Virus record (IMG/VR): IMGVR_UViG_3300020579_000006
Location: 30,865 to 94,864 of that record
Strand: one strand, 5' to 3'
Length of the DNA: 64,000 nucleotides
Source of the DNA: a virus
Shown here: positions 1-64,000 of the stretch, one piece after another
How the letters are laid out: each line of letters opens with the position of its first letter
How positions within the stretch are numbered: the stretch's first letter is position 1
Notes under the pieces: model-generated
What the model was told of the DNA's origin: nothing
The model's input: only the letters and a program-made list of their open reading frames with translations
Database searches by the model: none
Position numbers and translations under genes: made by a program

Positions 1-108
1 GCCGGATATTCTTATGGTTCTAAAGTACAGAAAGCAGTAGAAGCTAAAGTCGCATCCGTTGCGGGTTCGGTAGCTGCTTCTGCTAGTTCTGTAGCAAAGA
101 AAGTCTAA
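1..108 (+). CDS. 3' end of a small Ala/Ser/Val-rich protein (truncated by window edge)
   Basis: Frame 1 reads AGYSYGSKVQKAVEAKVASVAGSVAASASSVAKKV to TAA at 106-108. Confidence 0.6.
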   Translation, partial: AGYSYGSKVQKAVEAKVASVAGSVAASASSVAKKV

Positions 109-131
109 CTAATTGTCCGGTTTCCGGACAT

Positions 132-208
132 GCGAGGCTAGTGTTTAAAAGCCAGCACACCGGTCTTCCAAACCGGTAGTATCGGTGCAACTCCGATGCT
201 TCGCTCCA
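132..208 (+). tRNA. tRNA-Gly (TCC)
   Basis: Acceptor GCGAGGC/GCTTCGC, anticodon arm CCGGT-CTTCCAA-ACCGG, T-arm ATCGG-TGCAACT-CCGAT, U73, encoded CCA. Confidence 0.9.
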
Positions 209-213
209 TTTAA

Positions 214-287
214 GGAGTCGTCGTCTAGTGACAAGACGCTCGACTGTCGCTCGAAGAACGAGGGTTTGATTCCCTTCGACTCCGCCA
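214..287 (+). tRNA. tRNA-Asp (GTC)
   Basis: Acceptor GGAGTCG/CGACTCC, anticodon loop CTGTCGC, G73, encoded CCA. Confidence 0.9.
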
Positions 288-299
288 TTTTGGTGTTAA

Positions 300-698
300 A
301 TGAAAATCCCATACTGGAAACTCGCCTTCGGTCCAGCCATACTATTTGTTCTCGGGTTTTTAATGAATGCAATAGTAGTAGCCGACAACAGCGGGACTAT
401 GCCTGTCCTAGTTCATAACTGCACCCAAGAATTAATGGGCGAAGATGATGACCTTCATGTGTGTATGGGCGAGGAAGCTCATCTTAAAATCCTGGCAGAC
501 TGGATACTGTGGAATCACGTAGGGGTTTTTAGTCCCGGTGATTTTTTGGAGATAGCAGGAGAGCTAACCTTTAACCCGTTTTTAATAGCGTGGCTAGCGT
601 TCGTAATAAGAGATTATAACCGTAGAGGAATAGATGGCGGTAGAACACATTCTTGGTGGGAAAGAAAACAAACAACTAGAACGCCCTATCCTGATTGA
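300..698 (+). CDS. membrane protein, DUF5317-like
   Basis: TM segments with N-x-x-V-x-x-x-N-x-G-x-M-P-V, L-A-D-W-I and S-P-G-D motifs. Confidence 0.6.
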   Translation: MKIPYWKLAFGPAILFVLGFLMNAIVVADNSGTMPVLVHNCTQELMGEDDDLHVCMGEEAHLKILADWILWNHVGVFSPGDFLEIAGELTFNPFLIAWLAFVIRDYNRRGIDGGRTHSWWERKQTTRTPYPD

Positions 699-1233
699 CC
701 CGGTTGATGATGAAGGATATTTTCTATTACCCGAAGAATTTAGTCCTAAAGATGAAGTAAGATGGGCTAAACGCCGTCAGGATTCTATTCGTGTCGCCCA
801 GTATGCGGATTCTAAGTGCGGGCTTCCTAATACCTATGACCCCGAAGGCGCTTATTTATGCGGTGGGTGTGGAGACGGCAGTTCGAAACCTTGTAACAAA
901 CTAGTAATTGAAAATAGTGAATGCTTAATTCGCATAGCTCCTATAAATAAACCCGACCTACAAAGTTGTGGCTATTGGGAGATACAAAACGCAGGAGACC
1001 CCGAGGGTCGATACTGCGATAAAGGAAAGTTAGAAGACGACCGTATAGGGTTTGGTGAAACCGAAAACCCCAAAGGATTTGGCTGCATAAGATGTGAATA
1101 TGGTCAGCAAGGAATGCCCCGTCCTGATAGCGAAGGTCGTACTCTGTGGTGTAAGAAAAAAGGACACCCGGTAGAAGAAAACGCCTGCTGTGAAGATAAC
1201 GAACCTCTAGAAAATGAAGAGAGCGAAGAATAG
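634..1233 (+). CDS. Cys-rich hypothetical protein
   Basis: 199-aa ORF with SD (GAGG) and many Cys; N-terminal HILGGK. Confidence 0.7.
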   Translation: MAVEHILGGKENKQLERPILIDPVDDEGYFLLPEEFSPKDEVRWAKRRQDSIRVAQYADSKCGLPNTYDPEGAYLCGGCGDGSSKPCNKLVIENSECLIRIAPINKPDLQSCGYWEIQNAGDPEGRYCDKGKLEDDRIGFGETENPKGFGCIRCEYGQQGMPRPDSEGRTLWCKKKGHPVEENACCEDNEPLENEESEE

Positions 1234-1682
1234 TGAGAGCGGACCAACTAATCTATCACCAAGGAATGTGGCGGGCCGAAGTCGGTGGTAAGCACTATTG
1301 CGCTCAAACCAAAGAACTTCTAAAACTCGGCTTAAAGCATGTAGGTATCTCAGTAAGTGAACCACAGTATATCGAGTTTGATGACCGTACTCCAACCGAA
1401 GTTTATATAGACGTGCTTCGTAGCCCTGAATCTCCTCTACTAGTTAAACAAGAAACCCTGATACGTTTGTTTACGTTAGCTAATCAGGGCGACCCACTAG
1501 CCGAAGAACTCGTAAATGCCATTCCTACTGACCGGTCGTTTGATGCTCAGTACTATACTAAACAAATAGGTAAAACTGATTTTCTATTTGTGGGCGTTGC
1601 CGAACTACATGAGTACGTAGATAACATAGTGCTACGGTCTAAGCTTATAACAGAGCTTGGCAATTTATATAAGAGAATCTAA
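1233..1682 (+). CDS. hypothetical protein
   Basis: 149-aa ORF coupled to upstream stop (TAGTG). Confidence 0.65.
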   Translation: MRADQLIYHQGMWRAEVGGKHYCAQTKELLKLGLKHVGISVSEPQYIEFDDRTPTEVYIDVLRSPESPLLVKQETLIRLFTLANQGDPLAEELVNAIPTDRSFDAQYYTKQIGKTDFLFVGVAELHEYVDNIVLRSKLITELGNLYKRI

Positions 1683-1684
1683 AG

Positions 1685-2326
1685 ATGCCAATAGGACCGT
1701 CAAATGCACTTGCCCCGTATATAGGCCCCGGAGGGTTAATAGTAGTTATTGACCCCGCAGTTATCATTAGTAATAACGTACTAAATGTGCTTCCTCAAAC
1801 TAATGTAATAGTAGCTCCCAACACTACTAATTTTATTTTCTATAACGCGGTGTCTAACGCAATTCAAGTTAATACCTCCGGTTTTCCTAGTCAAGTTATT
1901 CCTATCGCTACCGCCACTACATCTATGAATGGCAACATGGTTCTTCTTGATAATAGACCAGATTTCACTATTATCAGTCTTCCTACTGCTTTAGTTAACG
2001 CTCCGGGTACTTCGCTAACAACAGGTAATTTTTCATTTTCCGGATGGGGAACCGGAGCCAGTCTAGTAGTTAATTCCGGCACTCAAACCGGATTTTCGAT
2101 TACTATAACCGCCGGTACTAGTCCTAGTCAACGTCCCACTATCACCCTAACTTTTAATACGTCTTATTCAAATGCTCCTATCACGATAGCTCAAGTCAAT
2201 GGTGGAACCGGAATGGTAACTGATATTACTGCTGCTAACACTACTACTCAATCAGTCATGACCTATGACGGTCTTCCAGTAAATACAAAAACATATACTA
2301 TACAGGTTTTTACCCTTGGTCAATAA
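1685..2326 (+). CDS. putative virion fibre/adaptor protein (no signal peptide)
   Basis: Thr/Gly/Asn-rich beta-type composition, first gene of the fibre-like cassette. Confidence 0.55.
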   Translation: MPIGPSNALAPYIGPGGLIVVIDPAVIISNNVLNVLPQTNVIVAPNTTNFIFYNAVSNAIQVNTSGFPSQVIPIATATTSMNGNMVLLDNRPDFTIISLPTALVNAPGTSLTTGNFSFSGWGTGASLVVNSGTQTGFSITITAGTSPSQRPTITLTFNTSYSNAPITIAQVNGGTGMVTDITAANTTTQSVMTYDGLPVNTKTYTIQVFTLGQ

Positions 2327-5300
2327 ATTCATAAAATTTATATTTGGGTTGGCATTACTACTCGGGATAACCCTGCCTACTCGTGGCCAAACCAGTTTAA
2401 CAGGCCGTATAGTAGAAGACGTAGCGGCTAATCGTCCCACTACTTGCACGACCGGCGATGTTTATGTAGATACAGATGATGCCAATAGTTGGAGATGCTT
2501 TCCTAATAATGTTTGGGTTAGTTTCGGTGGCGGTTTAGTAAGTCCGATTACTGCTCCTAATCCTTTACAGTTTAATGTCGATTTAATATTTAAAGGTCCT
2601 AATCCTGCGTATGATGCTCGTGTTTCAGGCGTTCGGTCAGTTAGTGTTGGTTCGGTACCGGCTATCCCCGGAACTACCGTATCTATTAATGCCGGTTCTG
2701 CTTCCGCTATAATTTCTAGTTCTTCTGGTTTTCAAACCGGAGACGGCGTTGTTATTTATGGTGCGGGCGTCACTAATCCTATTTCAACCCCTTCCTCCCC
2801 GACTGTTACTCCTGTTAATGCAGTTGGCCTGACCGGCACACTGTTAGACACCGCCAGTCCTAGTGGTTCTACTACCTATCAATATTGTGTAGCAGCCTGG
2901 GGCGGACCTGTCGGCCAAGCAGTTACGGCCTGCAGTGCTAATACTAGTATAAGTACGGGTCAGGCGTCTCTAGGACCGCAAAGTGTTTCGATTACTTCAA
3001 TCGCTAACTCTAATGGTACTTTTTCAATCGTAACATCTTCTGCCCACACAGTTGCGGTGGGTGCTTTAGTGCAAATACGAGGGGCGCTCCCGGCAAATTT
3101 TAACGGATATTTTCGTGTATTAACTGCTGTAGATAACACCCATCTAACCGTAAGTACTTCTTACGATACCCGAAACGGAGCTTTGGTTGCGCCAACCACG
3201 GCAGGCACTTTGACTTGGTGGAATTCTAATAGAATTACAGTCGCCGCCGCTACAGGTTCTAGCAACGGTACTAAGTACCTAGTATACGGCCGTACCTCTG
3301 GTTCTATGACTTTGCTCGGAGTGATGTGGCCACAAAACTCTAATTTTAACACCGACCCCACATATCTCGCTTTTGATGATTACGGACCTACTTTTACTGT
3401 TGCGCCAAACCTGCCGTTTTATATTTCATCTTCCCCTCCTGTTTCCTCTACAAATGACTCTTTAGTTACTACCATTGTTTCTGGACTACCGAGCACCACG
3501 ATTATCTTAGCTGCTACAGCTAGTAATTCGGTGTCTGGTGCTACAATTCTATTCGACGACGGCGTAACACTAGCTGCCGCATCTCTAGCCGCTAAAAACG
3601 AAGGAGCCAAATTAGTACTTCCGGCTGGAGGTACATATCCTATTAACTCGCCAACAACACTCGCTAATAGCGGAGAGCTGGATTACTATGGCGGATTAAA
3701 CCTAAACGAAACTTTAAATATTAGTACGAATACGGTTTCCGGACAATATATCCCAAACGGTTCAGCAGCATCGTTTGGATTGAACCCCTCCCCGGTGATA
3801 AATGTACTTCGCGGTTGGCCCGGATTATACGCCACTAATAACGTCTATCTTCACTATTTAACTATTAGTAGTGGCGAGTCAGCAAATTTATTTATGCAAG
3901 ACGGTGGTACCGGTCAAATTCCGGCCAGTACTTTTGACCGTACACAGTGGACTCTTAGTGGTAACGGGTATACTAGTACCGCACAAGTATTTCGTACTAA
4001 CCATACGAACTCTTTTGCGGATATTTTTTATAGTGGTACACTTCTTACAGCCGGTCAATTAGGTTCCGGTTCCATGTCCACACCTGGAATTTTTTGGAGT
4101 GGGCCGGGAAATCCGGTAATGCGAGATACTTTCCTAAGCGGTAAAGGTATGCTGCTTCGTCCTGCGGTATCGGGTTCGACCTACGTAATGGACTGGGTTT
4201 ATAGTCAAGCTAACTACATGCCGTACTTATCAGTTATTGGCGTGGATGGAGGCGGAGTAGGAATAACCGGAAGAATCAACACCGTTTTATTTGACACTAC
4301 ACAGGCACCGCTAATAGCGAATCTTGGCGGGGTCATTCTCTCCTTAGTGACCGATAGTATTCCAAGTCAAACATTGATTTCTTCTCCTAATAGCGACACC
4401 TCTATCGTAGGTCCACCCGTAGGAAGTCTTGGAACCAATGTTAGTACGATATCAAACGAGCCGACTTTTTTTTCTGTGAACGATGGAACGTTTAATGCGG
4501 GGGTTATTCAGGCTAATCAAGTAACACCACAGTATCCAATTAATTCTTTTGTTCCAATTGGGCCAGCCTTTGCAGTATTTGTTGAAGACCTTCCAGGAAC
4601 TGCCCCTACTTGTTCTGTAGTCAATAGTGGCACTTTCTTTCCGTCGGCGGGCACATGGTTTTTTGAATATGCATATAAATACGCTAATGGAGGAATGGGA
4701 ACTCCTTCGTTTCCGAGTACCGGTTGTACTGTTAACGGGACTAGCCAGGATATAAACGTAGTTTTACCGACAGCTCCTGCTACTATTGGTTTAGGCGCGT
4801 ATATTATGGCGGCAAACGCGGCTAATGGACCTTACTTTTATATTGGAGGGTCAGACCCGACAACCCAAGGAGCCGCTTGGAATGCGTCAACTAACACGTA
4901 TTTATTTTCAGGTTTTGCGTCTATTCCGTCTCCTACATCAGCAGGTTCAGGACCGTCAGGGATAAGTAGTGGTTTAATCTGGGGTAAAGTGGTTTCTATA
5001 GGCTCAAGTACCATTAGTGCCCCGAATAATACAGTTCCCCGCAATTTAACTCTTCCCGATACTTCTGGCACCGTCGGGATTATGACTGGTTCTTTCACCA
5101 ATGCTCACTGTTTACAGGCTAGTGTTATTGGAGGAGTTCTATCAATAGCAGATACTGGCGCTACTTGCGGAAGTGGCGGCGGTGGCGCTACCTTTCAGGT
5201 TAATGGCACTAATACTAGTAGCCAAACTACTATAAATTTTCAAAGTGCTGCTACCTTTAATGGTATAACCGCAGCGTTTTCTAATCCTTCCGCTGGAAAC

Positions 5301-7925
5301 GTCCTTCTTACTTTAAGCGGCGCGGCAACAAATGCATTTCTTCTAAACTCAAGTGTAACTATCAATACGGCTTTACCTTTAACCGGCGGAGGAGTACTCG
5401 CCCTTGGTGGAACGTTAAATCTTACTTGTCCAAATTGTAGTTCTGGAGGAGTTAACTCTCGTACTACGAATTATAACCTCGTATCTACTGACGATGGATT
5501 CTTGGTATCTTCTAATGGCACTAGTTTAACTGACACACTTCCTTCTACACCTCCTAGTGCTTTTTGGGATGTAGATATTCAGAATCTGAATGCTACAAAC
5601 CTGACTATTAGTAGAAACGGACTTCTTATCAATGGAGCGGCTAATAATATAGTAGTTCCTCCATTCCAATCGGTTCGAATTTTTACAGATAGCGCTAACT
5701 ATTTTAACCCTAATCCTCCACTTATAGCCGGGACTAATATTACAATTACCGGAGCACCAAACGGTATTACTATTGCAGCTTCTGGAACAGGAGTAGGAGG
5801 TTCTGGTACAACAGGATTTTTCTCTTGTTGGACTTCTTCATCTAATCTCGGAAACTGTCACATGGATGACGGTGTAACTACGGCGGCTACTATAACCGCT
5901 ACAGAACCTATAGTAGCTCCAAGTGTTACCGCTAATGGCTTATGCAATGCTGGAACTACAGGTTGCGTAATATTAACCGCCGGTACTGCCCCATCTTCTT
6001 TTAATACTAACTCGTTTACTCTATATGCGCCTACATCTATCTCTACTCCATATGGTTGGGTAGTACCTAGCGCCGCTGCTACTGGTATTCTACATCTTAC
6101 TAATGCAGCTAACGTAGTTACCTTATCTGTTAGCGCCATTAATCTAGCTGGTGCTGATGTAACCGGAAACCTGCCTTTCAGTCAGTTAAGCGCGGCTACT
6201 AACTCAAATCCCGGCACTTTTGCGGTATCTAGTAACACATGGGATTTTAGTGCTGCCACCTTAATTAAGATGCGCACTGCCGCAGGTTTAACGACCACGG
6301 TTAACGGTGATATAGGATACGATACTACTAATAAAAACTGGCATGCGTTTCAGAATGGCGTAGATAGCTATCAATTTGGCGGTCCAGTTTCCGGAACTTA
6401 CACTAGCGGAGACTGCGTAGAGTTTAGTAAAGTATCTAACGTTATTACACTAATTGATGCTGGTGCCGCTTGCGGGTCTGGAGGCGGTGGAGGAGCTACT
6501 CTTCAAACTAACAGCGTAAATAATACTAGTCAGACTACGCTCAATCTTATTAATAGCGCCGCTACAAACGGTATTACTCTAACTGTTACCAACACTTCTG
6601 GTGGTACAGTACAACTGGGATATACTGGTACTCTAAATAACTCTGGTTTAACAAATTCATCTACTACTATTGATGGGGTTACTTGTACTCTTGGTTCTAC
6701 CTGTACTCTCACTCTAGATGAAATTAGCAACCCAGTTGCATCTAAAACCTTTACTTTTCCTGCTACGAACGTACTAACTATTTCTGGTACTGCTCCTGCT
6801 AGTCAAAGCGGAGCAGGCCTTAACGCCGGTACTTTATTTAGCGTAACAGGTGTTACTGGTTCAGCTACAACCGGGTCGGCTACTACCGCCGGTAGTGGGT
6901 CTTTTATTTCTCTAACTTGCGGTAATGGCGGGTCCGGTTCTGGAGGCACAAACGCAGTGGGTGGTCAAGGCGGAGACTGCACTATTATTGCAGGTAATGC
7001 GGGTGTTTCCGGTGGTACGGCAGCTAATGCAAGAGGTGGTAATATAGTACTAACTTCTGGTTTAGCAGGTAGCGGTGGTTCAGGAGCCGCTGGTGCAGCC
7101 GGTATTATTCAACTTAATGGAGCTACAATACTTGCTACTCCAAGCACATCCGCTGTTAATAACTCCTGGTCATTTCAAATCCAGGGTGAGTATCAAAACT
7201 CCGGAACACCAACGTTCACTACAGATACTTGGACTGTTCAGGATATAATCGGCTCTGGTACTAACGGTACTAGTACTTTAACTTTTAGTCATTTAGGTTC
7301 CACCGGGTCTTCGGCAGTTAACGTACCTTTACTAACAGTCGGTACCGCTCCTGCTTGTGTACCAGGAACCGCTGGTGGAGAATGTTTTACCCAAGGTACT
7401 GCATTTACTAACGTAGCTGGTTCTGCTGGTTTTTATCCAGATTCAACCACAAACGAATTCATGGCCGCTACAAATGGCTCTAGTTCCTTTGGTATGCTAG
7501 TACGCAGTCAGCCATCTCCTATACATCAAACTGGTAAAACGGCGGCTATTTCTACCGCTACTTTGTGTGCTGCTTCCGCAGGTGCTTGTAACACTGCTGG
7601 TGAATATCACTTACATTTTGATTTTATAGAAACCGGAACCGCTTGTACAGTTCCCGGAACCGGCGGTGTTACATTCTTACTAACTTGGACAGATAGTAAT
7701 GGAACGGCCCACTCAGCAGTTTCGCTAGGAATGGACGATGCGTCTACTATTAATGCTGTTTCGCAGACCTTCCACTTTCAGACTTCACTTGGAGCGGCGT
7801 GGGGAAGCGGAGACTTTAACATCTCGACCAACGGTTCGGTAATTCAATATGCTACGGGCTATACCGCTTGTGGTACTGGAACCGGTACATACCAACTAGA
7901 TGCAGCTATAACGAGACTACAATAG
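2316..7925 (+). CDS. 1869-aa tailspike/tail-fibre-like protein with Sec-type signal peptide
   Basis: N-term MVNKFIKFIFGLALLLGITLPTRG|Q; beta-helix-entry-like DDGVTLAAA...LVLPAGGTYPINS; internal repeat DxGAxCGSGGGG(G)ATxQxN..N.xSQTTxN; paired Cys; Gly-rich fibre segment. Confidence 0.7.
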   Translation: MVNKFIKFIFGLALLLGITLPTRGQTSLTGRIVEDVAANRPTTCTTGDVYVDTDDANSWRCFPNNVWVSFGGGLVSPITAPNPLQFNVDLIFKGPNPAYDARVSGVRSVSVGSVPAIPGTTVSINAGSASAIISSSSGFQTGDGVVIYGAGVTNPISTPSSPTVTPVNAVGLTGTLLDTASPSGSTTYQYCVAAWGGPVGQAVTACSANTSISTGQASLGPQSVSITSIANSNGTFSIVTSSAHTVAVGALVQIRGALPANFNGYFRVLTAVDNTHLTVSTSYDTRNGALVAPTTAGTLTWWNSNRITVAAATGSSNGTKYLVYGRTSGSMTLLGVMWPQNSNFNTDPTYLAFDDYGPTFTVAPNLPFYISSSPPVSSTNDSLVTTIVSGLPSTTIILAATASNSVSGATILFDDGVTLAAASLAAKNEGAKLVLPAGGTYPINSPTTLANSGELDYYGGLNLNETLNISTNTVSGQYIPNGSAASFGLNPSPVINVLRGWPGLYATNNVYLHYLTISSGESANLFMQDGGTGQIPASTFDRTQWTLSGNGYTSTAQVFRTNHTNSFADIFYSGTLLTAGQLGSGSMSTPGIFWSGPGNPVMRDTFLSGKGMLLRPAVSGSTYVMDWVYSQANYMPYLSVIGVDGGGVGITGRINTVLFDTTQAPLIANLGGVILSLVTDSIPSQTLISSPNSDTSIVGPPVGSLGTNVSTISNEPTFFSVNDGTFNAGVIQANQVTPQYPINSFVPIGPAFAVFVEDLPGTAPTCSVVNSGTFFPSAGTWFFEYAYKYANGGMGTPSFPSTGCTVNGTSQDINVVLPTAPATIGLGAYIMAANAANGPYFYIGGSDPTTQGAAWNASTNTYLFSGFASIPSPTSAGSGPSGISSGLIWGKVVSIGSSTISAPNNTVPRNLTLPDTSGTVGIMTGSFTNAHCLQASVIGGVLSIADTGATCGSGGGGATFQVNGTNTSSQTTINFQSAATFNGITAAFSNPSAGNVLLTLSGAATNAFLLNSSVTINTALPLTGGGVLALGGTLNLTCPNCSSGGVNSRTTNYNLVSTDDGFLVSSNGTSLTDTLPSTPPSAFWDVDIQNLNATNLTISRNGLLINGAANNIVVPPFQSVRIFTDSANYFNPNPPLIAGTNITITGAPNGITIAASGTGVGGSGTTGFFSCWTSSSNLGNCHMDDGVTTAATITATEPIVAPSVTANGLCNAGTTGCVILTAGTAPSSFNTNSFTLYAPTSISTPYGWVVPSAAATGILHLTNAANVVTLSVSAINLAGADVTGNLPFSQLSAATNSNPGTFAVSSNTWDFSAATLIKMRTAAGLTTTVNGDIGYDTTNKNWHAFQNGVDSYQFGGPVSGTYTSGDCVEFSKVSNVITLIDAGAACGSGGGGGATLQTNSVNNTSQTTLNLINSAATNGITLTVTNTSGGTVQLGYTGTLNNSGLTNSSTTIDGVTCTLGSTCTLTLDEISNPVASKTFTFPATNVLTISGTAPASQSGAGLNAGTLFSVTGVTGSATTGSATTAGSGSFISLTCGNGGSGSGGTNAVGGQGGDCTIIAGNAGVSGGTAANARGGNIVLTSGLAGSGGSGAAGAAGIIQLNGATILATPSTSAVNNSWSFQIQGEYQNSGTPTFTTDTWTVQDIIGSGTNGTSTLTFSHLGSTGSSAVNVPLLTVGTAPACVPGTAGGECFTQGTAFTNVAGSAGFYPDSTTNEFMAATNGSSSFGMLVRSQPSPIHQTGKTAAISTATLCAASAGACNTAGEYHLHFDFIETGTACTVPGTGGVTFLLTWTDSNGTAHSAVSLGMDDASTINAVSQTFHFQTSLGAAWGSGDFNISTNGSVIQYATGYTACGTGTGTYQLDAAITRLQ

Positions 7926-9322
7926 TGAAACGTTTATTATTGACTGTCCTATTCATAGTTTCATTTGGATTTCCGGCCAAAGCTGCAAATCCTACTTTTG
8001 TAGGTAGCGCAACTCCAGTTACTAGTACTAATGGTACTGACACTTCAATAACTATAACCTACAGTCCTTCTTCTGGAAACTGTGTACTTATTGCTTTAGG
8101 TTCTAATGTTAGTACTCTTTCTATCTCATCCGTAAAAGATAGTAGTAATAACGTAATCCCTCTCTTAGTTTTAGATACTAATGGAAGCAAATTTTCTGCT
8201 ATTTATGGTACTACTGGTGTCGCTTCTGGAATAACGTCTTTTACGGTCACGTTTACTGCTGGACCACATATTTGGGGCACAGTAGCGGAATATTCCGGTG
8301 TATCTAACTTCGGTCAAATAACCGACGGAGATACGGCTGGAACGGTAACATCTGCTAGCCTAAGTATAACTACTCAAGCCAACAATAACATATTTGTTGG
8401 AATGTTTACTATATACGGTAGTGCTACAGGTATTACTGGTACCGGGTCCACTAACGTTCGTCAAACCAGTAGTTTTTCTGATGTAGGCGCTTTTGCGGAC
8501 ACCGCTCTGGCTACTGCTGGTTCTATATCGACCGCTATTAGCTGGACCGTGGCTTCGCCATATGCGGCGGTAGGACTTGAACTATCTAGTAATCCTATGA
8601 ATATAGTACAGTTTATCGGGGCTAATTGCAACTCCGCTACTACTTGTTCCGCCACATTTACTCAGGCAGTTCAAATAAGTAACTATGTTATTCCTGTTTC
8701 ATATGATGGTACATCGTCTTCAGCAAATGATACTTTTTCAGACGGTACAAATAGTTATACTCAAGTAATGCCTACTACTGGCGGCACTCCCCACTCTTTT
8801 TGTGGTCTGTCAGTGGATGGAGATACTGTAGCTATGTCTTATGCTAAAGCCACCACTAACGTTGCTCTGACCGTTACTATAGCGAATGGTGGGACAAGCG
8901 GTCATAAAATCATCTTATTAGCGGAAGTTAACGGACTTGCATCTTCTAGTCCTTTAGACCAAACGTCTAGTTGTATTAATACTTCTGGAGTTACTTCTTT
9001 AACTACTGGTAGCGTAACTACGGGTTTTACAAATGAAATTATACTAGCAGTTTTTGGTTTAGCTGCATCAGCTACTTTTACTCCAGGAACAAACTATATA
9101 CTATTATCTCAAATACCTAGTGGAGCAGGCAACGGAGTGGAAGGAAATGAGTCTAGAGAAGTAACGTCTATAGCCAGCTACAACGCTTCTATGACTATTA
9201 GTGCTTCCCAAGAAATGGCCGGATTTTTAGCTACTTTTAAAGCGGCTATTCAGCCTGTTCCTACTACGGCTTCTATGACATTCGGACCAACAAAAGTACT
9301 AGGAGGCACTACTAAATGGTAA
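7925..9322 (+). CDS. secreted-type beta-rich protein with two tandem similar domains
   Basis: Likely start GTG 7925 (TAGTG coupling); MKRLLLTVLFIVSFGFPAKA|ANP signal peptide; duplicated AEYSG/AEVNG-type domain. Confidence 0.7.
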   Translation: MKRLLLTVLFIVSFGFPAKAANPTFVGSATPVTSTNGTDTSITITYSPSSGNCVLIALGSNVSTLSISSVKDSSNNVIPLLVLDTNGSKFSAIYGTTGVASGITSFTVTFTAGPHIWGTVAEYSGVSNFGQITDGDTAGTVTSASLSITTQANNNIFVGMFTIYGSATGITGTGSTNVRQTSSFSDVGAFADTALATAGSISTAISWTVASPYAAVGLELSSNPMNIVQFIGANCNSATTCSATFTQAVQISNYVIPVSYDGTSSSANDTFSDGTNSYTQVMPTTGGTPHSFCGLSVDGDTVAMSYAKATTNVALTVTIANGGTSGHKIILLAEVNGLASSSPLDQTSSCINTSGVTSLTTGSVTTGFTNEIILAVFGLAASATFTPGTNYILLSQIPSGAGNGVEGNESREVTSIASYNASMTISASQEMAGFLATFKAAIQPVPTTASMTFGPTKVLGGTTKW

Positions 9323-11934
9323 GAGCACTCCTAGCAACGATTATTCTCCTTTTAACTAGTATATCGGCTTTTAGTCAAACTCAAATAACAGGGTCTACTA
9401 CTATAGCCGGAAACATTTCTCTTGGTACTGCTGTAGCAATAGGCCCTAATACTGGTTTACCTCCCGACCAGCTTCCAGTAGGTTCTGGTTGGCACGACCT
9501 AGGAGTCCAGAGTTCTCTAAACGGAAGTGGTCAATGCTTTACTCCCGCTCCTCCTGGTTCTACTGGTTGCGAATCCGTTCTTGGTTCTTGGGGTAGTGGA
9601 GCCATGATGCAAATGTCTGCCCAAATGTGCGTAAATGGCGGCGGGCACGTAAACTATAGCGGTAACGAAATATATTGTTTAACTCTAACCGGTTCTAGTG
9701 GCTGGACATGGGTACGTATAACAAATCCTACTTCTCCTTACTCCACTACTAGCCAAGACTGTTTACCAGAAGGGTTTAATTGCAGTTCTTTAACTGTAGG
9801 GTCTACAAACGGATTTCCGCAGTCTGTCCATCCATATAACGGATTAACATCCATTCCTAACCAAAATCGTATGGTACGCTGTATGGGTTCTAAGGCCGTT
9901 AGTGGAAACACAACTCTGTGGTGCTGGTCGTATGATTTTACAAATAATTTTTGGACTTTAGAAGATAAGTCAGTTGTTGGTAGTAATTGCTCTGGCGCTA
10001 CTGCACAAGGACTTGGTGGTCACGCAGTATACGATAATTATACAGGTCATGTTTTTATAAATAGTGTTGGGTGCTTATACGAACTCGACCCAGTTGCACA
10101 CACAACGATACAACTGGTTTCTTTTGATAACGTAGCTATAGATGACCACTTAACGTCTGATATAGACCCTATTCGTCATTTAATGGTGTATGTTGGTTGT
10201 GCCGGATGTAGCGGCAGCCCTAGTGGTATTGTTACTACAGATATTACTCCAGGCAGTGCTCATACTCACACCAATCTAACCTCTTCCATGACCGGTTGCA
10301 CCGCTATTGGCGGTCAAAGTTATAATGGTATTGCCTATGACCCGGTAACTACTCTCATGGTTGTGTTGCTTACTGACGTTTCGCACATGTATTACGTAAA
10401 CGTAAGTGCGAATGCGGTACTGACACAACAAGGTTCAATTGCAGCTAAAAGCTGTGTCGAGATTACTGGTTTTACCGGCGGACCAACTAGTGCAGGTCTT
10501 TCAGGTAATTATAACGGTCTTTTTAAGCGCTGGTCTTATGCGGCATTTTGCGACTGTTTTGTTTATGTAGGAGACTTTAATCAGGATAGTTTTATCTTCC
10601 GGCTACCAAGACTTCCTGTTGACCAGCAACAGTTCGTGGCATCTTCGGCTAGTCCGCAAGTGTTCCGCGCACTTGGCCTAAACGTGGCTTGCGACCTGAC
10701 AGATGGCTGTGATGGCACGTTCGATGGTTTCAAATCGAACGACCTACCCGCCAATCCGCCGGTATTAGATAACGCTGTCGCAGGAACCGTAGGAGCCATC
10801 AAGTTTACGGTACCAGCGCAAGGCGGACCAAATGACGCAGGGTCTATTCGTTACAATTTTAATCCTATCGGTGCAACTACAAACCAGTTCGGAACCGGCG
10901 GAGAGTTCTGGGTAAAGTATCGCGTCCGTTGGGATAATTGGGGAACGTGGGCCGTCACCGCTGGACAGAGCGCAGCGGGGCCAAAGTTCGATATAACCGG
11001 TGCTGGACAGTCAGCAAGCGATGTTAGCCTAGAAGTAGGTTCCTGCACCATTCTTGAACAGACCACGCAGGATGTTGCAGGACGTAAGTTTATTCAGATG
11101 TACACTTCTTGCGGAAATTTTATCAGCTACGAGGCTCCCGCTGTTGGTTCTACATTTGACCTTGAACCCGGTTTGAACGGGCAGTGCCTATACCAATCCA
11201 CACAAACTGACTGTTACAAATATCTAAATAACCTAAACACATGGGTTGACATTGTAAAACATGTCAAAATTAACGAAATGTCTGGTCCTGGTAAAGGAAC
11301 ATCGAAGATTGAGCTATGGGCAGCACCGGACGGCCAACCACTGCAAACCTTGGTTAGTGTTTCTGACGCAGGAATATATCCAGATAATACCGGCTCCGAC
11401 CCGCATAGTTCGCTATTGTACGGTAAGGTCTGGCTACTTCCCTACATCTCGAATCGCGACAACACGGTCAACGACGGCTTCGTGACGCACGTCTGGTACG
11501 ACAAGCTTGAACTCTCGCGGGGCTGTATTACCGTTCCCGGACCGCTCATCTCCGTGCAAGGTATTTGCCCGGCGACGCTCATCAAGGCGACAGACGTAGA
11601 TAGCACGCACGTCACCGTGACTTGGCAACATAACGACCTTTATGGGCTAGACACCTATATAGTGGAGCGTTGTCCCGGTGTAATTAACGATTGTGGCAAG
11701 AACCCGGCAGCGAACTTTACGCAAATTGCTATTACTGATACCGCGAATCACATTTGCACCAACCTTTTGGCCTGTAGCTTTACGGATTCGACTGTAACAA
11801 CCGGTCACACTTATAGTTACCGCGTTCGTCCTGTGCGGCTTATCTATGGCATTACTTATAAAGGACCATACACCGGCGGATTGTGCTACCTTGGTGCTAC
11901 TGGAACTTGCGACCCCACAACTACAACACCATAA
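9316..11934 (+). CDS. secreted-type Cys-rich protein (propeller-like N-half, lyase/lectin-like middle, FN3-like C-terminus)
   Basis: Signal peptide MVRALLATIILLLTSISAFS|Q; GGGH..YSGNEIY; C-terminal VTVTW...YIVERC...FTDSTV..GHTYSYRVR FN3 pattern. Confidence 0.65.
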   Translation: MVRALLATIILLLTSISAFSQTQITGSTTIAGNISLGTAVAIGPNTGLPPDQLPVGSGWHDLGVQSSLNGSGQCFTPAPPGSTGCESVLGSWGSGAMMQMSAQMCVNGGGHVNYSGNEIYCLTLTGSSGWTWVRITNPTSPYSTTSQDCLPEGFNCSSLTVGSTNGFPQSVHPYNGLTSIPNQNRMVRCMGSKAVSGNTTLWCWSYDFTNNFWTLEDKSVVGSNCSGATAQGLGGHAVYDNYTGHVFINSVGCLYELDPVAHTTIQLVSFDNVAIDDHLTSDIDPIRHLMVYVGCAGCSGSPSGIVTTDITPGSAHTHTNLTSSMTGCTAIGGQSYNGIAYDPVTTLMVVLLTDVSHMYYVNVSANAVLTQQGSIAAKSCVEITGFTGGPTSAGLSGNYNGLFKRWSYAAFCDCFVYVGDFNQDSFIFRLPRLPVDQQQFVASSASPQVFRALGLNVACDLTDGCDGTFDGFKSNDLPANPPVLDNAVAGTVGAIKFTVPAQGGPNDAGSIRYNFNPIGATTNQFGTGGEFWVKYRVRWDNWGTWAVTAGQSAAGPKFDITGAGQSASDVSLEVGSCTILEQTTQDVAGRKFIQMYTSCGNFISYEAPAVGSTFDLEPGLNGQCLYQSTQTDCYKYLNNLNTWVDIVKHVKINEMSGPGKGTSKIELWAAPDGQPLQTLVSVSDAGIYPDNTGSDPHSSLLYGKVWLLPYISNRDNTVNDGFVTHVWYDKLELSRGCITVPGPLISVQGICPATLIKATDVDSTHVTVTWQHNDLYGLDTYIVERCPGVINDCGKNPAANFTQIAITDTANHICTNLLACSFTDSTVTTGHTYSYRVRPVRLIYGITYKGPYTGGLCYLGATGTCDPTTTTP

Positions 11935-11942
11935 GGAGAAAC

Positions 11943-12338
11943 ATGAAAAAGATATTACTTATTGTCGGATTTTTAATTTTAGCGGGTTTTGCTTCTTATA
12001 AATACGCATATGGTCAAGGTCCGAATCCGGTTCCCTTACAGCTAACTTTATCAGGGGTTCATACTCAGTGTGTTCCTAATGCGGCTACTACTCCCGCTCA
12101 TTTAGATGTTTGCGGAGCAGGAGATGGAATATTTCTTGCTAATAATGGCGGTGCTTTTGTACAAGTAGCAACTGTTACGGTAACTGCTCAAGGAGTAACA
12201 CAAATTACTATTTGTAACGCTGCCGGTGCATCTTGTGGTGCTGCTCAAACCGGAGCAGTTAGTATAAATATCCCTAAGTCAGTCGTGGTAACTGCGCCCG
12301 CTACTACGACCGTAACTCCTACTGCGACACTACAATAA
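11943..12338 (+). CDS. small secreted-type Cys-containing protein
   Basis: SD AAGGAG then ATG 11943; MKKILLIVGFLILAGFASYKYAYG|Q signal peptide; 4 Cys. Confidence 0.7.
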   Translation: MKKILLIVGFLILAGFASYKYAYGQGPNPVPLQLTLSGVHTQCVPNAATTPAHLDVCGAGDGIFLANNGGAFVQVATVTVTAQGVTQITICNAAGASCGAAQTGAVSINIPKSVVVTAPATTTVTPTATLQ

Positions 12339-12571
12339 TGGTACCAGATACATTCATCAAAGAGATATTTAACGAAGAGAACGGTAAAACCAGCTTTGCT
12401 CGAATAGGCAGTTTCCTTTCTCTTCTTGCGGGCGTGGGATGGGTATCATACTTAGTGTATAAAAACCACGTTCTTCCTGACCTGAGTGGTATCTCTTTAT
12501 TTATAGGAGTGCCTTATGGTACTAATAAGTTCACTAATTTTATCGGCCAGTTTACAGGCAAAGGACAATAA
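12338..12571 (+). CDS. putative holin-like 2-TM protein
   Basis: 77 aa, EENGKTSFARIGS then two hydrophobic segments. Confidence 0.45.
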   Translation: MVPDTFIKEIFNEENGKTSFARIGSFLSLLAGVGWVSYLVYKNHVLPDLSGISLFIGVPYGTNKFTNFIGQFTGKGQ

Positions 12572-12609
12572 ATACTTGTCCGGTTTCCGGACTTTAAAGG
12601 AGTACTTCC

Positions 12610-12990
12610 GTGGCAAACAGCTATAACAGCAACCCTCTAATTTTCGATACCGATACAACACAGGGTTGGCGTTCATTACAAACTCTTAATACCGGAAACC
12701 TACCTACGACCGCACAACAACTTTCTGGAGCCGTAACTAGACAGTGGGGTGTTCGAGTCACTAAGATTGTTCTAGAGTCTAATGGAACTACTGTTGCAGG
12801 AGTAGTAACAGTAGCAGACCCAAATGATGGAACTATTTTATGGAATTCGGGCGTGGCAGCGGCTGCCGGGGCTACCGGTACCATACTAACACGAGAAGAT
12901 TTTGCTGACCACTTTCCCGCTTGGAGAGATTTTAAGATAACAGGCTTAACCGCGACTGTTACAAAAGTATACATATGGTATAGAAGTTAA
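12610..12990 (+). CDS. putative virion structural protein
   Basis: SD AAGGAG, GTG start, beta-rich 126 aa. Confidence 0.55.
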   Translation: MANSYNSNPLIFDTDTTQGWRSLQTLNTGNLPTTAQQLSGAVTRQWGVRVTKIVLESNGTTVAGVVTVADPNDGTILWNSGVAAAAGATGTILTREDFADHFPAWRDFKITGLTATVTKVYIWYRS

Positions 12991-12999
12991 AGGACTTAT

Positions 13000-13275
13000 A
13001 TGGCTAAAGATAGAGTATCAGAAGTAATGGGTGGAAAGAAATCCAGCAAGAAACCGGCCAAGAAAAAGGGCGGGAAGAAAACCAAAGGTATGCATGTACG
13101 AAAAGCCACTAGCGGTGGTTACATTGCCAAGCATGACGCACCCGAACCCGGTGCGGAGCAGGAAGAACACGCCCTTCCAGACATGGCCGCCCTTCAAGAA
13201 CACATGGCTCAGAATCTACAAGGCGAAGAAGAACCCGGTGGCGGCATGCCCGCACCCGCCCAAGCGATGGCTTAA
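13000..13275 (+). CDS. hypothetical protein, Lys-rich N-terminus and acidic C-terminus
   Basis: 91-aa ORF with SD AAGGA; EVMGGK motif. Confidence 0.65.
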   Translation: MAKDRVSEVMGGKKSSKKPAKKKGGKKTKGMHVRKATSGGYIAKHDAPEPGAEQEEHALPDMAALQEHMAQNLQGEEEPGGGMPAPAQAMA

Positions 13276-13538
13276 TGTCTAGGTTTAAAGCTGCCCGCCA
13301 TGTTCTTGGCGGTAAATCTCGCAAGAAAATTCGTTCAGTTCGTGGTCGCCGAAAGATTAAGAAAACTGTGGATGAGTGGAAAGCGGGAACTCTGCATAGC
13401 GGGTCTAAGACAGGTCCTGTAGTTAAGTCACAGAAGCAAGCGGTCGCAATTTCGCTCTCGCAAGGTCGCAAGCACGTAAGGAAGGGTAGTCCGGAAAATG
13501 AACACAATAGAACCAGCACCTCCGAAACAGGGGTGTAA
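13275..13538 (+). CDS. small basic protein, DUF6496-like
   Basis: EWKAGTLHSGSKTGPVVKSQKQAVAISLS motif. Confidence 0.65.
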   Translation: MSRFKAARHVLGGKSRKKIRSVRGRRKIKKTVDEWKAGTLHSGSKTGPVVKSQKQAVAISLSQGRKHVRKGSPENEHNRTSTSETGV

Positions 13539-13616
13539 GCCAGTAAATGGAAGCTGTCCGGTTTTGGAAACCGGTGTCGCAAGACTTTAGAGGTTCGAGT
13601 CCTCTCACCCCTACCA
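13529..13616 (+). tRNA. tRNA-Pro (TGG), atypical
   Basis: Acceptor AGGGGTG/CACCCCT, anticodon arm CCGGT-TTTGGAA-ACCGG, extra variable hairpin GTC-GCAA-GAC, T-loop TTCGAGT, ACCA end. Confidence 0.8.
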
Positions 13617-13620
13617 TCTT

Positions 13621-13695
13621 TGCTCTGGAGAACCGGCAGTTCAAGCAAGCCTCATAAACTCGCCTCCGTGGGTTCGACTCCCACCCGAGCAACCA
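13621..13695 (+). tRNA. tRNA-like gene with CAT anticodon (fMet-like, degenerate anticodon stem)
   Basis: TGCTC.../...GAGCA-A-CCA acceptor, D-stem GAAC/GTTC, loop CTCATAA, T-arm GTGGG-TTCGACT-CCCAC. Confidence 0.6.
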
Positions 13696-13710
13696 TCTTA
13701 AAGGCAGAAA

Positions 13711-15573
13711 ATGGAATATGTAGAGTTTTCAGATGACGAACTATACGAAAAAATGGCGGACGTTAGACAGAAGTTTCCTCCTAAAGATACCGCTGAATTT
13801 GAAAACTACAAAAAGCTATTACCTCTGACCGACTTAGGAAAAGAAGTCCGCCGTAGGGCGGAGACAGATTTATTCTTTTTTGCTAAGTATTTTATAGGTT
13901 ATGACAATCAGAAAAATGACATGATTGTTGACCATGTTCACCGCCGGTTGTGTGAACTGTTCGTAAAAAAAGATAAATCAAAAGATATTAAAAGTCAGGA
14001 CACCCGCAAGGAAAGACTTGTTCTTTATCCTCGCGGAAGCTTAAAAAGTACCATAGATGTCATAGACGCGGCCCAATGGATTCTGAATTTTCCTAATATC
14101 CGAATCCTGTTCCTGACTGCTGCCGATGACCTAGCTGTTGGTTTCGTAGACCAGTTAAAGAACTTTTTTATTATCAGAATGGATTCTCCGAGTTTTATGA
14201 ATCTGTTCTTTCCCGAGTTTTGTATACCGGATACTAAAACCGCACTAGGGAGCGCGTTTACTTTTAACTGTCCTAAGCGCACTATCTTTGACGATAAAGA
14301 TTCTACAGTCAGAGCACTGTCCGTTCTTTCGACCGGTTCGGGTTTTCACTTTGACGTAATGAAAGCTGACGACGCGGTATCTGACCGTAATTCTGAAAAC
14401 GAAGAACAGTGCATCAAAGTAACTAAAAAGATTAATCTAGCTCGCAAGATGCTGATGGCTTGGGGTTTTTTCGACCGTATCGGAACCCGGTATCACGAAA
14501 TAGACAACTACGGACAGACACTTGAAAAAGAACTTATTGGCGAAGTCGAACGCCATAGCGGACCTTGTTGGGAACAGATAGACGTAAAATCGTCCGGTTT
14601 GCGGATTTTAATTGGCCGCGCTATTGTTCTGAAACCCGGCAACGAAAATAAGACTTATGGTGATGCAGGCGAAGAAGGCTGTAATCTTCTGTTTCCTGAA
14701 TACATGAGTTTTAGTTGGCTGATGAATGAACTCCATAAAGACGAGTTTATTTTTGAAGGCCAGTTAAACCAGAATCCCCGCCCTAAAAGCCACATTACTT
14801 TTGACCGGCCTTTACTTCTAAGTCATACAGTTCCTTTTAAAGAACTTCCGGTAAACGGACCAATTGCTATAACCTGGGATTTTGCTTTCAGTCAGAAAAA
14901 AGACCGGGACTATAGTACAGCAGCAGTTGGTATTTGGAACGACAAAGGCCAGCTTTTCATTTTAGATTTAGTCCGGGCTAAATTTAATCACACTACCTTA
15001 GCAAAAGCCATAGTTGATTTAGCAGCACACTGGCATCCTATGATTATAGGAATTGAGGATGCTGCGGGTTCTAGATTCCTCGAACCTACTATTATTAATG
15101 AAGCTCGTAATCGCGGAATGGCAGATGTACTAGCTATCTGTAGTAAGATAGACTGGTTTCCGCCGGAACAACAGAAAGATGCTAAGAAATCGCGTATGGC
15201 AGCCCTTCATCCTTGGCTGGTTAACAACATGCTTTATTTCGCTGCCCATCTTCCGTATCTGGAAATTCTTTACAGCGAGTTTGAGAAGTGCTTAGTCAGT
15301 CATCATCACGACGATATACCAGACGTGATTTCTCAGCTTCCTCGTTACGCACCTCGCATGAATAATATGATTGCTAAGAATGAAGTCGTGACGATGACGC
15401 GCGAGGAAGCCGCGTTTAATTTAATGTTTAATGAAGGAACCGACCCATATGGCCGAATTGGTCTGGGTTTTGTACCTCAACCTTTAACACCCAGTATTAC
15501 AGATGTAGGACCAGAAGCGCAAACACCTCATGGAGACCTAGCACCATTACTCGGGGCCGGGTTATGTGGATAA
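13711..15573 (+). CDS. terL: terminase large subunit
   Basis: Walker A-like PRGSLKST, GFHFDVMKADD Walker B, IGTRY coupling motif, nuclease TWDFA...DYS...HDDIPD. Confidence 0.92.
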   Translation: MEYVEFSDDELYEKMADVRQKFPPKDTAEFENYKKLLPLTDLGKEVRRRAETDLFFFAKYFIGYDNQKNDMIVDHVHRRLCELFVKKDKSKDIKSQDTRKERLVLYPRGSLKSTIDVIDAAQWILNFPNIRILFLTAADDLAVGFVDQLKNFFIIRMDSPSFMNLFFPEFCIPDTKTALGSAFTFNCPKRTIFDDKDSTVRALSVLSTGSGFHFDVMKADDAVSDRNSENEEQCIKVTKKINLARKMLMAWGFFDRIGTRYHEIDNYGQTLEKELIGEVERHSGPCWEQIDVKSSGLRILIGRAIVLKPGNENKTYGDAGEEGCNLLFPEYMSFSWLMNELHKDEFIFEGQLNQNPRPKSHITFDRPLLLSHTVPFKELPVNGPIAITWDFAFSQKKDRDYSTAAVGIWNDKGQLFILDLVRAKFNHTTLAKAIVDLAAHWHPMIIGIEDAAGSRFLEPTIINEARNRGMADVLAICSKIDWFPPEQQKDAKKSRMAALHPWLVNNMLYFAAHLPYLEILYSEFEKCLVSHHHDDIPDVISQLPRYAPRMNNMIAKNEVVTMTREEAAFNLMFNEGTDPYGRIGLGFVPQPLTPSITDVGPEAQTPHGDLAPLLGAGLCG

Positions 15574-15574
15574 T

Positions 15575-16016
15575 ATGGAAGATAAAAGAAATCGACTCAC
15601 TACAAAAGCTGTGGTCTATGACGATTTAGATACAGACGAAATAGAGATTAAAATAGTATTGAAAGAAGGAAAAACCTCTAAGGATTGTAGTCCATTTGTA
15701 ATGGAGAGAGTGTTACTCAATCATATGTTTCGCAGTTGGCCAACTTGGTGGGAATATTGGATGAAACCAGGAAGTACACTAGGATAATATGGAACATGAA
15801 ACGCCAGACAGTTTTATTGTGAACCCCCCAGTAGGAAACTCGAACTTAGAGTTCAGAGCGGAGTGCATAAAGTATGTGGAGCCGTACGTACGAGAAAACG
15901 GTATCCCACTCGACTGGAATAAATTTAATGCATTAGTTTTCGACGGTTCTTTAGAAGGAATTGTTTCAGGAGACCCTGAAGTAATAGAAAAATCTTTACA
16001 TAAGATGAAAGAATAG
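15575..16016 (+). CDS. two small hypothetical proteins (15575-15787 and 15789-16016)
   Basis: Tandem ORFs on the operon strand. Confidence 0.5.
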
Positions 16017-16549
16017 TCTTTAAAATATATTTGGTTACTAACATTGTTAATGGCAAAGTCTATGTTGGCAAAACAGGTCAGACCATAGATGCTAGATGGA
16101 AAGAACATCTTAAATTGGCCAGACTAAACTATCCTTCTTACTTTTACAGAGCAATGAGAAAATATGGACCGGATATGTTTAAGGTAAGAGAAATAGATTG
16201 TGTAGAGACCAACGAACTTGCTAACGTACGAGAAACTTACTGGATAACTCAAGTCTTCAAATCCCACTGTTCGGAAAACGGATATAATTCAACACTTGGT
16301 GGAGAGGGAGTTATAAGAAACGAAGAGTCAGAAAGAAAAAGAATAGATGCCCTACAAGGTAGAAAAGTTTCTGAGGAAACTAGAAGAAAAATTAGCGTTG
16401 CAAATTCAGGGAGAAAATTTTCTGATGAACACAGAAAGAAATTAAGTGATGCAAAATTAGGGGACAAACACCCTCTTTTTGGTAAGCATCATTCAGAAGA
16501 AACTCGTAAGAAGATGAGTAAAACTCACCTACGACGACAAGAGTTATAG
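16013..16549 (+). CDS. GIY-YIG homing endonuclease with NUMOD3 repeats (probable non-AUG start)
   Basis: FKIYLVTN...KVYVGKT, GYN..LGG, HSEETRKKMS; in-frame TAA at 16001 and no ATG/GTG/TTG before the first Tyr motif. Confidence 0.85.
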   Translation: MVFKIYLVTNIVNGKVYVGKTGQTIDARWKEHLKLARLNYPSYFYRAMRKYGPDMFKVREIDCVETNELANVRETYWITQVFKSHCSENGYNSTLGGEGVIRNEESERKRIDALQGRKVSEETRRKISVANSGRKFSDEHRKKLSDAKLGDKHPLFGKHHSEETRKKMSKTHLRRQEL

Positions 16550-16570
16550 TAAAATTCAAGGAGTAATAAT

Positions 16571-17209
16571 ATGAAAGTTGTTGCTGGAAAAGGTACGAAA
16601 GTAGACCCTAAGAAACCAAATCGGGCATGGGAAAATGAATCCTACGAGTTGGTTGAAAATGTAAACCAAGGTCCGGCTGGTGCTCGCAAAGGTAAAGTTA
16701 TGGGTGGGCATAATCAGACCTCCGATAACATGGCTGAAAAGAACCAGTTAATCGGAATAGACGGTGCTAAACAAGACCCGTATCGCGCCGAAGGTTCTGA
16801 CTGGCCTGACGGCAAAACTAGCGCTGACGCCGACCACGGTCAAGGTGGGGGGGCTACGTATGAAAACCCCAATGGCGGCGGCAAGAACGAGTTAGTTATC
16901 GATTCCGAGAATCAATGCGGGCCGCGTCACGTCGAAGATGATGGTTCTGGAGAACACGGTGCTGGTACACCCGTACCCGGCAATCGCGCTGCCCGAGTTG
17001 CATCGAACTTTCCTATTGACTGGAATGATGGCGAAAGCCGTTCAGATGGCGGAGAAATAAGCATCTGGCAATCTGTTGACCTACAAACCGGTCATATCGT
17101 TGGTGGCGAACAAACCAGAGTTATGGATGTTCCTGATTTCAACGTTCACATACCGTCGGCTAAATCTGCCGGTTCTAAATCAGGCCGAGTAGCACGCGAC
17201 CTAAAGTAA
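16571..17209 (+). CDS. hypothetical acidic Gly/Asp-rich protein
   Basis: Strong SD AAGGAG, 212 aa. Confidence 0.7.
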   Translation: MKVVAGKGTKVDPKKPNRAWENESYELVENVNQGPAGARKGKVMGGHNQTSDNMAEKNQLIGIDGAKQDPYRAEGSDWPDGKTSADADHGQGGGATYENPNGGGKNELVIDSENQCGPRHVEDDGSGEHGAGTPVPGNRAARVASNFPIDWNDGESRSDGGEISIWQSVDLQTGHIVGGEQTRVMDVPDFNVHIPSAKSAGSKSGRVARDLK

Positions 17210-17253
17210 TAGTCCGGAAACTGAACACTTAGAAGGGGCGGAGACAGCACAGA

Positions 17254-19326
17254 ATGTTACTGGATAAACCGAGCGTAGACACCCACGCCCCTATTCTTTT
17301 GGACGAAGCCAAACAGGTAATGTCTACAGGAGTTTGGGGGGACGATGCCGCCCTCAAGCTTGTAATTAAAGATGCTATTACTGCCGAGAACTTCGAACAA
17401 ACTAAGCAATGGGTAGCTCTTTGGCCGACTGCTACTATTCTTTACCAATCACCTTTTACTGCCCGTTATTGGGAAGGTACTCAGGTAGAAAAAGCCAACA
17501 TTCCATTTTTTACGGTTGCTACTGCCGTAAACTCGTTATCTCCTAAAATCTTGAACGGTCTTTTCTACGAAGACCCCCCGTTTATGATTCGTAAACGGCC
17601 AGGAACTACAGAAAATGCTACCCGAGCAGTAGGAGCTATTCTAGCATACCAACTCGAAGACATTGGTTTCAAAGAGACTCTTCGTCTCGGAGTTACTAAT
17701 GCTATCCTATTTGGAACGGCTATATGGAAGTGGGGTTGGGAAACGTATACGGAAGAACGTACTGTCTACAAACGTAAAACTCCTCCAGTAACTATTCCAA
17801 ATGCTCCTGGTTTAGAAGACATACAAATTCACCCGGTCGATGAGGAAATCGAAGAAGAAGTAATCGAAGAGTATATCGACCGGCCTACTTTCGAACACAT
17901 AGTAAATCTCCGCCACGTTCTGCCCGACCCCGGTCTTAATTTACCGGATATTAGAAAAGGTAAGTACGTAATCCACCGGATGTATCCGACTTGGAATGAC
18001 TTAGACAAGTTACGCGACCGTCCTGGATTTAACATACCGTCTCGTGAGAAACTGCTTGAATTATTCTTTGCTCCTAAAGAAGTAGCCGAAGCTAACGCGG
18101 CGGAACTATCGGTTCAGAATCCACTATATGATTTAAGAGCAGCACCTCGTTACGAAGTCACTACAGAAGACCCTTTTGCTCAACCACTAGAGTTACTAGA
18201 GCGTTGGGATAAAGACCGGTATATAGTAGTACTTAATAAAAAACTCGTAATTTGTAGTGACGAAAACCCATACGGAGTGATTCCATTCCTATCCGTCAAC
18301 TGGTGGGATGTACCAGAAGCTTTTTGGGGTATGGGTCTTGCGAAAACCATCGGTTCTGAGCAGAGACTCCAGCAAGGTATCACAAATGCTTGGCTAGATA
18401 ACGTAGCGCTAAATCTTAATGGCGTCTACGTTCGTGTTATGGGTAAGGGCGTACCTACCCAAAGTATTCGCGTATCTCCGGGTAAAATCGTTAATGTTGA
18501 TAACAAAGACGACTTCAAACCGCTGGATAGACTTCCTGCCGTGCCGGAAGCTGGCGCAGCCTTATCTATATCGCAAGCTAGAGCGGAGCAGGTGTCAGGA
18601 GCCAATGAGCCGGTTGTACAGGGCAGTATGGGCGGACCAAAGACAAGCATGGGACGCACTGCTACTGGCGCAAATCTTATTGCCGGTGGTTCGGACTCTC
18701 GAATCCAGGATTTTGTAGAGAAAATAGCCAATCAAGTTTTTATACCGTTTTTGTACCAAGCCCATATTCTTAATTGTGGATTATTACCCTTATCCACAGT
18801 CCGCCATATTCTTAACGACGAACTCGAACATGAGTACGTAAAAGAGAAACAAGGCGACATACTAGATATCATTAATGCACGAGTTAAGTTCTCTATTGGT
18901 GCGGGTGCGCGTTTAGCTGCCCGTCGCAATATGGCCCAGTCCTTACCTTTGATTATGCAGTATCTAGCCAATCCCGAAGTAGTCCAGTCTTTGGCCGTCG
19001 AAGGTAAGAAAGTAGACCATGACGAGTTAATGGCGATGGTTTGGGAAGTTTCAGATTGGAGAAACTTCAGAGACGTAATCAAGCCTATGGATAAACAAGA
19101 CATGCAGAGATGGCAGTTAATGCAACCGGGAGCCAAGGCTCAAGTACAACTCCAAGGTAAAGCCCAATTACAACAACAGAAATTTGAACAAGAACAACAA
19201 CTCCGGGAAGATGATAACTTCGGACGTGCTGGCCGTGAAATTCTACGGTCGGCCATAGAAAAGGCTGGAGAACCAGACGCGATAACCGGGGTTCCGGGTG
19301 GCGTCGGGTTCGGAAGTAACACATAA
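17254..19326 (+). CDS. portal protein (podovirus type)
   Basis: 690 aa between terL and scaffold; GTAIWKWGW, FWGMGLAK, TATGAN motifs, Gln-rich C-terminal barrel. Confidence 0.85.
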   Translation: MLLDKPSVDTHAPILLDEAKQVMSTGVWGDDAALKLVIKDAITAENFEQTKQWVALWPTATILYQSPFTARYWEGTQVEKANIPFFTVATAVNSLSPKILNGLFYEDPPFMIRKRPGTTENATRAVGAILAYQLEDIGFKETLRLGVTNAILFGTAIWKWGWETYTEERTVYKRKTPPVTIPNAPGLEDIQIHPVDEEIEEEVIEEYIDRPTFEHIVNLRHVLPDPGLNLPDIRKGKYVIHRMYPTWNDLDKLRDRPGFNIPSREKLLELFFAPKEVAEANAAELSVQNPLYDLRAAPRYEVTTEDPFAQPLELLERWDKDRYIVVLNKKLVICSDENPYGVIPFLSVNWWDVPEAFWGMGLAKTIGSEQRLQQGITNAWLDNVALNLNGVYVRVMGKGVPTQSIRVSPGKIVNVDNKDDFKPLDRLPAVPEAGAALSISQARAEQVSGANEPVVQGSMGGPKTSMGRTATGANLIAGGSDSRIQDFVEKIANQVFIPFLYQAHILNCGLLPLSTVRHILNDELEHEYVKEKQGDILDIINARVKFSIGAGARLAARRNMAQSLPLIMQYLANPEVVQSLAVEGKKVDHDELMAMVWEVSDWRNFRDVIKPMDKQDMQRWQLMQPGAKAQVQLQGKAQLQQQKFEQEQQLREDDNFGRAGREILRSAIEKAGEPDAITGVPGGVGFGSNT

Positions 19327-19942
19327 TGAAAAGAATAATTGAAATAGTTAATGAACATGATGCATTCGAATATTGTATAGATGGTTCTGGTCCTAAAATA
19401 GAAATTACAGAAGATACAACGGTTGTTTCGAATTCAGACCCGACACGTCCTATAAAAATAACAACCTTGCATAAATATCGTATACCAGAAGGTTACAAAG
19501 TTAGTATGTTTGAAATAGCGAAAACCGAAGTATATAAGTAAAGTCCGGAAACTGAACGCGAAAGGTTCAAGAGATGCAATCAGAAGTAGCTTACAACCGT
19601 ATTGAAAAAATGCGTGGGGAGGAACTAACCCCCGAAGAAAAATATGAGATAGACCAGTATTTTCGTGGTCGAGCGTTATCTCAAATAACCGTTACTGAAG
19701 GATACCAAGAAATTTTAAGTATGCTTCAAAGCTACGTAGTAGACGCGGTTGAAAAACTCGTAGCGGTGGACCCGGCTGAAACCACAGAAGTACTGGCTTT
19801 TCACGCGGTAGCTTATGCAGCCAGTAAAATACACTCGAAGTTTCAACAAGATGTAAATGCGGCGGTTGATGCATCAAGAACAACCCCGTCAGCTATTAAA
19901 CAGTTTGCAAAAGCGGCCCCGGTACCCGCAGGAAGTTTGTAA
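19326..19942 (+). CDS. two hypothetical proteins (19326-19541 and 19574-19942)
   Basis: ORFs between portal and scaffold. Confidence 0.6.
19553..19569 (+). promoter_or_regulatory. leader hairpin with GCGAAAG loop, copy 1 (copy 2 at 26034-26052)
   Basis: TGAAC-GCGAAAG-GTTCA 4 nt before ATG 19574; TTTTGC-GCGAAAG-GCAAAA 2 nt before ATG 26055. Confidence 0.5.
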
Positions 19943-19946
19943 CCGG

Positions 19947-19990
19947 AAATCCCGTAGTCGTTTCGGATTAAACGATACAAGGAGAATGAT
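19947..19990 (+). promoter_or_regulatory. leader RNA element AAATCCCG / stem / CGGATT loop / SD, copy 1 (copy 2 at 26731-26769)
   Basis: GTCGTTT-CGGATT-AAACGAT versus GCCATT-CGGATT-AATGGC, both followed by AGGAGAATGA. Confidence 0.6.
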
Positions 19991-21190
19991 ATGAGTGAAC
20001 CACTCGCAGTAAATAGAACGCCCGTAGACCCGTTTAGTTTTGAAGACCCTCGATTTGCAGGGGTCGATACAGCAGTGCGCAGAGAAGATTTACCGGTCGC
20101 AGACGATGACGGTTGGGAAGACCCTGGATTTCAAGCTACACAACGGGTTCCAGCTAGTAACCAATTTTTTAAAGACCTAAGCGATATCGCAGACGAGACT
20201 CCTGAAGTACAGGAAGTTCTCGATGCCGAAGTACTAGCAGCTACTCCTCCGCCTCCCGCTCCAGCGGTTGCCACAGTTGTAGTACCCGACCAACCTGAAG
20301 TTATCGAATATGACGATGGTTCCTCAGTCACCATAGAAAAGACAGCCAAGGGATGGAGCGCTACTTTAGATAGTAATACATCTAGTGGCGTAGAAATCTT
20401 CCGTGGTAAAACCAAAGACGAAATGTGGCGTAATCTAGCGGCAGGCAAAATTAACGCTACCCGTAAGATTAATTCACTGAATCGTCAGATTAAGTTGGGT
20501 CAACCCGAGGTTTCTCAGACTCAACCTGCCGCACCAAAAGTCCGGGAACTGACCGCCGACGAAGTGTTCGAGCTTAAAACTCAACTTCAGAATAACCCCG
20601 ACCTAGCATTCCAAAGTTGGTTCCAAAAGAAAACCGGTAAAACTGTGGAACAACTAACCACTCTAGCTGAAAAAGGCGAAGAGGCTAACGAGAATCTTCG
20701 TCAGGAATATGAAGCTAAATCGTTTAGAGCTGAATATCCTGAATATTTTAATACTGACGAAAACTATCAGTCACTTCTAGCTTGGCTCAGAAAACACAAA
20801 AACCTAGATAAAGATATTTTACAGTTTAACGCAAAGAATTTAGGAGAAGCTTTTGAAGACCTATCCTCTGACGGATTGTTAGATGAAGCTCCGAAAGTAG
20901 CTCCAGTAAGACGAGCATCTGCACCACAACCTACCCCAGTAGCCGCTACCCCAGTTCCTGATGTTGTGCCTGCACCCGCTCCAGCGCCTGCTCCCGACCC
21001 ACGGATTGTGGGAACGACAAAGCGGCGAGTACGTGGTAATTTCGGTATACCTCAGAGCGCTATTACCAACGCTCAACCGGTCGCTGAAACCGCACCTACA
21101 GACGAAGAGTTGGATAATCTTTCTAACGATGAAATCAACCAGTTATTCTCTGGTGTTCGACGTTTAAGAGCACAATCCGCTCGGCGCTAA
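19991..21190 (+). CDS. capsid scaffolding protein
   Basis: Acidic/Pro-rich, helical, directly upstream of MCP, basic C-terminal tail. Confidence 0.7.
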   Translation: MSEPLAVNRTPVDPFSFEDPRFAGVDTAVRREDLPVADDDGWEDPGFQATQRVPASNQFFKDLSDIADETPEVQEVLDAEVLAATPPPPAPAVATVVVPDQPEVIEYDDGSSVTIEKTAKGWSATLDSNTSSGVEIFRGKTKDEMWRNLAAGKINATRKINSLNRQIKLGQPEVSQTQPAAPKVRELTADEVFELKTQLQNNPDLAFQSWFQKKTGKTVEQLTTLAEKGEEANENLRQEYEAKSFRAEYPEYFNTDENYQSLLAWLRKHKNLDKDILQFNAKNLGEAFEDLSSDGLLDEAPKVAPVRRASAPQPTPVAATPVPDVVPAPAPAPAPDPRIVGTTKRRVRGNFGIPQSAITNAQPVAETAPTDEELDNLSNDEINQLFSGVRRLRAQSARR

Positions 21191-21217
21191 GAACTAAACG
21201 ACTCTAAAGAGAAATCT

Positions 21218-22909
21218 ATGAGTTATTCTCCCGCGAGTATTCAGACTTCCGGTGCGCTTCCTAACTTGGTTGCGATTTACTACGAACGTCAGAGTATTCC
21301 TAACCTGAAGGCCCAAACACCCTTCTTATCCATGACTATTTAAGCTGCTTGGTCATGCAAACCGAAGTGGTAGATATTGAAGCAGAAACCACTTCCGCTA
21401 CGGTCAGGAAATCAGATTCAATTTTTCACCTATGCTCTATTGGCGGCTAATACCAACCAAGCGGCAGAAGGTACTGTTGGGTCTCCAATTTCCGAAAGCT
21501 CCACTAAAATCATAGCGACAATTGGTCAGTTGAAATCATCGGCTGACTTTAAATTTGGCTATATCCGTTAACCCCTTATTAGCATCTAATATAAGAAGAG
21601 ACGGAGGTAAGATTCCAATGGCTATTATAAGTAAAACGAAATGGGCATACGTCGCCGCAATGGTGGACGGAGAAGGTCACATTTCCATAGCAGGGACCAA
21701 ATCAGGGCAAGGCTATAAAGGCAAACCCTATTGGTTAATAGATTGTAAGATTGGTATTTCAAACACTTCTGTGGAACTAATGAAGTGGCTAAAAGAGAAT
21801 TTTGGCGGCGAATATCATGACGGTGGACAAGGTTCTAGAAGAATTTGTTATAGATGGAACCTTCAAAACTACAAACAAATGGAAAAATTTGTTCTTGCAA
21901 TCCTGCCTTATATGGTTATTAAGAGAAAACAGGCACTTTTAGCTCTTGAGTTTTTTCGTATGTTTGGGCAGAAAAACCCGGCTAAACGATTAGAACTAGC
22001 TAGAAGATGCCAAGCTCTTAATAGAGGAATAACCCCAGAGACTAATACGCCAAACCCGGTTTTAGAACCGGTGAAGATAGAGTCCGAACTTACTAGTGAT
22101 AGTAAGAGTGCAGCAGTAGTGATACTGCCAGATAACGTCGATTTTAAAGTACGCTATCTTACCGCAGAAAACTCGGTAGCCTAAACACATTTGACGCTGA
22201 CTTTATTAACAGTTCCGACCTAGCTATGGACGTAGCGATTGACGACCCGTCGTTACTTCAGAACCTAGCAACCGAACTAAATTATCGCCTTGCTCTTACC
22301 CTCAACTCGCTCGTTCAGCTTACCTCTGACAGCGCGGTTGGTGTTGATGGCACGGTTAACATCCAGTTAGCAAACGGTTCATACCTTACTGCTAACAACC
22401 TCCGTACCGCTACTCAGCAATTGGCTGGCGTAAATGCCCGTCCACTTACTAAGGACGGTTACTGGGGCGGAATTATCCATCCGTTCGTTGTACACGACGT
22501 GCTAAACGACACGTCCGTCAATGGATTGACTGACATCCTAAAGCGCAACGGTGATTCAGCACAAAAACTATTTGCGCCCCTGTCAAACGAGGAAGTTATC
22601 GAGTTCGCTGGCTGCCGTTTCAAACAGACCACGACCGCACCTTCCGTAACCATCTCCAGCAACACGTACTACAATACGTATATTTATGCTGATGATGCCC
22701 TCTTTAGTGTCTTCCTTGGAAAAAATCCTGAGTCCGGTGAAAAGAACTACCGACTTATGATACAAGAAGCTCCTAGCCAGGGTTCAGTGAGCGACCCCGC
22801 ACGACAGATAGGAGGTTGGGTTTCGTACAATGTTAAGTATACCAACACTCTTCGTCCCGGTTCCACTATGGTTCTTCGACGCCTACAATCGGAAACTTCG
22901 AGTTCGTAG
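21218..22909 (+). CDS. major capsid protein (N4-gp56-like), join(21218..21337,21380..21530,22194..22909), 328 aa
   Basis: Joined reading MSYSPAS...IYYERQSIPNLKAQTPFLSMT|KQKPLPLRSGNQIQFFTY...AEG...ATIGQ|YADFINSSDLA... gives a continuous HK97-fold MCP pattern; 987 nt, in frame. Confidence 0.85.
21338..21379 (+). mobile_element. 42-nt core-less group I-like mini-intron in MCP
   Basis: In-frame TAA and TAG; follows U, ends in G; GGTCATG pairs 5' exon CATGACT with U.G at the junction; CTGCTT pairs 3' exon AAGCAG. Confidence 0.75.
21531..22193 (+). mobile_element. group I self-splicing intron in MCP
   Basis: P1 GTCAGT/GCTGAC with U.G; P3 TTTGGC/GCCAAA; R-like CAGAGACTA; S-like GAAGATAGAGTCC; terminal G; splice restores TAC (Tyr). 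Confidence 0.9.
21618..22184 (+). CDS. intron-encoded LAGLIDADG homing endonuclease
   Basis: SD GGAGGT; WAYVAAMVDGEGHI, ISNTS, FGG, ILPYMVIKRKQA motifs. Confidence 0.88.
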   Translation: MAIISKTKWAYVAAMVDGEGHISIAGTKSGQGYKGKPYWLIDCKIGISNTSVELMKWLKENFGGEYHDGGQGSRRICYRWNLQNYKQMEKFVLAILPYMVIKRKQALLALEFFRMFGQKNPAKRLELARRCQALNRGITPETNTPNPVLEPVKIESELTSDSKSAAVVILPDNVDFKVRYLTAENSVA

Positions 22910-22922
22910 GAGTAACCTTTTC

Positions 22923-23054
22923 CACTTAGTTAGCATCTAATTAAGTGCGGTTCAGTGCAGAGAAATCTGCGCTCCACTCTGGTCCCAGAGTAATGGGCAA
23001 CTGGAAACGGGGGTGCCTCGAACACCCCCTATCCAACTCTTTCGAGGAGAGAAA
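22923..23054 (+). promoter_or_regulatory. structured intergenic leader ending in an SD-sequestering pseudoknot
   Basis: Hairpins CACTTAGTTAG/CTAATTAAGTG, GCAGA-GAAA-TCTGC, CTCTG/CAGAG; GGGGGTG-CCTCGAA-CACCCCC with loop complementary to TTCGAGG (23041-23047). Confidence 0.55.
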
Positions 23055-23591
23055 ATGAAGTTTATTATTTATATTGTAAGAAACAAAATTAACAATAAGG
23101 TTTACGTTGGCAAAACATCTCAAAAACTCCGTCGCAGATGGTCCCATCATATCTCCCATGCTCCCGGCGACCCGTATTACTTCCACAGAGCTATTTGTAA
23201 GTATGGCTCAGAGAACTTTGAAATATCTGAAATTGACTGCGCCGAAGAACTAACAACTGCAAATCAGCTAGAACAACAATATATACAAGAGTTTAAATCT
23301 TATAACCCCGAGTTTGGTTATAACAGTACGTTTGGCGGGGACGGGGTGCCTTGTACTCCCGAAGCAAAAGAAAAACACCGTCAATCAATGATTGGCAAAC
23401 CCAAATCTATAGAATCTCGGCAAAAACAAAGTATTTCCGTAACAGGTGTAAACAACCCTCGTTATGGCTGTCCGGTTTCGGAAGAAACCCGTTTAAAGAG
23501 AAGTCTAAAATTAGCAGGCAGACCGAGACCTAAAGAAGTTATAGACAGAATCACATTAGCCAAGTTTCTTAAAACAGTAGCTTGGGGTTAA
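23055..23591 (+). CDS. GIY-YIG/NUMOD3 homing endonuclease
   Basis: IIYIVRNKINNKVYVGKT, GYNSTFGG; ATG 23055 after GAGGAG. Confidence 0.85.
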   Translation: MKFIIYIVRNKINNKVYVGKTSQKLRRRWSHHISHAPGDPYYFHRAICKYGSENFEISEIDCAEELTTANQLEQQYIQEFKSYNPEFGYNSTFGGDGVPCTPEAKEKHRQSMIGKPKSIESRQKQSISVTGVNNPRYGCPVSEETRLKRSLKLAGRPRPKEVIDRITLAKFLKTVAWG

Positions 23592-23592
23592 G

Positions 23593-24624
23593 ATGTATAA
23601 ATGCTTTGTTCTACACAGCATGAGTTCTCTTCTCCAACGAGCATATTGGAGAAGTATAAACGAGTTTTTTGAAGTACAACCGCATCATTTAGCGTTTAAA
23701 GAACATAGAATTAGCGAATTTGGAAACTGCCAGAGATGTGGCTGGCGTCCTAAAGTAAAGGAGTAACATGACTTAGTAACCAATGGAGGTTTCTATGTCA
23801 CGGTCATATCGTCGGCCTGCTAGCGCAATTACTACGTGTAATAGTGCGAAACAGGATAAGATTTTAGCTCATCGTGGAGTACGTCGGGCGCAAAACCATG
23901 CTCTACGTACCTGTCAAGATTGGGACGAGTTGTTAATTCCCCATAAATACGAGTGTTCTTGGAACGAAACGTATTGTTGGGGTCGAGACGGAAAACAAAG
24001 ATTATATTTTCTATCTGATTTTGAATACCTATGGGTTCACCCAATCACAGGAATAATTGAACCGTTACATGAAAATGGAGCGGAAATGTTTGCAGCACTA
24101 AAAAGAAAATAGCAAAAAGCATATCAGAAGGATAATTAGAAATGGCGCATCCTAAAGAACATCTAGTATACGACTCCAGAGGGGTTGTTACTTACAATAC
24201 AGAGACTAACGGCCAGTTGACATTGGGGCATTTGTCCCCGGAAGTTTTACGCGACCTAGCCCGCAATGAAGCCGCCAGTCATGAATGGCGGAAAGCTGCT
24301 GTCGAGTTGCTGCTGGAAAAACAACACCCGCACGCTAACCATCCTGAGTTGCGCGAACTAGTGTTTCAGATTAAAGCTGAAAAAGAAGCTCGGGTTGAAG
24401 TCGAAGCTTTGGCTGCCGAAGCCAAGCATGAAGAACCATTTGCTAATGACCAGACTGCGGAAGCTTTGGTTGACGAGTTTATAAACCAGCCAGAAGCTCG
24501 GGCCGAGTTAGTGAAGGAAGAAGCGGTTCCAATTGAGGAGCACCCGTTTTTTAAACAAAGTCCGGTTTCCGGACAATGTGAAGCTCAAGATATCGAATCC
24601 TTGGAAAAACTCGCAATAGAATAA
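23593..24624 (+). CDS. three hypothetical proteins (23593-23766, 23795-24112, 24142-24624)
   Basis: Tandem ORFs; SD GGAGG before 23795 and AAGGA before 24142. Confidence 0.55.
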
Positions 24625-25256
24625 TGGACGGTCAGAAACATCTGCTTGTTCTAGCTGTCCGCCACGGCCAGACAATCCTTAACGCTAAAGATGCTTTCAG
24701 GGGACCGATAGATGCGCCTTTGGACGCACAGGGTTTTAGAGATGCTAACGAAGTAGCTCACTATCTAGAATCAGAACCAGTTTCCGCTATATTCCATTCT
24801 GATAAAAAAAGAACTCGCGCTACTGCCGAAACTATCGCCCGTCTAAAAAAAATGGAAGTTTACCCAAACCCGAATTTAGCGGCTTGGAATGTAGGGGACC
24901 TTGGCGGTCAACCTAAAGATGAAGAGAATACTGAGTTAGTACACTGGCATGTAGAACACCCAGATGTACCGCTTCCTGGTGGCGAATCGTTAAATCAGTT
25001 TAAAGCTCGTATCCACCCGCTAATTATAGATGCTACAGACCTAGCGATGAAAACCGGTTTACCGGTAGTACTAGTAGTACACTCCAGCGTAATACATGAA
25101 ATCGGCAATATGATTGGCGGCCATCACGAATACACCCTTGTCGAACCCGGTGGCGTAGCGGCTATTTATATACAAGATGGTAAACTCGACGCCTGTCCTA
25201 TATTCAAGGCAAGACCTGAAAGCAAGTCCCGCCGTCGCGCCGATATAATGACTTAG
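24624..25256 (+). CDS. histidine phosphatase (phosphoglycerate mutase family)
   Basis: VRHGQT, D.PL...G, SD..R...TA, PGGES, VVH motifs. Confidence 0.85.
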   Translation: MDGQKHLLVLAVRHGQTILNAKDAFRGPIDAPLDAQGFRDANEVAHYLESEPVSAIFHSDKKRTRATAETIARLKKMEVYPNPNLAAWNVGDLGGQPKDEENTELVHWHVEHPDVPLPGGESLNQFKARIHPLIIDATDLAMKTGLPVVLVVHSSVIHEIGNMIGGHHEYTLVEPGGVAAIYIQDGKLDACPIFKARPESKSRRRADIMT

Positions 25257-25325
25257 TTGTAAAACCTCTCAAGTTCTTACCCGTTAAAAGGTACCGTTTT
25301 TCAAATCTAATTAAAGGATAAACTC

Positions 25326-26024
25326 GTGTCAAATTCTGATACCATCTTTGCATTACAGGGACTAGGCGTTGCTACTCCCCCTCGAAATCAGCTAGCTACC
25401 CTGACTGCTTTAGGTACTGGCGAAACTCTACTTACTATGGGTTCTGATGCCGGTACTAACGTAACCGCGTTTCTTCCGTTTCCCGGACAGTCGGATATAG
25501 TGGGGTCTTCTAGTCCCGCAGACGTTAATGCTAACGCCGCGATTCTTCTAGATAATACGGGCGGAAAAACATCGTCTAATCGTGGAGCTAGTCGTCCATA
25601 TTTTAATACACTAAGTTTTGACGGTCGAGCCTTTCGAGTACGAGTGCAGGGTCGTTTTGTTTCCAGTGCGGCTGCTAATACCTTAACTCTAAAGTTTTAT
25701 CAAAACACTAAAGCTGCTGGTCCGGTCACTGCTGGCGCAGGTTTATTTGCTACAGTAGCTATCGGCGCTGCCGCTTTAGGTTCTGTCAGTGGAAACTTCA
25801 TCGCAGAAGCCGCTGGTGAATGGGATTCCGTTAGCGCCAAGATGCAGGGAGCAGAAGCTTGGGGAGCTGCCGCCGGATTCTACGCTGCTAGGGCTGTAGG
25901 TCAGTCCACACCTTTTGCGGTGGCTGCCCCTCTTAGTAACTCCCTTATGTTCATTTCTGCTACCTTCGGCGCGGGCGCTGCTAACGCAATCACACCCGTC
26001 GAGATAAGTTTTGAGGATATTTAA
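25326..26024 (+). CDS. putative virion structural/decoration protein
   Basis: Ala/Gly-rich beta protein in head module, SD AAGGA. Confidence 0.5.
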   Translation: MSNSDTIFALQGLGVATPPRNQLATLTALGTGETLLTMGSDAGTNVTAFLPFPGQSDIVGSSSPADVNANAAILLDNTGGKTSSNRGASRPYFNTLSFDGRAFRVRVQGRFVSSAAANTLTLKFYQNTKAAGPVTAGAGLFATVAIGAAALGSVSGNFIAEAAGEWDSVSAKMQGAEAWGAAAGFYAARAVGQSTPFAVAAPLSNSLMFISATFGAGAANAITPVEISFEDI

Positions 26025-26054
26025 AATCACAAATTTTGCGCGAAAGGCAAAACG

Positions 26055-26732
26055 ATGCATGAAGTATTACCCGTTCCAACAGAAGTGTTGGACCAACGCA
26101 ACACCCGTCTTCATTGGAAGGAATGTTGCAGTTGTTTTAATGTAAAACCATTCGGCCAGTTTAGAACTGATTCCAGCTTCCGTGAGGGAGTAAGGGACCA
26201 GTGCTACGAATGCGAGTCTACCCCTCGATTATCCACAATTGAACACACTCACAGGCTTCGGGAGAACACGTACTCTTCTGAAGCCGTGCGTGCTCAAAGA
26301 TGGGGTAAGGACCAACTCGACTGTATAGACGAAGAAGCCCGTCAAGGTAGATATAGGTATTCGTCTGAAATATACGGGTTTTTGAAAGATGAAATTCCTA
26401 GTCTATACTTTACAGATGGCAATTTTATCGGCGATGTGTCCATTTACCGGACATATGGCTGCCCGCAACCGCAACTAGAAGGTAGAACATTCCAGTACCT
26501 TTTTTACATGCCTTTAGGCTGGATGCGTGAATACTCTATTTACGAGTTTGACCATAGGGATGTACCGGTCAGGGAAAAAGAGCGAGGTTGGAGAACCGTT
26601 TTATTGCGGTTTATAAAAACCCGATTACTGAGTGAATCACGAGTTAATAATACTTTTGGAGAACCTTACGGACCCGGTTCTATACACTACCAGAGACAAC
26701 TTTGGCGGTGGAGAAACAATAAGTCCGATTAA
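26055..26732 (+). CDS. hypothetical protein with N-terminal CxxC..CxxC zinc finger
   Basis: CCSC...QCYEC. Confidence 0.6.
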   Translation: MHEVLPVPTEVLDQRNTRLHWKECCSCFNVKPFGQFRTDSSFREGVRDQCYECESTPRLSTIEHTHRLRENTYSSEAVRAQRWGKDQLDCIDEEARQGRYRYSSEIYGFLKDEIPSLYFTDGNFIGDVSIYRTYGCPQPQLEGRTFQYLFYMPLGWMREYSIYEFDHRDVPVREKERGWRTVLLRFIKTRLLSESRVNNTFGEPYGPGSIHYQRQLWRWRNNKSD

Positions 26733-26769
26733 ATCCCGCGCCATTCGGATTAATGGCAGGAGAATGAAC

Positions 26770-27300
26770 ATGTTTGAAAATGAAGAATCAGAAGTAAAGG
26801 GAGTACTAGGCGGAAAACCCGCGCCTAAGAACTCCAAAGTAGAAATGTCTTTAGGCGAACTCGAAGGTCTGATTAGTAAGATTACCGAACAGTCGGATAA
26901 GAAACTGGAAGTTTTCGCCAAGATGCTTTCAGAAGCTTTACTTGAGTCGCGGAAACCTTACGTTTCTGAAGCTCAGAAGCAAAACGAATCGAGCATGCGC
27001 GAGTCCATGAAGACTCAGCGTGAACGGATTATGGCGGATATTCGCGCCAGCCAGGACGTTTGCCCGCATCTTCAAGGTTCTAATGCTCTTAGTGAGATGT
27101 CTGGTCAGTTAACTTCGATTATTCATCACAGGTTGGATACCGGTCAAGTTATAGGTATTTGTACTAACTGCCAGCGTTTGTTTAGACCCGGCGACCCGGA
27201 TTATCTACAGCAGATGAAGCGTAAGAGTGGAAACAAGATTTCCTCTGCTGGAGTCCGGTTTTTCCTTGACCCCCGAGCAGTAGCCGCAGCGGGTATCTAA
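26770..27300 (+). CDS. hypothetical coiled-coil protein with C-terminal Zn-binding motif
   Basis: SD AGGAG; CPH...CTNC; GVLGGK near N-terminus. Confidence 0.6.
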   Translation: MFENEESEVKGVLGGKPAPKNSKVEMSLGELEGLISKITEQSDKKLEVFAKMLSEALLESRKPYVSEAQKQNESSMRESMKTQRERIMADIRASQDVCPHLQGSNALSEMSGQLTSIIHHRLDTGQVIGICTNCQRLFRPGDPDYLQQMKRKSGNKISSAGVRFFLDPRAVAAAGI

Positions 27301-27317
27301 AGTCCGGAAACTGAACA

Positions 27318-28049
27318 ATGTTTAAAATATATCTGGTTCATAATCTGGTTAACGGTAAAGTTTATATAGGTAAGACTTCTCTAACTATTGCCGAACGTTG
27401 GGCAGAACATTTAAAAAGAGTGAAGAATGGTTCGAGTTTTTACTTCCACAACGCTATCCGAAAACATGGGCCAGATATGTTTAAACTTAGAGAAATCGAC
27501 CTGTTAGAAACCGAAGATTCAGCTAACAAGCGCGAAATTTACTGGATAACGGAGATTTTTAAATCCCATTGTCCGGAAAATGGATACAATCTTACTCTCG
27601 GTGGAGATGGAGTTAGCCCCAACGAAAACACCAAAAACAAAATTCGTAACTCCAAAAAAGGTCATAAATCTTATAACTACATTCACAACATGACCGAAGA
27701 AACTCTTAGAGAGTTATTTGATAAACAAAACTTAAATATCACTCAGATATCCGAAATATTTGGTTGCGCGATTTCCACTGTTTGGTCTAGATTAAAACTT
27801 TTGGGTTTAGATACACATAAAAACACTTATACTAGAAAAAGAACGTTTCCCGGAAGAGTGCTGTCTGAAGAACATAAAACAAAATTGAGTGCGGCTTTTA
27901 AAGGCGAAAAACACCCTTTTTTTGGTAAACATCATTCTGAAGAAGCTAAACAAAAAATGCGAGTCGCTAAACTAGGAAAACATCTATCGGAAGAACATAA
28001 AAAACATATAGGTGAATCTCTATTACAGAGAGCAAATGCCGTCAACTAA
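27318..28049 (+). CDS. GIY-YIG homing endonuclease with HTH and NUMOD3
   Basis: MFKIYLVHN...KVYIGKT, GYNLTLGG, HSEEAKQKM. Confidence 0.85.
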   Translation: MFKIYLVHNLVNGKVYIGKTSLTIAERWAEHLKRVKNGSSFYFHNAIRKHGPDMFKLREIDLLETEDSANKREIYWITEIFKSHCPENGYNLTLGGDGVSPNENTKNKIRNSKKGHKSYNYIHNMTEETLRELFDKQNLNITQISEIFGCAISTVWSRLKLLGLDTHKNTYTRKRTFPGRVLSEEHKTKLSAAFKGEKHPFFGKHHSEEAKQKMRVAKLGKHLSEEHKKHIGESLLQRANAVN

Positions 28050-28761
28050 TACTTTACTAAGAGCTGTGAATTTAAGTTCGGCATTTTGCAACTTGAGACC
28101 GCTAACCGGAATAGGCGGGTTCATTGACGAACCGGCGTTCTCTATAGGAGATTGGTGTCGCCAATTTATTTTAGGCCCGCCGTTCTCTTGGAGATGGAAT
28201 CGTACTTTTGTTCAGTTTGCTCTATCTCCTGGGGTACAAGACTATCCGCAGAATCTCCCACTATTTGGCTGGATGGAAAAAACCACTATTTTTGATAGCA
28301 CAGTGAATCCGAGTGTTACTAAAGAATTAAACGTAAAGCTGAATTTAGGAGAAAGTTCCGTCATTGAATCTCCGGTAGAAGTTTCTCCTCGACTAGATGA
28401 TGATAATGGAAATATAACGTTCCGTTTCATGCCGGTACCCGATAAAGCGTACACAGCGGTAGTTACCTATCAGATGGCCGCTCCTATATTTAAAAGTATT
28501 AACGATACTTGGGCACCTATTCCGGACTATCTTTCGTATCTTACTAACCAAGGATTCCTAGCTAAATCTTACGAGTTCATTAATGATGAACGTTGGGGTC
28601 CAGCTATGCAGTTATTTGTCCGTCAAGTCATAGCGGCTAATCAAGGTCTTTCAGATTCTGAGGTTAATATCTTTCTAGGCGAGAGACTCGATAGCGCTCG
28701 CCAACAGCAAAACGTACTTGGTAATAATCAATCTGCCCGACAGGGTAGAGGAGCCTTCTAA
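28036..28761 (+). CDS. putative head-tail adaptor (tail tubular A-like), paralog 1
   Basis: Position; WRWNR, GVQDY, FRFMPVPDKAY pattern of podovirus adaptors. Confidence 0.6.
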   Translation: MPSTNTLLRAVNLSSAFCNLRPLTGIGGFIDEPAFSIGDWCRQFILGPPFSWRWNRTFVQFALSPGVQDYPQNLPLFGWMEKTTIFDSTVNPSVTKELNVKLNLGESSVIESPVEVSPRLDDDNGNITFRFMPVPDKAYTAVVTYQMAAPIFKSINDTWAPIPDYLSYLTNQGFLAKSYEFINDERWGPAMQLFVRQVIAANQGLSDSEVNIFLGERLDSARQQQNVLGNNQSARQGRGAF

Positions 28762-30041
28762 TCGCTACTACTATAAATCTTCAGCAAATAATTACAAGTG
28801 CTCGCGCTTATCCTGAATTAACAGTAGTATTGGGTACAAGCGGTTGGGAACGGGAACCCGCATTAACTATCGCTAATGATGTAATGCAGCGGTTTCTAAG
28901 CAATCAACTCGACTGGAAATTTAACCGGTCGAACGTACCGCCTTTTCTGACCGTAGCTCTCCAACAAGATTACGTAATGAATGTAGTAGACCTTTCGTGG
29001 TTAGAACAAATGTGGCGGGTTGATATTAATAATAATCAAAACCCACAAGGTCCTAAACCGATTTTTGCTATGGAAGCGGTCAGAGATTTACAGCAGACGG
29101 CTTATCAGGCTACTCCTTTTAATTGTTCGTGGGTACCTAATTACTTGGCCGTCATGGGTGTATGGCAAGCTAATACACTTTATCAATCCGGATATGGACA
29201 GGCGCAAACCCCTGCTTCGCCACTTCAGCAGTTTAGAGATGTTAACGGAAACATACTTTTTATAGACAGCGGTTCACTCGGCTTAAATATTAGCAGTCCC
29301 GGCGTATCCGGTAGCGGAGGTTCTGTACCTCTACCCCCTGGAAACCCGTATGGTATTAGTGGGTCTATCCAACCATCTCTCCCGCCTAATTCGTGGGCAG
29401 CTATAAGTTCCGTGTCTATTTCCGGTAACATAGCTACATACATCGCTAATAACAATTTCATAGCCGGACAAAGCGTTACAGTTAATGGTATTCGTGGAAA
29501 CGGTTCGGTTTTTAATGTTATTAACCAACCTATTACTAGTGCTACTCCTACTCAATTTCAAGTAGCTATCAATAATGGCAACATGACATTACCCTCTGTT
29601 TCTGAAACCGCTAGTGCAGGTCTAAACGTAATCGACGGCACTGTTCGTTGGACTGTTGCTAACCCTAATGGAGTAGCAATGCGAGTAGCACCTTTACCAG
29701 CGTTTTCCGGCATTACTTGGCTGTTATTTCCAGTTTATCAGCGCAAACCGCCCATACTTACTTCTCTACAACAACTGATATCCCCTATTCCGGATGAATA
29801 TGGATATCTTTTTCGTCAGGGGTTTATCGCACTTTGTAAAGAGAACGCAGGGTCTAAAGACTCGCGAGATGCTTATTTAAAATGGGAAGAAATGATTATG
29901 AACGCTCTGCGGTCAGGAGACCGGGAACGCGAGCAAGCGAGTTTCTATCCGACCGAAGGTTTAGTTAGTGGTAGTAGTGGTGGTTATTACCAAGGCATAC
30001 CCATCGGGCCGGGTTTCCCATATAGTCCTTATCCTTTCTAA
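28761..30041 (+). CDS. putative head-tail adaptor paralog 2 with inserted beta domain; AUC start
   Basis: SD AGAGGAG 7 nt before ATC 28761; gap-free N-terminal alignment with paralog 1. Confidence 0.65.
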   Translation: MATTINLQQIITSARAYPELTVVLGTSGWEREPALTIANDVMQRFLSNQLDWKFNRSNVPPFLTVALQQDYVMNVVDLSWLEQMWRVDINNNQNPQGPKPIFAMEAVRDLQQTAYQATPFNCSWVPNYLAVMGVWQANTLYQSGYGQAQTPASPLQQFRDVNGNILFIDSGSLGLNISSPGVSGSGGSVPLPPGNPYGISGSIQPSLPPNSWAAISSVSISGNIATYIANNNFIAGQSVTVNGIRGNGSVFNVINQPITSATPTQFQVAINNGNMTLPSVSETASAGLNVIDGTVRWTVANPNGVAMRVAPLPAFSGITWLLFPVYQRKPPILTSLQQLISPIPDEYGYLFRQGFIALCKENAGSKDSRDAYLKWEEMIMNALRSGDREREQASFYPTEGLVSGSSGGYYQGIPIGPGFPYSPYPF

Positions 30042-30072
30042 CCCTTTTATTTTCAGTAACTTACAGACAAAA

Positions 30073-30726
30073 ATGAACCGTATAGAAAAAGAAAAACAAA
30101 TAATCTCAAATCTGAAGTTTTGTATTAGTTGTGAAATTTCTAAACCCATCAATATGTTTAGTATTAATAATACTACTTGGGATAGCGTTCTCTATCAATG
30201 TAAACAATGCCGAAGAGAATATGAACGGTCAAAATGGGTGATGAGCGATAAAACTAAAAAGTTTAGACTAAACCAAGAAATGCAAGTTATGCTGGGAATG
30301 AAAACTTGTACTTGTTGCGGACAACCAAAACCTTTGAATATGTTTCATAATAACAGGGATAAATGGGATGGATTAGTAGATGCTTGTAAACCCTGTAACA
30401 GATTAAAAGTTAACAAGTGGCGCAAGGATTTTCCTGAAAAAGCTAAAAACGCAGATATCAAAAAGAACTACGGTATTACACTATCTGACAAACTTAACAT
30501 GCTCGAATCTCAAGGTCGAGTTTGTGCCGCCTGTGGCACCGACCAACCCGGTGGTAAATACAACGAGTGGCATATAGACCATAATCACGCTACAGGAAAA
30601 GTAAGAGAACTTCTTTGCGCCGACTGCAATATGGCTCTCGGGGTTGTAAGAGAAAGCATCCCTCGTTTAGAAGGACTTGTCCGGTATATGAACAAACACA
30701 CTCAAGCGGCGGTGGTTTATTCCTAA
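30073..30726 (+). CDS. endonuclease VII-type HNH homing endonuclease
   Basis: YGIT...QGRVCAAC...IDHNHATGKVRELLCADCN; N-terminal Zn fingers. Confidence 0.85.
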   Translation: MNRIEKEKQIISNLKFCISCEISKPINMFSINNTTWDSVLYQCKQCRREYERSKWVMSDKTKKFRLNQEMQVMLGMKTCTCCGQPKPLNMFHNNRDKWDGLVDACKPCNRLKVNKWRKDFPEKAKNADIKKNYGITLSDKLNMLESQGRVCAACGTDQPGGKYNEWHIDHNHATGKVRELLCADCNMALGVVRESIPRLEGLVRYMNKHTQAAVVYS

Positions 30727-31801
30727 GACCATAAGCGGAAATTTTCAGTTCCCAGACGGCACTCCAGCCGCCAATGCTATCTTGTATCTAAAATTATCTC
30801 AAGATGCTATAGCTACGGGTATTAGTCAAATAGCCCCTCGGGTTTTAGCGATTGGTCTAAATTCTCTTGGACAAATTCCTGCTGGTACTACTATCTATGC
30901 TAATGACGAATTGACGCCTAGTGGTACGGTTTACATAGCGTCAGTCATAGCTCCGGGTGGAGGTTTAGTCTATGGACCCGAACTTCTTGCTCTTATTGGC
31001 ACATCTCCCATTAATTTGAACAGTTTAATCCCAACCAATGTTGGAGGAATAGTGATTAGTTTTCCAAGTCCGGTTTTACAGAATCCATCGGCTCCGCAGA
31101 CAATTACTGGTCAGTCTCTGACCTTAACTAACACTGCACCACTTTTTGTAAACAGTGCTCTTACTTTCGCCAATCTTATTTCTAATTCTCCGAGTCCTGC
31201 TCAGTCTGGAAATATTCGCCTAGCTAGTGCAGACGCTATTAGCTGGAGAAATATTGGCGGTACCGGAGACTTAAGTCTCAGTAAAAATAATTTAGACCAG
31301 TTAGTATGGCCTACTGGATTTATAATCGCTAACACCATTATTAATAGCGGCGGCATAATAAGCAATTACGCAGGTGTAAATACTGTAGCAAACGGGGTAC
31401 CGAGCGAGGTAGCTGCCGTAAATCTGACTGCTCAAACTGCCGCTATTGCTACTACTACTTTATTTTTTTTAACCCCTTTATTTGTAGCTTCTGGTCAATA
31501 CCGACTATCCTGGAACGCCAAGGTAACAACCGCCGCAGGCACTAGTTCTACTCTCGGCGCGTTAACTATAGTATACACAGACCCCGATGGAGTAGTACAA
31601 ACCATTACGGCGGCTGCCCTGTCTCACGCAGGAGCAGTAGAAACAACGGATACCGGTAACTCGACTACTACAGTTTTACTCGGCATTCCTATACTAATGA
31701 ACTGTAAGGTTAGTACTTCAATAACATATGCTTTCGCGTACGCTAGTAACGCCGCCGCAGCGATGAACTATAATCTAAATCTTCTCTTAGAGAGAATCTA
31801 A
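30719..31801 (+). CDS. putative tail fibre protein; AUU start
   Basis: GGCGGTGG SD-like then ATT-CCT-AAG giving MPKTISGNFQFPDGTPAANAILYLKL; C-terminal domain resembles that of the 2316 protein. Confidence 0.6.
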   Translation: MPKTISGNFQFPDGTPAANAILYLKLSQDAIATGISQIAPRVLAIGLNSLGQIPAGTTIYANDELTPSGTVYIASVIAPGGGLVYGPELLALIGTSPINLNSLIPTNVGGIVISFPSPVLQNPSAPQTITGQSLTLTNTAPLFVNSALTFANLISNSPSPAQSGNIRLASADAISWRNIGGTGDLSLSKNNLDQLVWPTGFIIANTIINSGGIISNYAGVNTVANGVPSEVAAVNLTAQTAAIATTTLFFLTPLFVASGQYRLSWNAKVTTAAGTSSTLGALTIVYTDPDGVVQTITAAALSHAGAVETTDTGNSTTTVLLGIPILMNCKVSTSITYAFAYASNAAAAMNYNLNLLLERI

Positions 31802-34395
31802 TCTCGGACCCTGCCATTTTACAATTAGAAGGGTCACAGCCTAAAACGGCTGTGCGTTTCGTACCGCTATCTTTACAGAAGTTTTTTACTGGTTTATGGA
31901 CCCAACGCTCTCCTTTTAATTCGCCAGACAATCGCTATAATACCCGGTTTCTTGGCGGTCGGCCAGAACTTTTGACCGACGGATTGAACGTAGAGATTAC
32001 TAACTACGGTACTATAATCCGCCGTCCGGGAACTGTACAATATTCTACTGCGGTTTTATCGTCTAAAGGTCTTGCTTTTTATTCATTTCACGACTTAACC
32101 GGCGCTATCCGAGTTATGGCAGATACAGTTTTAGATGTCTCAGTTTTAACTTCTACTAGTGACACGGTTATTTTTACTAAGACGGCTGGTTCAGGTCAAA
32201 CAGATTTTATAGGAGTTGGCAACACACTTTTTTTTGGTGATGGTATAGACCTTCAGGCATACCAGCCAAACAATAACCCGGCGGCAACCCGTAACTGGGG
32301 AATAGCTATTGGTTCCATGAATGATGCGGTTGGGCCAACTATTGCTGGTACTGGTACTAACGTCACAAGAACCGGGTTTGCTACTAACTGGACTAATCCA
32401 AACAATGTTACTGCTACAGATACTGTAAATTTTGCAGTAGGAACTGCAAACACTAATTACTTATTTGCTAGTAATTTCGGGTTTTCTATACCTTTTACAA
32501 GTGTTATTAATGGTATACAAGTTAGTTTTTCAGGGTTTAGAGGCTCAACAAACGCAGGTCTTCCTATAGATGTACAGTTAGTAAAAAATGGTAGCCCTGT
32601 AGGAACAATAAAAAACACAAGACTTAACCCTACCCAAAGTACTTACACTTTAGGAGGTACTTCTGATTTATGGGGCACTACTTGGTCTCCTAATGACATC
32701 AGTCAGAGTACTTGGGGGGTTTATTTTTTCATTCCCGGTTCTGCTCTTTTAAGCGCTAACATAAATAATGTTCAGGTAACTATATTCGGCACCGGCGGGC
32801 CTACCGTAGTTCTGCAAACAGGAAACGGTACTCTTGATACCTTTAACGGCGGTTGGGAATATGTAATAGCCTACGGGAATTCAGTTTCCGGACATATCTC
32901 GAATCCAACTTCAGCTTCTGCATCAACAGGTAATTTTGGTGGTCAGGGCTTTGTAAATACTTCGGGTACAGCGGTTACACTGGTTTCAGGTGCGAATTTT
33001 ATACAGGGTTCTACTTGGAACGGTCGTACTATAGTTATTAACGGTACTAATTTTACCGTTTCTGCTGTTACTGGTCCAACTACTCTAACATTAACCACAT
33101 CTGCCGGTACTTTGACGGACGTAACTTATTTAGTTGGTTATGCGGGCGTACAAGTAGATTTAGTAGCTAGTACCGACCCGCAAGTAAATCAGATTCACGT
33201 ATATAGAACCAAAGACGGTGGTAGTGTATTCTATGAGTTGCCGACATCTCCTTACCCGAACACTACCCAAAATATTATAGATACTTCTACAGATGCCGGG
33301 CTACAGCAACTTATATTCTGGCCATTTGTTCCCACGCTTTCTAATACTCCTCCTCCTGCCGGTTTAGTACATTACGTTTATCATCTTGGGAGAATCTGGG
33401 GAGTAGTAGGTAATTTCGTTTATTACTCCGCCGGTCCTGACGTTCTACTAGGCAGCGGTAACGAATCGTTTCCACCAGCTAATAGTTTTCTGTTTCCTTC
33501 CACTGTAGTACGACTAGTACCCATATCCAGTGGTTTATTGGTTTTTACTACAGATGATACTTATATTATCCTTGGTACTAACACAGCTACTTTCTATGCT
33601 ATGCCGTTTCAACTCGGATTAGGTATATTAGGTTATAACGCTTTAGATGTACAAGGTAGTAATATTTTCCTTTACACATCTGACCGTCAGTTTATACAAA
33701 TGACTTCGGCGGGCATTAACCAAATAGGTTATGCTATTGGAGATACCCTCCAGGCTCAATTCGACCCAACCACCGATATCCACGTAGCTTCGTTAATTCA
33801 AGGCACTTTCGACCAAGCGGTTTTTATTGGCGATGCCGTCGGTAGTTGGTATCGTTGCAATTGGAATCAACCGCCCGAAGGCGGTCCTGCATTTAGTCCT
33901 AAAGCACTTATCACAAATGGGTTTACACATTTTCAACAAGTAGAAACATCTCCGGGTTTTCACCAACTTTTAATGTTTCAGAACTTAGGTGCTCAATCTA
34001 TAGTTCTTTATCGAGACCCCAATACTTTTACCGATAACGGCACTTCTTACGGAGCTTTCCTGACTGTTGGTTCTATAGTTTTAGCTCAACCCGGCCAACT
34101 AGCCGAAGTAGTTAGCATTACTACTGAGTTACAACAACGTGGTACCCAACCCGCAGTTTCGGTACTGTTAGAAGAAATAGCAGGTAACTTTGAAGTCCTT
34201 CCAAACGGAGTACCTGACCCTCCTGGGTTAGTACCTAGTAACAGTGTTCTTGCTCAAAGATTTTATCTTACTCAATCCCAAAATACCGTAGACTGTCGTC
34301 ACCTACAAATTAAACTACAATTTATTCCTGAACCGTTTAAAAACGAATTGCTTACCCTAAGTATTTGGGGAGCATTAAAATATACTGGCGGTTAA
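31801..34395 (+). CDS. putative tail nozzle/tubular B-like protein; probable AUC start
   Basis: LTDGLNVEI...RRPG N-terminal motif, propeller-like C-half; frame open to ATC overlapping upstream TAA. Confidence 0.65.
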   Translation: MSDPAILQLEGSQPKTAVRFVPLSLQKFFTGLWTQRSPFNSPDNRYNTRFLGGRPELLTDGLNVEITNYGTIIRRPGTVQYSTAVLSSKGLAFYSFHDLTGAIRVMADTVLDVSVLTSTSDTVIFTKTAGSGQTDFIGVGNTLFFGDGIDLQAYQPNNNPAATRNWGIAIGSMNDAVGPTIAGTGTNVTRTGFATNWTNPNNVTATDTVNFAVGTANTNYLFASNFGFSIPFTSVINGIQVSFSGFRGSTNAGLPIDVQLVKNGSPVGTIKNTRLNPTQSTYTLGGTSDLWGTTWSPNDISQSTWGVYFFIPGSALLSANINNVQVTIFGTGGPTVVLQTGNGTLDTFNGGWEYVIAYGNSVSGHISNPTSASASTGNFGGQGFVNTSGTAVTLVSGANFIQGSTWNGRTIVINGTNFTVSAVTGPTTLTLTTSAGTLTDVTYLVGYAGVQVDLVASTDPQVNQIHVYRTKDGGSVFYELPTSPYPNTTQNIIDTSTDAGLQQLIFWPFVPTLSNTPPPAGLVHYVYHLGRIWGVVGNFVYYSAGPDVLLGSGNESFPPANSFLFPSTVVRLVPISSGLLVFTTDDTYIILGTNTATFYAMPFQLGLGILGYNALDVQGSNIFLYTSDRQFIQMTSAGINQIGYAIGDTLQAQFDPTTDIHVASLIQGTFDQAVFIGDAVGSWYRCNWNQPPEGGPAFSPKALITNGFTHFQQVETSPGFHQLLMFQNLGAQSIVLYRDPNTFTDNGTSYGAFLTVGSIVLAQPGQLAEVVSITTELQQRGTQPAVSVLLEEIAGNFEVLPNGVPDPPGLVPSNSVLAQRFYLTQSQNTVDCRHLQIKLQFIPEPFKNELLTLSIWGALKYTGG

Positions 34396-34396
34396 A

Positions 34397-34961
34397 ATGC
34401 CTCTGATAAATGAACGTATCTCAAATCCGGAAAACGACCTAAACTATAACCACCCTATTCCAGTTAACCATCCGGGTCCTGTGGGCTCTGGACCTATAAA
34501 CTCCCTTTCTCCTGACGGCAACCCCGCGCCAAATCGAGGGATATTTCCAATAGAAAATATGTACGACGAGCAAATCTACCGGTTTTTTCCGGCTACCCCG
34601 TATTTTGTCCGGGCCAACGTAGACGTTAATTTATCAGTACGAAATCTAGCACTCCAAGCATACGTCCGCTCTGGCGGTACTATAAACTAAGGTATTTATG
34701 AATGGCGATATTTTAGAACTAGCAAGGCTAATAAACGAGTCTGAAAGAAAGGTTTCAGATAACATCCGAAGTCTAGTAGGTGAAGTAGGAGAGTTAAGAG
34801 GTACGGTTACTACAGGTTTACAAAGTACTAACCAGCGAGTTTCAGACCTAGAAGAAATTAACGACAGAGAAGAAACCCGTCATTGGGTTAAGATTAGCGT
34901 AGTAATACCAGTAATGCTCGCTATACATAAAGCTTTAACTGCTTTAGGATTTAAGATTTAG
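34397..34961 (+). CDS. two small proteins (34397-34690; 34698-34961, coiled coil plus C-terminal TM)
   Basis: ORF track and composition. Confidence 0.5.
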
Positions 34962-34972
34962 GAGGTTAGGTA

Positions 34973-35335
34973 GTGGCTAGAATACCGCACAATAAAAAGT
35001 GGGCAACCAGAAAAGAAGCAAAAGCATATAAAGATAGAAGATACTACTTAAATAACTATGCTAAGATTAAAAATAAGACTTTACTTAAAACATATGGTAT
35101 AACGTTAGAACAATATGAACTTTTATTAAAAAAGCAAAACAACCGTTGTGCCATATGTGATAAACCCGGAGAAGAAAGTAGACACGGAAAACTGTATGTG
35201 GACCATTGCCATACTACTAAAGTGGTCAGAGGTCTCTTATGTGACCAATGTAATTTTGCTATCGGATTACTAAAAGATAGTCCCGTCTTATTCATGAAAA
35301 CTGCCAATTATTTGCTCTCAGGAGAAATAAAGTGA
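34973..35335 (+). CDS. endonuclease VII-type HNH endonuclease
   Basis: YGITLEQY...CAIC...VDHCHTTKVVRGLLCDQCN. Confidence 0.85.
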   Translation: MARIPHNKKWATRKEAKAYKDRRYYLNNYAKIKNKTLLKTYGITLEQYELLLKKQNNRCAICDKPGEESRHGKLYVDHCHTTKVVRGLLCDQCNFAIGLLKDSPVLFMKTANYLLSGEIK

Positions 35336-35796
35336 AAAACCACGTTTTTGTTCGGCCAGCACGGATAGAAGATAAAGAGTTGTTCGTAAACTGGACAATC
35401 GGAACTAAATATAACTTATTTGATTCAAAAGTAATTACATACCCCTCTACATATATTCGTTGCGCGTTCAATAAAAAAGGACCTATTATATTCTTGCCCG
35501 TCCAACGGCCATTAATGATGGAAGCTTTAGCTATAAATCCGGATGCTGACAAAATTGATGTAGCAGTAGCCCTAAAAGAACTAACCCAAGATACTGTCAG
35601 TCAAGCGTATGCGAATGGGTCTGGCGAGATTTATTTCCTCTGTCAAGAGGAATCTACAGAAAAGTTTGCAGAACACAACGGGTTTGAACGACTCCCGTAT
35701 TCAGTATTTCGTATGAAGCTGTCTGACCTTGAGAGAAAAGATGAAAAAACCCTACCAGCTAGTGTGGAAAAGCCCGCAACCCTTGATGAAGGGTAG
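35332..35796 (+). CDS. GNAT-like protein of the podovirus tail/ejection module
   Basis: VRPA..ED N-terminus, FAEHNGFERL C-terminus, conserved position. Confidence 0.45.
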   Translation: MKNHVFVRPARIEDKELFVNWTIGTKYNLFDSKVITYPSTYIRCAFNKKGPIIFLPVQRPLMMEALAINPDADKIDVAVALKELTQDTVSQAYANGSGEIYFLCQEESTEKFAEHNGFERLPYSVFRMKLSDLERKDEKTLPASVEKPATLDEG

Positions 35797-36454
35797 TTCG
35801 GCTCAAGAAGAACTAGCTAGCGAACAAGCAGCTTTTTATAAAACTTTGACTGCGGACTATGCTACACAGTTTGCTCAACAAAGTGCGATTCTTAGTTCTT
35901 TAAATACCGCTTTTCAACCTATCATAGAAGGTGGAATAGGTCAGTACGGGTTTACACCTCAAGAAGATACGTCTATTCGTACAAGTGCTTCGGATTCTAT
36001 TGCTCAGAACTTCGCTAGCGCTCAAACCGCACTAAACGAAAATATAGCATCTCGTGGTGGTGGAAACACGTTCCTACCTTCCGGTGCTACTTCTCAGCTA
36101 GAAGCAGGGCTATTAAGCTCGGAGGCTTCTCAGCAAGCGTCTACTTCTAATCAAATTACTCAGGCTGGATATCAACAAGGCCGTCAGAACTTTTTGTCTG
36201 CTGCCGGTATTCTCGGCGGTGTAGCTAGCCAATATAATCCGACCGGATACGCTGGTGTAGGTAATACCGCTGGTCAGGATGCGTTTAGTTCCGCTACTAC
36301 TCTTTATAACCAAGGTAATGCTTGGGAAGGTATAGTTGGCGGAATTGTTGGCGGGGCCGCAGGAGCATTCTTAGGTAATCCATCTCTAGGTGGGATTCTA
36401 GGGGGTTCGGGCGGAGGCGGTATCGGAAACACCGGCGGAAATAGTGGAGAATAA
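35741..36454 (+). CDS. putative ejection (internal virion) protein
   Basis: Ala/Gln/Gly-rich with Gly-rich hydrophobic C-terminus. Confidence 0.55.
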   Translation: MKKPYQLVWKSPQPLMKGSSAQEELASEQAAFYKTLTADYATQFAQQSAILSSLNTAFQPIIEGGIGQYGFTPQEDTSIRTSASDSIAQNFASAQTALNENIASRGGGNTFLPSGATSQLEAGLLSSEASQQASTSNQITQAGYQQGRQNFLSAAGILGGVASQYNPTGYAGVGNTAGQDAFSSATTLYNQGNAWEGIVGGIVGGAAGAFLGNPSLGGILGGSGGGGIGNTGGNSGE

Positions 36455-36459
36455 ACAAC

Positions 36460-36852
36460 ATGGCCGTTAGACGTTTAGAGGCCCTTGTAGATGCGGTGTG
36501 CGACCTATTCGGAGGTATGTATCCGGGTTCGGAAGCATACAATCTTCGTAATCCTTTACTTGTGAAATCCTGGGCGCGGGCGGGTAAACATGAGATTGAC
36601 GAACAAGGTCGTCGTGTGTTTTCTTCTTTTCTTAATGGCTATAAGGCTGGCTTATACGATATCGAGCTTAAAGCTCGGGGTACTTCTCGGGCGAACGTAT
36701 CGCCGGACAGTCCGCTTTCTGATTTATTACTTTGCTACCAAATCGAAAATCGAGCCAGTCAGCAAAAAGTAGTGAGTTTTCTAAAACGTGCGCTAAATGA
36801 TGAGTCGATTTCTATTAATACACCCGTAAGCTTTTTCGTGGAGTCTAATTAA
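36460..36852 (+). CDS. hypothetical virion-associated protein
   Basis: RNPL...RVFSSFLNG, within ejection module. Confidence 0.4.
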   Translation: MAVRRLEALVDAVCDLFGGMYPGSEAYNLRNPLLVKSWARAGKHEIDEQGRRVFSSFLNGYKAGLYDIELKARGTSRANVSPDSPLSDLLLCYQIENRASQQKVVSFLKRALNDESISINTPVSFFVESN

Positions 36853-38630
36853 TGCCTGATGCAGCCATTGATACACAGCAAGGTCCGGACACAACAGCTT
36901 CAGTTCAACCCGAACAAACGAGTGATATGCCTGTTGGTAGTCAGTTACAAGAACCGCAACAGCCTTCTGCTATTCAGGGAAGTATTAATGCGGGTCAAAC
37001 TACGGGTCCAGTTTCCGGACAATCCGCTCCTCCTGACCAGGCGTTGGTCAGTCACGTTTCTAAGTTAGCTCAACTAGGTCACGTAGCTTCTAGATTACTA
37101 GGTGAACAACAGTACCAGTATCAGGTAGACCCAAAAACCGGTAAGACCGTGGCTATTCCGGTTAAACAAAAACCCGGAGAAGTATTCAGACACATAGTAG
37201 CAGGCGCTATTCTTGGCGGAATGTCTAGTGCGGGTGAAAAACACATTGGACCCGGAATCGTCAAAGGTACTGAAGTAGTAACCGCTCGCAATGACCAGCA
37301 AGCCGCAATCGCACGTCAACAGACTCAGCAACAGTATCAAAATCAATTAGCGGCACAAAAAGAACAGAGAGAACAATCAGCTTTTAAAACAGAAGAAGAT
37401 TTAAAAAGAATAGAAATGGCGCATTACAATGCCACTATTGCGGAAACCGCAACCAGAATCCAAGGTCAATCCGCCGAGTTACACCAAAAATTGGCGGATA
37501 GTGGAAAAGTAGAACTACAGTCGTGGTTAGATTCTGGGGTTAAACCTCCACATTCAAATGTGTCTGAAAGTGAAATGACTCAGTTTCTTAAAGACCATCC
37601 AGGTGCTAGTAGTAATGTACAGTGGTTTCCTTCAGGCATGAGATACGGTTTAGATAAAAACGGCAATCCTACATATGAAAACTCTTTTACGGCTATAGAT
37701 TCGAACGCCAAAGTAAAAGTCACACAGGCCCAGATAGACCAGTGGAAAAAAGTGGGTGTAGATAAACATAGTGATTCTCTTTTTGACCCGCAATTTATAA
37801 AAGCGGGTCGTGAAATAGATGCGTCTACTATGCGGGCTTTACAGCGTCAGTATCAGGTACTATATAACCGGGATTTAAAAGAACAAACCGACAAATCAGA
37901 TATTGCTGAAAAGAATGCTAAAACGAGCCAGTATTTGGCCGCTGCCGCTCGCGACCGAGCAGAAACTACTAAACTCGGAAAAGAAAGCAAGCAAGCCGAA
38001 GTGTTTTCAGACGCTCTTAAAGAACTAAGTTCTGAAAAAGTGAATGGAAACTGGGACGCACTATCTCCAGGTTCTAAACTTGTTTTAGGAGAGTCCGCTA
38101 ATAAAATGATGGCTGATGATATTTCTGGATACAAAGCGGCTCTTGCTCAACCAGGACATGACGAAGAAGCTCAAAAGTTTTTAGCTGATTATCAGTTTTG
38201 GCAAACTCTCGCTCAAAAATCTGTGGTTCAAAAACCACCTCCTCCACCTCCAGGAGAAACTCCTGTTGACACTTCTACCCCAGAAGGCAAGGCTATAGCT
38301 AATTTTCGTGAATCTGAAAAATCAGATGTAGCGGCTAAACAAAAAGCAGAAGCGGATAAGGTACAAGCTCGGCTAGAAAGACCGGCTGAAAAACCAGTTC
38401 TTCCGGTCCTAGGACCTAGGGCGTTTCCTCTGCCTAATCCTGCCTACGATGCTACAGAAGCATATTTAGCTAAACATCCTGAACTTAGTCCGGCACAACG
38501 AGCTGCGGTACGTAAAAACGCAACTGCTGTGGTTAAAGTTCAGATACCAGGACAACCTGCCGGTCAGATACCTAGAAATCAATTAGAAGCTTTTAAGAAA
38601 GCAAATCCTAAAGCTGTTATTATAGAGTAA
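36852..38630 (+). CDS. putative ejection protein
   Basis: 592 aa, Gln-rich coiled coil with a short hydrophobic Gly/Ala segment. Confidence 0.55.
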   Translation: MPDAAIDTQQGPDTTASVQPEQTSDMPVGSQLQEPQQPSAIQGSINAGQTTGPVSGQSAPPDQALVSHVSKLAQLGHVASRLLGEQQYQYQVDPKTGKTVAIPVKQKPGEVFRHIVAGAILGGMSSAGEKHIGPGIVKGTEVVTARNDQQAAIARQQTQQQYQNQLAAQKEQREQSAFKTEEDLKRIEMAHYNATIAETATRIQGQSAELHQKLADSGKVELQSWLDSGVKPPHSNVSESEMTQFLKDHPGASSNVQWFPSGMRYGLDKNGNPTYENSFTAIDSNAKVKVTQAQIDQWKKVGVDKHSDSLFDPQFIKAGREIDASTMRALQRQYQVLYNRDLKEQTDKSDIAEKNAKTSQYLAAAARDRAETTKLGKESKQAEVFSDALKELSSEKVNGNWDALSPGSKLVLGESANKMMADDISGYKAALAQPGHDEEAQKFLADYQFWQTLAQKSVVQKPPPPPPGETPVDTSTPEGKAIANFRESEKSDVAAKQKAEADKVQARLERPAEKPVLPVLGPRAFPLPNPAYDATEAYLAKHPELSPAQRAAVRKNATAVVKVQIPGQPAGQIPRNQLEAFKKANPKAVIIE

Positions 38631-38631
38631 A

Positions 38632-41600
38632 ATGGCGGACCAAGACCCCTACGCATCGTTCGGTGGTTCGGCGGTCAAAACAGAGGTACCTAGTGCTCCT
38701 GCGCCTACTCCACAGTTAACACCATCTGGCGACCCTTATGCGAGTTTTGGGGGTCATGCTATAAGTTCGTCTGCATCGTCAAAACCCGCCTCTGACCCAT
38801 ATGCAGAATTTGGGGGTAGTTATAGTCCGGGAACTGAACAATCTCCTAAGAAGTATGAAACCGGCAATCCCAATATGCCTTGGTACGAGCGGGCATGGGA
38901 CTGGGCAAACACCCCATTAGTAAATCTGAATTCTGAAAATAAAGGCGGGTTTGTTGGCGGAACCGAAGACGTGGTTTCCGGTCTAACTAGCCCTCTTTCC
39001 ATCGGCCTCACTGTCGCAACTCTCGGCGGTGGGGCTTTATTGCGTGGACTCGGTTTAGCCGCAGAGGAGCTTCCGGTCGCAGTACGGGGTTTGAAAGCCC
39101 TCGTAGATGCCGGTTTTACCGCACAGGGAGCCTTGCAGGCGGCCAAAGAGTCGCCTCGGGTACTAGATGCCCTAAAAGAGGGAGATTACGACACAGCGAA
39201 GCGCCTAGCGGTTCATGTGCTTGCCGGGGGTGCGGTTGCTACTTTAGGGGCTAGAGAAGCATTCCACTATGATGCTCCTATGCTAAACCCGCTACTAGAA
39301 AAAGCGGGTACTAAGTTCCGGTTTTCAGAAGAGAATCTGAAATTAAGAAGGGAAGAAGGTATCCGCCAAAGAGAACAACAAGCAGGTGCTGCAGAGGGAA
39401 GATTATACAAAGCTGCCCAAGAAAAGAAGTACAAAGAACTCGACGATATTTCCAGAGCCGGTACTGGCAAACTAATGGAAGCCGGGTTAAACACTAACCA
39501 AATAGGAAGACATCTTAATTATCTTTTGGATGCTGCCGGTCGGTCAGATGAAAAGGTGCCGGTTGTTAGTCCGGAAAATGAACTTCGAACCCCCGAACAA
39601 ATAGCTGACCGTCATGGTATACCGTATCGAGGAGAGGTTTCTCCTGGAACGGGGGTGCATGATTTTCAAGCCCCTGACGGCGGGTCGATAGGTCTCCGCC
39701 CGGAAGAACTAACGGACAAATTTGTAAAAGAAAAATTAGCAAGACGTAAAGAAGAAATTAATCCTGCTAATTTAGACCCTGCTTTAGCTGCTAAAAAGCC
39801 TGTCACTATAGAAGAAGAAGCTCAAGCATCTCCCCGACTTCCTAATCCTGATGAAGCAGATACCCCCCAAGAGGAATCTCGATATCAAGAACTAGCAGAC
39901 CAACAACTTCTTAAAAACTCGAAAAACTATAATCAAAAACAACTAGACCGTTTAATCGATATTTATAAGGCGGCATATAAACCATCCCCATTAATGCAAG
40001 AATTAGCCAGAGACAGCCGTCTTAAACTAGATGAGATGTATGAAATAAATCACCAAAAAGGGGTGGTGTCGAGTTTCATAGAAAACTATCTTAGTCATAG
40101 ATGGGCGAAAGACCTAGACAACCCTGCGGCTAATACTTTAATGCACGATGCTAAAAGTGGTTACTTTGAAACCCGAGGGTCTATGGGTATGCATCGAGTT
40201 TTTAGAAACGCGTTTGAGGGAGAACTTCTAGGTCGAAGACTAGATATCGACGACCCGATAGATATAGTTGCTCATCACATAGCTAAATCCAGAGAAATTA
40301 TAGCTAACCGGGATATGCTCGATAGAATTACAGGTACGGAAGTTACCGACCCCGCTACTGGTAATAAAATACCGTATCCTGAATTACGAGCTTCTGACGG
40401 TCGTCCTGCTACTGCTTTATCCGGAACCGGACAGTTAGTAGAGGAAGACGGTAAAAACCCGGCTTTGTTATTAGACGGTAATAAAATGCGTCCTATCCAA
40501 ATGACTGATGCTAAAGTAGAAGAATTAAAGGCCACAGGTACTCTAGATAAACTTATCTCGGATGGCACTATTCTTAGACTCGAACACGAAGGAGAGAAAC
40601 CTATTTATAAATGGAGTACTAAAGATTATAGGGTTATTCCTCACTCGGCGTTCTCGAACTGGAACTTCGGTGCCCACGCTCCAGACGGCACTCCTGCTTT
40701 TGTGAAATCTGAACTTAGGGTACATCCTGAGTTTTATGATTATTTAAATAAACTAATTAATCCCGAAAAACCAGGACCATTAGTAGGCGCTGCTCTTAAA
40801 GCAGGCAGCGTTCTTAAGCACACTATCCTATCTTTTTCGCCGTTTCACATAGCTCAAGAAGGATTAAGAGCTTTAATGACCGGTATCAATCCATTCAAAG
40901 TAGATATAGCCGACATACACGGCGATGATATGCTGAGACGTGGTGCAGAAGAAGGCGCTACTTTTTATCCAGATAAAACTACAGAAGCCCAATACCAAGA
41001 TGGACTCGCTAGTGGACCCGATTCATTATTTAAGAAAGTACCACTTTTAGGTACTACTCAAGCTCATCTACAAAAATTCCTCTTTGAACAATACATACCA
41101 TCATTAAAAGGTCGTGCTTTTAAAGCTTTAATGGACCGCTATGGAAAACGACTAGACAACGCAGAAACCTTTGCTAAACTAAAAGAAGACCGTTCAGACA
41201 TGGCCGGTTATGACAAAGTACGAGCAGCGGCTAGACTCGCCGCCGAAGACGTTAACGAGCGTTTTGGCGGATTAAACTATCGCCAATTTGGACGTTCAGC
41301 GGCTACACAAGATTTTCTTAAACTAGCGACCCTCGCGCCTGACTGGATGGAATCTGAAGTCCGGTTTGCTAAGAGACTATTTACTCCTGGTATTCAAGGA
41401 GCGGTAGCTCGTCACGATATGGTGGCGTTCACTGCCGCTATGTGGGGGGCCGCTAGAATTCTAAATCTTATTACGAGCGGCAAACCACATCTCGAAGCTC
41501 CGTTTGGGGTAGCTACCACAGATTCTGAAGGCCGCGAAAAGATTTATTCAATGCGGACTCTACCGGGAGATATTATGCATGCCGTCTCTGACCCCGCAGG

Positions 41601-42291
41601 TTTTATTAAAGGTCGCATTAGTCCATTAGGCAGAATAGCGTCTGAAGTTTATACCGGTCGGGACAGTCTCGGTCGTAAACAATCTGGTTTTGGTACTCTA
41701 GTAGATTTAGGCAGTCAGGTGTTGCCGATTCCTGCTCAAGCTGGTTTAAACGCTCTACGTGGTCAATCACCAGATTTAACTAACGTAGACCAAGGTGTTA
41801 AAGCTTTAGGCGGTACGGCTACAGTCTACAGAACTCAAGCACAAACAAAAGCGGCCCAACTCGCATCTGAAAAGAGCGAATCAGGCCCAGTTGACCCTGC
41901 ACAGTTACGGAAGCACCATGCTTTAATCGAGTTTGAAGACCGGTTACGGTCAGGTGAAATGCCGATTACCGATATACATAAAATGGTAGAAGATGGTGCC
42001 TTACCGGTTAAAGACGCTAAAGAGATAGTAAAAAATGTAAAAGAGACGCAAGGTCTAGACCCAGAGATGGCTAGACTACACTCTAGAGCATCAAGATTAC
42101 CAATGAGCGATTTCCTACAAGTCTATGATTTAGCTACAAACGATGAAAAAATGGCACTGGTGAAACTATTGCTCAAGAAAAAAGCCACGTACTTTAAGAA
42201 GATTGCTACAGAAACAACTCCTCAAGAGCGGCTTAGTGACCCAACTTACAACCGGCTAAGAAAATTATTTCCTCAAGCAGAACCGTGGTAA
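38632..42291 (+). CDS. large ejection/internal virion protein
   Basis: 1219 aa, N-terminal DPYA(S/E)FGG x3, helical Ala/Gly-rich, last gene of structural arm. Confidence 0.6.
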   Translation: MADQDPYASFGGSAVKTEVPSAPAPTPQLTPSGDPYASFGGHAISSSASSKPASDPYAEFGGSYSPGTEQSPKKYETGNPNMPWYERAWDWANTPLVNLNSENKGGFVGGTEDVVSGLTSPLSIGLTVATLGGGALLRGLGLAAEELPVAVRGLKALVDAGFTAQGALQAAKESPRVLDALKEGDYDTAKRLAVHVLAGGAVATLGAREAFHYDAPMLNPLLEKAGTKFRFSEENLKLRREEGIRQREQQAGAAEGRLYKAAQEKKYKELDDISRAGTGKLMEAGLNTNQIGRHLNYLLDAAGRSDEKVPVVSPENELRTPEQIADRHGIPYRGEVSPGTGVHDFQAPDGGSIGLRPEELTDKFVKEKLARRKEEINPANLDPALAAKKPVTIEEEAQASPRLPNPDEADTPQEESRYQELADQQLLKNSKNYNQKQLDRLIDIYKAAYKPSPLMQELARDSRLKLDEMYEINHQKGVVSSFIENYLSHRWAKDLDNPAANTLMHDAKSGYFETRGSMGMHRVFRNAFEGELLGRRLDIDDPIDIVAHHIAKSREIIANRDMLDRITGTEVTDPATGNKIPYPELRASDGRPATALSGTGQLVEEDGKNPALLLDGNKMRPIQMTDAKVEELKATGTLDKLISDGTILRLEHEGEKPIYKWSTKDYRVIPHSAFSNWNFGAHAPDGTPAFVKSELRVHPEFYDYLNKLINPEKPGPLVGAALKAGSVLKHTILSFSPFHIAQEGLRALMTGINPFKVDIADIHGDDMLRRGAEEGATFYPDKTTEAQYQDGLASGPDSLFKKVPLLGTTQAHLQKFLFEQYIPSLKGRAFKALMDRYGKRLDNAETFAKLKEDRSDMAGYDKVRAAARLAAEDVNERFGGLNYRQFGRSAATQDFLKLATLAPDWMESEVRFAKRLFTPGIQGAVARHDMVAFTAAMWGAARILNLITSGKPHLEAPFGVATTDSEGREKIYSMRTLPGDIMHAVSDPAGFIKGRISPLGRIASEVYTGRDSLGRKQSGFGTLVDLGSQVLPIPAQAGLNALRGQSPDLTNVDQGVKALGGTATVYRTQAQTKAAQLASEKSESGPVDPAQLRKHHALIEFEDRLRSGEMPITDIHKMVEDGALPVKDAKEIVKNVKETQGLDPEMARLHSRASRLPMSDFLQVYDLATNDEKMALVKLLLKKKATYFKKIATETTPQERLSDPTYNRLRKLFPQAEPW

Positions 42292-42893
42292 CGTTTTTTC
42301 TGACTTTCACTCATTTTCTTTCGAGTCATTTCTGAGTGAAATTTCCCGAGTCGGTGTTTATTTCCCAACTGTGTTCCCGTTACAACGGCACTAATTTTCT
42401 TTTTTGTTTCTTCAGAGTGCGGTAGACCGGTTCTACTTTTATTACCCATGTGGGATAAACTCATTTGATGTTTAGATTCTTCAGTATGAGTCTTACCATA
42501 AAACGGATTCTTATCCCCTGTGTGTCCAAACATGGGATGTTTTTTCCCTTGCAGAGACTCACGTATTTTTTGCCTAGTTTCCAGATTAGGAATAACTCCG
42601 TCTCCACCCATAGTACTGTTGTAGCCAATTTCGGGTTTATAGGACCAAGTAATTGCTATGTACCAACTCTCCAACCAATTCGCTTGTTGTTCATTTTCCG
42701 TACAATCAAGTTCTTTGATAGTGAAGTTTTCTGGTCCGTACTTAGAAAGAGCGTTATAAAAGTAAATATTTCTATACTTTTTAACTTTCGTGTCTCTTTT
42801 ATGCCAAACCCATCTTTGCTCTAAAGTTTTAGATGTTTTACCTATATAGCTTTTACCATTAATTTGGTTGGTTATTTTATAGATTTTAAACAT
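42273..42893 (-). CDS. GIY-YIG/NUMOD3 homing endonuclease at the convergent junction
   Basis: MFKIYKITNQINGKSYIGKT, NUMOD3 repeats. Confidence 0.85.
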   Translation of the reverse strand: MFKIYKITNQINGKSYIGKTSKTLEQRWVWHKRDTKVKKYRNIYFYNALSKYGPENFTIKELDCTENEQQANWLESWYIAITWSYKPEIGYNSTMGGDGVIPNLETRQKIRESLQGKKHPMFGHTGDKNPFYGKTHTEESKHQMSLSHMGNKSRTGLPHSEETKKKISAVVTGTQLGNKHRLGKFHSEMTRKKMSESQKKRYHGSA

Positions 42894-43841
42894 ATTTAGT
42901 CGTTCTAGCAGGAATAAATGGGCTTTGCTTATACTTCTGGCCGTCAATGATAAGGTAGTTGTGTTCGGAGAAAACTGAACCGTCTATTAGTAGAATCTCA
43001 TCTACTGTTAAATCTTCTATCATGTCTGCTACATCGAAAGGATGGATATACTCATATTCTCCGGGTTTTCCGGTTAACTGGTTAATTATCTCAGTTTGAG
43101 TTTTTACAGAATCTCGAAGATATTCTATTTCTCTCAACAACTCGCGTTTTTCTTGAACCCACAGCATTGGCTCTGTGGGTTTTTCATTTTCGTTCACTTT
43201 CCGGACTCCTAACGTGTCGTCTCCAAAGGCTTCAAAACTACGAGCGGTGCATATGAAAATCCGTAATAGCGAAATCTCGCATCTTCCAAAGGTACTTCAG
43301 CATGAGTACGAAAACTCAAAGGCTGCATAGCATCTCCTTCTTTACGGGCGATTACTTGGCCATCATTATCTAATAGGTCAATTCGAACTAGCATATCCGA
43401 GTTTCACTAAAATCAGAGAGATTTTATTTTTAACTGTGTTTGTTTCTTTTTCAATTTTATCTAATTCTTTTTTATCTATTTTATCTGAATTAAGAATGTT
43501 TAAGATGTTGTCTAGTTTACCAAAAGCAAACCCAAATTCTTTCAATATCTCATCGCTATGTTTTATCACAATTATATCCTTTCCGTTAAAAATTATTAAG
43601 TCTCCTACAGTATACTTCACAAATTCTCCTAAACTTCGGTGTTTCCGGTCTGTAGATGAACACACGGTACTAATACTTGTTTCTGTTTTAACTCGGGTGT
43701 TTCTCCGAAACAGAGAGTACATAACATCGCGTCCATTTGACGACGGCGGGTTTTCCATCCCTCTTCAGTATAATTAATATATTCTCCACAATATGCCGGG
43801 ATATCGGCTTCGCATTTTTTACACTTAAATATGTATAACAC
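42886..43841 (-). CDS. four small hypothetical proteins (42886-43197, 43209-43394, 43378-43620, 43629-43841 Zn ribbon)
   Basis: SD-preceded tandem ORFs. Confidence 0.5.
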
Positions 43842-43865
43842 TGCTCTCCTAAACCTTTAAACTTC

Positions 43866-44041
43866 GGCGCTCTGCAAATTCATATCGAGTTTTTAAACAG
43901 TATTAGCTAGCCATCGAAGAGGCAGCCAAGTTAAAGGAATCCCCTTTATTATGGCCGTCGTCCCTCCGAAATATCCGTTTACCGGACAAACCGGATTATG
44001 CCTAACCCGGCTCCGAGTTCGAGTAAAACCGGCAAAGCGCC
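43866..44041 (-). ncRNA. candidate structured non-coding RNA (~176 nt)
   Basis: 10-bp closing stem GGCGCTTTGC/GCAGAGCGCC plus nested helices in the longest gap between canonical ORFs on this arm. Confidence 0.45.
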
Positions 44042-44066
44042 TCGTTACTTCTCCTACCTGAGAAGA

Positions 44067-44480
44067 CTACAAAATCCTCCGTTTATGTTTTCGTTCTAAA
44101 AAGTAAAGAGCATCCGGCCATGTCTCGAAGTGCCGAACGTCCGAAAGATTATGGAATATATTTTCTTTAGGGCCGACTACAACAATGGGTTTTCTGATGC
44201 CGAGTGCGTAGCCAAACTCAACGTGATGACCGCCCCGTAAAGTAGCCACAGTCGGGTCTACTGAGAAAAACACCATCAGGTTTGCCTGACTTAGTTCGAG
44301 TAAATTCCGGTAAGCGTATTCAGTAATTAGTTCTGGCGCTACTTCACTCATTTGAGTATTCGGAGCGTGGGGTTCTTCCATCCAAGTTGAGGTTACTTGT
44401 ATGCCTTTTCCTCGTAGTTCATCGGCTACTTTTTTCATCAGGTGTTTTTGTGAATATTGGTTAGCGATATAGATTTTCAA
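44067..44480 (-). CDS. nucleoside 2-deoxyribosyltransferase-like protein
   Basis: KIYIA...GGHHVEFGYALG..KPIVVVG motif. Confidence 0.6.
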   Translation of the reverse strand: MKIYIANQYSQKHLMKKVADELRGKGIQVTSTWMEEPHAPNTQMSEVAPELITEYAYRNLLELSQANLMVFFSVDPTVATLRGGHHVEFGYALGIRKPIVVVGPKENIFHNLSDVRHFETWPDALYFLERKHKRRIL

Positions 44481-44489
44481 GTTAACCTC

Positions 44490-44630
44490 CTAGAATGTTA
44501 CTGAAGCGGTCAGTGTAGCGGCTGAACCCCAATATATTGCTCGTCGATAATCCTTAGCAAACAAATATCCTACACAAGCGCTAATACTAATTACTATACT
44601 CACACAAGATAGAAACCTTCCCCAATTCAT
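44490..44630 (-). CDS. 46-aa membrane protein
   Basis: MNWGRFLSCVSIVISISACVGYLFAKDYRRAIYWGSAATLTASVTF (below ORF-track cutoff). Confidence 0.6.
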   Translation of the reverse strand: MNWGRFLSCVSIVISISACVGYLFAKDYRRAIYWGSAATLTASVTF

Positions 44631-44631
44631 T

Positions 44632-45225
44632 TTAACCTCTTTTCTTAATAATATCCGTAAAGTGGTCTACTGTGTAAACTCGCGGTTCGGTAGAAATTTG
44701 ATTCCAAGGGCGGTCGAGTAAATAGGCGCGGTGTCCGGAAACTGAATTACACTGAGTAACGGTTTCCTGCTTATCGTCTATGCTGAAATCTATTTCTAGT
44801 TTTTTCATTAACCCGGCTTTTTCAGATGGGTCTTTTACGATAATAGGAGTAGTTACTTCTTTATCGAAAGGATAAAGATTGTGGTCTACTAGCCAGTCGA
44901 GAGTTTGGTCGTAAGCAGTACCGCCCTCAGTATCTGGCCGTTGAGTCATAAAATAAACCGTTACTTCCGGGTTACTATGAATAAACCGGATAGCGGAATC
45001 CACGTTTGTTTTATACGCCGGTTCTCGACGCCAGAAGTTGGGAGTTTTCTTAATAACATCGAAAATCGGACCCCAGTCTTCTCGGGTCAACCCGTACATG
45101 GTATAATACCAGTCATTAGGTTGGGGGTCTGCCGGTACTTTATTAGGCCATTTTTCATTAATAATCGGTGCTACGTTAGCACCAAAATTCGCAAGTACCC
45201 CGTCAATATCGAAGCTTACTTTCAT
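44632..45225 (-). CDS. HAD-family 5'(3')-deoxyribonucleotidase-like protein
   Basis: FDIDGVLANF, IDD, RPWN motifs. Confidence 0.8.
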   Translation of the reverse strand: MKVSFDIDGVLANFGANVAPIINEKWPNKVPADPQPNDWYYTMYGLTREDWGPIFDVIKKTPNFWRREPAYKTNVDSAIRFIHSNPEVTVYFMTQRPDTEGGTAYDQTLDWLVDHNLYPFDKEVTTPIIVKDPSEKAGLMKKLEIDFSIDDKQETVTQCNSVSGHRAYLLDRPWNQISTEPRVYTVDHFTDIIKKRG

Positions 45226-45698
45226 TTATTACTCCGTTCTGCTATTACTGAATTCAGATGGTTTAAAACTTGATTAAACTGTCCATTTTCCGGACGGTCG
45301 TCAACAAGGTTTCCGGTTTCTTGGGCGTCTAGTAAAATCGCACAACAAGCGATAGCGTGTCCTAAATGATGAACCCCGCTGTCTTGTGCTAGTTCTTCCT
45401 TTGAGTCGAACCACGCGCTCAAGTGTCTCATTGCAGCGTCTATATAAATACTCGCTATTACTTTTTTTGCCCGCCAGTTATAAGGGCCGTATTTATCTGC
45501 TCCATTCATCATAGCGTGAGCACCATGCAAAACAGCTACTAAAGGCAGCTTTGAAATAGAAACTTTCTTTGCTCCTAGTAAATCTTTAGGATTAGAAGTT
45601 TCTGCTTTAGAATATTGTCCTGGTTTTATTACCATAGTTTGGTCGGGGTCTAATTTAAGATTATGTACCATACTAGAATTTGGTAATAGATTAGACAT
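45222..45698 (-). CDS. dATP/dGTP diphosphohydrolase-like protein (DUF5664)
   Basis: GADKYGPYNWR, YIDAAMRHL, DSGVHHLGHAIAC. Confidence 0.75.
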   Translation of the reverse strand: MSNLLPNSSMVHNLKLDPDQTMVIKPGQYSKAETSNPKDLLGAKKVSISKLPLVAVLHGAHAMMNGADKYGPYNWRAKKVIASIYIDAAMRHLSAWFDSKEELAQDSGVHHLGHAIACCAILLDAQETGNLVDDRPENGQFNQVLNHLNSVIAERSNK

Positions 45699-46143
45699 GC
45701 TTTAAAACCTCCTTTGACTTTATAAGATACTTTATAGCTTTTTGTAGAAGTTTAATATCGTCTTTAAAATCTCCTAGTCCTTTATTACAGGAGATGCACA
45801 GTAACCCTCTTATACATTTTCCACATATTTTGCGACCCGAACAACAACTGTGGTCGTGGTCTATCTGCCAACCTCTAGAACCAGGGTCTGTGGTCTGACA
45901 TATTCGGCACTTCCCATCTTGAGATTTTAATAGTGCCTCCCTTTTCTCTATAGAAAGATTAAATCTTTGCCTTAAATGTTTTTCAATGGCGTGATTAGGA
46001 TGTTTTTCTAAATATATTTTATGTCGTAAATTATCACAAGTTTTACAATATAGGAATACTCCTAGTATACCGTTTTTATCTTTATAAAACTCGTCTAATG
46101 GTTTCTCTCTTCCGCACTTTTTACAAACTTTTGTTTGCGTCAA
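45691..46143 (-). CDS. endonuclease VII-type HNH homing endonuclease
   Basis: QDGKCRIC...IDHDHSCC...[14 protein letters not shown]. Confidence 0.85.
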
Positions 46144-47114
46144 ATAAAAATCTTCTTTCTGATAAGCGATTCTATTTCATCTCTTACTTTAATATTTTCT
46201 CGCAGCCAAGTTTTGGCATTCTCTGCTCCCTGGCCTATTCTCTCGCTACCGTAACTAAACCACGCACCACTTTTCTGAATTATTTCTTTTTCTACTCCTA
46301 AACTTAAAACGTCAGCTTCCTTGGAAATCCCCTCACCGTAAATTAAATCTACCTCTGCTTCCTTAAAAGGAGTAGACACTTTATTTTTAACCACTTTAAT
46401 GCGAGTTCTGGCTCCTATTACTTTATCTCCATCTTTGATTTGTTGAATTCTTCTAACGTCCAGTCTTAAACTTGCGTAGAACTTCAGAGCACGACCGCCA
46501 GTGGTGGTTTCGGGACTACCAAAAAGAACGCCTATTTTATCTCTCAACTGGTTAATAAAAATGATACAGGTGTTGGACTTAGCAACTACGGCAGTCAGTT
46601 TACGGAGAGCTTGACTCATCATTCGAGCCATTAAACCCATCTGAGGGTCGCCCATCTCTCCCTCTAGTTCTGCTTTAGGTACCAAGGCCGCGACGGAATC
46701 TATTACTATAATACTCACATCTCCGGAACGAACCAAAGCTTCGGCTATTTCTAAAGCCTGCTCGCCGTTGTCGGGCTGGCTCACAAAGAGATTATCAATA
46801 TCTACCCCTAGTTTTTGAGCATAAGAAGTATCTAAAGCGTGTTCCGCATCAATAAAAGCACACAAGCCGCCTTTTTTCTGAGATTCTGCTACTATATGTA
46901 GAGCTAAAGTAGTCTTGCCTCCAGACTCCGGGCCGTAAACTTCTATAACTCTACCCATAGGTACCCCACCCACGCCTATAGCTACGTCCAAAGCTAAAGA
47001 ACCGGTACTTACGGTTTCGGTATCAAAACTAGTTTTCTCCCCCAACTTAAATATAGCTCCGCTTCCATGCTGCTTTTTAATAGCTGTTACAGTTGCGTCT
47101 ATATTAGCTGCCAC
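46140..47114 (-). CDS. recA: recombinase RecA
   Basis: [42 protein letters not shown]. Confidence 0.97.
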
Positions 47115-48747
47115 AACTTTCCCCTTTCGTTATACTACACACATCCGAGTTTTCTATAAATATCTCGCCGGTGTGTTTTATCGCAGTCGAGTATTTCACG
47201 GCAGTCAGTGGTTGGCCGTTTCGACTACCGTCCGGATACACCGTCAATCCTCTTAGATGCGGAAGATAGCCAATTAGCATCTTTCCAAATTTCTGCACCT
47301 GAGAATCGTTGTTAAGTTCAGTACCCCATGCAGGCAAGTTGATAGTGGATGAAATCGAATGGTCTACGTATATTTGCATCCATACGTTGAATAAAACTCG
47401 ACGTTCCACGTCTTCGGCCAGGGTGTAGGCATCTTCAATCGAGTCTGCGTCAACTCCGCTATCGATTAATCTTTTTGCTGTGGGGTCTATTACATATTGG
47501 TAATTCCAAATATTACCCTTTAGATATCTACGCTTGTAAGCTACACAAAACAAAGGCTCTACACCGGTAGACGTTTCTCCTAAAATCCCGATAGTTCCTA
47601 CTGGCGCTATCGCCCTAGTTTTGACCGGCGTACTTAAGTCCCACTTTTTGGCCCAAACTTTAGCAAACTCTCCACTACGTTGATAAATCTCTAAATACTT
47701 AGCTAGGTCGTCGTCAGGTCCGTACTGTTTGCCATGAGTAAGCAACCATTCGTGAAGACCCATCAAGCCGAGTCCTAGTCTCCGGTTTTTTCCTCTGACG
47801 AGGTCAACTTTGGAGAAGGGTACATCCGAGTAAATTGTTCCCGCCAAGAGGAAGGCAGTAGCCAATTCCACGACTTCCGCCATTTCCTGCGTGCTATTGA
47901 TTCTAGCGAGATTAATGGAACCAAGATTGCACACGTCTGAATCATCTTCGGAAGTAATCTCGGTACAAGCGTTACGTAAAGTCTCTCTGGAGTTCTTTCC
48001 AGTATCAATAGAGAATCCGGGCTCTCCAGTCTTAAGCATTTGTCGAACGGTAGTCCAGTAAACGGACTGCGCTTGCGAGTGATGGGTATGTTTTTCGTCA
48101 TGATACGCTTTAAAAAAATCGTCATCTAGTTGTACTGAAATATTAGTGCCGTCCATATTAGCTGGAAAATTAAAATCTTTAGATTTCATTTCCCGGACTT
48201 CTGGTATCCAGTTTTTGAGGGTTATAAATTTATTAATATCTTGATGCAGCCAGTTTAAACCCGCCCAAATAGCCGAGCGCCTACTACCACCCTGCATAAT
48301 TCCACGACCGCACTCATTCACCATCCCCGCCAGGGCCAACGGACCTGTAGCAAATCCTCCGGTTTTTCGTATGGGTTTTCCTTCAGGTCTAATCTGACTA
48401 TAGTCTATTCCAATACCTCCGCCAGTCATTAGAGCTAAAGCAGATTTTTGAAGTAACTCTGCCCACCCCTCCCTGCTATCTTCCGCCCGAAACAAAAAAC
48501 AATTATTGACCTGATGATAAGGGCGACCAGTAGCGTAGAGATAGCGACCCCCAGGAATAAACTTGCGCTGTAAAATAATTCCGCGAATATCCTCAACCAA
48601 ATCATTAGATGCTCCGACTGCTTTCATCACATTCTTACTGACTCGATAAGCTATGTTCTCCCAGGTTTCTAAATTTTCGTCTTTCTTAGTATGACTATAT
48701 TTCTGAAACATTACCGTTTCAGCAAACTTACTCATCTCAACCGTCAT
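47104..48747 (-). CDS. nrdJ: ribonucleotide reductase, probably class II (B12-dependent)
   Basis: [28 protein letters not shown]; no small subunit in the window. Confidence 0.85.
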
Positions 48748-49430
48748 TATCTCGCCTTTTTAAGATTATCTATTTGTCGCGCATTTGGTTCTATGTCTTC
48801 ATAGAGGATTGGTACGAGTTTTTTAAACCGTTCTAACAGCGGGTTCATTACTTCTCGCATATCCGGGTGTGATTCCTTGGTAGTACGCATTAAAAACAGG
48901 TGCCGCCAGTTTCTAAGATTGCCGGTCATAGCGATGGTGCTTGCCAAAGCGTTCGGTAATACAGACCTAGCTTCTTGGGGTCTAGCTCCAAGTTTCAGCA
49001 ACTCGAAGTATTCTTTTTCACAATTTATTAAAGCTTGTTCCCAGTTCCAAAGTCCGTTTTCCGGAAGATTTACCGGTTTAATAAACTCTAGTTCTTCTCC
49101 TTTTTTAGCGTAGTTCACGAAGCGGGTTGACTCCTGTGTAAAGGAAAACAACCTGTGCCTGACTAACTCATGGGTTAGGCCCCGGTCAACCCGAAATAAA
49201 ACCGTAACACTAGAATGTTCTACTACCGACCAATCACCATGCTGTATCACGACCGCCGGAATGAACTTCTTCCACGAATCTGGAGTCATCCAATCCTCTG
49301 ACCGGTGTGAAATACGGGCTTGCGCTTCTATGTGTTGGAGAAGTTTAACCCCATCATCGTACTTAAAATCTTTCCAGGGAGAAACCGGTGGTGGCAGAAT
49401 AACAGTAGCACTAGGTTGGATTATTTTCAT
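48747..49430 (-). CDS. thyX: FAD-dependent thymidylate synthase
   Basis: ELVRHRLFSFTQESTRFVNY, EARSVLP, NLRNWRH. Confidence 0.93.
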   Translation of the reverse strand: MKIIQPSATVILPPPVSPWKDFKYDDGVKLLQHIEAQARISHRSEDWMTPDSWKKFIPAVVIQHGDWSVVEHSSVTVLFRVDRGLTHELVRHRLFSFTQESTRFVNYAKKGEELEFIKPVNLPENGLWNWEQALINCEKEYFELLKLGARPQEARSVLPNALASTIAMTGNLRNWRHLFLMRTTKESHPDMREVMNPLLERFKKLVPILYEDIEPNARQIDNLKKAR

Positions 49431-50738
49431 TTACACGCTTGCCGGTTTATTTGAAGCTTTTTCGATTAAAGCGTCATCATCTGTGTATATCACTATCCCA
49501 ATTAATCCTTGTTCTTTATCCCAAACAAAAGCTTCGGAACTTCGAAGATTACCTACATATCCATTTTCTGAATGCCAAGCATCTGGCGGACAGAGGGCGG
49601 AAAGAATTCTCACTCTAACTCCATGTTTCTCGTCCACCTTTAAAGTATGAATATGACCGGTATGAATTTCATGAAATTTCGTCGCTCCAAATAACTCTCT
49701 AGCTTCGGTAGCCATTAACATCGGCAAATCTTTTAGTTTACCTTTGTCTCCGTGGGCATAGCCAATTAACGTTTGTCCGAACTGATGATATTTACGAGAA
49801 CACGGTCTATTATCCACGGTAACATCTTCGTGTTTTGAGAAGTAAAGTTCTAGCGAATCTCCTAAATGCCATGTAGCATTGTGGTCATGATTTCCCGGTA
49901 CTACTATCACTCTGACTTTTCCTGCTAGAGGACGCAGTTTTTCTATAGCTTGTACCATTAGAGTTCGTACCGTAACGTAAGTTTTCTCATGTCTTACGTC
50001 GCTTTCAACTTGAGTACCGGAGGTGGTTCTGCCTTGAGTATCATCTGCGTTAAATAAATCGTTTCCTACTACAAACCATATTTCTTCATAAGAAGAAAAC
50101 GGGGCACGAGAAAGAATAGTATCTAGTGCCCGGTGAAAAACTTGAGTGGCTATTTTAACGTCGTAATTAGCTTGTCCGGTTTCCAATCCCCACGCTAACT
50201 TTCCAAAATGATGGTCGGTCAGGTTAATTTCCAACATAACTGGTTGAGTTTTAGGTTTTTTGAATGTGTTTTTCGGCGCAGAAATTCCTGTTTTAGATAG
50301 TTCTTTTAAGTCTTGAATTTCTTTTAACGCGAATACAATAGCCTTTTTACGACGAAGAAAAGCTTTAACCTGATATAAAGGCTCAATAATAGGTTCCGCA
50401 TCGAATCGCACCCATGCTGGAATTCGTCTTCCATCTTCGGTTTCCATATATTCCGTGGTAGCAGGGGGTTTCATTCCCACTTCCCACTTATTTACAACAA
50501 AACGTTCGACTTCCCAAACAGTTAAATCGACCTTACAAAACTCTAAAAGTTGCTCCAAAGTATGTATTCGAGTTTTAGGAAGAGTAATTGTCCAAGTATC
50601 TTGTGTAATTTCATTTTTTTCAGTTAAAACCGGTTGTTCAGTTTGCGGATTTTTATTGCACCCGCACGTCTTTTGGTCTGACCGGTATTCCTTAGTTTCC
50701 CCACAACCCGGACACTTACGTTTTACTGGTTTTGCCAT
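49431..50738 (-). CDS. calcineurin-like metallophosphoesterase
   Basis: TDHHFG, GNDLF, PGNHD, AHGD, GHIH motifs. Confidence 0.8.
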   Translation of the reverse strand: MAKPVKRKCPGCGETKEYRSDQKTCGCNKNPQTEQPVLTEKNEITQDTWTITLPKTRIHTLEQLLEFCKVDLTVWEVERFVVNKWEVGMKPPATTEYMETEDGRRIPAWVRFDAEPIIEPLYQVKAFLRRKKAIVFALKEIQDLKELSKTGISAPKNTFKKPKTQPVMLEINLTDHHFGKLAWGLETGQANYDVKIATQVFHRALDTILSRAPFSSYEEIWFVVGNDLFNADDTQGRTTSGTQVESDVRHEKTYVTVRTLMVQAIEKLRPLAGKVRVIVVPGNHDHNATWHLGDSLELYFSKHEDVTVDNRPCSRKYHQFGQTLIGYAHGDKGKLKDLPMLMATEARELFGATKFHEIHTGHIHTLKVDEKHGVRVRILSALCPPDAWHSENGYVGNLRSSEAFVWDKEQGLIGIVIYTDDDALIEKASNKPASV

Positions 50739-51466
50739 TAAAATCTCCCCGTCACTATCGCTTTAGTTACTAACCCTAAACCATAGAAGAATAAGTCCCA
50801 CTTACGGTGTTTTTTCTTTTCTACGTCTACTGCGGTTTTTATATCGAGTTTACAGGCTTTATCTTTATCCACTATTTGCTGGTTCAACCCGGTTACTTGT
50901 TTGGTCAAATCTACGTTTGTATCAGTCAGTTCTACGGTTTGCTTAACCCGGTCTTGTACTATTTCATTCAAACTATTTACATTAAGCTGTAGCGGTTCTA
51001 CCATTTCAAGTTTCTGCGCCACGACCACAGCTTCTGGCCGGTCAAGTAAATAGGTGTTATCAGTTTTTGCCAGAACAGTTCCGCCAGGAGCTAGCGTAAC
51101 AATCCGAGTCGCTAACTGGTCTCCCGATAAACCCGCGTCAACTTTCTGCTGCGTACTGGTTGTGGTGTTTCGTGCTTGTATGGAGTTTTGTAACGCTTGA
51201 ATCTGCGGCAGAATCTGGTCGAGCAACTGCTTGTAGTTAGCGGCGTCTGTGGCGGATTGTGCAGCAAGTTGTTGATTCGAAACGACTTGTTGTTGCAAAA
51301 CCGCATCGGCTTTATCGCTTTTTGCTTTATCCCGGTCTGAGAGGTAGTTTATAACTTTATAATGACCGATTAGTAAAGCCCCGAATACTACTACAAACAA
51401 TAAAAATCTTTCGTGGGCTTTAAACCAAGTAATTTCGGGTTGGATTATTTGTTCAAAAATATTCAT
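50738..51466 (-). CDS. membrane-anchored coiled-coil protein (possible spanin-like)
   Basis: N-terminal TM, Gln-rich coiled coil, hydrophobic C-terminus. Confidence 0.4.
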   Translation of the reverse strand: MNIFEQIIQPEITWFKAHERFLLFVVVFGALLIGHYKVINYLSDRDKAKSDKADAVLQQQVVSNQQLAAQSATDAANYKQLLDQILPQIQALQNSIQARNTTTSTQQKVDAGLSGDQLATRIVTLAPGGTVLAKTDNTYLLDRPEAVVVAQKLEMVEPLQLNVNSLNEIVQDRVKQTVELTDTNVDLTKQVTGLNQQIVDKDKACKLDIKTAVDVEKKKHRKWDLFFYGLGLVTKAIVTGRF

Positions 51467-51648
51467 ACTTTCCTACTTTGCCGGATTCAGGTCGTGGACA
51501 GCGCCTTCTAGTTCTGCGAGTTTTCTTAAAGCTTTATCGCTAAGATTCACATAACCTGCTTTTATTATTAATACAAACTGGTTAGGAGTGATATTTTTAC
51601 CATTGACCCAGTCCAAAAGCGCTGAATCTTCGGGTGCTAGTTCGTCGT

Positions 51649-52089
51649 TCACTTTCCGGACTCCTCAAACTCGTCTAGATAATTAGCCAAATTCCTTAAC
51701 CTGACCGCCGGTTTTAGCGGTGCTTTGCTATCTTCAAGTAAAGCCAGCGCCTTATTGCATCTTAAACACAAAATCCCTCTAATTGACTGTCGTCTAAACA
51801 TTCTTTTTGACTCTTCTATAAAAACCTTCTTATTGTGTACATTAAAAGTTTCTTTTTCACCGCTTAATTTTACAACTATAATATTCCAGATGTTACCAAG
51901 TTTTCGAGACTTAATTTGAATGCGGTCAAAGCGGTGGTCGTGGTCTAGACTAAGCCGGGTCTTACCAGGGGGACGCGCGCATCCTTTGCAGACACCCCCC
52001 TGCCGCGCTAGTAACTCGTTGTATTCGGCCAGAGTAATGCCGAAGTTTTTTTGATAGTACTTATCGGCGGCTTTTTCTTTGTCGGTCAT
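51649..52089 (-). CDS. endonuclease VII-like protein (homing nuclease or resolvase)
   Basis: FGITLAEY...QGGVCKGC...LDHDH...RGILCLRCN. Confidence 0.75.
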   Translation of the reverse strand: MTDKEKAADKYYQKNFGITLAEYNELLARQGGVCKGCARPPGKTRLSLDHDHRFDRIQIKSRKLGNIWNIIVVKLSGEKETFNVHNKKVFIEESKRMFRRQSIRGILCLRCNKALALLEDSKAPLKPAVRLRNLANYLDEFEESGK

Positions 52090-52090
52090 A

Positions 52091-53236
52091 TTAAAAGTCG
52101 GACGAACTTGAACTACTGCTATCTGAAAAATTACTGGTGTCGCAACTCGAACTAGAATCGTAAGAACTCGAAGACGAATAATCACTAGATGAACTAGAAT
52201 CGTAACAAGAGCTAGTATCTAGTGGAGGTGTATCCGGAAGTTGAGATTCGTTGTGGTAGTCTGGTAAGGAATCATTATTACAACTTGCCAATTCGGCCCC
52301 TATGATTCCTCCGGTTACTCCTCCAATCGCGGCCCCGATAAGTTCACTTTCCGGACAACCTCCACTCAGGGCGTCAGCCACTAAAAACCCTGTCAGAGCG
52401 TCGTTGCTATTATCCCTCACAACTACGGTTTCACGAGTAGTTTCATGATACGTATTAATAGGTCTGTTATAGGTTTGAACAGGAATTCCGCTTAATCCCG
52501 AAGTTGTTTGAGCCATTATTCTGGCTGTCTGACTTTTGGAAACCGGTTTCTCAGATTCTTCTTTCTTATTTTTCTTCTTAAATGGCCACATAGCTCTCCT
52601 AATTTACCAACGGTTTGCCACTATTTATTAACTTCTTAATTTCATCTTGTAGAAAATACACGATTGCTTTACCGAGATTTTGACATTGGTCGTCAGTCAA
52701 GGTAGCGATTACGGGTTTTTCGAGCAGAGCTTTCTTAAGAAAATCTAACTCCATTGCAAGTTGAGCTTTCTCAAGTGCGAGTTTTTGATACATCTGAAAT
52801 AACTCGTTATATCTTTGGTGCTCTACTTCGAAGGGGGTTCTGTTATCGGGTTCGAGGCTCAACTTCTGCTCCTTGTTCTAAGAGTGCGGACACCGGAATC
52901 GTCATCTTTCCGTCTGAATAACTCGCGTTACTTCTGTATAAAAGAGGTATCAAATCGCTCGAAGCTTTCAGATGTAACCAAATATAAGCGAGATTATAGC
53001 CATCCAATGCTATGGCTGAACCGTCCGTAAAATGAACATATAGACTATCCGGGATTTTGCTCTCTAGGTCCATCTTTTACCTCCGCAGCTTTCTGTTTTT
53101 GTTTCTGCTTCGCAAGTCTCCAAGCTTTTCTTTCGGTGAATCTTTCTTTATTCATACTCCACACGGACCATTCGAAGTAGCAAACGAAGAAACCCTGCAA
53201 AACTATTAACCAGAGTAAGAAGTTTTCTTGGGTCAT
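52091..53236 (-). CDS. cluster of small hypothetical proteins (52091-52591 with Ser/Asp tail, 52599-52862, 52843-53073, 53045-53236)
   Basis: Tandem or overlapping ORFs with SD-like sites. Confidence 0.55.
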
Positions 53237-53244
53237 AAACCCAC

Positions 53245-53415
53245 CTAATTCTGAATTCCGTAGCGGGCGTCGCGCTTTGCTGGTACTGAAAAAACTTGTT
53301 CCGTACTATATTTACACTTTGGACACTTCGGGTTTTTGTCCGGAAACCGGACGTGAAAAATCTCGAAGCGATGGCCACATTCTAGCCGGTGACAAACGTA
53401 CTCGTAAATTGGAAT
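53245..53415 (-). CDS. FmdB-family zinc-ribbon protein, AUU start (not in ORF track)
   Basis: SD AGGAGG then ATT-CCA-ATT-TAC-GAG-TAC giving MPIYEYVCHRLECGHRFE...CPKC, 56 aa. Confidence 0.8.
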   Translation of the reverse strand: MPIYEYVCHRLECGHRFEIFHVRFPDKNPKCPKCKYSTEQVFSVPAKRDARYGIQN

Positions 53416-53424
53416 GACATCCTC

Positions 53425-53745
53425 CTATTTCTTAGATACAGCCGGTGCCTTGGCTGGTTCGGGTTTTGGCGCTTCTGAAAACCGGAGCGTATTAGGGTCA
53501 AAAACCGTAGTATCCGGCCATTTATTCTCAGTAACTACTTTCTTGCCTTCGTTTTGCAGGTCGGTCAGTGCGCCCTGAAACTTGACTGTAGCTTCCTGCA
53601 TTTCCTTTTGTGCAATTTGGGCGTCTTTCTGCTTAACTTGTAACCGCAAACTTTGGACTTCGGTAGGGGTCAAAGCCGGTGCTACTGACTGCCCGAACAA
53701 ACCCGTCGCAAATAACAATCCAACTGCTAAATATTTAGTCTTCAT
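53425..53745 (-). CDS. secreted-type coiled-coil protein
   Basis: MKTKYLAVGLLFATGLFG|Q signal peptide. Confidence 0.6.
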   Translation of the reverse strand: MKTKYLAVGLLFATGLFGQSVAPALTPTEVQSLRLQVKQKDAQIAQKEMQEATVKFQGALTDLQNEGKKVVTENKWPDTTVFDPNTLRFSEAPKPEPAKAPAVSKK

Positions 53746-53760
53746 TATTCTCCTTTATTT

Positions 53761-54195
53761 TCACTTGAAAAACGTGGTACGTCCTATGACGGCGCATCGA
53801 GGATGCAGGTCGGGTTTATTGGCTATGTTCTCAAAAAACCAGCCTGAAGTTGAATCCGCGAGCACAGCGTAATACAAAGCTCCGTTTGTAGTATCTACAG
53901 GAGGATTTTCTCCGTAGAAATTGTCTAAAAACTGCAAGAACTTATTAAATTCGGGTTCTCTGGAGTCCGGAAAACGGACAGTGTTTGGGTCGCCTTTTAT
54001 GCTCATAGAACTTAGCTGATTCAAAGCAATAGCATTTTCATACATACTACTTTGATGCCAGCCCGCCTTAGCTCGATTATGTAAAACTTGCGCGACGGAA
54101 ATCATCCCGTTCGTCCCTTCACCTCGCATTTCTCGCCAGCAAGCTAGCGCTACAATTGCTTTTTCAAATTCCTGGCCGAGCACGCACCCTCCCAT
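53761..54195 (-). CDS. cell-wall hydrolase, SleB/Hydrolase_2 family (endolysin candidate)
   Basis: WREMRGEG...VAQVLHNR...NQLSS...TNGALYY...IGRTTFF. Confidence 0.8.
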   Translation of the reverse strand: MGGCVLGQEFEKAIVALACWREMRGEGTNGMISVAQVLHNRAKAGWHQSSMYENAIALNQLSSMSIKGDPNTVRFPDSREPEFNKFLQFLDNFYGENPPVDTTNGALYYAVLADSTSGWFFENIANKPDLHPRCAVIGRTTFFK

Positions 54196-54637
54196 CGTAT
54201 ATTTCGTCGATAAAGCCCAACTTTAGCGCAGTCTCTACTCCAAATATTTTCCGGTTTAATGCTATTTCATAAGCTACTTTTTTTATACCCCGGTTTTTAA
54301 ACAACTCGAAAATTACCACGTCGTAGTGGGGTTTAAAATCTTTGTTATCTTTTAACTCAGAAAATTCCACAAGGTGGAACATGAATTGTGTGGTAGGAGT
54401 AGCCCGCCTTATCTTGGCCGCCTGTAAAATTACGGTAGCTGCACTAGCCACTACGCCCGTACCGGTTATTATGCTATTAGGTACCGATTGGATTTTGTCG
54501 TATATCGCAAACCCGTCAGTCAGTGTTCCGCCAAAACTGTTTAAAAAGAAATTACATCTCTTCGGATTTTTGTCTAATCTTCGGCACACGTCCAAAGCCA
54601 TGTCGGGTCCAACGTCGCCAAAAAGGTAAATCGCCAT
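54164..54637 (-). CDS. ClpP-like serine protease
   Basis: IYLFGDV, LNSFGG, AIYD, ASAATVIL, FMFH, ALKLGFIDEI. Confidence 0.75.
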   Translation of the reverse strand: MAIYLFGDVGPDMALDVCRRLDKNPKRCNFFLNSFGGTLTDGFAIYDKIQSVPNSIITGTGVVASAATVILQAAKIRRATPTTQFMFHLVEFSELKDNKDFKPHYDVVIFELFKNRGIKKVAYEIALNRKIFGVETALKLGFIDEIYDGRVRARPGI

Positions 54638-55618
54638 TACTTCTTCTCCTGTGGAACGTAGACGACTCCGCAGACGCAACAAACGTGGACAACGAAATCC
54701 AGCTTGCCTTCATCAAACACGGTTATCAGTGCTGTGCCTCGACTTCCATCAGCATACTCCTGAGTGCGTGGCTTCTGCGCGTGCCCAAGCGAGCAGTACT
54801 CCTCGCCGGGTTTCAGCTCCTCTACTTTGGACATCTTTTCGAGTTCTTCTACTGACTTCCAAACCCATCGTTTGCCGTCCCACATATCGACCCCGCCGCC
54901 TATGCCATTAGTGTCGCGTAGTTCTCCAATGGACGGTTTGTGCTCCTGTCCCATCGCCACTCCCGCGAGTCCTAGCATCCCTGCCAGTCGCAGCATGAAT
55001 CCTTTACGTGTCATTTTAATCATATACCTCTGGTCCGTCGTCTAGTTCGGTACTATCTCCGGTTGCATCGGGTAGCGGAGCGCCCACACCGAGATTATCT
55101 CGCAAGTCCGGAAACTGAATAACTTTACCCCTCTCCGTAGGGTTTGGTAAAGTAGTAGCCAAACTTGGGTCTGCTTGTAATTGTTCCGCAAATTTATCGT
55201 TCACCGCTTGCTTTTCAATTTCAGCTTGTTCCGCCTGTTCTCGCGGAGATTTCAGTGGCTCGAAGGTTTTAAGATGTGTCAGCAGACAGTACTTCGAACA
55301 AAAACCTTTTACTTGGCCGTCAAAAGTAGCGAAAGTAAGTAAGCGCCAAGCTGAGTCCGGCAGCGCGTTCGGGTTTGCTTGTACTTCTTGCTGGACCCAA
55401 ATAATCTTAGTACTACACCCTTCGCGGTCGCATGTAATTTCTACAGTCTCTCGTTTATTAGTACCCACTTAAATCTTCTCCTTAATTAAATACACCGCCC
55501 CGACTACTAGCATTGGTACTCCAAATATTAATTCTGCTAAAGACGCCGTTCTAAATAAAAAATCTAGTAGAAACGCTATGCCACTCGCCGTTACCACGGC
55601 TGCTATGAATGCCTTCAC
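54637..55618 (-). CDS. three hypothetical proteins (54637-55023 with signal-like N-terminus, 55016-55468, 55469-55618 with 2 TM)
   Basis: Tandem ORFs. Confidence 0.55.
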
Positions 55619-56103
55619 TCTATCTCCTTTATATTCAACATCTTGCGTGCTTTTTTAACGCCAGAGTCCTTTTTACGTTTCACCCATAGTACCGGTTTTC
55701 CGAACCACTTGGATATTTTTGGTATACTCTGAGCCGGGTATCCTATACCATAAAAAAGTTCTAGTACTAACCGTTCAGCCATATTGGGGAGTTTTTCGAC
55801 CGCTTCTTTAATATTTTCTATATCTAAGTTCGGGTTTTCCGGTTTCTTAGAGTTCTGGTTTTCAGCAATCCGGAAAACGGACGGTTCGGTTAAACTAATT
55901 TCTCTTTGTTCCTTTCGAGTTTTTCTTAAATAAACTTGTACTAATTCTAAAGCCAATTTTGACGCTCGTTTTTTATTGAGACCCGTAGCCTCAAGCAACC
56001 CGAGATAAACTGACTGACGTATATCTTTCTTAATTTCCTCGTTTAAGTTACCTGCTTTTTTCTGAATAGCTTCCTCTACCTCATTCCAATAATCCAAAAT
56101 CAC
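55615..56103 (-). CDS. sigma-70 region 4-like transcription factor
   Basis: AVEKLPNMAERLVLELFYGIG....SIPKISKWFG HTH pattern. Confidence 0.6.
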   Translation of the reverse strand: MILDYWNEVEEAIQKKAGNLNEEIKKDIRQSVYLGLLEATGLNKKRASKLALELVQVYLRKTRKEQREISLTEPSVFRIAENQNSKKPENPNLDIENIKEAVEKLPNMAERLVLELFYGIGYPAQSIPKISKWFGKPVLWVKRKKDSGVKKARKMLNIKEIE

Positions 56104-56337
56104 CTAAGCCCCTAGCTCATCGCGTCAAAACCGCAGTTATCGCATTTAAACTCGTAATCGTCAAACTCTTCCGCTAACTTAAACCCGCAAATAGGACAGA
56201 CATTTTTTCCATGAGGCCAAGCGGTATATTTCCCCATTATTTTCAGACGTTCTTCCTCTGTTATGACCGGCGGTTCTGTACAGAGAGTGCAGTACTTCGC
56301 TTTAGTCTGACCAGCTAAATATACACCGTGTTCACAT

Positions 56338-56745
56338 TTATCCGTTGGTTTCATTGCTATTCAACTTTAAATATTCAATTAAGTTTTGTAAAATATAAAT
56401 ATTATCTTTTGTATGACCAAGAGCTAAATTACAATTCGTACATAAAACTCCTCTTAACACGCCAAATATTTTATGGTCTGCAACCCATTTGTTGTCTCGT
56501 CCCCCAGGATTTTCTGTTCTACATACTGCACACTTTCCACCTTGTTTTGCGAGCATTTCTTCTTTTTGTTTTAATGTTATTCCTTTAGTGAGACGAAGAC
56601 TTCTATCTTCTGCCCACCGAGGATACTTTCTATATCTTTTTCGTTCGTATCCTCGGACCTTATCCCGATTATTTTTTCTCCACTTACTCATGTATTCTGA
56701 GTGTTTTTTACGTTTATTAATTAAAGTGGAGTTTTCTATTTCCAT
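56338..56745 (-). CDS. endonuclease VII-type HNH endonuclease
   Basis: GITL...QGGKCAVC...ADH...LRGVLCTNCNLALG. Confidence 0.8.
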   Translation of the reverse strand: MEIENSTLINKRKKHSEYMSKWRKNNRDKVRGYERKRYRKYPRWAEDRSLRLTKGITLKQKEEMLAKQGGKCAVCRTENPGGRDNKWVADHKIFGVLRGVLCTNCNLALGHTKDNIYILQNLIEYLKLNSNETNG

Positions 56746-57049
56746 GCTCTATGTCCATATGACAAGTGTAACACACTAAAATCGAATTTTCTAGCGATAC
56801 TTCCCCTCCGTTGCCCCTGTGTATTTTTTCATGCATGTGAGCAGTATTCCAAGTCAGTGCGGTTCCGCAATCGTCGCAGGTATTGTGCGAACGCTCAAAA
56901 ACACGTTGTCTAATCGTACTAACCGCATCTCTGCGAGGAAACTCTCTAATTCGGTCAAGTGGAATGCCAGAGGTAGCCGCCGCATGCCAGTTTTTGAAGA
57001 TTCTACATGGTCCAACACTGTCAAATTCAACCCAACACCTTCCTCTCAC
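56717..57049 (-). CDS. HNH endonuclease-like protein
   Basis: CDDCG...HMHE..HRGNGG...LENS..VCYTCH. Confidence 0.7.
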   Translation of the reverse strand: MRGRCWVEFDSVGPCRIFKNWHAAATSGIPLDRIREFPRRDAVSTIRQRVFERSHNTCDDCGTALTWNTAHMHEKIHRGNGGEVSLENSILVCYTCHMDIEHGNRKLHFN

Positions 57050-58653
57050 TGATTAAGCCACCTTAAAACTTCCTCGTTCCAACTATAATCTTCTACTACT
57101 TCTTTAAGTTTATTCTCATCGTCGGCCTGTGCCAATGACCGCTCGGTTTCTTTATGCTTAATTAGATGTATCAAAGCGCACGGTGGTTTCGGCATACTTA
57201 CCGGTTTCATTAGTGGTATCTGAGTATCCGTTGCTATTGCGTAACCGCCAAGAGAACTGACTTGTTCGTTCGCTAGCGCCAGATTTTCACATACTAGTAA
57301 ATACGGGTTATTATTAGTTTTCGGGTTTCCTGGATAATCTTTTACAAATACTACCCAAACTATCATCCTTGACCTTTTGCCACCAATGCCTCGTAAGTTG
57401 CTAAAAACTCCCGGCACAGCCTTAACATAATTTCTTTTCTCTGAACGTGGTCCGGCAGTTCTTGAGAAATAACAGGGTCTACTTTTTTAGCACATTCAAA
57501 TGCTCTGGTCACTTCATCTTTTTCATCGGCGGTCAGGTAAGAGCCGCCCCAATCCCAATACTTTCCTTGTTCAGTTTCCGGATTTCCGTTCTCGTTTTTA
57601 AATAATAGAGCTTTGAGTTCTTGGGCGTCTACATTCGGGTTTTGGGCAGCCTCCAAAGCTTCGTCAGTAGGTGCCTTACCGGTTTGTTTCATTGACTGTT
57701 TGAGAAGTGTCGCTTTAGTGATACCGATTTCAGCCAACTCGTCTGCATCGACATACGGTAATAACTTATCCGCCACCCCAATGACCGAATAGAGTTGCGT
57801 CCTTCCTTTACCCACTTTTCCTTTAATTGCGTCGATATAAGACCCGAAAGTAGGGTATCCAAGTGCAAACCAGTATTTACGAGTTCGCATTCTTAGAAGT
57901 AAAGTACCGAGTTGCGCGAAGTTTCTACGTACCTCGGTTTCACTCGACTGAATTCGCTCCAATAGCTGGCCGACTTCTTTGTTAGTAGTTTCAGCTTCGA
58001 GTTTTTCTGAGTCGGTCAGATTTATTGAGTCGAGTATTTCAGGGTCGTGAACCATTGTTATCCTTTTTGTAGAGATGCAAAAGCAGTTTTATAATCGTAA
58101 CTATGTGTTTTCACATAATCTGAATCGGATACTGCTCCGGTGTTTTCAACTAGCCATCCATCTTCGTCTAATAGTTTTACATATTTTCCAGTTTGTGCAT
58201 ACTCAGATGGAATCCAAGCGTGTTGCACAATACTGCCACGTCTTAAAGTACATTGAGTATGAGTATTTTTCATCAAAACGCTCCGTTTACTTTAGATGAA
58301 ATTAAACCCGCCGAGTTACCGGCTATGGCAACCGGTAAAACGAACTGCTCTATCTTATGATGCCCGGTTTTGTGTAATAGATACTTTGTTCCTACAACTA
58401 CTCCGACGGCCAATGCGGAATAGGCTAAAATCCCTCTACATGACTGGGTGGGTACTAGTACTTCTCGCCCGCCGTGATTCAGATTATAACAAGTTTGACC
58501 AACATCCGCACCACCGACCAAACCCCAAGTAACAAACTCGATTTTAGCGGGTTTGTCAAAAAACTTATGTACTTTGGGTTTTGGAGTATCCGGCAAAACT
58601 TGTCCGGAAACTGAACTCGCTAAGAATAAAAACGCTAGTAAGTATTTAATCAA
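57046..58653 (-). CDS. hypothetical proteins (57046-57366, 57363-58055, 58058-58276, 58273-58653 with signal peptide and TMs)
   Basis: Translationally coupled ORFs. Confidence 0.55.
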
Positions 58654-60524
58654 AATAACACATCCTCTTCTGGTGGTGTCTGAAAACTTGGTTCGTGAAA
58701 CATAGCCCACTCTCCAATAAAGTTTAAAACCGCAAAAGTACCGCCGTCTCCTTTGGCTCTAGCCCCAAGTAAGTGTACTTCAGTTTGAGGGCTGTAGTCA
58801 TCTTTGGGTGGATTTGTAGGGTCTTTAATTTTTATGTTATCCCGGTGTATTACAAAAATCGCATCCGCATCTGAACCAAAGGTTTCAGACCCTTTTAAAT
58901 CCGCTATGTGAATCACCTTTCCCTTAGATGCTTGATTTGCCTTCCGTGGTTGCCCCACGACGATAAATTTTACACCGTAGCGGACAGCCATATTTTTTAT
59001 TCGCTGAAAAGCATTAGCCTGGGCTTGAATTTCATTAGTTTCGTTACGGCATATAAAATGAAGGTGGTCGAGCACAACCGTTGTAGCTCCAAGTCTTCTA
59101 ATTGCTGCTTCGATAAGGTCAAGGACAGGAGTAACAGTGTTGAGAGTTGGATTTCTTCCGATATAGTATCTTGCATCTCCCATCCTTTTGGCAGCTTCTT
59201 TGTAGTCGTCTTTGCTTAAACTATTTCGATTTTTCTTAAGTAAGTAAGCCGCCACCATGTTGCTATACTCATCAACACTTAATTCACACTGATAGTTTAA
59301 AACCACTTCGTCGTACTTCATAGCATCTTCAATAGTTTTATTCATTACGAAAGTGGTTTTTGCCATTTTTGTATTTGTGGCGCTTAAACTTATTACAGAC
59401 CCTGGTAAAAGTATTGCCATTTTATCAACCGACGGCCAAGGAAAACGGGAGCGCTGCGGGTGCTCACTAAGATTTGTCCGGTTTCCGGAGGCCATACTTT
59501 CCGCGAGCGAAAAAACCGACGGCATCGGGTTTGACTTGGCCTGAGTAACACACTCGTTTACTACTTTTTTAAATACTTCTGTGTTCCCTCCACACATTTC
59601 CATCAGAACTTGGTTGGCATCCTTCCAACCTTCCGGCCACTTTAGCAAATAGGTTCGTTCCTGTAGCTCGTTCCAAAGTCTGTTCATAACTTCTTGCCCG
59701 GGTTGGTCTGAATCTCCTGCTAAAATAATTTGATTAGCTTGTAGAATCTCATCTTTTATTTCTGGAGGTAACTTTGCAGAGGCGTTGGGTAATGAAATTG
59801 CACGAAACCCGGCTTGCACAAGGCAAGCAGCGTCAAATTTTCCCTCAGTAATGAAAATTGCTTCCAGAGGTTCGACCGTTTCGATATTAAAAATTCCCGT
59901 TTCCATGCCTGCCTGACGGAAGAAAGATTTTTTCGCAATTCCTCTGTACTCGATGGATATAACGTTTTCATTCCTAATAGATGGAATCGAAATCCATCCC
60001 ATTTTGTCAGAGTCAGGGTCACTGCTGCATATTTGTCCAAGTGTCCGTCGAAACCCAAAATGTAACCTTTTCGCGGTTTCATAAGTAATTCCTCTTTCTT
60101 TTAGTAAAAATTCTTTTGCTTCCTTCGAGTTCGCCAGCGCCTGCTCTAACGGATAGTATTTTTCGAGTGGGATTACTAGCTTCTTAGTTTCGTTTTTTAT
60201 AACCGGTTGAAACGCGGAATCTACGAGTTTTTTGTTTTCTTGCCAGTCGTTGCCAAGTTCGGTCTGAATCGTCTTAATCGCAGGTCCGAAACCTACTTTA
60301 TCGAAGCCCATAACAAAATCTAATACCGAACCACTAGCACTGCATGCAAAACATTTATAGAGTAATTTACCATCTTTTGATGAGATTGTAAACGAAGGGT
60401 TTTTATCTGGGTGAAATGGACATTTCCCGGAATACTCCACCCCATTTTTGGTTAACTGAACCCGGTTTGAGTAAACCCGTAGTACTTGGGGATTCGATTT
60501 TAATTGTTCTAGGTCGGTTTTCAC
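58650..60524 (-). CDS. primase-helicase fusion (zf-CHC2 + TOPRIM + DnaB-like)
   Basis: CPFH.DKNPSF...CFAC, ITEGKFDA, DSDQPG, VVLDHLH, DLKGS...DAD. Confidence 0.88.
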   Translation of the reverse strand: MKTDLEQLKSNPQVLRVYSNRVQLTKNGVEYSGKCPFHPDKNPSFTISSKDGKLLYKCFACSASGSVLDFVMGFDKVGFGPAIKTIQTELGNDWQENKKLVDSAFQPVIKNETKKLVIPLEKYYPLEQALANSKEAKEFLLKERGITYETAKRLHFGFRRTLGQICSSDPDSDKMGWISIPSIRNENVISIEYRGIAKKSFFRQAGMETGIFNIETVEPLEAIFITEGKFDAACLVQAGFRAISLPNASAKLPPEIKDEILQANQIILAGDSDQPGQEVMNRLWNELQERTYLLKWPEGWKDANQVLMEMCGGNTEVFKKVVNECVTQAKSNPMPSVFSLAESMASGNRTNLSEHPQRSRFPWPSVDKMAILLPGSVISLSATNTKMAKTTFVMNKTIEDAMKYDEVVLNYQCELSVDEYSNMVAAYLLKKNRNSLSKDDYKEAAKRMGDARYYIGRNPTLNTVTPVLDLIEAAIRRLGATTVVLDHLHFICRNETNEIQAQANAFQRIKNMAVRYGVKFIVVGQPRKANQASKGKVIHIADLKGSETFGSDADAIFVIHRDNIKIKDPTNPPKDDYSPQTEVHLLGARAKGDGGTFAVLNFIGEWAMFHEPSFQTPPEEDVLF

Positions 60525-60527
60525 TGT

Positions 60528-61640
60528 TCAGTTTCCGGATTCCGCTTCTAAAAACCGCTCAGAATCGGTTTCTGACGGGTTTTCTTCGATTCCGAAGGTC
60601 TCCATAGCATCTTTCAATAATTCTTCGTCTACAAGGCTAGAAACCGCACTGGCGGCCATCCTAGAAGACTCCTCTGCCTGTACTTGTGCCTTCAAACGCT
60701 CTATTTCGGTATTCTGACGGTCAAGTTCGAGTTTTTGCTTCCGAGAAACCAGAATAATCTGGCCGGCCTTCTCTACGAAGTTTTTAGCCCCCCATTCGGC
60801 TGAAAGTTCATTTTCCGAACAAAACTTTCTGAAAGCTGAAATTACCTCATCTCGGCTAAATTCAGACAAAAGTTGGGCTAAACCTGTTAAATCACGACGG
60901 CCAAATGTAATAATTCCACCTGATTCATAGCTTAAATCCACCGCTAAGTCGTTGATTCCATTACCTTTAAGAGATTCAGATGGCACCATCGCCACCCCTT
61001 GGTACTGCTTCAAAAAACTCGTAATGGGCTTTTTGTACCCCTGATTCTGGTTAATTTCAGCCCAAATCTCAAAATTCGCTAAAACCGTTTCTTCTGAATT
61101 CAGCCGAATTAATTCTCGCAGTTCTTTTCTGAAAAGTTTTCTGTCTTCTACTGGCCGTCCGGTTATTTCTTCCCAAAGTTCGGAAATTTTTGTTTCCGGG
61201 TACTGTGCTTTCTGTAGTGTCTTGTATTGTACTGTATTGTTTGTTTGTATGGGGTTAGGGCCTACCGAGGGCCTACCGAGGGCCTCCCCCTGTTTGCCGG
61301 TCTTAAACCATTCATTAGAATACTCCGTAAGTTTAGGAATACAAACGACTTGTTGCTTCCAGGCCGTTGCGTCTATAATACCAGCTTTTGCTAAGATTTT
61401 CAAAGTCTTGATGACTTCTTCCTCAGAAATTCCCAATTCTTTTGAAAAAAACTGAGTATTTCCGGGTCCGTTGCCTATTTTTAGTGAAGGAACTGCCGAA
61501 TTTTTATTCTGCCATTCACCTGAAAAAATCTCATAAAGTTTGAAAACTCTGGCGTACCCGGCGTCCGTTCCTAACTGGTCACACACCCACTGTATTTTTT
61601 TATTCCTACGAGCATCTGCTTCGTGTCGGAACCATTTCAC
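60528..61640 (-). CDS. putative replication initiator (replisome-organizer-like N-terminus)
   Basis: MKWFRH..DARRNKKI...GYARVFKLYE; upstream of primase-helicase; internal repeats. Confidence 0.55.
   Translation of the reverse strand: MKWFRHEADARRNKKIQWVCDQLGTDAGYARVFKLYEIFSGEWQNKNSAVPSLKIGNGPGNTQFFSKELGISEEEVIKTLKILAKAGIIDATAWKQQVVCIPKLTEYSNEWFKTGKQGEALGRPSVGPNPIQTNNTVQYKTLQKAQYPETKISELWEEITGRPVEDRKLFRKELRELIRLNSEETVLANFEIWAEINQNQGYKKPITSFLKQYQGVAMVPSESLKGNGINDLAVDLSYESGGIITFGRRDLTGLAQLLSEFSRDEVISAFRKFCSENELSAEWGAKNFVEKAGQIILVSRKQKLELDRQNTEIERLKAQVQAEESSRMAASAVSSLVDEELLKDAMETFGIEENPSETDSERFLEAESGN
61257..61285. repeat. tandem 11-bp repeat (AGGGCCTACCG x2 plus AGGGCCT) inside initiator gene; candidate origin
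   Basis: Seen directly; flanked by a TGT-rich tract at 61203-61250. Confidence 0.45.
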
Positions 61641-61978
61641 TAAGATACTCCTAAACCGTTATATTCGTCTGTTTTTATAGGACAGTATGCCCCATCCCAC
61701 AAAGGACGTGGATAAATTAAAGCGTGAAATTCATCGCTTTCACCACCATATCCAGGTCCTGGATGGACGGTGAAAACCGGCATCAGTTTTGACAACACGG
61801 TCAACACTTTCGCCTGATTATCTTTTACATAATCATTTTTGGCTTTAACTTCTACTGCTTTAATGGAATCTCCTTTGACTAATAGAAAGTCCGGCCAGCC
61901 ACTATTTAATATAGTCCACCCCTTCTTTTTATAGTGCGTATACATTTGATTTTCAAATTTACTGTTTTTGTTAGGCAT
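61640..61978 (-). CDS. VRR-NUC/PD-(D/E)XK nuclease-like protein
   Basis: GWPDFLL...AVEVK...Q motif. Confidence 0.65.
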   Translation of the reverse strand: MPNKNSKFENQMYTHYKKKGWTILNSGWPDFLLVKGDSIKAVEVKAKNDYVKDNQAKVLTVLSKLMPVFTVHPGPGYGGESDEFHALIYPRPLWDGAYCPIKTDEYNGLGVS

Positions 61979-62002
61979 TATTGTTCATTTTCCGGACAAA
62001 AT

Positions 62003-62806
62003 TTACTCGTCAAGCCACGTCTTCGAAGTATCTAACTCTTTACTTTCTTTTTTTATTTCAGACAGTCGTGTGTATAGTTTTAAAGCTCCAAGAAACCCGT
62101 TCCAATCCGGTTTTAGCGACTTTCGGTTTTTGATTTGTGAGTAAAAATGCCCATCAGTCTTGCCCAATCGGATTACTAAACGCTGGTCTATTTCAGGAGC
62201 ACCTTTATGTTCTTCTTCCCAAGCAAAATTGTAAGCTGCCGTTTGTAGCCATGCCTCATCATAAATGTTATTTCCGCTCTTAAAATCGACTAGAGTTGGA
62301 GTATTATCTACGGAGGCTATTCCGTCCATTCGTCCAGAGAACTTATATTTTACACTATATATCGGTTGCTCGTTAAATAAAAATTCTACTTTGTGTTGTT
62401 CAACCCACTTCAAAGCGGCTTCTACTGCTTGTCTATGATGTTCAGATTCTCCGGGAAGTTGCGGATTTTTACCGGAAAAGTATAACTCTAACCATTTGTG
62501 AGTATCTGTTCCTATGTTAGCGGCTTCTTTTTTCTTGTAATAAGACTGTTTTTTAGCGGTCGCTAAGATTTGTTCGAGTTCAGTTTCCGAATATGGGCGG
62601 TCAGGTTTAACGGTGTCTCGAATGTAGTTTACTACATTGTTAGTAGCCCACCCGATAAGAGGACCCGACTTGTCCACAATCCCAGTCACGCCCGTTACAC
62701 TGACCGGCTTAAAAGTCTTACCGCCGACGGTCACGGTGTATTTGTGTTTATTAGGCTCAAATTGGAGTTTTACTTTTCCATTATATAGTTCGAATGTTTC
62801 CATCAA
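62003..62806 (-). CDS. PD-(D/E)XK exonuclease
   Basis: SVTGV, GTDTH, E..IYS...SGRMD, VDFKSG, QTAAY. Confidence 0.75.
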   Translation of the reverse strand: MMETFELYNGKVKLQFEPNKHKYTVTVGGKTFKPVSVTGVTGIVDKSGPLIGWATNNVVNYIRDTVKPDRPYSETELEQILATAKKQSYYKKKEAANIGTDTHKWLELYFSGKNPQLPGESEHHRQAVEAALKWVEQHKVEFLFNEQPIYSVKYKFSGRMDGIASVDNTPTLVDFKSGNNIYDEAWLQTAAYNFAWEEEHKGAPEIDQRLVIRLGKTDGHFYSQIKNRKSLKPDWNGFLGALKLYTRLSEIKKESKELDTSKTWLDE

Positions 62807-63180
62807 AAACCTATATTTTCGTCTTCATCCGGTTTTTCTGTCCGGTTTCCGGACTTTTCAACCACTTCGTAAACTTCCGGAAACCCGATACTTGAAGCCA
62901 CCACTTCTACGACTGTCTTTTCATTACCTTCTCGGTCTTTAAACTTACGAGTTTGTAGACGGCCAGTTACAGTCGTCATTACACCTTTTTTTAGATTTTC
63001 AGACGCTTGTTCCGCGAGTTTTCCCCAAGCTACTATATTAATCCAGTGGGTAGACTTAGTTTCTCCAAACCCGTTAACTACCGCTAACCCGAAATTAACA
63101 ACTGGCCGACTCGATTGAGTATACTTTAAATCGATATCTTGGCCTACGCGGCCCTGTAAGACCGTCAAATTTACTGACAT
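62803..63180 (-). CDS. ssb: single-stranded DNA-binding protein
   Basis: MSVNLTVLQGRVGQD...WGKLAE...GRLQTR, acidic C-tail ending in F. Confidence 0.9.
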   Translation of the reverse strand: MSVNLTVLQGRVGQDIDLKYTQSSRPVVNFGLAVVNGFGETKSTHWINIVAWGKLAEQASENLKKGVMTTVTGRLQTRKFKDREGNEKTVVEVVASSIGFPEVYEVVEKSGNRTEKPDEDENIGF

Positions 63181-63938
63181 AGAGCTATTCTCCTTTTTTC
63201 TTGATTTTCTCCGAAACCACGAGGTAACATTTTCACCCCGCTTTTTAATAGTCTGCCGGTTATACATGGTTGAGAAGCACCCAGTAGTTTACCTATTCTC
63301 GTAATTCCTATTCCTTGCATATATAGTTTTACGATTTCTTCAGATGAAATGTCATCTCGTGTCGAACCCAATCCTATTTTTCTTTTATGTTCTTCAGTAA
63401 GTTTTCTACCAAGCATGGCCTGTCGTTGTTTTTCATTCATTTCGGGAGTTCTTGTTCTTCCCTGTACAAATATCCAGTGTTTATTTCCGGAACGATTTTC
63501 TGCGCCTCTTCTTACAGATTCTGGAGAACGTTTTTTACCTATGTTAGCGGCCCTCAATTTTAGTTTAGTTTCTTCTGAGCATACTTTCCCAGTATTAGAT
63601 ACACTTATTTTTCTGCGAGTTTCTTCTGTTGGAATTACTCCTCTTCCTCCCATTGTACTATTATAACCAACTTCTCTTTTGTAGCAGCCGGTTATCCCTA
63701 TATACCAACTCTCTAACCAATTCGCCTGCTGTTCATTTTCCGTACAATCTAGTTCTTTGACGGTGAAGTTCTCGGGGCCGTGTTTTCGAATAGCCGACAT
63801 GAAATATCTATTAACACCAACGCCTATATTAGCTCTTGAAGTGTGTTCGTGCCATCTCTGATTTAATGAACGGGAAGTTTTACCTATGTATATTTTACCG
63901 TTAATATTGTTTGTAACTTTGTATATTTGAAATATCAA
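63171..63938 (-). CDS. GIY-YIG/NUMOD3 homing endonuclease with C-terminal HTH
   Basis: FQIYKVTNNINGKIYIGKT; shares GPENFT.KELDCTENEQQANWLESWYI with the 42273 copy. Confidence 0.85.
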   Translation of the reverse strand: MIFQIYKVTNNINGKIYIGKTSRSLNQRWHEHTSRANIGVGVNRYFMSAIRKHGPENFTVKELDCTENEQQANWLESWYIGITGCYKREVGYNSTMGGRGVIPTEETRRKISVSNTGKVCSEETKLKLRAANIGKKRSPESVRRGAENRSGNKHWIFVQGRTRTPEMNEKQRQAMLGRKLTEEHKRKIGLGSTRDDISSEEIVKLYMQGIGITRIGKLLGASQPCITGRLLKSGVKMLPRGFGENQEKRRIALCQ

Positions 63939-64000
63939 CTAACAGCCTTTCTTTTTTCTTCGTATCGTTTTCTTAGTTTTTCTATATTAAAAATCCCCAC

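What the first reader, a model, noticed from the sequence alone, without database searches (positions are those of the whole stretch)
21218..22193. 42-nt core-less group I mini-intron in the essential capsid gene, next to a full ribozyme that could splice it
Seen: after codon 40 (ATG ACT|) the MCP frame contains ATTTAAGCTGCTTGGTCATGCAAACCGAAGTGGTAGATATTG (21338-21379) with two in-frame stops, then resumes at |AAG CAG AAA CCA. The insert is little more than an internal guide sequence. GGTCATG pairs 7 bp with the 5' exon CATGACT, placing a U.G wobble exactly at the junction (P1). The adjacent CTGCTT pairs 6 bp with the 3' exon AAGCAG (P10). A small ACC-GAAGT-GGT hairpin follows, and the insert ends TTG like the full intron downstream (ATTTG). 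Established: these are the splice-site determinants of group I introns, but catalysis needs P3-P7, which cannot fit in 42 nt. Inference: this is a non-autonomous intron excised by the core of the complete group I intron 151 nt downstream, in cis or in trans. One ribozyme would then serve two splice-site pairs, capsid production would depend on the large intron, and the large intron could not be lost cleanly. I know of no described phage example.
Basis: partly seen in the sequence, partly recalled or inferred. Interest (0 to 1): 0.92.

Follow-up and report, generated by a model that had tools for sequence, protein, structure and literature searches.

The report
Core-less group I mini-intron in capsid gene

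Summary
Intron-less homologues read ...PFLSMT|KQKPLP... with no gap, so 21338-21379 is a true 42-nt insertion with in-frame TAA and TAG. It follows a U, ends in G, and carries a guide that pairs 7 bp with the 5' exon (U.G at the junction) and 6 bp with the 3' exon.

It is one of about 28 such inserts (32-59 nt, at least 8 sites) that I found in related capsid genes. Their P1 and P10 pairings co-vary with synonymous exon changes. Their 5' ends match full introns at the same sites in other phages. Each lies 16-270 nt upstream of a full group I intron.

The large intron (21531-22193) is the only group I core detected in the 94.8-kb genome. It is precisely spliced in two metatranscriptomes. Contigs from those two runs still contain the 42 nt, one of them the very contig that carries the large-intron joint. 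No 21337^21380 junction was seen, so excision is inferred and not shown.

The helper-ribozyme reading is partly supported (about 0.55).

The closest published relatives are the 56-81-nt degenerate group I introns of fungal SSU rDNA. The scan has noted the same kind of element in at least 10 other genomes.

The parts
21218..21337 (+). Capsid exon 1 (codons 1-40, MSYSPASIQ...PFLSMT)
   Evidence: Aligns to residues 1-40 of intron-less homologues. Against L045 it has 33 nt differences: 25 synonymous codon changes and 0 non-synonymous.
21338..21379 (+). 42-nt core-less mini-intron (follows U21337, ends G21379)
   Evidence: Absent from all uninterrupted homologues. No Rfam match inside it.
21341..21343 (+). 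In-frame TAA (first stop in the capsid frame)
21371..21373 (+). In-frame TAG (second stop)
21331..21337 (+). P1, 5'-exon strand (CATGACT)
   Evidence: Pairs with 21351-21357. Folded in the MFE structure. The family P1 is 100% paired with an invariant U.G.
21351..21357 (+). Internal guide sequence, P1 strand (GGTCATG; G21351 opposite U21337)
   Evidence: L032 has GGTCATTG opposite exon CAATGACT, a compensatory change.
21345..21350 (+). Internal guide sequence, P10 strand (CTGCTT)
   Evidence: Complementary to 21380-21385 and directly 5' of the P1 strand, as in group I introns.
21380..21385 (+). P10, 3'-exon strand (AAGCAG)
   Evidence: The family P10 is 89% paired, with 3 pairs changed on both sides.
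21364..21371 (+). H3 helix, intron strand (GAAGTGGT)
   Evidence: 8 bp with 21388-21395 in the MFE fold. Across the minis H3 averages 6.7 bp, against 4.5 in a flank-permutation control.
21388..21395 (+). H3 helix, 3'-exon strand (ACCACTTC)
   Evidence: Analogous to the 'PM' pairing of the fungal small introns (PMC3160393).
21380..21530 (+). Capsid exon 2 (K41...Q90 plus the first base of Y91)
   Evidence: The RNA joint starts after 21530.
21531..22193 (+). Full group I intron (663 nt), the candidate helper; its own P1 is 21525-21530 with 21542-21547
   Evidence: Rfam Intron_gpI 30.3 bits, E 3.7e-5, at 21781-22106, below the gathering score. Joint 21530^22194 in RNA runs X3 and X4, not in DNA run X1. 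The only group I match in the 94.8-kb genome.
21618..22184 (+). Intron ORF, LAGLIDADG-like endonuclease (188 aa)
   Evidence: Pfam LAGLIDADG_1, E 0.0062, 17.8 bits, below the cut-off of 23.1.
22194..22909 (+). Capsid exon 3 (rest of Y91 to the stop)
   Evidence: the spliced product is 328 aa.

Best explanation
The 42-nt insert is a non-autonomous group I mini-intron. It looks like an internal-deletion derivative of a full intron of the kind that occupies the same T40|K41 site in related phages. It has kept only what defines the splice sites: the 5' exon-guide helix P1 with its U.G wobble, the adjacent P10 guide for the 3' exon, the terminal G, and one extra helix (H3) that ties its 3' half to the 3' exon. 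It has no P3-P9 core and no G-binding site. It is therefore most likely excised by ordinary group I transesterification in the active site of the complete intron 151 nt downstream. That could happen in cis, before the large intron leaves, or in trans, using the released intron RNA. Shown here: the insertion itself; the pairings and their covariation; homology of the 5' ends to full introns; the constant position upstream of a full intron; purifying selection on exon 1; and in vivo splicing of the large intron. Inferred: that the mini-intron is excised at all, and that the neighbouring intron's core does it.
For: (1) Homologues have no gap at T40|K41.
(2) Exon 1 is under strong purifying selection (25 synonymous and 0 non-synonymous codon changes against L045), so it must be joined to exon 2 in the protein.
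(3) I found 30 distinct short inserts in related capsid genes. Of these, 28 follow T, end in G and carry [P10 strand][G + P1 strand]. Mean P1+P10 is 12.2 bp, against 4.7 (maximum 11) when flanks are permuted between sites.
(4) On 8 minis at one site, P1 is 100% paired with U.G in 8/8 and two pairs changed on both sides. P10 is 89% paired with three such pairs. None of 500 shuffles reaches the observed covariation, and slid controls pair only 30-53%. At site 89 the exon base at -6 is G, C or T and the guide is C, G or A.
(5) Insert lengths show no bias to multiples of three, and 29 of 30 contain in-frame stops.
(6) The minis share the pre-guide, guide and following UAAA with full introns at the same sites in other phages.
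(7) All 27 minis for which a downstream distance was tabulated (one further copy, L091, is cut by its contig end) have a full group I intron 16-270 nt downstream (median 38). It is never nearer upstream.
(8) The large intron is precisely spliced in two RNA runs and is the only group I core detected in the genome.
(9) Biochemical precedent: a guide sequence can act in trans to an Azoarcus core (PMC2709566), and engineered group I 'spliceozymes' remove passive introns (PMC4509937).
Against: No spliced 21337^21380 form was seen. X3 contig record 3 runs 21100-21530 without a gap and then joins to 22194, so the large intron is gone and the mini is retained. X4 record 7 (21314-21493) also retains it. 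P0001, a JGI gene product, starts at TTG 21377 and has GQ-Y-ADF joined. Contigs keep only the majority path, so this limits excision to a minority form in those samples but does not exclude it. In this window the mini is 151 nt from the helper, and H3 is 128 nt from the helper's P1, whereas in most relatives they abut. A search of viral contigs for the exact spliced junction found nothing. The only protein with 100% identity to exon 1 and no insert (P0195, encoded by L065) comes from different DNA.
Confidence: 0.55

Rival explanations
1. Translational bypass (hop) of the T4 gene 60 type: the 42 nt stay in the mRNA and ribosomes skip from the end of exon 1 to the start of exon 2.
For: The insert is retained in RNA contigs whose large intron is already spliced. 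A stop codon lies one codon past the junction. The take-off region sits in a hairpin. In L032 a TTG-TAA take-off matches a TTG landing codon right before exon 2. The T4 hop is itself part of a mobile cassette with a homing endonuclease (bioRxiv 10.1101/2022.08.31.505936, listed).
Against: In the window no take-off codon (ATG, ACT, ATT) matches a landing codon (ATA, TTG). Across the family only 16 of 30 show any match among many tried combinations. The phase-1 inserts at site 892-895 split the invariant Trp298 codon (T|GG), so a hop would delete it. A hop explains neither the invariant U.G, the terminal G, nor the covarying P10.
Confidence: 0.1
2. Autonomous minimal ribozyme: the mini-intron splices itself with help from exon structure, as reported for the 67-nt PaSSU intron of Phialophora.
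For: The helix inventory is the same (P1, P10, and a mid-intron to 3'-exon pairing). PaSSU is reported to splice in vitro when about 300 nt of downstream exon is present (PMC3160393).
Against: The fungal introns keep a P7 with a G-binding site. No internal helix is conserved in the phage minis, which are as short as 32 nt. Self-sufficiency would not explain why a full intron always lies just downstream.
Confidence: 0.1
3. The insert is not removed. The gene is expressed as two polypeptides (a 41-aa N-arm peptide and a 289-aa body re-initiated at TTG 21377), or the allele is crippled.
For: TTG 21377 is in frame directly before K41. A gene caller made this call (P0001). The RNA retains the insert.
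Against: There is no convincing Shine-Dalgarno sequence before TTG 21377. Most family members have no in-frame start codon or are out of phase. Exon 1 is under strict purifying selection. The phage DNA and RNA occur in several soil samples, so it replicates.
Confidence: 0.08
4. Excision by another agent: a host-encoded group I core, or a protein endonuclease plus an RNA ligase.
For: The host is unknown, and only the phage genome could be searched.
Against: U.G in P1 and a terminal G are specific to group I chemistry. The polarity towards the phage's own intron points to that intron.
Confidence: 0.07

Closest known systems
Small degenerate group I introns of fungal nuclear SSU rDNA (Phialophora PaSSU 63-75 nt, Arthonia 63 nt, Porpidia 78 nt; PMC3160393)
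   Same: Tens of nucleotides long. [quoted passage not shown] The rest of the core is absent. They are thought to be deletion derivatives of full introns.
   Different: The fungal ones keep a P7 G-binding helix, end in U, sit in rRNA, and are reported to self-splice in vitro with long exon context. The phage ones have no P7, end in G, interrupt a protein-coding gene, occur at many sites, and always lie just upstream of a full intron.
Self-splicing group I introns of phages (from my own knowledge: T4 td, nrdB, sunY; Twort orf142), and the full introns of this gene family
   Same: U.G at the 5' splice site in P1, an internal guide with adjacent P10, and a terminal G. The 5' end is homologous to full introns at the same site.
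   Different: No P3-P9 catalytic core and no ORF; 42 nt instead of 200-1050 nt.
T4 gene 60 50-nt translational bypass element (bioRxiv 10.1101/2022.08.31.505936, listed)
   Same: A roughly 50-nt non-coding gap with a stop codon in an essential phage gene. It is retained in the mRNA and linked to homing-endonuclease biology.
   Different: It needs matched take-off and landing codons and a nascent-peptide signal. Here the codons do not match, and some family members split an invariant codon.
Group I ribozymes acting on separate guides or substrates (Azoarcus with the guide sequence in trans, PMC2709566; Tetrahymena 'spliceozymes', PMC4509937)
   Same: The core and the splice-site helices are on different RNA segments, and a passive intron is removed by a group I core.
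   Different: These are laboratory constructs. In spliceozymes the guides are on the ribozyme, whereas here they are on the passive intron.

Membership tests
Group I intron | 5' splice site after a U that forms a U.G wobble with the internal guide sequence (P1) | tested here: met
   U21337.G21351 closes a 7-bp P1. U.G is present in 8/8 aligned relatives.
Group I intron | P10: guide sequence directly 5' of the P1 strand pairs with the start of the 3' exon | tested here: met
   21345-21350 with 21380-21385, 6 bp. The family P10 is 89% paired with compensatory changes.
Group I intron | Terminal guanosine (omega-G) at the 3' end | tested here: met
   G21379. 28 of 30 family inserts end in G in a register allowed by the alignment.
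Group I intron | Catalytic core P3-P9 with the G-binding site in P7 | tested here: not met
   The 42 nt are fully accounted for by the P1, P10 and H3 strands and linkers. No Rfam match lies inside 21338-21379 even at E <= 10.
Group I intron | Precise excision from RNA | tested here: inconclusive
   The large intron's joint was seen, but no 21337^21380 joint. The insert is retained in X3 and X4 contigs. Contigs cannot show minor forms.
Fungal-type minimal group I intron (PaSSU class) | P1, P10 and PM (mid-intron to 3'-exon helix) | tested here: met
   P1, P10 and H3 as listed above, compared with PMC3160393.
Fungal-type minimal group I intron (PaSSU class) | A retained P7 with a bulged nucleotide next to a G-C pair | tested here: not met
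   There is no conserved internal helix. The 3-bp ACC/GGT option competes with H3 and is absent from L032.
T4 gene 60-type bypass element | Identical take-off and landing codons flanking the gap | tested here: not met
   Take-off candidates are ATG, ACT, ATT. Landing candidates are ATA, TTG, AAG. None match.
T4 gene 60-type bypass element | Gap retained in the mature mRNA, with a stop codon next to the take-off site | tested here: met
   RNA contigs retain the 42 nt. TAA lies one codon after the junction.
T4 gene 60-type bypass element | Stimulatory nascent-peptide signal | not testable with these tools
   This needs translation assays.

The most novel reading that the evidence does not exclude
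A natural division of labour among group I introns. In these phage capsid genes one full ribozyme serves two substrates in tandem: its own P1, and the P1/P10 of a passive mini-intron parked just upstream by a dedicated tether helix (H3). This would be a non-autonomous intron class that depends on a neighbour's catalytic core, functionally a one-RNA forerunner of a trans-acting splicing machine. The minis may additionally protect their site from invasion by the full intron and its endonuclease.
Probability: 0.5. Interest if true: 0.9.

Novelty: new variant of a known kind. Interest (0 to 1): 0.78.

Why it matters
If the mini-intron is excised by its neighbour's core, it would be the first natural case in a phage (in the literature I could search) of a group I ribozyme servicing a passive intron. 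The roughly 28 covarying examples would give a ready-made mutational data set. It would also tie capsid production to retention of the large mobile intron. It would show that intron-rich phage genes are routinely mis-annotated as truncated; gene callers here produced a 289-aa product (P0001) and, from another contig of the same cluster, a 227-aa product (P0121). If the mini-intron is not excised, the puzzle is just as sharp. An actively transcribed, replicating phage carries two stop codons in its only capsid gene, inside an insert whose every paired base is conserved by covariation. Either outcome can be tested directly with one RNA construct.

Tried and rejected
Read-through or a changed genetic code: the three tRNAs in the window are Gly, Asp and Pro, with no suppressor. 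Family insert lengths are not multiples of three.

Assembly artefact: rejected, because the same 42 nt stand in independent DNA and RNA assemblies.

Chance pairing: rejected by the shuffle and permutation controls.

Other mini-introns in the window: four more hits to the T...G/P1/P10 rule (10662-10715, 19646-19665, 44837-44870, and 3565-3499 on the minus strand), about the number expected by chance. For the first three, which I checked, two lie inside intact ORFs and one lies opposite an ORF on the other strand.

Spliced form elsewhere: the exact spliced junction was not found in viral contigs. No uninterrupted gene among about 200 fetched loci is more than 84% identical to any interrupted one, so there are no RNA/DNA pairs. 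P0195 (100% identical to exon 1, no insert) is encoded by L065, which has different DNA and a 1-nt frameshift. P0058, which resembles a spliced L036, differs at 2 residues and its source could not be typed.

Phage GenBank records: no blastn match.

Matching the last 3-4 nt of the minis to those of their neighbouring introns (a P9.0 idea): compared by eye only, inconsistent, and dropped.

Literature searches found no phage description. The fungal precedent came from a lead in the scan's notes.

Full report
WHAT IS THERE. The window lies in a 94,864-nt soil virus record. Its major capsid gene starts at ATG 21218. After codon 40 (ACT, ending at 21337) come 42 nt (21338-21379). These carry TAA at 21341 and TAG at 21371 in the capsid frame. 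The frame then continues at AAG CAG AAA CCA.

More than 100 homologues (mostly 327-329 aa; some sources name them 'N4-gp56 family major capsid protein') read ...KAQTPFLSMT|KQKPLPLRSGNQ... with no gap. The 42 nt are therefore a true insertion.

A second interruption, 21531-22193 (663 nt), sits inside the Y91 codon (GQ|Y|ADF). It matches Rfam Intron_gpI at 30.3 bits, E 3.7e-5, which is below the gathering score. It holds a weakly LAGLIDADG-like ORF. Removing both inserts gives a 328-aa protein.

THE SPLICE-SITE SIGNALS.
- The insert follows U21337 and ends in G21379.
- GGTCATG (21351-57) pairs with exon CATGACT (21331-37), with U.G at the junction.
- The six bases directly 5' of it, CTGCTT (21345-50), pair with AAGCAG (21380-85).
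- GAAGTGGT (21364-71) pairs with exon ACCACTTC (21388-95). I call this helix H3.
- The minimum-energy fold contains P1 and H3. P10 would be a loop-loop contact between them (z = -1.7, so the fold energy alone is unremarkable).

A FAMILY OF MINI-INTRONS. I fetched about 200 related loci and aligned each interrupted gene to its closest uninterrupted relative.

These capsid genes are very rich in introns. They carry up to six full group I introns (about 200-1050 nt) at more than 20 sites.

I also found 30 distinct short inserts (10-59 nt) at 8 or more sites. Of these, 28 follow T, end in G, and carry a guide of the form [complement of the 3' exon start][G + complement of the 5' exon end]. Their P1+P10 averages 12.2 bp. 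When flanks are swapped between sites the average is 4.7 bp (95th percentile 8, maximum 11). H3 averages 6.7 bp against 4.5. Insert lengths show no bias to multiples of three, and 29 of 30 carry in-frame stops.

COVARIATION. On an alignment of eight minis at site 892-895:
- P1 is paired in 100% of cells. U.G is present in 8/8, and two pairs are changed on both sides.
- P10 is 89% paired, with three pairs changed on both sides.
- None of 500 shuffles reaches the observed covariation.
- Sliding the partners drops pairing to 30-53%.
- H3 is mis-registered in that MAFFT alignment, so it rests on the per-sequence analysis only.

At site 89 the synonymous third base of the Pro28 codon is G, C or T, and the guide base opposite it is C, G or A. 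The window and L032 share the T40|K41 site. Exon CATGACT faces GGTCATG in the window, and exon CAATGACT faces GGTCATTG in L032.

Genes that carry homologous minis are only 65-76% identical in their exons. The elements have therefore persisted, or moved, across deep divergence while keeping their pairing.

ORIGIN. At several sites other phages carry a full intron whose first 25-40 nt (pre-guide, guide, then UAAA) match the mini:
- site 120: L037 and L073 against the window and L032;
- site 554-558: L122 and L123 against L039;
- site 95: L192 against the L037 mini;
- site 266: L040 against L098;
- site 824-831: L114 against L070.

The minis therefore look like internal-deletion derivatives that lost everything between J1/2 and the last few nucleotides. 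H3 was not evident in the full introns I inspected by eye.

ASSOCIATION WITH A FULL INTRON. I tabulated a downstream distance for 27 of the 28 P1/P10 minis; the remaining copy (L091, a near-duplicate of L090) is cut by its contig end. All 27 have a full group I intron downstream, at 16-270 nt (median 38). In 21 of the 27 the distance is 45 nt or less. Where an upstream intron also exists, it is always farther away. In about 15 of 27 the exon strand of H3 abuts or overlaps the 5' strand of the downstream intron's P1.

This polarity argues for a physical, cis relationship and not just co-occurrence in intron-rich genes. The window, L032, L035 and L106 are the outliers, at 151-270 nt.

In this genome the large capsid intron is the only group I match.

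THE GENE IS ALIVE. Exon 1 differs from L045 at 33 of 120 nt: 25 synonymous codon changes and none non-synonymous. Exon 2 differs at only 9 of 150 nt. So exon 1 is still selected as protein, and there is a recombination mosaic with its breakpoint at the mini-intron. The DNA occurs in several soil metagenomes, and its RNA occurs in several metatranscriptomes.

RNA EVIDENCE. Only Logan contigs could be laid on the sequence.
- Two metatranscriptome runs from two studies (X3, X4) carry the joint 21530^22194. The DNA run X1 does not. The large intron is therefore spliced in vivo exactly as predicted.
- X3 contig record 3 shows that joint yet runs uninterrupted from 21100 to 21530, so the 42 nt are retained.
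- X4 record 7 (21314-21493) also retains them.
- The JGI gene product P0001 (289 aa) starts at TTG 21377 and has GQ-Y-ADF joined. This is a third, independent sign of the same RNA form.
- No 21337^21380 joint was reported.

Assemblers keep the better-covered path, and depth here is only about 6. The data therefore say that the unspliced form is at least as abundant as any spliced form in these samples. They do not say that excision never happens. They do show that the large intron can leave first. If the helper model is right, it must then also work in trans, or these molecules are dead ends.

ALTERNATIVES.
- Read-through: excluded by the family's insert lengths and the absence of suppressor tRNAs.
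- Gene 60-type bypass: it fits the RNA retention, but it fails on codon matching in the window. It would delete the invariant Trp298 in the phase-1 inserts, and it leaves U.G, the terminal G and P10 unexplained.
- Re-initiation at TTG 21377: possible only for the phase-0 members that end in a start codon.
- Autonomous splicing: this has a published analogue. Fungal SSU rDNA introns of 56-81 nt have P1, P7, P10 and a mid-intron to 3'-exon helix ('PM'). One of them is reported to splice in vitro when long exon context is present (PMC3160393). The phage minis have the same P1/P10/PM layout but no P7, and unlike the fungal ones they always sit next to a full intron.

VERDICT. It extends to a family whose helices are supported by covariation. 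The element is best described as a non-autonomous group I mini-intron.

Excision by the neighbouring ribozyme is the most economical mechanism, and guide-in-trans and spliceozyme experiments make it chemically plausible (PMC2709566, PMC4509937). It remains inferred, and the available RNA assemblies of this very phage do not show it.

The scan's notes record the same kind of element in at least 10 other genomes. I treated those notes as leads only.

Noticed in passing
L001-L199 (e.g. L192:346-3254, L199:1377-4039, L040:182-3996): Capsid genes of this phage family carry up to six full group I introns at more than 20 different sites. At least two intron sequence families are present. One has GGCTATATCGGTG/CCGT after P1 and ends ..CCTAAACAnnnG. 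The other is about 200-230 nt, has TCTGATTGACT or GCTAATTCGG, and ends ..GTAACAnnnnG.
   Followed up: partly
L037:4814-4823; L098:1659-1673 (= L104:442-456): Two very short inserts (10 and 15 nt) follow T, end in G and break the frame or carry a stop. Neither has a recognisable guide sequence. Unexplained.
   Followed up: partly
L122:464-1266, L123:4325-5143, L186:3558-4205, L037:2860-3847: Several full introns appear to end in A and not G when the exons are joined to restore the conserved protein (H187|P188 and T40|K41 sites).
   Followed up: no
L075:~1005-1012; L085:~672-680; L065:~360-370: Short JGI contigs have uninterrupted capsid genes but carry single-base deletions. In L075 and L085 the deletion lies at or within about 5 nt of known intron insertion sites (ref 744 and 271). 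They could be mis-spliced RNA or assembly errors.
   Followed up: partly
window 21218-21530: Mosaic similarity: exon 2 is 94% identical to L045 but exon 1 only 72%. The switch falls at the mini-intron, as expected for recombination or co-conversion around introns.
   Followed up: partly
window 21720-22223: In RNA run X3 the 3' two-thirds of the large intron is covered contiguously into exon 3 at the same depth as the mRNA, while 21548-21675 is uncovered. This could be a transcript that starts inside the intron or a stable processing product.
   Followed up: no
window 22072-22110: A second, 70.9-kb contig in DNA run X1 shares only this 39-nt stretch of the intron core (2 differences), with unrelated flanks. 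A related intron is therefore present in another genome of the same soil sample.
   Followed up: no
window 23055-23591; 21579-21590 and 22929-22940: A GIY-YIG/NUMOD3 endonuclease gene follows the capsid gene (Pfam E 2e-12). The motif TTAGCATCTAAT occurs in a hairpin-like context before both endonuclease ORFs.
   Followed up: no
window 13529-13616: A tRNA with a Pro (UGG) anticodon and a long variable arm.
   Followed up: no

Follow-up and report, generated by a model that had tools for sequence, protein, structure and literature searches.

Near-cognate initiation is known from Escherichia coli infC and pcnB, both of which have AUU starts. In E. coli, starts at AUA, AUC, AUU, or CUG operate at 1–2% of AUG and place Met at the N-terminus (Hecht et al., bioRxiv 10.1101/063800), and IF3 discriminates against near-cognate start codons (PMC2268962). 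In phage M13, the initiation site of gene VII is defective, and its product, a low-copy virion protein, is made solely through coupling (PMC2268962).

An uncultured, 95-kb soil phage carries ATC, ATT, and ATC at the start position of three neighboring tail genes; the window analyzed here is a 64,000-nt stretch of its IMG/VR record (Table 1). As in infC and pcnB, these codons occupy the Met1 position behind a Shine–Dalgarno (SD) sequence, here strong at the first two genes and weak at the third, and by analogy they would be expected to initiate at ~1–2% of AUG, with IF3 discriminating against them. Unlike infC, whose AUU is conserved and belongs to a proven autoregulatory loop, the codons here are unconserved among orthologs, three adjacent virion genes are affected together, and no regulator was identified. 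The arrangement also resembles M13/f1 gene V–gene VII (PMC2268962), in which the start of a gene for a low-copy virion protein is an intrinsically poor site abutting the upstream stop; there, output depends on ribosomes from the upstream gene, and by analogy the same may hold for the phage tail genes. The M13 gene has an AUG without an SD, however, whereas here a weak codon is combined with a strong SD at two of the three sites. Our preferred reading, to which we assign a probability of about 0.7, is that three intact tail-complex genes have exchanged AUG for AUC, AUU, and AUC, that near-cognate initiation takes place there with help from SD sequences and stop–start coupling, and that low output is tolerated.

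Table 1. Features of the tail locus and of the homing endonuclease genes, in window coordinates
Feature	Position	Strand	Remarks
GIY-YIG homing endonuclease, possible fourth case, ATA 16013	16013..16549	+	overlaps upstream TAG 16014–16016
Adaptor-like P0004, upstream paralog, ATG start	28036..28761	+	TAA 28759–28761 overlaps next start
Shine–Dalgarno AGAGGAG	28747..28753	+	anti-SD duplex −8.3 kcal/mol, top 1.6% of random positions
Adaptor-family gene P0001, the second paralog, 426 codons, ATC start	28761..30041	+	TAATC overlap; homolog Met1
Downstream TTG, gene callers' start	28830..28832	+	403 aa product (P0009); no SD
Free-standing HNH (Endonuclease VII type) homing endonuclease	30073..30726	+	PF02945, 72.9 bits
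SD-like GGCGGTGG, then TTT, ATT	30708..30715	+	−9.5 kcal/mol, top 1%
Tail-fiber-like P0002, 360 codons, ATT start	30719..31801	+	homolog starts; N-terminus likeness
Downstream TTG, gene callers' start	30782..30784	+	339 aa (P0129); no SD
Nozzle-like tail gene P0003, 864 codons, ATC start	31801..34395	+	TAATC overlap; homolog starts
Downstream GTG, gene callers' start	31852..31854	+	847 aa (P0249); weak SD; in hairpin

Gene order (adaptor paralogs, fiber, nozzle) is like that of the SU10/T7 podovirus tail, and an SU10_adaptor signal is found in P0004 and in homologs of P0001; the locus differs from that tail in its very low sequence similarity, its two adaptor paralogs, and its interspersed homing endonucleases. 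The P0004 match to Pfam SU10_adaptor (PF24175) scores 25.6 bits, slightly below the 27-bit cutoff; P0001 itself has no match, and many of its homologs have a precomputed one. A search also recovered the paralogy of P0001 and P0004 (E = 1.3e-5), for which the sequence-only reading had given a gapless N-terminal alignment; both its translations and that alignment were correct. The N-terminus of P0002 is similar to that of Tunturi_3 gp15, which is annotated as a tail fiber protein. The nozzle-like assignment of P0003 comes from Foldseek searches with a low-confidence model (mean pLDDT 51), in which the top 17 matches are nearly all podophage tail or nozzle chains (E 7e-9 to 1e-5; TM-scores 0.1–0.25), headed by nozzle/hub chains of SU10, T7 (gp12), and P22 (gp10).

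The stop-to-stop frames of the adaptor, fiber, and nozzle genes open at 28749, 30692, and 31774, and no canonical in-frame start lies between the preceding stop and the ATC or ATT codon in any of the three; the first in-frame ATG, GTG, or TTG codons are at 28830, 30782, and 31852, preceded by 17 to 23 codons without any. The junctions described in the sequence-only reading were confirmed: ATC 28761–28763 overlaps TAA 28759–28761 as TAATC, 7 nt downstream of AGAGGAG; ATT 30719–30721 follows GGCGGTGG and TTT; and ATC 31801–31803 overlaps TAA 31799–31801, again as TAATC. The fiber junction reads ATTCCTAA, with ATT 5 nt upstream of the TAA (30724–30726) that ends the HNH gene, so that the final 8 nt of the latter overlap the fiber gene start. 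All three sites overlap or abut the upstream stop, lying −8 to +3 nt from it, against a genome-wide background of 31% of gene pairs. Each codon differs from AUG at the third base.

Homolog sets comprised about 120 (adaptor), 20 (fiber), and 50 (nozzle) proteins, together with 50 loci from relatives. Across both, the ortholog Met1 falls on or a few codons from each ATC or ATT codon. The sequence-only reading had proposed such an alignment as a check, and had named conservation beginning only at 28830, 30782, and 31852 as the contrary outcome; the ATG of relatives falls at the three near-cognate positions, and conservation starts there. Among adaptor homologs, 70 of 119 begin M-A-S/T-T exactly at ATC 28761 (offset 0), the codon itself being ATG in L005, L006, L009, L011, and L022; orthologs of the upstream paralog P0004 share its ATG start at the same place. 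Fiber homologs begin MPKT... or MKT... at offset 0 or −1 relative to ATT 30719, where L011, L032, and L042 have ATG and L035 has GTG. For the nozzle gene, 33 of the 53 protein matches start no more than 3 residues from ATC 31801; P0253 begins MSDPALLQLEGSQPK, and the window's P0003 begins ISDPAILQLEGSQPK. In L011, the closest relative from IMG/VR, each of the three positions is occupied by ATG, including TAATG where the window's nozzle gene has TAATC. None of the relatives seen (≤76% identity) shares an ATC or ATT codon at these positions; they have ATG, TTG, or GTG instead, with one exception to canonical starts (ACG at the nozzle start of L048). In all three genes, the N-terminal extensions are conserved to the same degree as the remaining protein; T4, R15, Y17, and P18 of P0001 are invariant or nearly so, K3 of P0002 is invariant, and G7 nearly so.

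Ribosome-binding sites were compared by SD duplex energy, which is −8.3, −9.5, and −3.5 kcal/mol at 28761, 30719, and 31801, and +0.4, +1.2, and −2.7 kcal/mol at the downstream TTG, TTG, and GTG codons, respectively. The adaptor SD exceeds that of all 23 distinct orthologous starts, and the fiber SD is stronger than at 9 of 9, with a short spacer of 3 nt between GGTGG and ATT. The nozzle SD is weak, and two thirds of orthologs have a stronger one.

Sequencing or assembly error, with ATG as the real codon in each case, has a negligible probability. The contig does derive from a metagenome, but Logan contigs assembled from two soil runs, each belonging to a different study (contig depths 11 and 18; one run may be the source sample), cover 28600–32000 with 0 differences over 3401 bases. 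The ATG that the sequence-only reading had named as evidence against its proposal was not seen at any of the three codons in these contigs; no RNA runs containing this stretch were found. Separate gene calls in Logan/ENA agree with those of JGI and yield the same shortened products, and three errors, each on a start codon, would be implausible. Those gene calls, the same for JGI, Logan, and ENA, instead favor initiation at TTG 28830, TTG 30782, and GTG 31852, with proteins 23, 21, and 17 residues shorter and the upstream stretches as remnants; a few homologs are likewise called short (P0113, P0096, P0072, −22; P0024, P0088, −13; P0252, −24). However, these codons lack an SD, and two bases of GTG 31852 are paired within a hairpin (31836–31853). 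The residues that would be removed, 23 of them in the adaptor, are conserved over dozens of homologs, and the extensions are no more decayed than the remaining protein. In the low-confidence adaptor model, residues 7–24 form two helices that are among the better-predicted parts. We regard the shorter products as unlikely.

Could the start changes be damage, leaving three crippled tail genes in a declining variant or one whose parts are supplied by co-infecting relatives? The codons occur in no relative, as recent deleterious mutations would; related strains exist in the same soils, where run X3 has a divergent endonuclease-less variant, and one protein, P0343, shares 97% identity with P0009, the adaptor protein of the window. 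This explanation is nevertheless quite improbable: it calls for three independent start-codon changes in adjacent genes whose 1650 codons are otherwise without lesion, each altering the third base to give a codon of the best near-cognate class, two of them paired with the family's strongest SDs in a way that resembles compensation, and all in a genome present at depth 11–18 in two samples. The sequence-only reading had inferred systematic use of near-cognate starts, among other things as a means of sensing IF3 status, or else start selection relaxed on infection. An evolved device of this kind—a small tail-module regulon that, like infC, reports on IF3 activity or growth state in the host, or start selection generally relaxed by the infection or by the host—would fit three consecutive genes of one module, the discrimination by IF3 against such codons (PMC2268962), and a homing endonuclease gene that may use ATA. 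We nonetheless judge it very unlikely. The codons are unconserved among relatives, and a homology census of this genome (62 ORFs with homologs) flagged, besides the three tail genes, only a capsid exon split by an intron and a single false alarm, while the same census found 0 such starts in two related 94–96 kb genomes (G001 and G002). About 135 other ORFs begin canonically, P0004 and most of the others with ATG, and the genome contains neither an IF3 domain nor an initiator-like tRNA. The earlier reading is thus supported as to the three genes, in which the codon lies at the ortholog Met1, but not as to systematic use, with three genes and one candidate of ~140 ORFs affected; IF3 sensing and relaxed selection both lack support. 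A further alternative, for which we see only an outside chance, is that the whole tail-tip module has switched to AUH starts as an adaptive translational rheostat capping output or tied to IF3 or growth state. Strengthened SDs and stop–start coupling would then set the level, and the starts would constitute a de novo module-wide device and not three tolerated mutations.

Under the preferred reading of tolerated near-cognate starts, the products would be the second adaptor paralog, the fiber, and the nozzle-like protein of a podovirus-type tail, made from functional genes. The initiator fMet-tRNA would pair imperfectly with AUC, AUU, and AUC, and initiation would persist there. SDs above those of any ortholog would raise an otherwise low efficiency at the adaptor and fiber genes, and because each start codon lies on or beside the upstream stop, ribosomes finishing the upstream gene would be delivered to it, by translational coupling or re-initiation. 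Low output would be tolerable because a virion requires only a few copies of its adaptor, fiber, and nozzle proteins; for the same reason, the earlier suggestion that near-cognate starts set low-copy tail stoichiometry is plausible. We infer, then, initiation at the ATC and ATT codons, help from coupling, and an output whose low level is tolerated or useful. Since these codons are conserved in no relative seen, they may not be under purifying selection; the state is lineage-specific and probably recent, not an inherited design, and it may be mildly deleterious. Near-cognate starts would here represent a known but rare device, peculiar to one lineage and missed by gene finders.

In each assembly of this phage, standard gene finders shorten three structural proteins by 17 to 23 conserved residues, so that annotations and structure predictions for such phages carry systematic errors at these genes. 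The locus offers a clean natural case in which AUG has been lost together in three adjacent essential virion genes, and a test bed for SD strength and translational coupling as buffers for weak start codons. It could reveal whether phages set virion stoichiometry through weak starts.

The fourth candidate is a homing endonuclease gene with Pfam matches to GIY-YIG and NUMOD3, whose conserved N-terminus may begin at ATA 16013. Its first canonical codon (TTG, index 9) falls within the GIY motif strand, its SD is weak (−1.5 kcal/mol), a paralog at 27318 begins ATG-TTT-AAA-ATA-TAT, and relatives begin at index 4. The HNH gene upstream of the fiber gene shows a presence/absence polymorphism: a contig from run X3 joins 30060 to 30717, omitting 656 nt, and represents the endonuclease-less form. 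At ATT 30719, no difference is listed for this variant, and ATC 31801 is covered by X3 pieces that match the window exactly.

The reading best supported for the tail region, at a probability of about 0.7, is that three genes start at AUC, AUU and AUC. These ATH codons lie in the rightward-transcribed late structural region of a 94,864 bp virus record from soil, of which the window comprises bases 30865–94864; the sequence-only reading had described the DNA accurately at ATC 28761, ATT 30719 and ATC 31801 (see table). The stop-to-stop frames of the adaptor paralogue (P0001), the fibre gene (P0002) and the nozzle-like gene (P0003) begin at 28749, 30692 and 31774; the earliest ATG, GTG or TTG in each falls at 28830, 30782 and 31852, leaving 27, 30 and 26 codons, respectively, without a canonical start. 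The heptamer TCTAATC is common to both ATC starts (28757–28763 and 31797–31803); it consists of the TAATC overlap plus two bases, and may have arisen by chance.

Coordinates of putative near-cognate start codons and of the genes adjoining them
Feature	Position in window	Strand	Context
P0004, adaptor-like gene	ATG 28036 to TAA 28759–28761	+	TAA overlaps ATC 28761–28763
ATC start of P0001	28761–28763	+	7 nt past AGAGGAG
HNH endonuclease gene	30073–30726	+	final 8 nt contain ATT 30719–30721
ATT start of P0002	30719–30721	+	preceded by GGCGGTGG-TTT
ATC start of P0003	31801–31803	+	overlapped by TAA 31799–31801
GIY-YIG/NUMOD3 homing endonuclease, candidate fourth near-cognate start	16004–16549, ATA 16013		overlaps upstream TAG 16014–16016

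Assembly error as the source of the ATH codons is excluded at the contig level. In Logan, two soil metagenome runs from separate studies, one of them possibly the source sample, yield contigs that cover 28600–32000 with zero differences (depth 11.4 and 18.4); the gene calls in Logan/ENA are the JGI calls apart from the first letter printed, and pieces from a third run (X3) that are identical to the window span ATC 31801.

The three genes most likely encode the adaptor paralogue, fibre and nozzle of a podovirus-type tail, an assignment based on Pfam, on likeness to a phage tail fibre and on Foldseek matches. P0004, the upstream paralogue of P0001, matches Pfam SU10_adaptor marginally below the cut-off, and many P0001 homologues also carry this family; an AlphaFold prediction for P0001 (pLDDT 41) was too poor for a structure search. 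The fibre label reflects the N-terminal likeness of P0002 to Tunturi_3 gp15 ("tail fiber protein"). For P0003, the best Foldseek matches of a poor, low-confidence AlphaFold model (pLDDT 51) are almost all podophage tail nozzle or hub chains (Pan3, Pa223, SU10, P22 gp10, Sf6 and T7 gp12). Adaptor, fibre and nozzle parts are present at roughly 6–18 copies per virion in phages such as T7 and SU10. Megablast against GenBank phages returned no match, and the sole GenBank phage found by protein search was Tunturiibacter phage Tunturi_3, at 35% identity; PHROGs gave no useful match and PDB sequence profiles none.

Alignment to homologues places the ATH codons at the Met1 position in all three genes. 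For P0001, offset 0 is the start of 70 of 119 homologues, almost all of which begin M-A-S/T-T (e.g., MATTITVQQIVTSARAYPEL in P0014, compared with IATTINLQQIITSARAYPEL in the window), while the remainder mostly extend a few residues further N-terminally. The closest P0001 relative, P0010 (76% identity), has the N-terminus LATT...; since JGI prints TTG or GTG starts as literal L or V, this reflects a leucine-codon start at the same position, presumably TTG. Homologues of P0002 begin MPKT... (P0130 and P0131) or MKT... (P0132 and P0137). The P0003 homologue P0253 begins MSDPALLQLEGSQPKSA, compared with ISDPAILQLEGSQPKTA in the window, and 33 of 53 P0003 matches start no more than three residues from ATC 31801. 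The putative N-terminal extensions include residues with little or no variation among homologues (adaptor paralogue: T4, R15, Y17 and P18; fibre: K3 and G7; nozzle: G11).

Comparison at the DNA level drew on Tunturi_3 and 49 loci of relatives, taken from IMG/VR and JGI metagenomes and found by alignment-based scans; a single-protein scan of viral contigs gave no match. Across these loci, orthologous genes start with ATG, or in a few cases GTG or TTG, at the ATH position or a few codons from it, with one exception. The nearest IMG/VR relative among these loci (L011) carries ATG at precisely the three positions, its nozzle overlap reading TAATG in place of the window's TAATC. The exception, L048 (Ga0335069_10312845, 1093–1140), has ACG in its nozzle orthologue where the others have ATG, in the context GAGGAG-TAA-CCC-ACG-CCC..., and its next canonical start is 21 codons further downstream; this ACG appears to be a second, independent near-cognate start within the nozzle gene family. 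Homologue conservation reaches above the downstream TTG and GTG codons and the contigs show no ATG, so that the proposal of ATH starts stands.

Translation from the downstream canonical starts is a less likely alternative. Anti-Shine–Dalgarno (SD) duplex energies before these TTG, TTG and GTG codons are +0.4, +1.2 and −2.7 kcal/mol, and before the ATH codons −8.3, −9.5 and −3.5 kcal/mol (adaptor paralogue, fibre and nozzle, respectively; the 5th percentile of random positions is −6.4 kcal/mol). A hairpin at 31836–31853 (ACAGCC-UAAAAC-GGCUGU) engages two of the three bases of GTG 31852, the alternative start, and the 120-nt region around it folds more strongly than shuffles (z −2.4); RNA folding near 28761 and 30719 is like that of shuffles (z −0.9 and +0.4). 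The stretch was not found in any RNA run. In E. coli, AUA, AUC, AUU and CUG initiate at 1–2% of AUG, with an N-terminal Met, and the confirmed natural cases listed are infC and pcnB only (bioRxiv 10.1101/063800). Our literature search of a limited collection recovered no phage-specific report of ATT or ATC start codons.

Initiation at the ATH codons themselves could be assisted in two ways. The window SD is stronger than those of all 23 distinct orthologous starts for the adaptor paralogue and all nine for the fibre, and these strong SDs look like compensation for a weak start codon; the nozzle SD shows no gain over those of its orthologues. Additionally, each ATH codon overlaps or adjoins the stop of the preceding gene, whereas genome-wide just 31% of gene pairs on the same strand are this close; translational coupling—the delivery of terminating ribosomes from the upstream gene to the ATH codon—may therefore plausibly contribute, most of all for the nozzle gene. 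A comparable case is M13 gene VII, which encodes a low-copy virion protein produced wholly by re-initiation at a defective site, in a manner sensitive to IF3 (PMC2268962).

Near-cognate initiation appears restricted in this genome. In a greedy ORF set (n = 149), these three were the only long ORFs with a 26–30-codon start-less 5′ stretch abutting an upstream stop. In a homology census, subjects aligned upstream of the first canonical start in 30 of 31 cases for P0001, 9 of 9 for P0002 and 43 of 43 for P0003; the census also flagged exon 2 of the intron-split capsid gene, and a flag at 24582 was a false alarm, its ATG agreeing with relatives. The same census of two related genomes (96 and 94 kb) gave zero flags. 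The GIY-YIG endonuclease probably starts at ATA 16013, as its first canonical codon (TTG 16031) falls within the conserved GIY strand and a paralogue starts ATG-TTT-AAA-ATA-TAT.

While the AUC/AUU/AUC starts proposed in the sequence-only reading are supported, their systematic use is not: three or four of some 140 genes are affected, in one lineage, and the trait is absent in all relatives seen, down to 76% identity. No evidence supports a stoichiometric design, IF3 sensing or relaxed start selection. A tolerated and perhaps mildly advantageous state fits better, in which the output of weak start codons would be buffered by strong SDs and translational coupling; that the ATH codons are a recent deleterious state is less likely. 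Phage-encoded aid to near-cognate initiation was rejected, as the genome contains neither an IF3_C domain nor an initiator-like tRNA among its five tRNAs (Val, an odd "Ile-UAU", Gly, Asp and Pro). The ARAGORN "tRNA-Ile(UAU)" (94 nt; genome 4003–4096, minus strand, 26.8 kb before the window start) lacks initiator hallmarks; with its long variable arm and an anticodon stem of six pairs it is unusual for tRNA-Ile, and the assignment may be wrong. Frameshift fusion to the upstream genes was likewise rejected: GCC-TTC-TAA offers no slippery site, and the relatives' genes are separate, with their own ATG.

A causal role for homing endonucleases is not supported. In a 151-nt X3 contig, 30060 is followed directly by 30717, with 656 nt missing. 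This allele lacks the HNH gene (Endonuclease VII type), which is therefore a mobile element inserted between P0001 and P0002. No difference is listed from the joint to 30753, so that the HNH-less variant appears to keep ATT 30719. In L011, the two corresponding genes are separated by about 580 nt, a stretch whose 3′ end is similar (...VAAV*) and which seems to hold a related gene, yet the fibre orthologue starts with ATG. Moreover, the ATT gene alone adjoins an endonuclease; the two ATC genes do not.

The structural module (16004–35335) is unusually dense in homing endonucleases, with GIY-YIG genes at 16013 and 27318, a LAGLIDADG-type gene at 21534, and HNH genes at 30073 and 34973. The major capsid gene is interrupted at 21534–22196, homology resuming at ~22196 past the LAGLIDADG-type ORF (21534–22184); an Rfam group I intron match at 21781–22106 (30.3 bits, E 3.8e-5) is under the gathering score. 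In the related genome G001, the capsid orthologue (L056, 12868–15160) is in at least four pieces (12868–13152, 13860–13988, 14657–14863 and 15083–15160) with a LAGLIDADG-like ORF at 13265–13798, an arrangement that suggests several introns.
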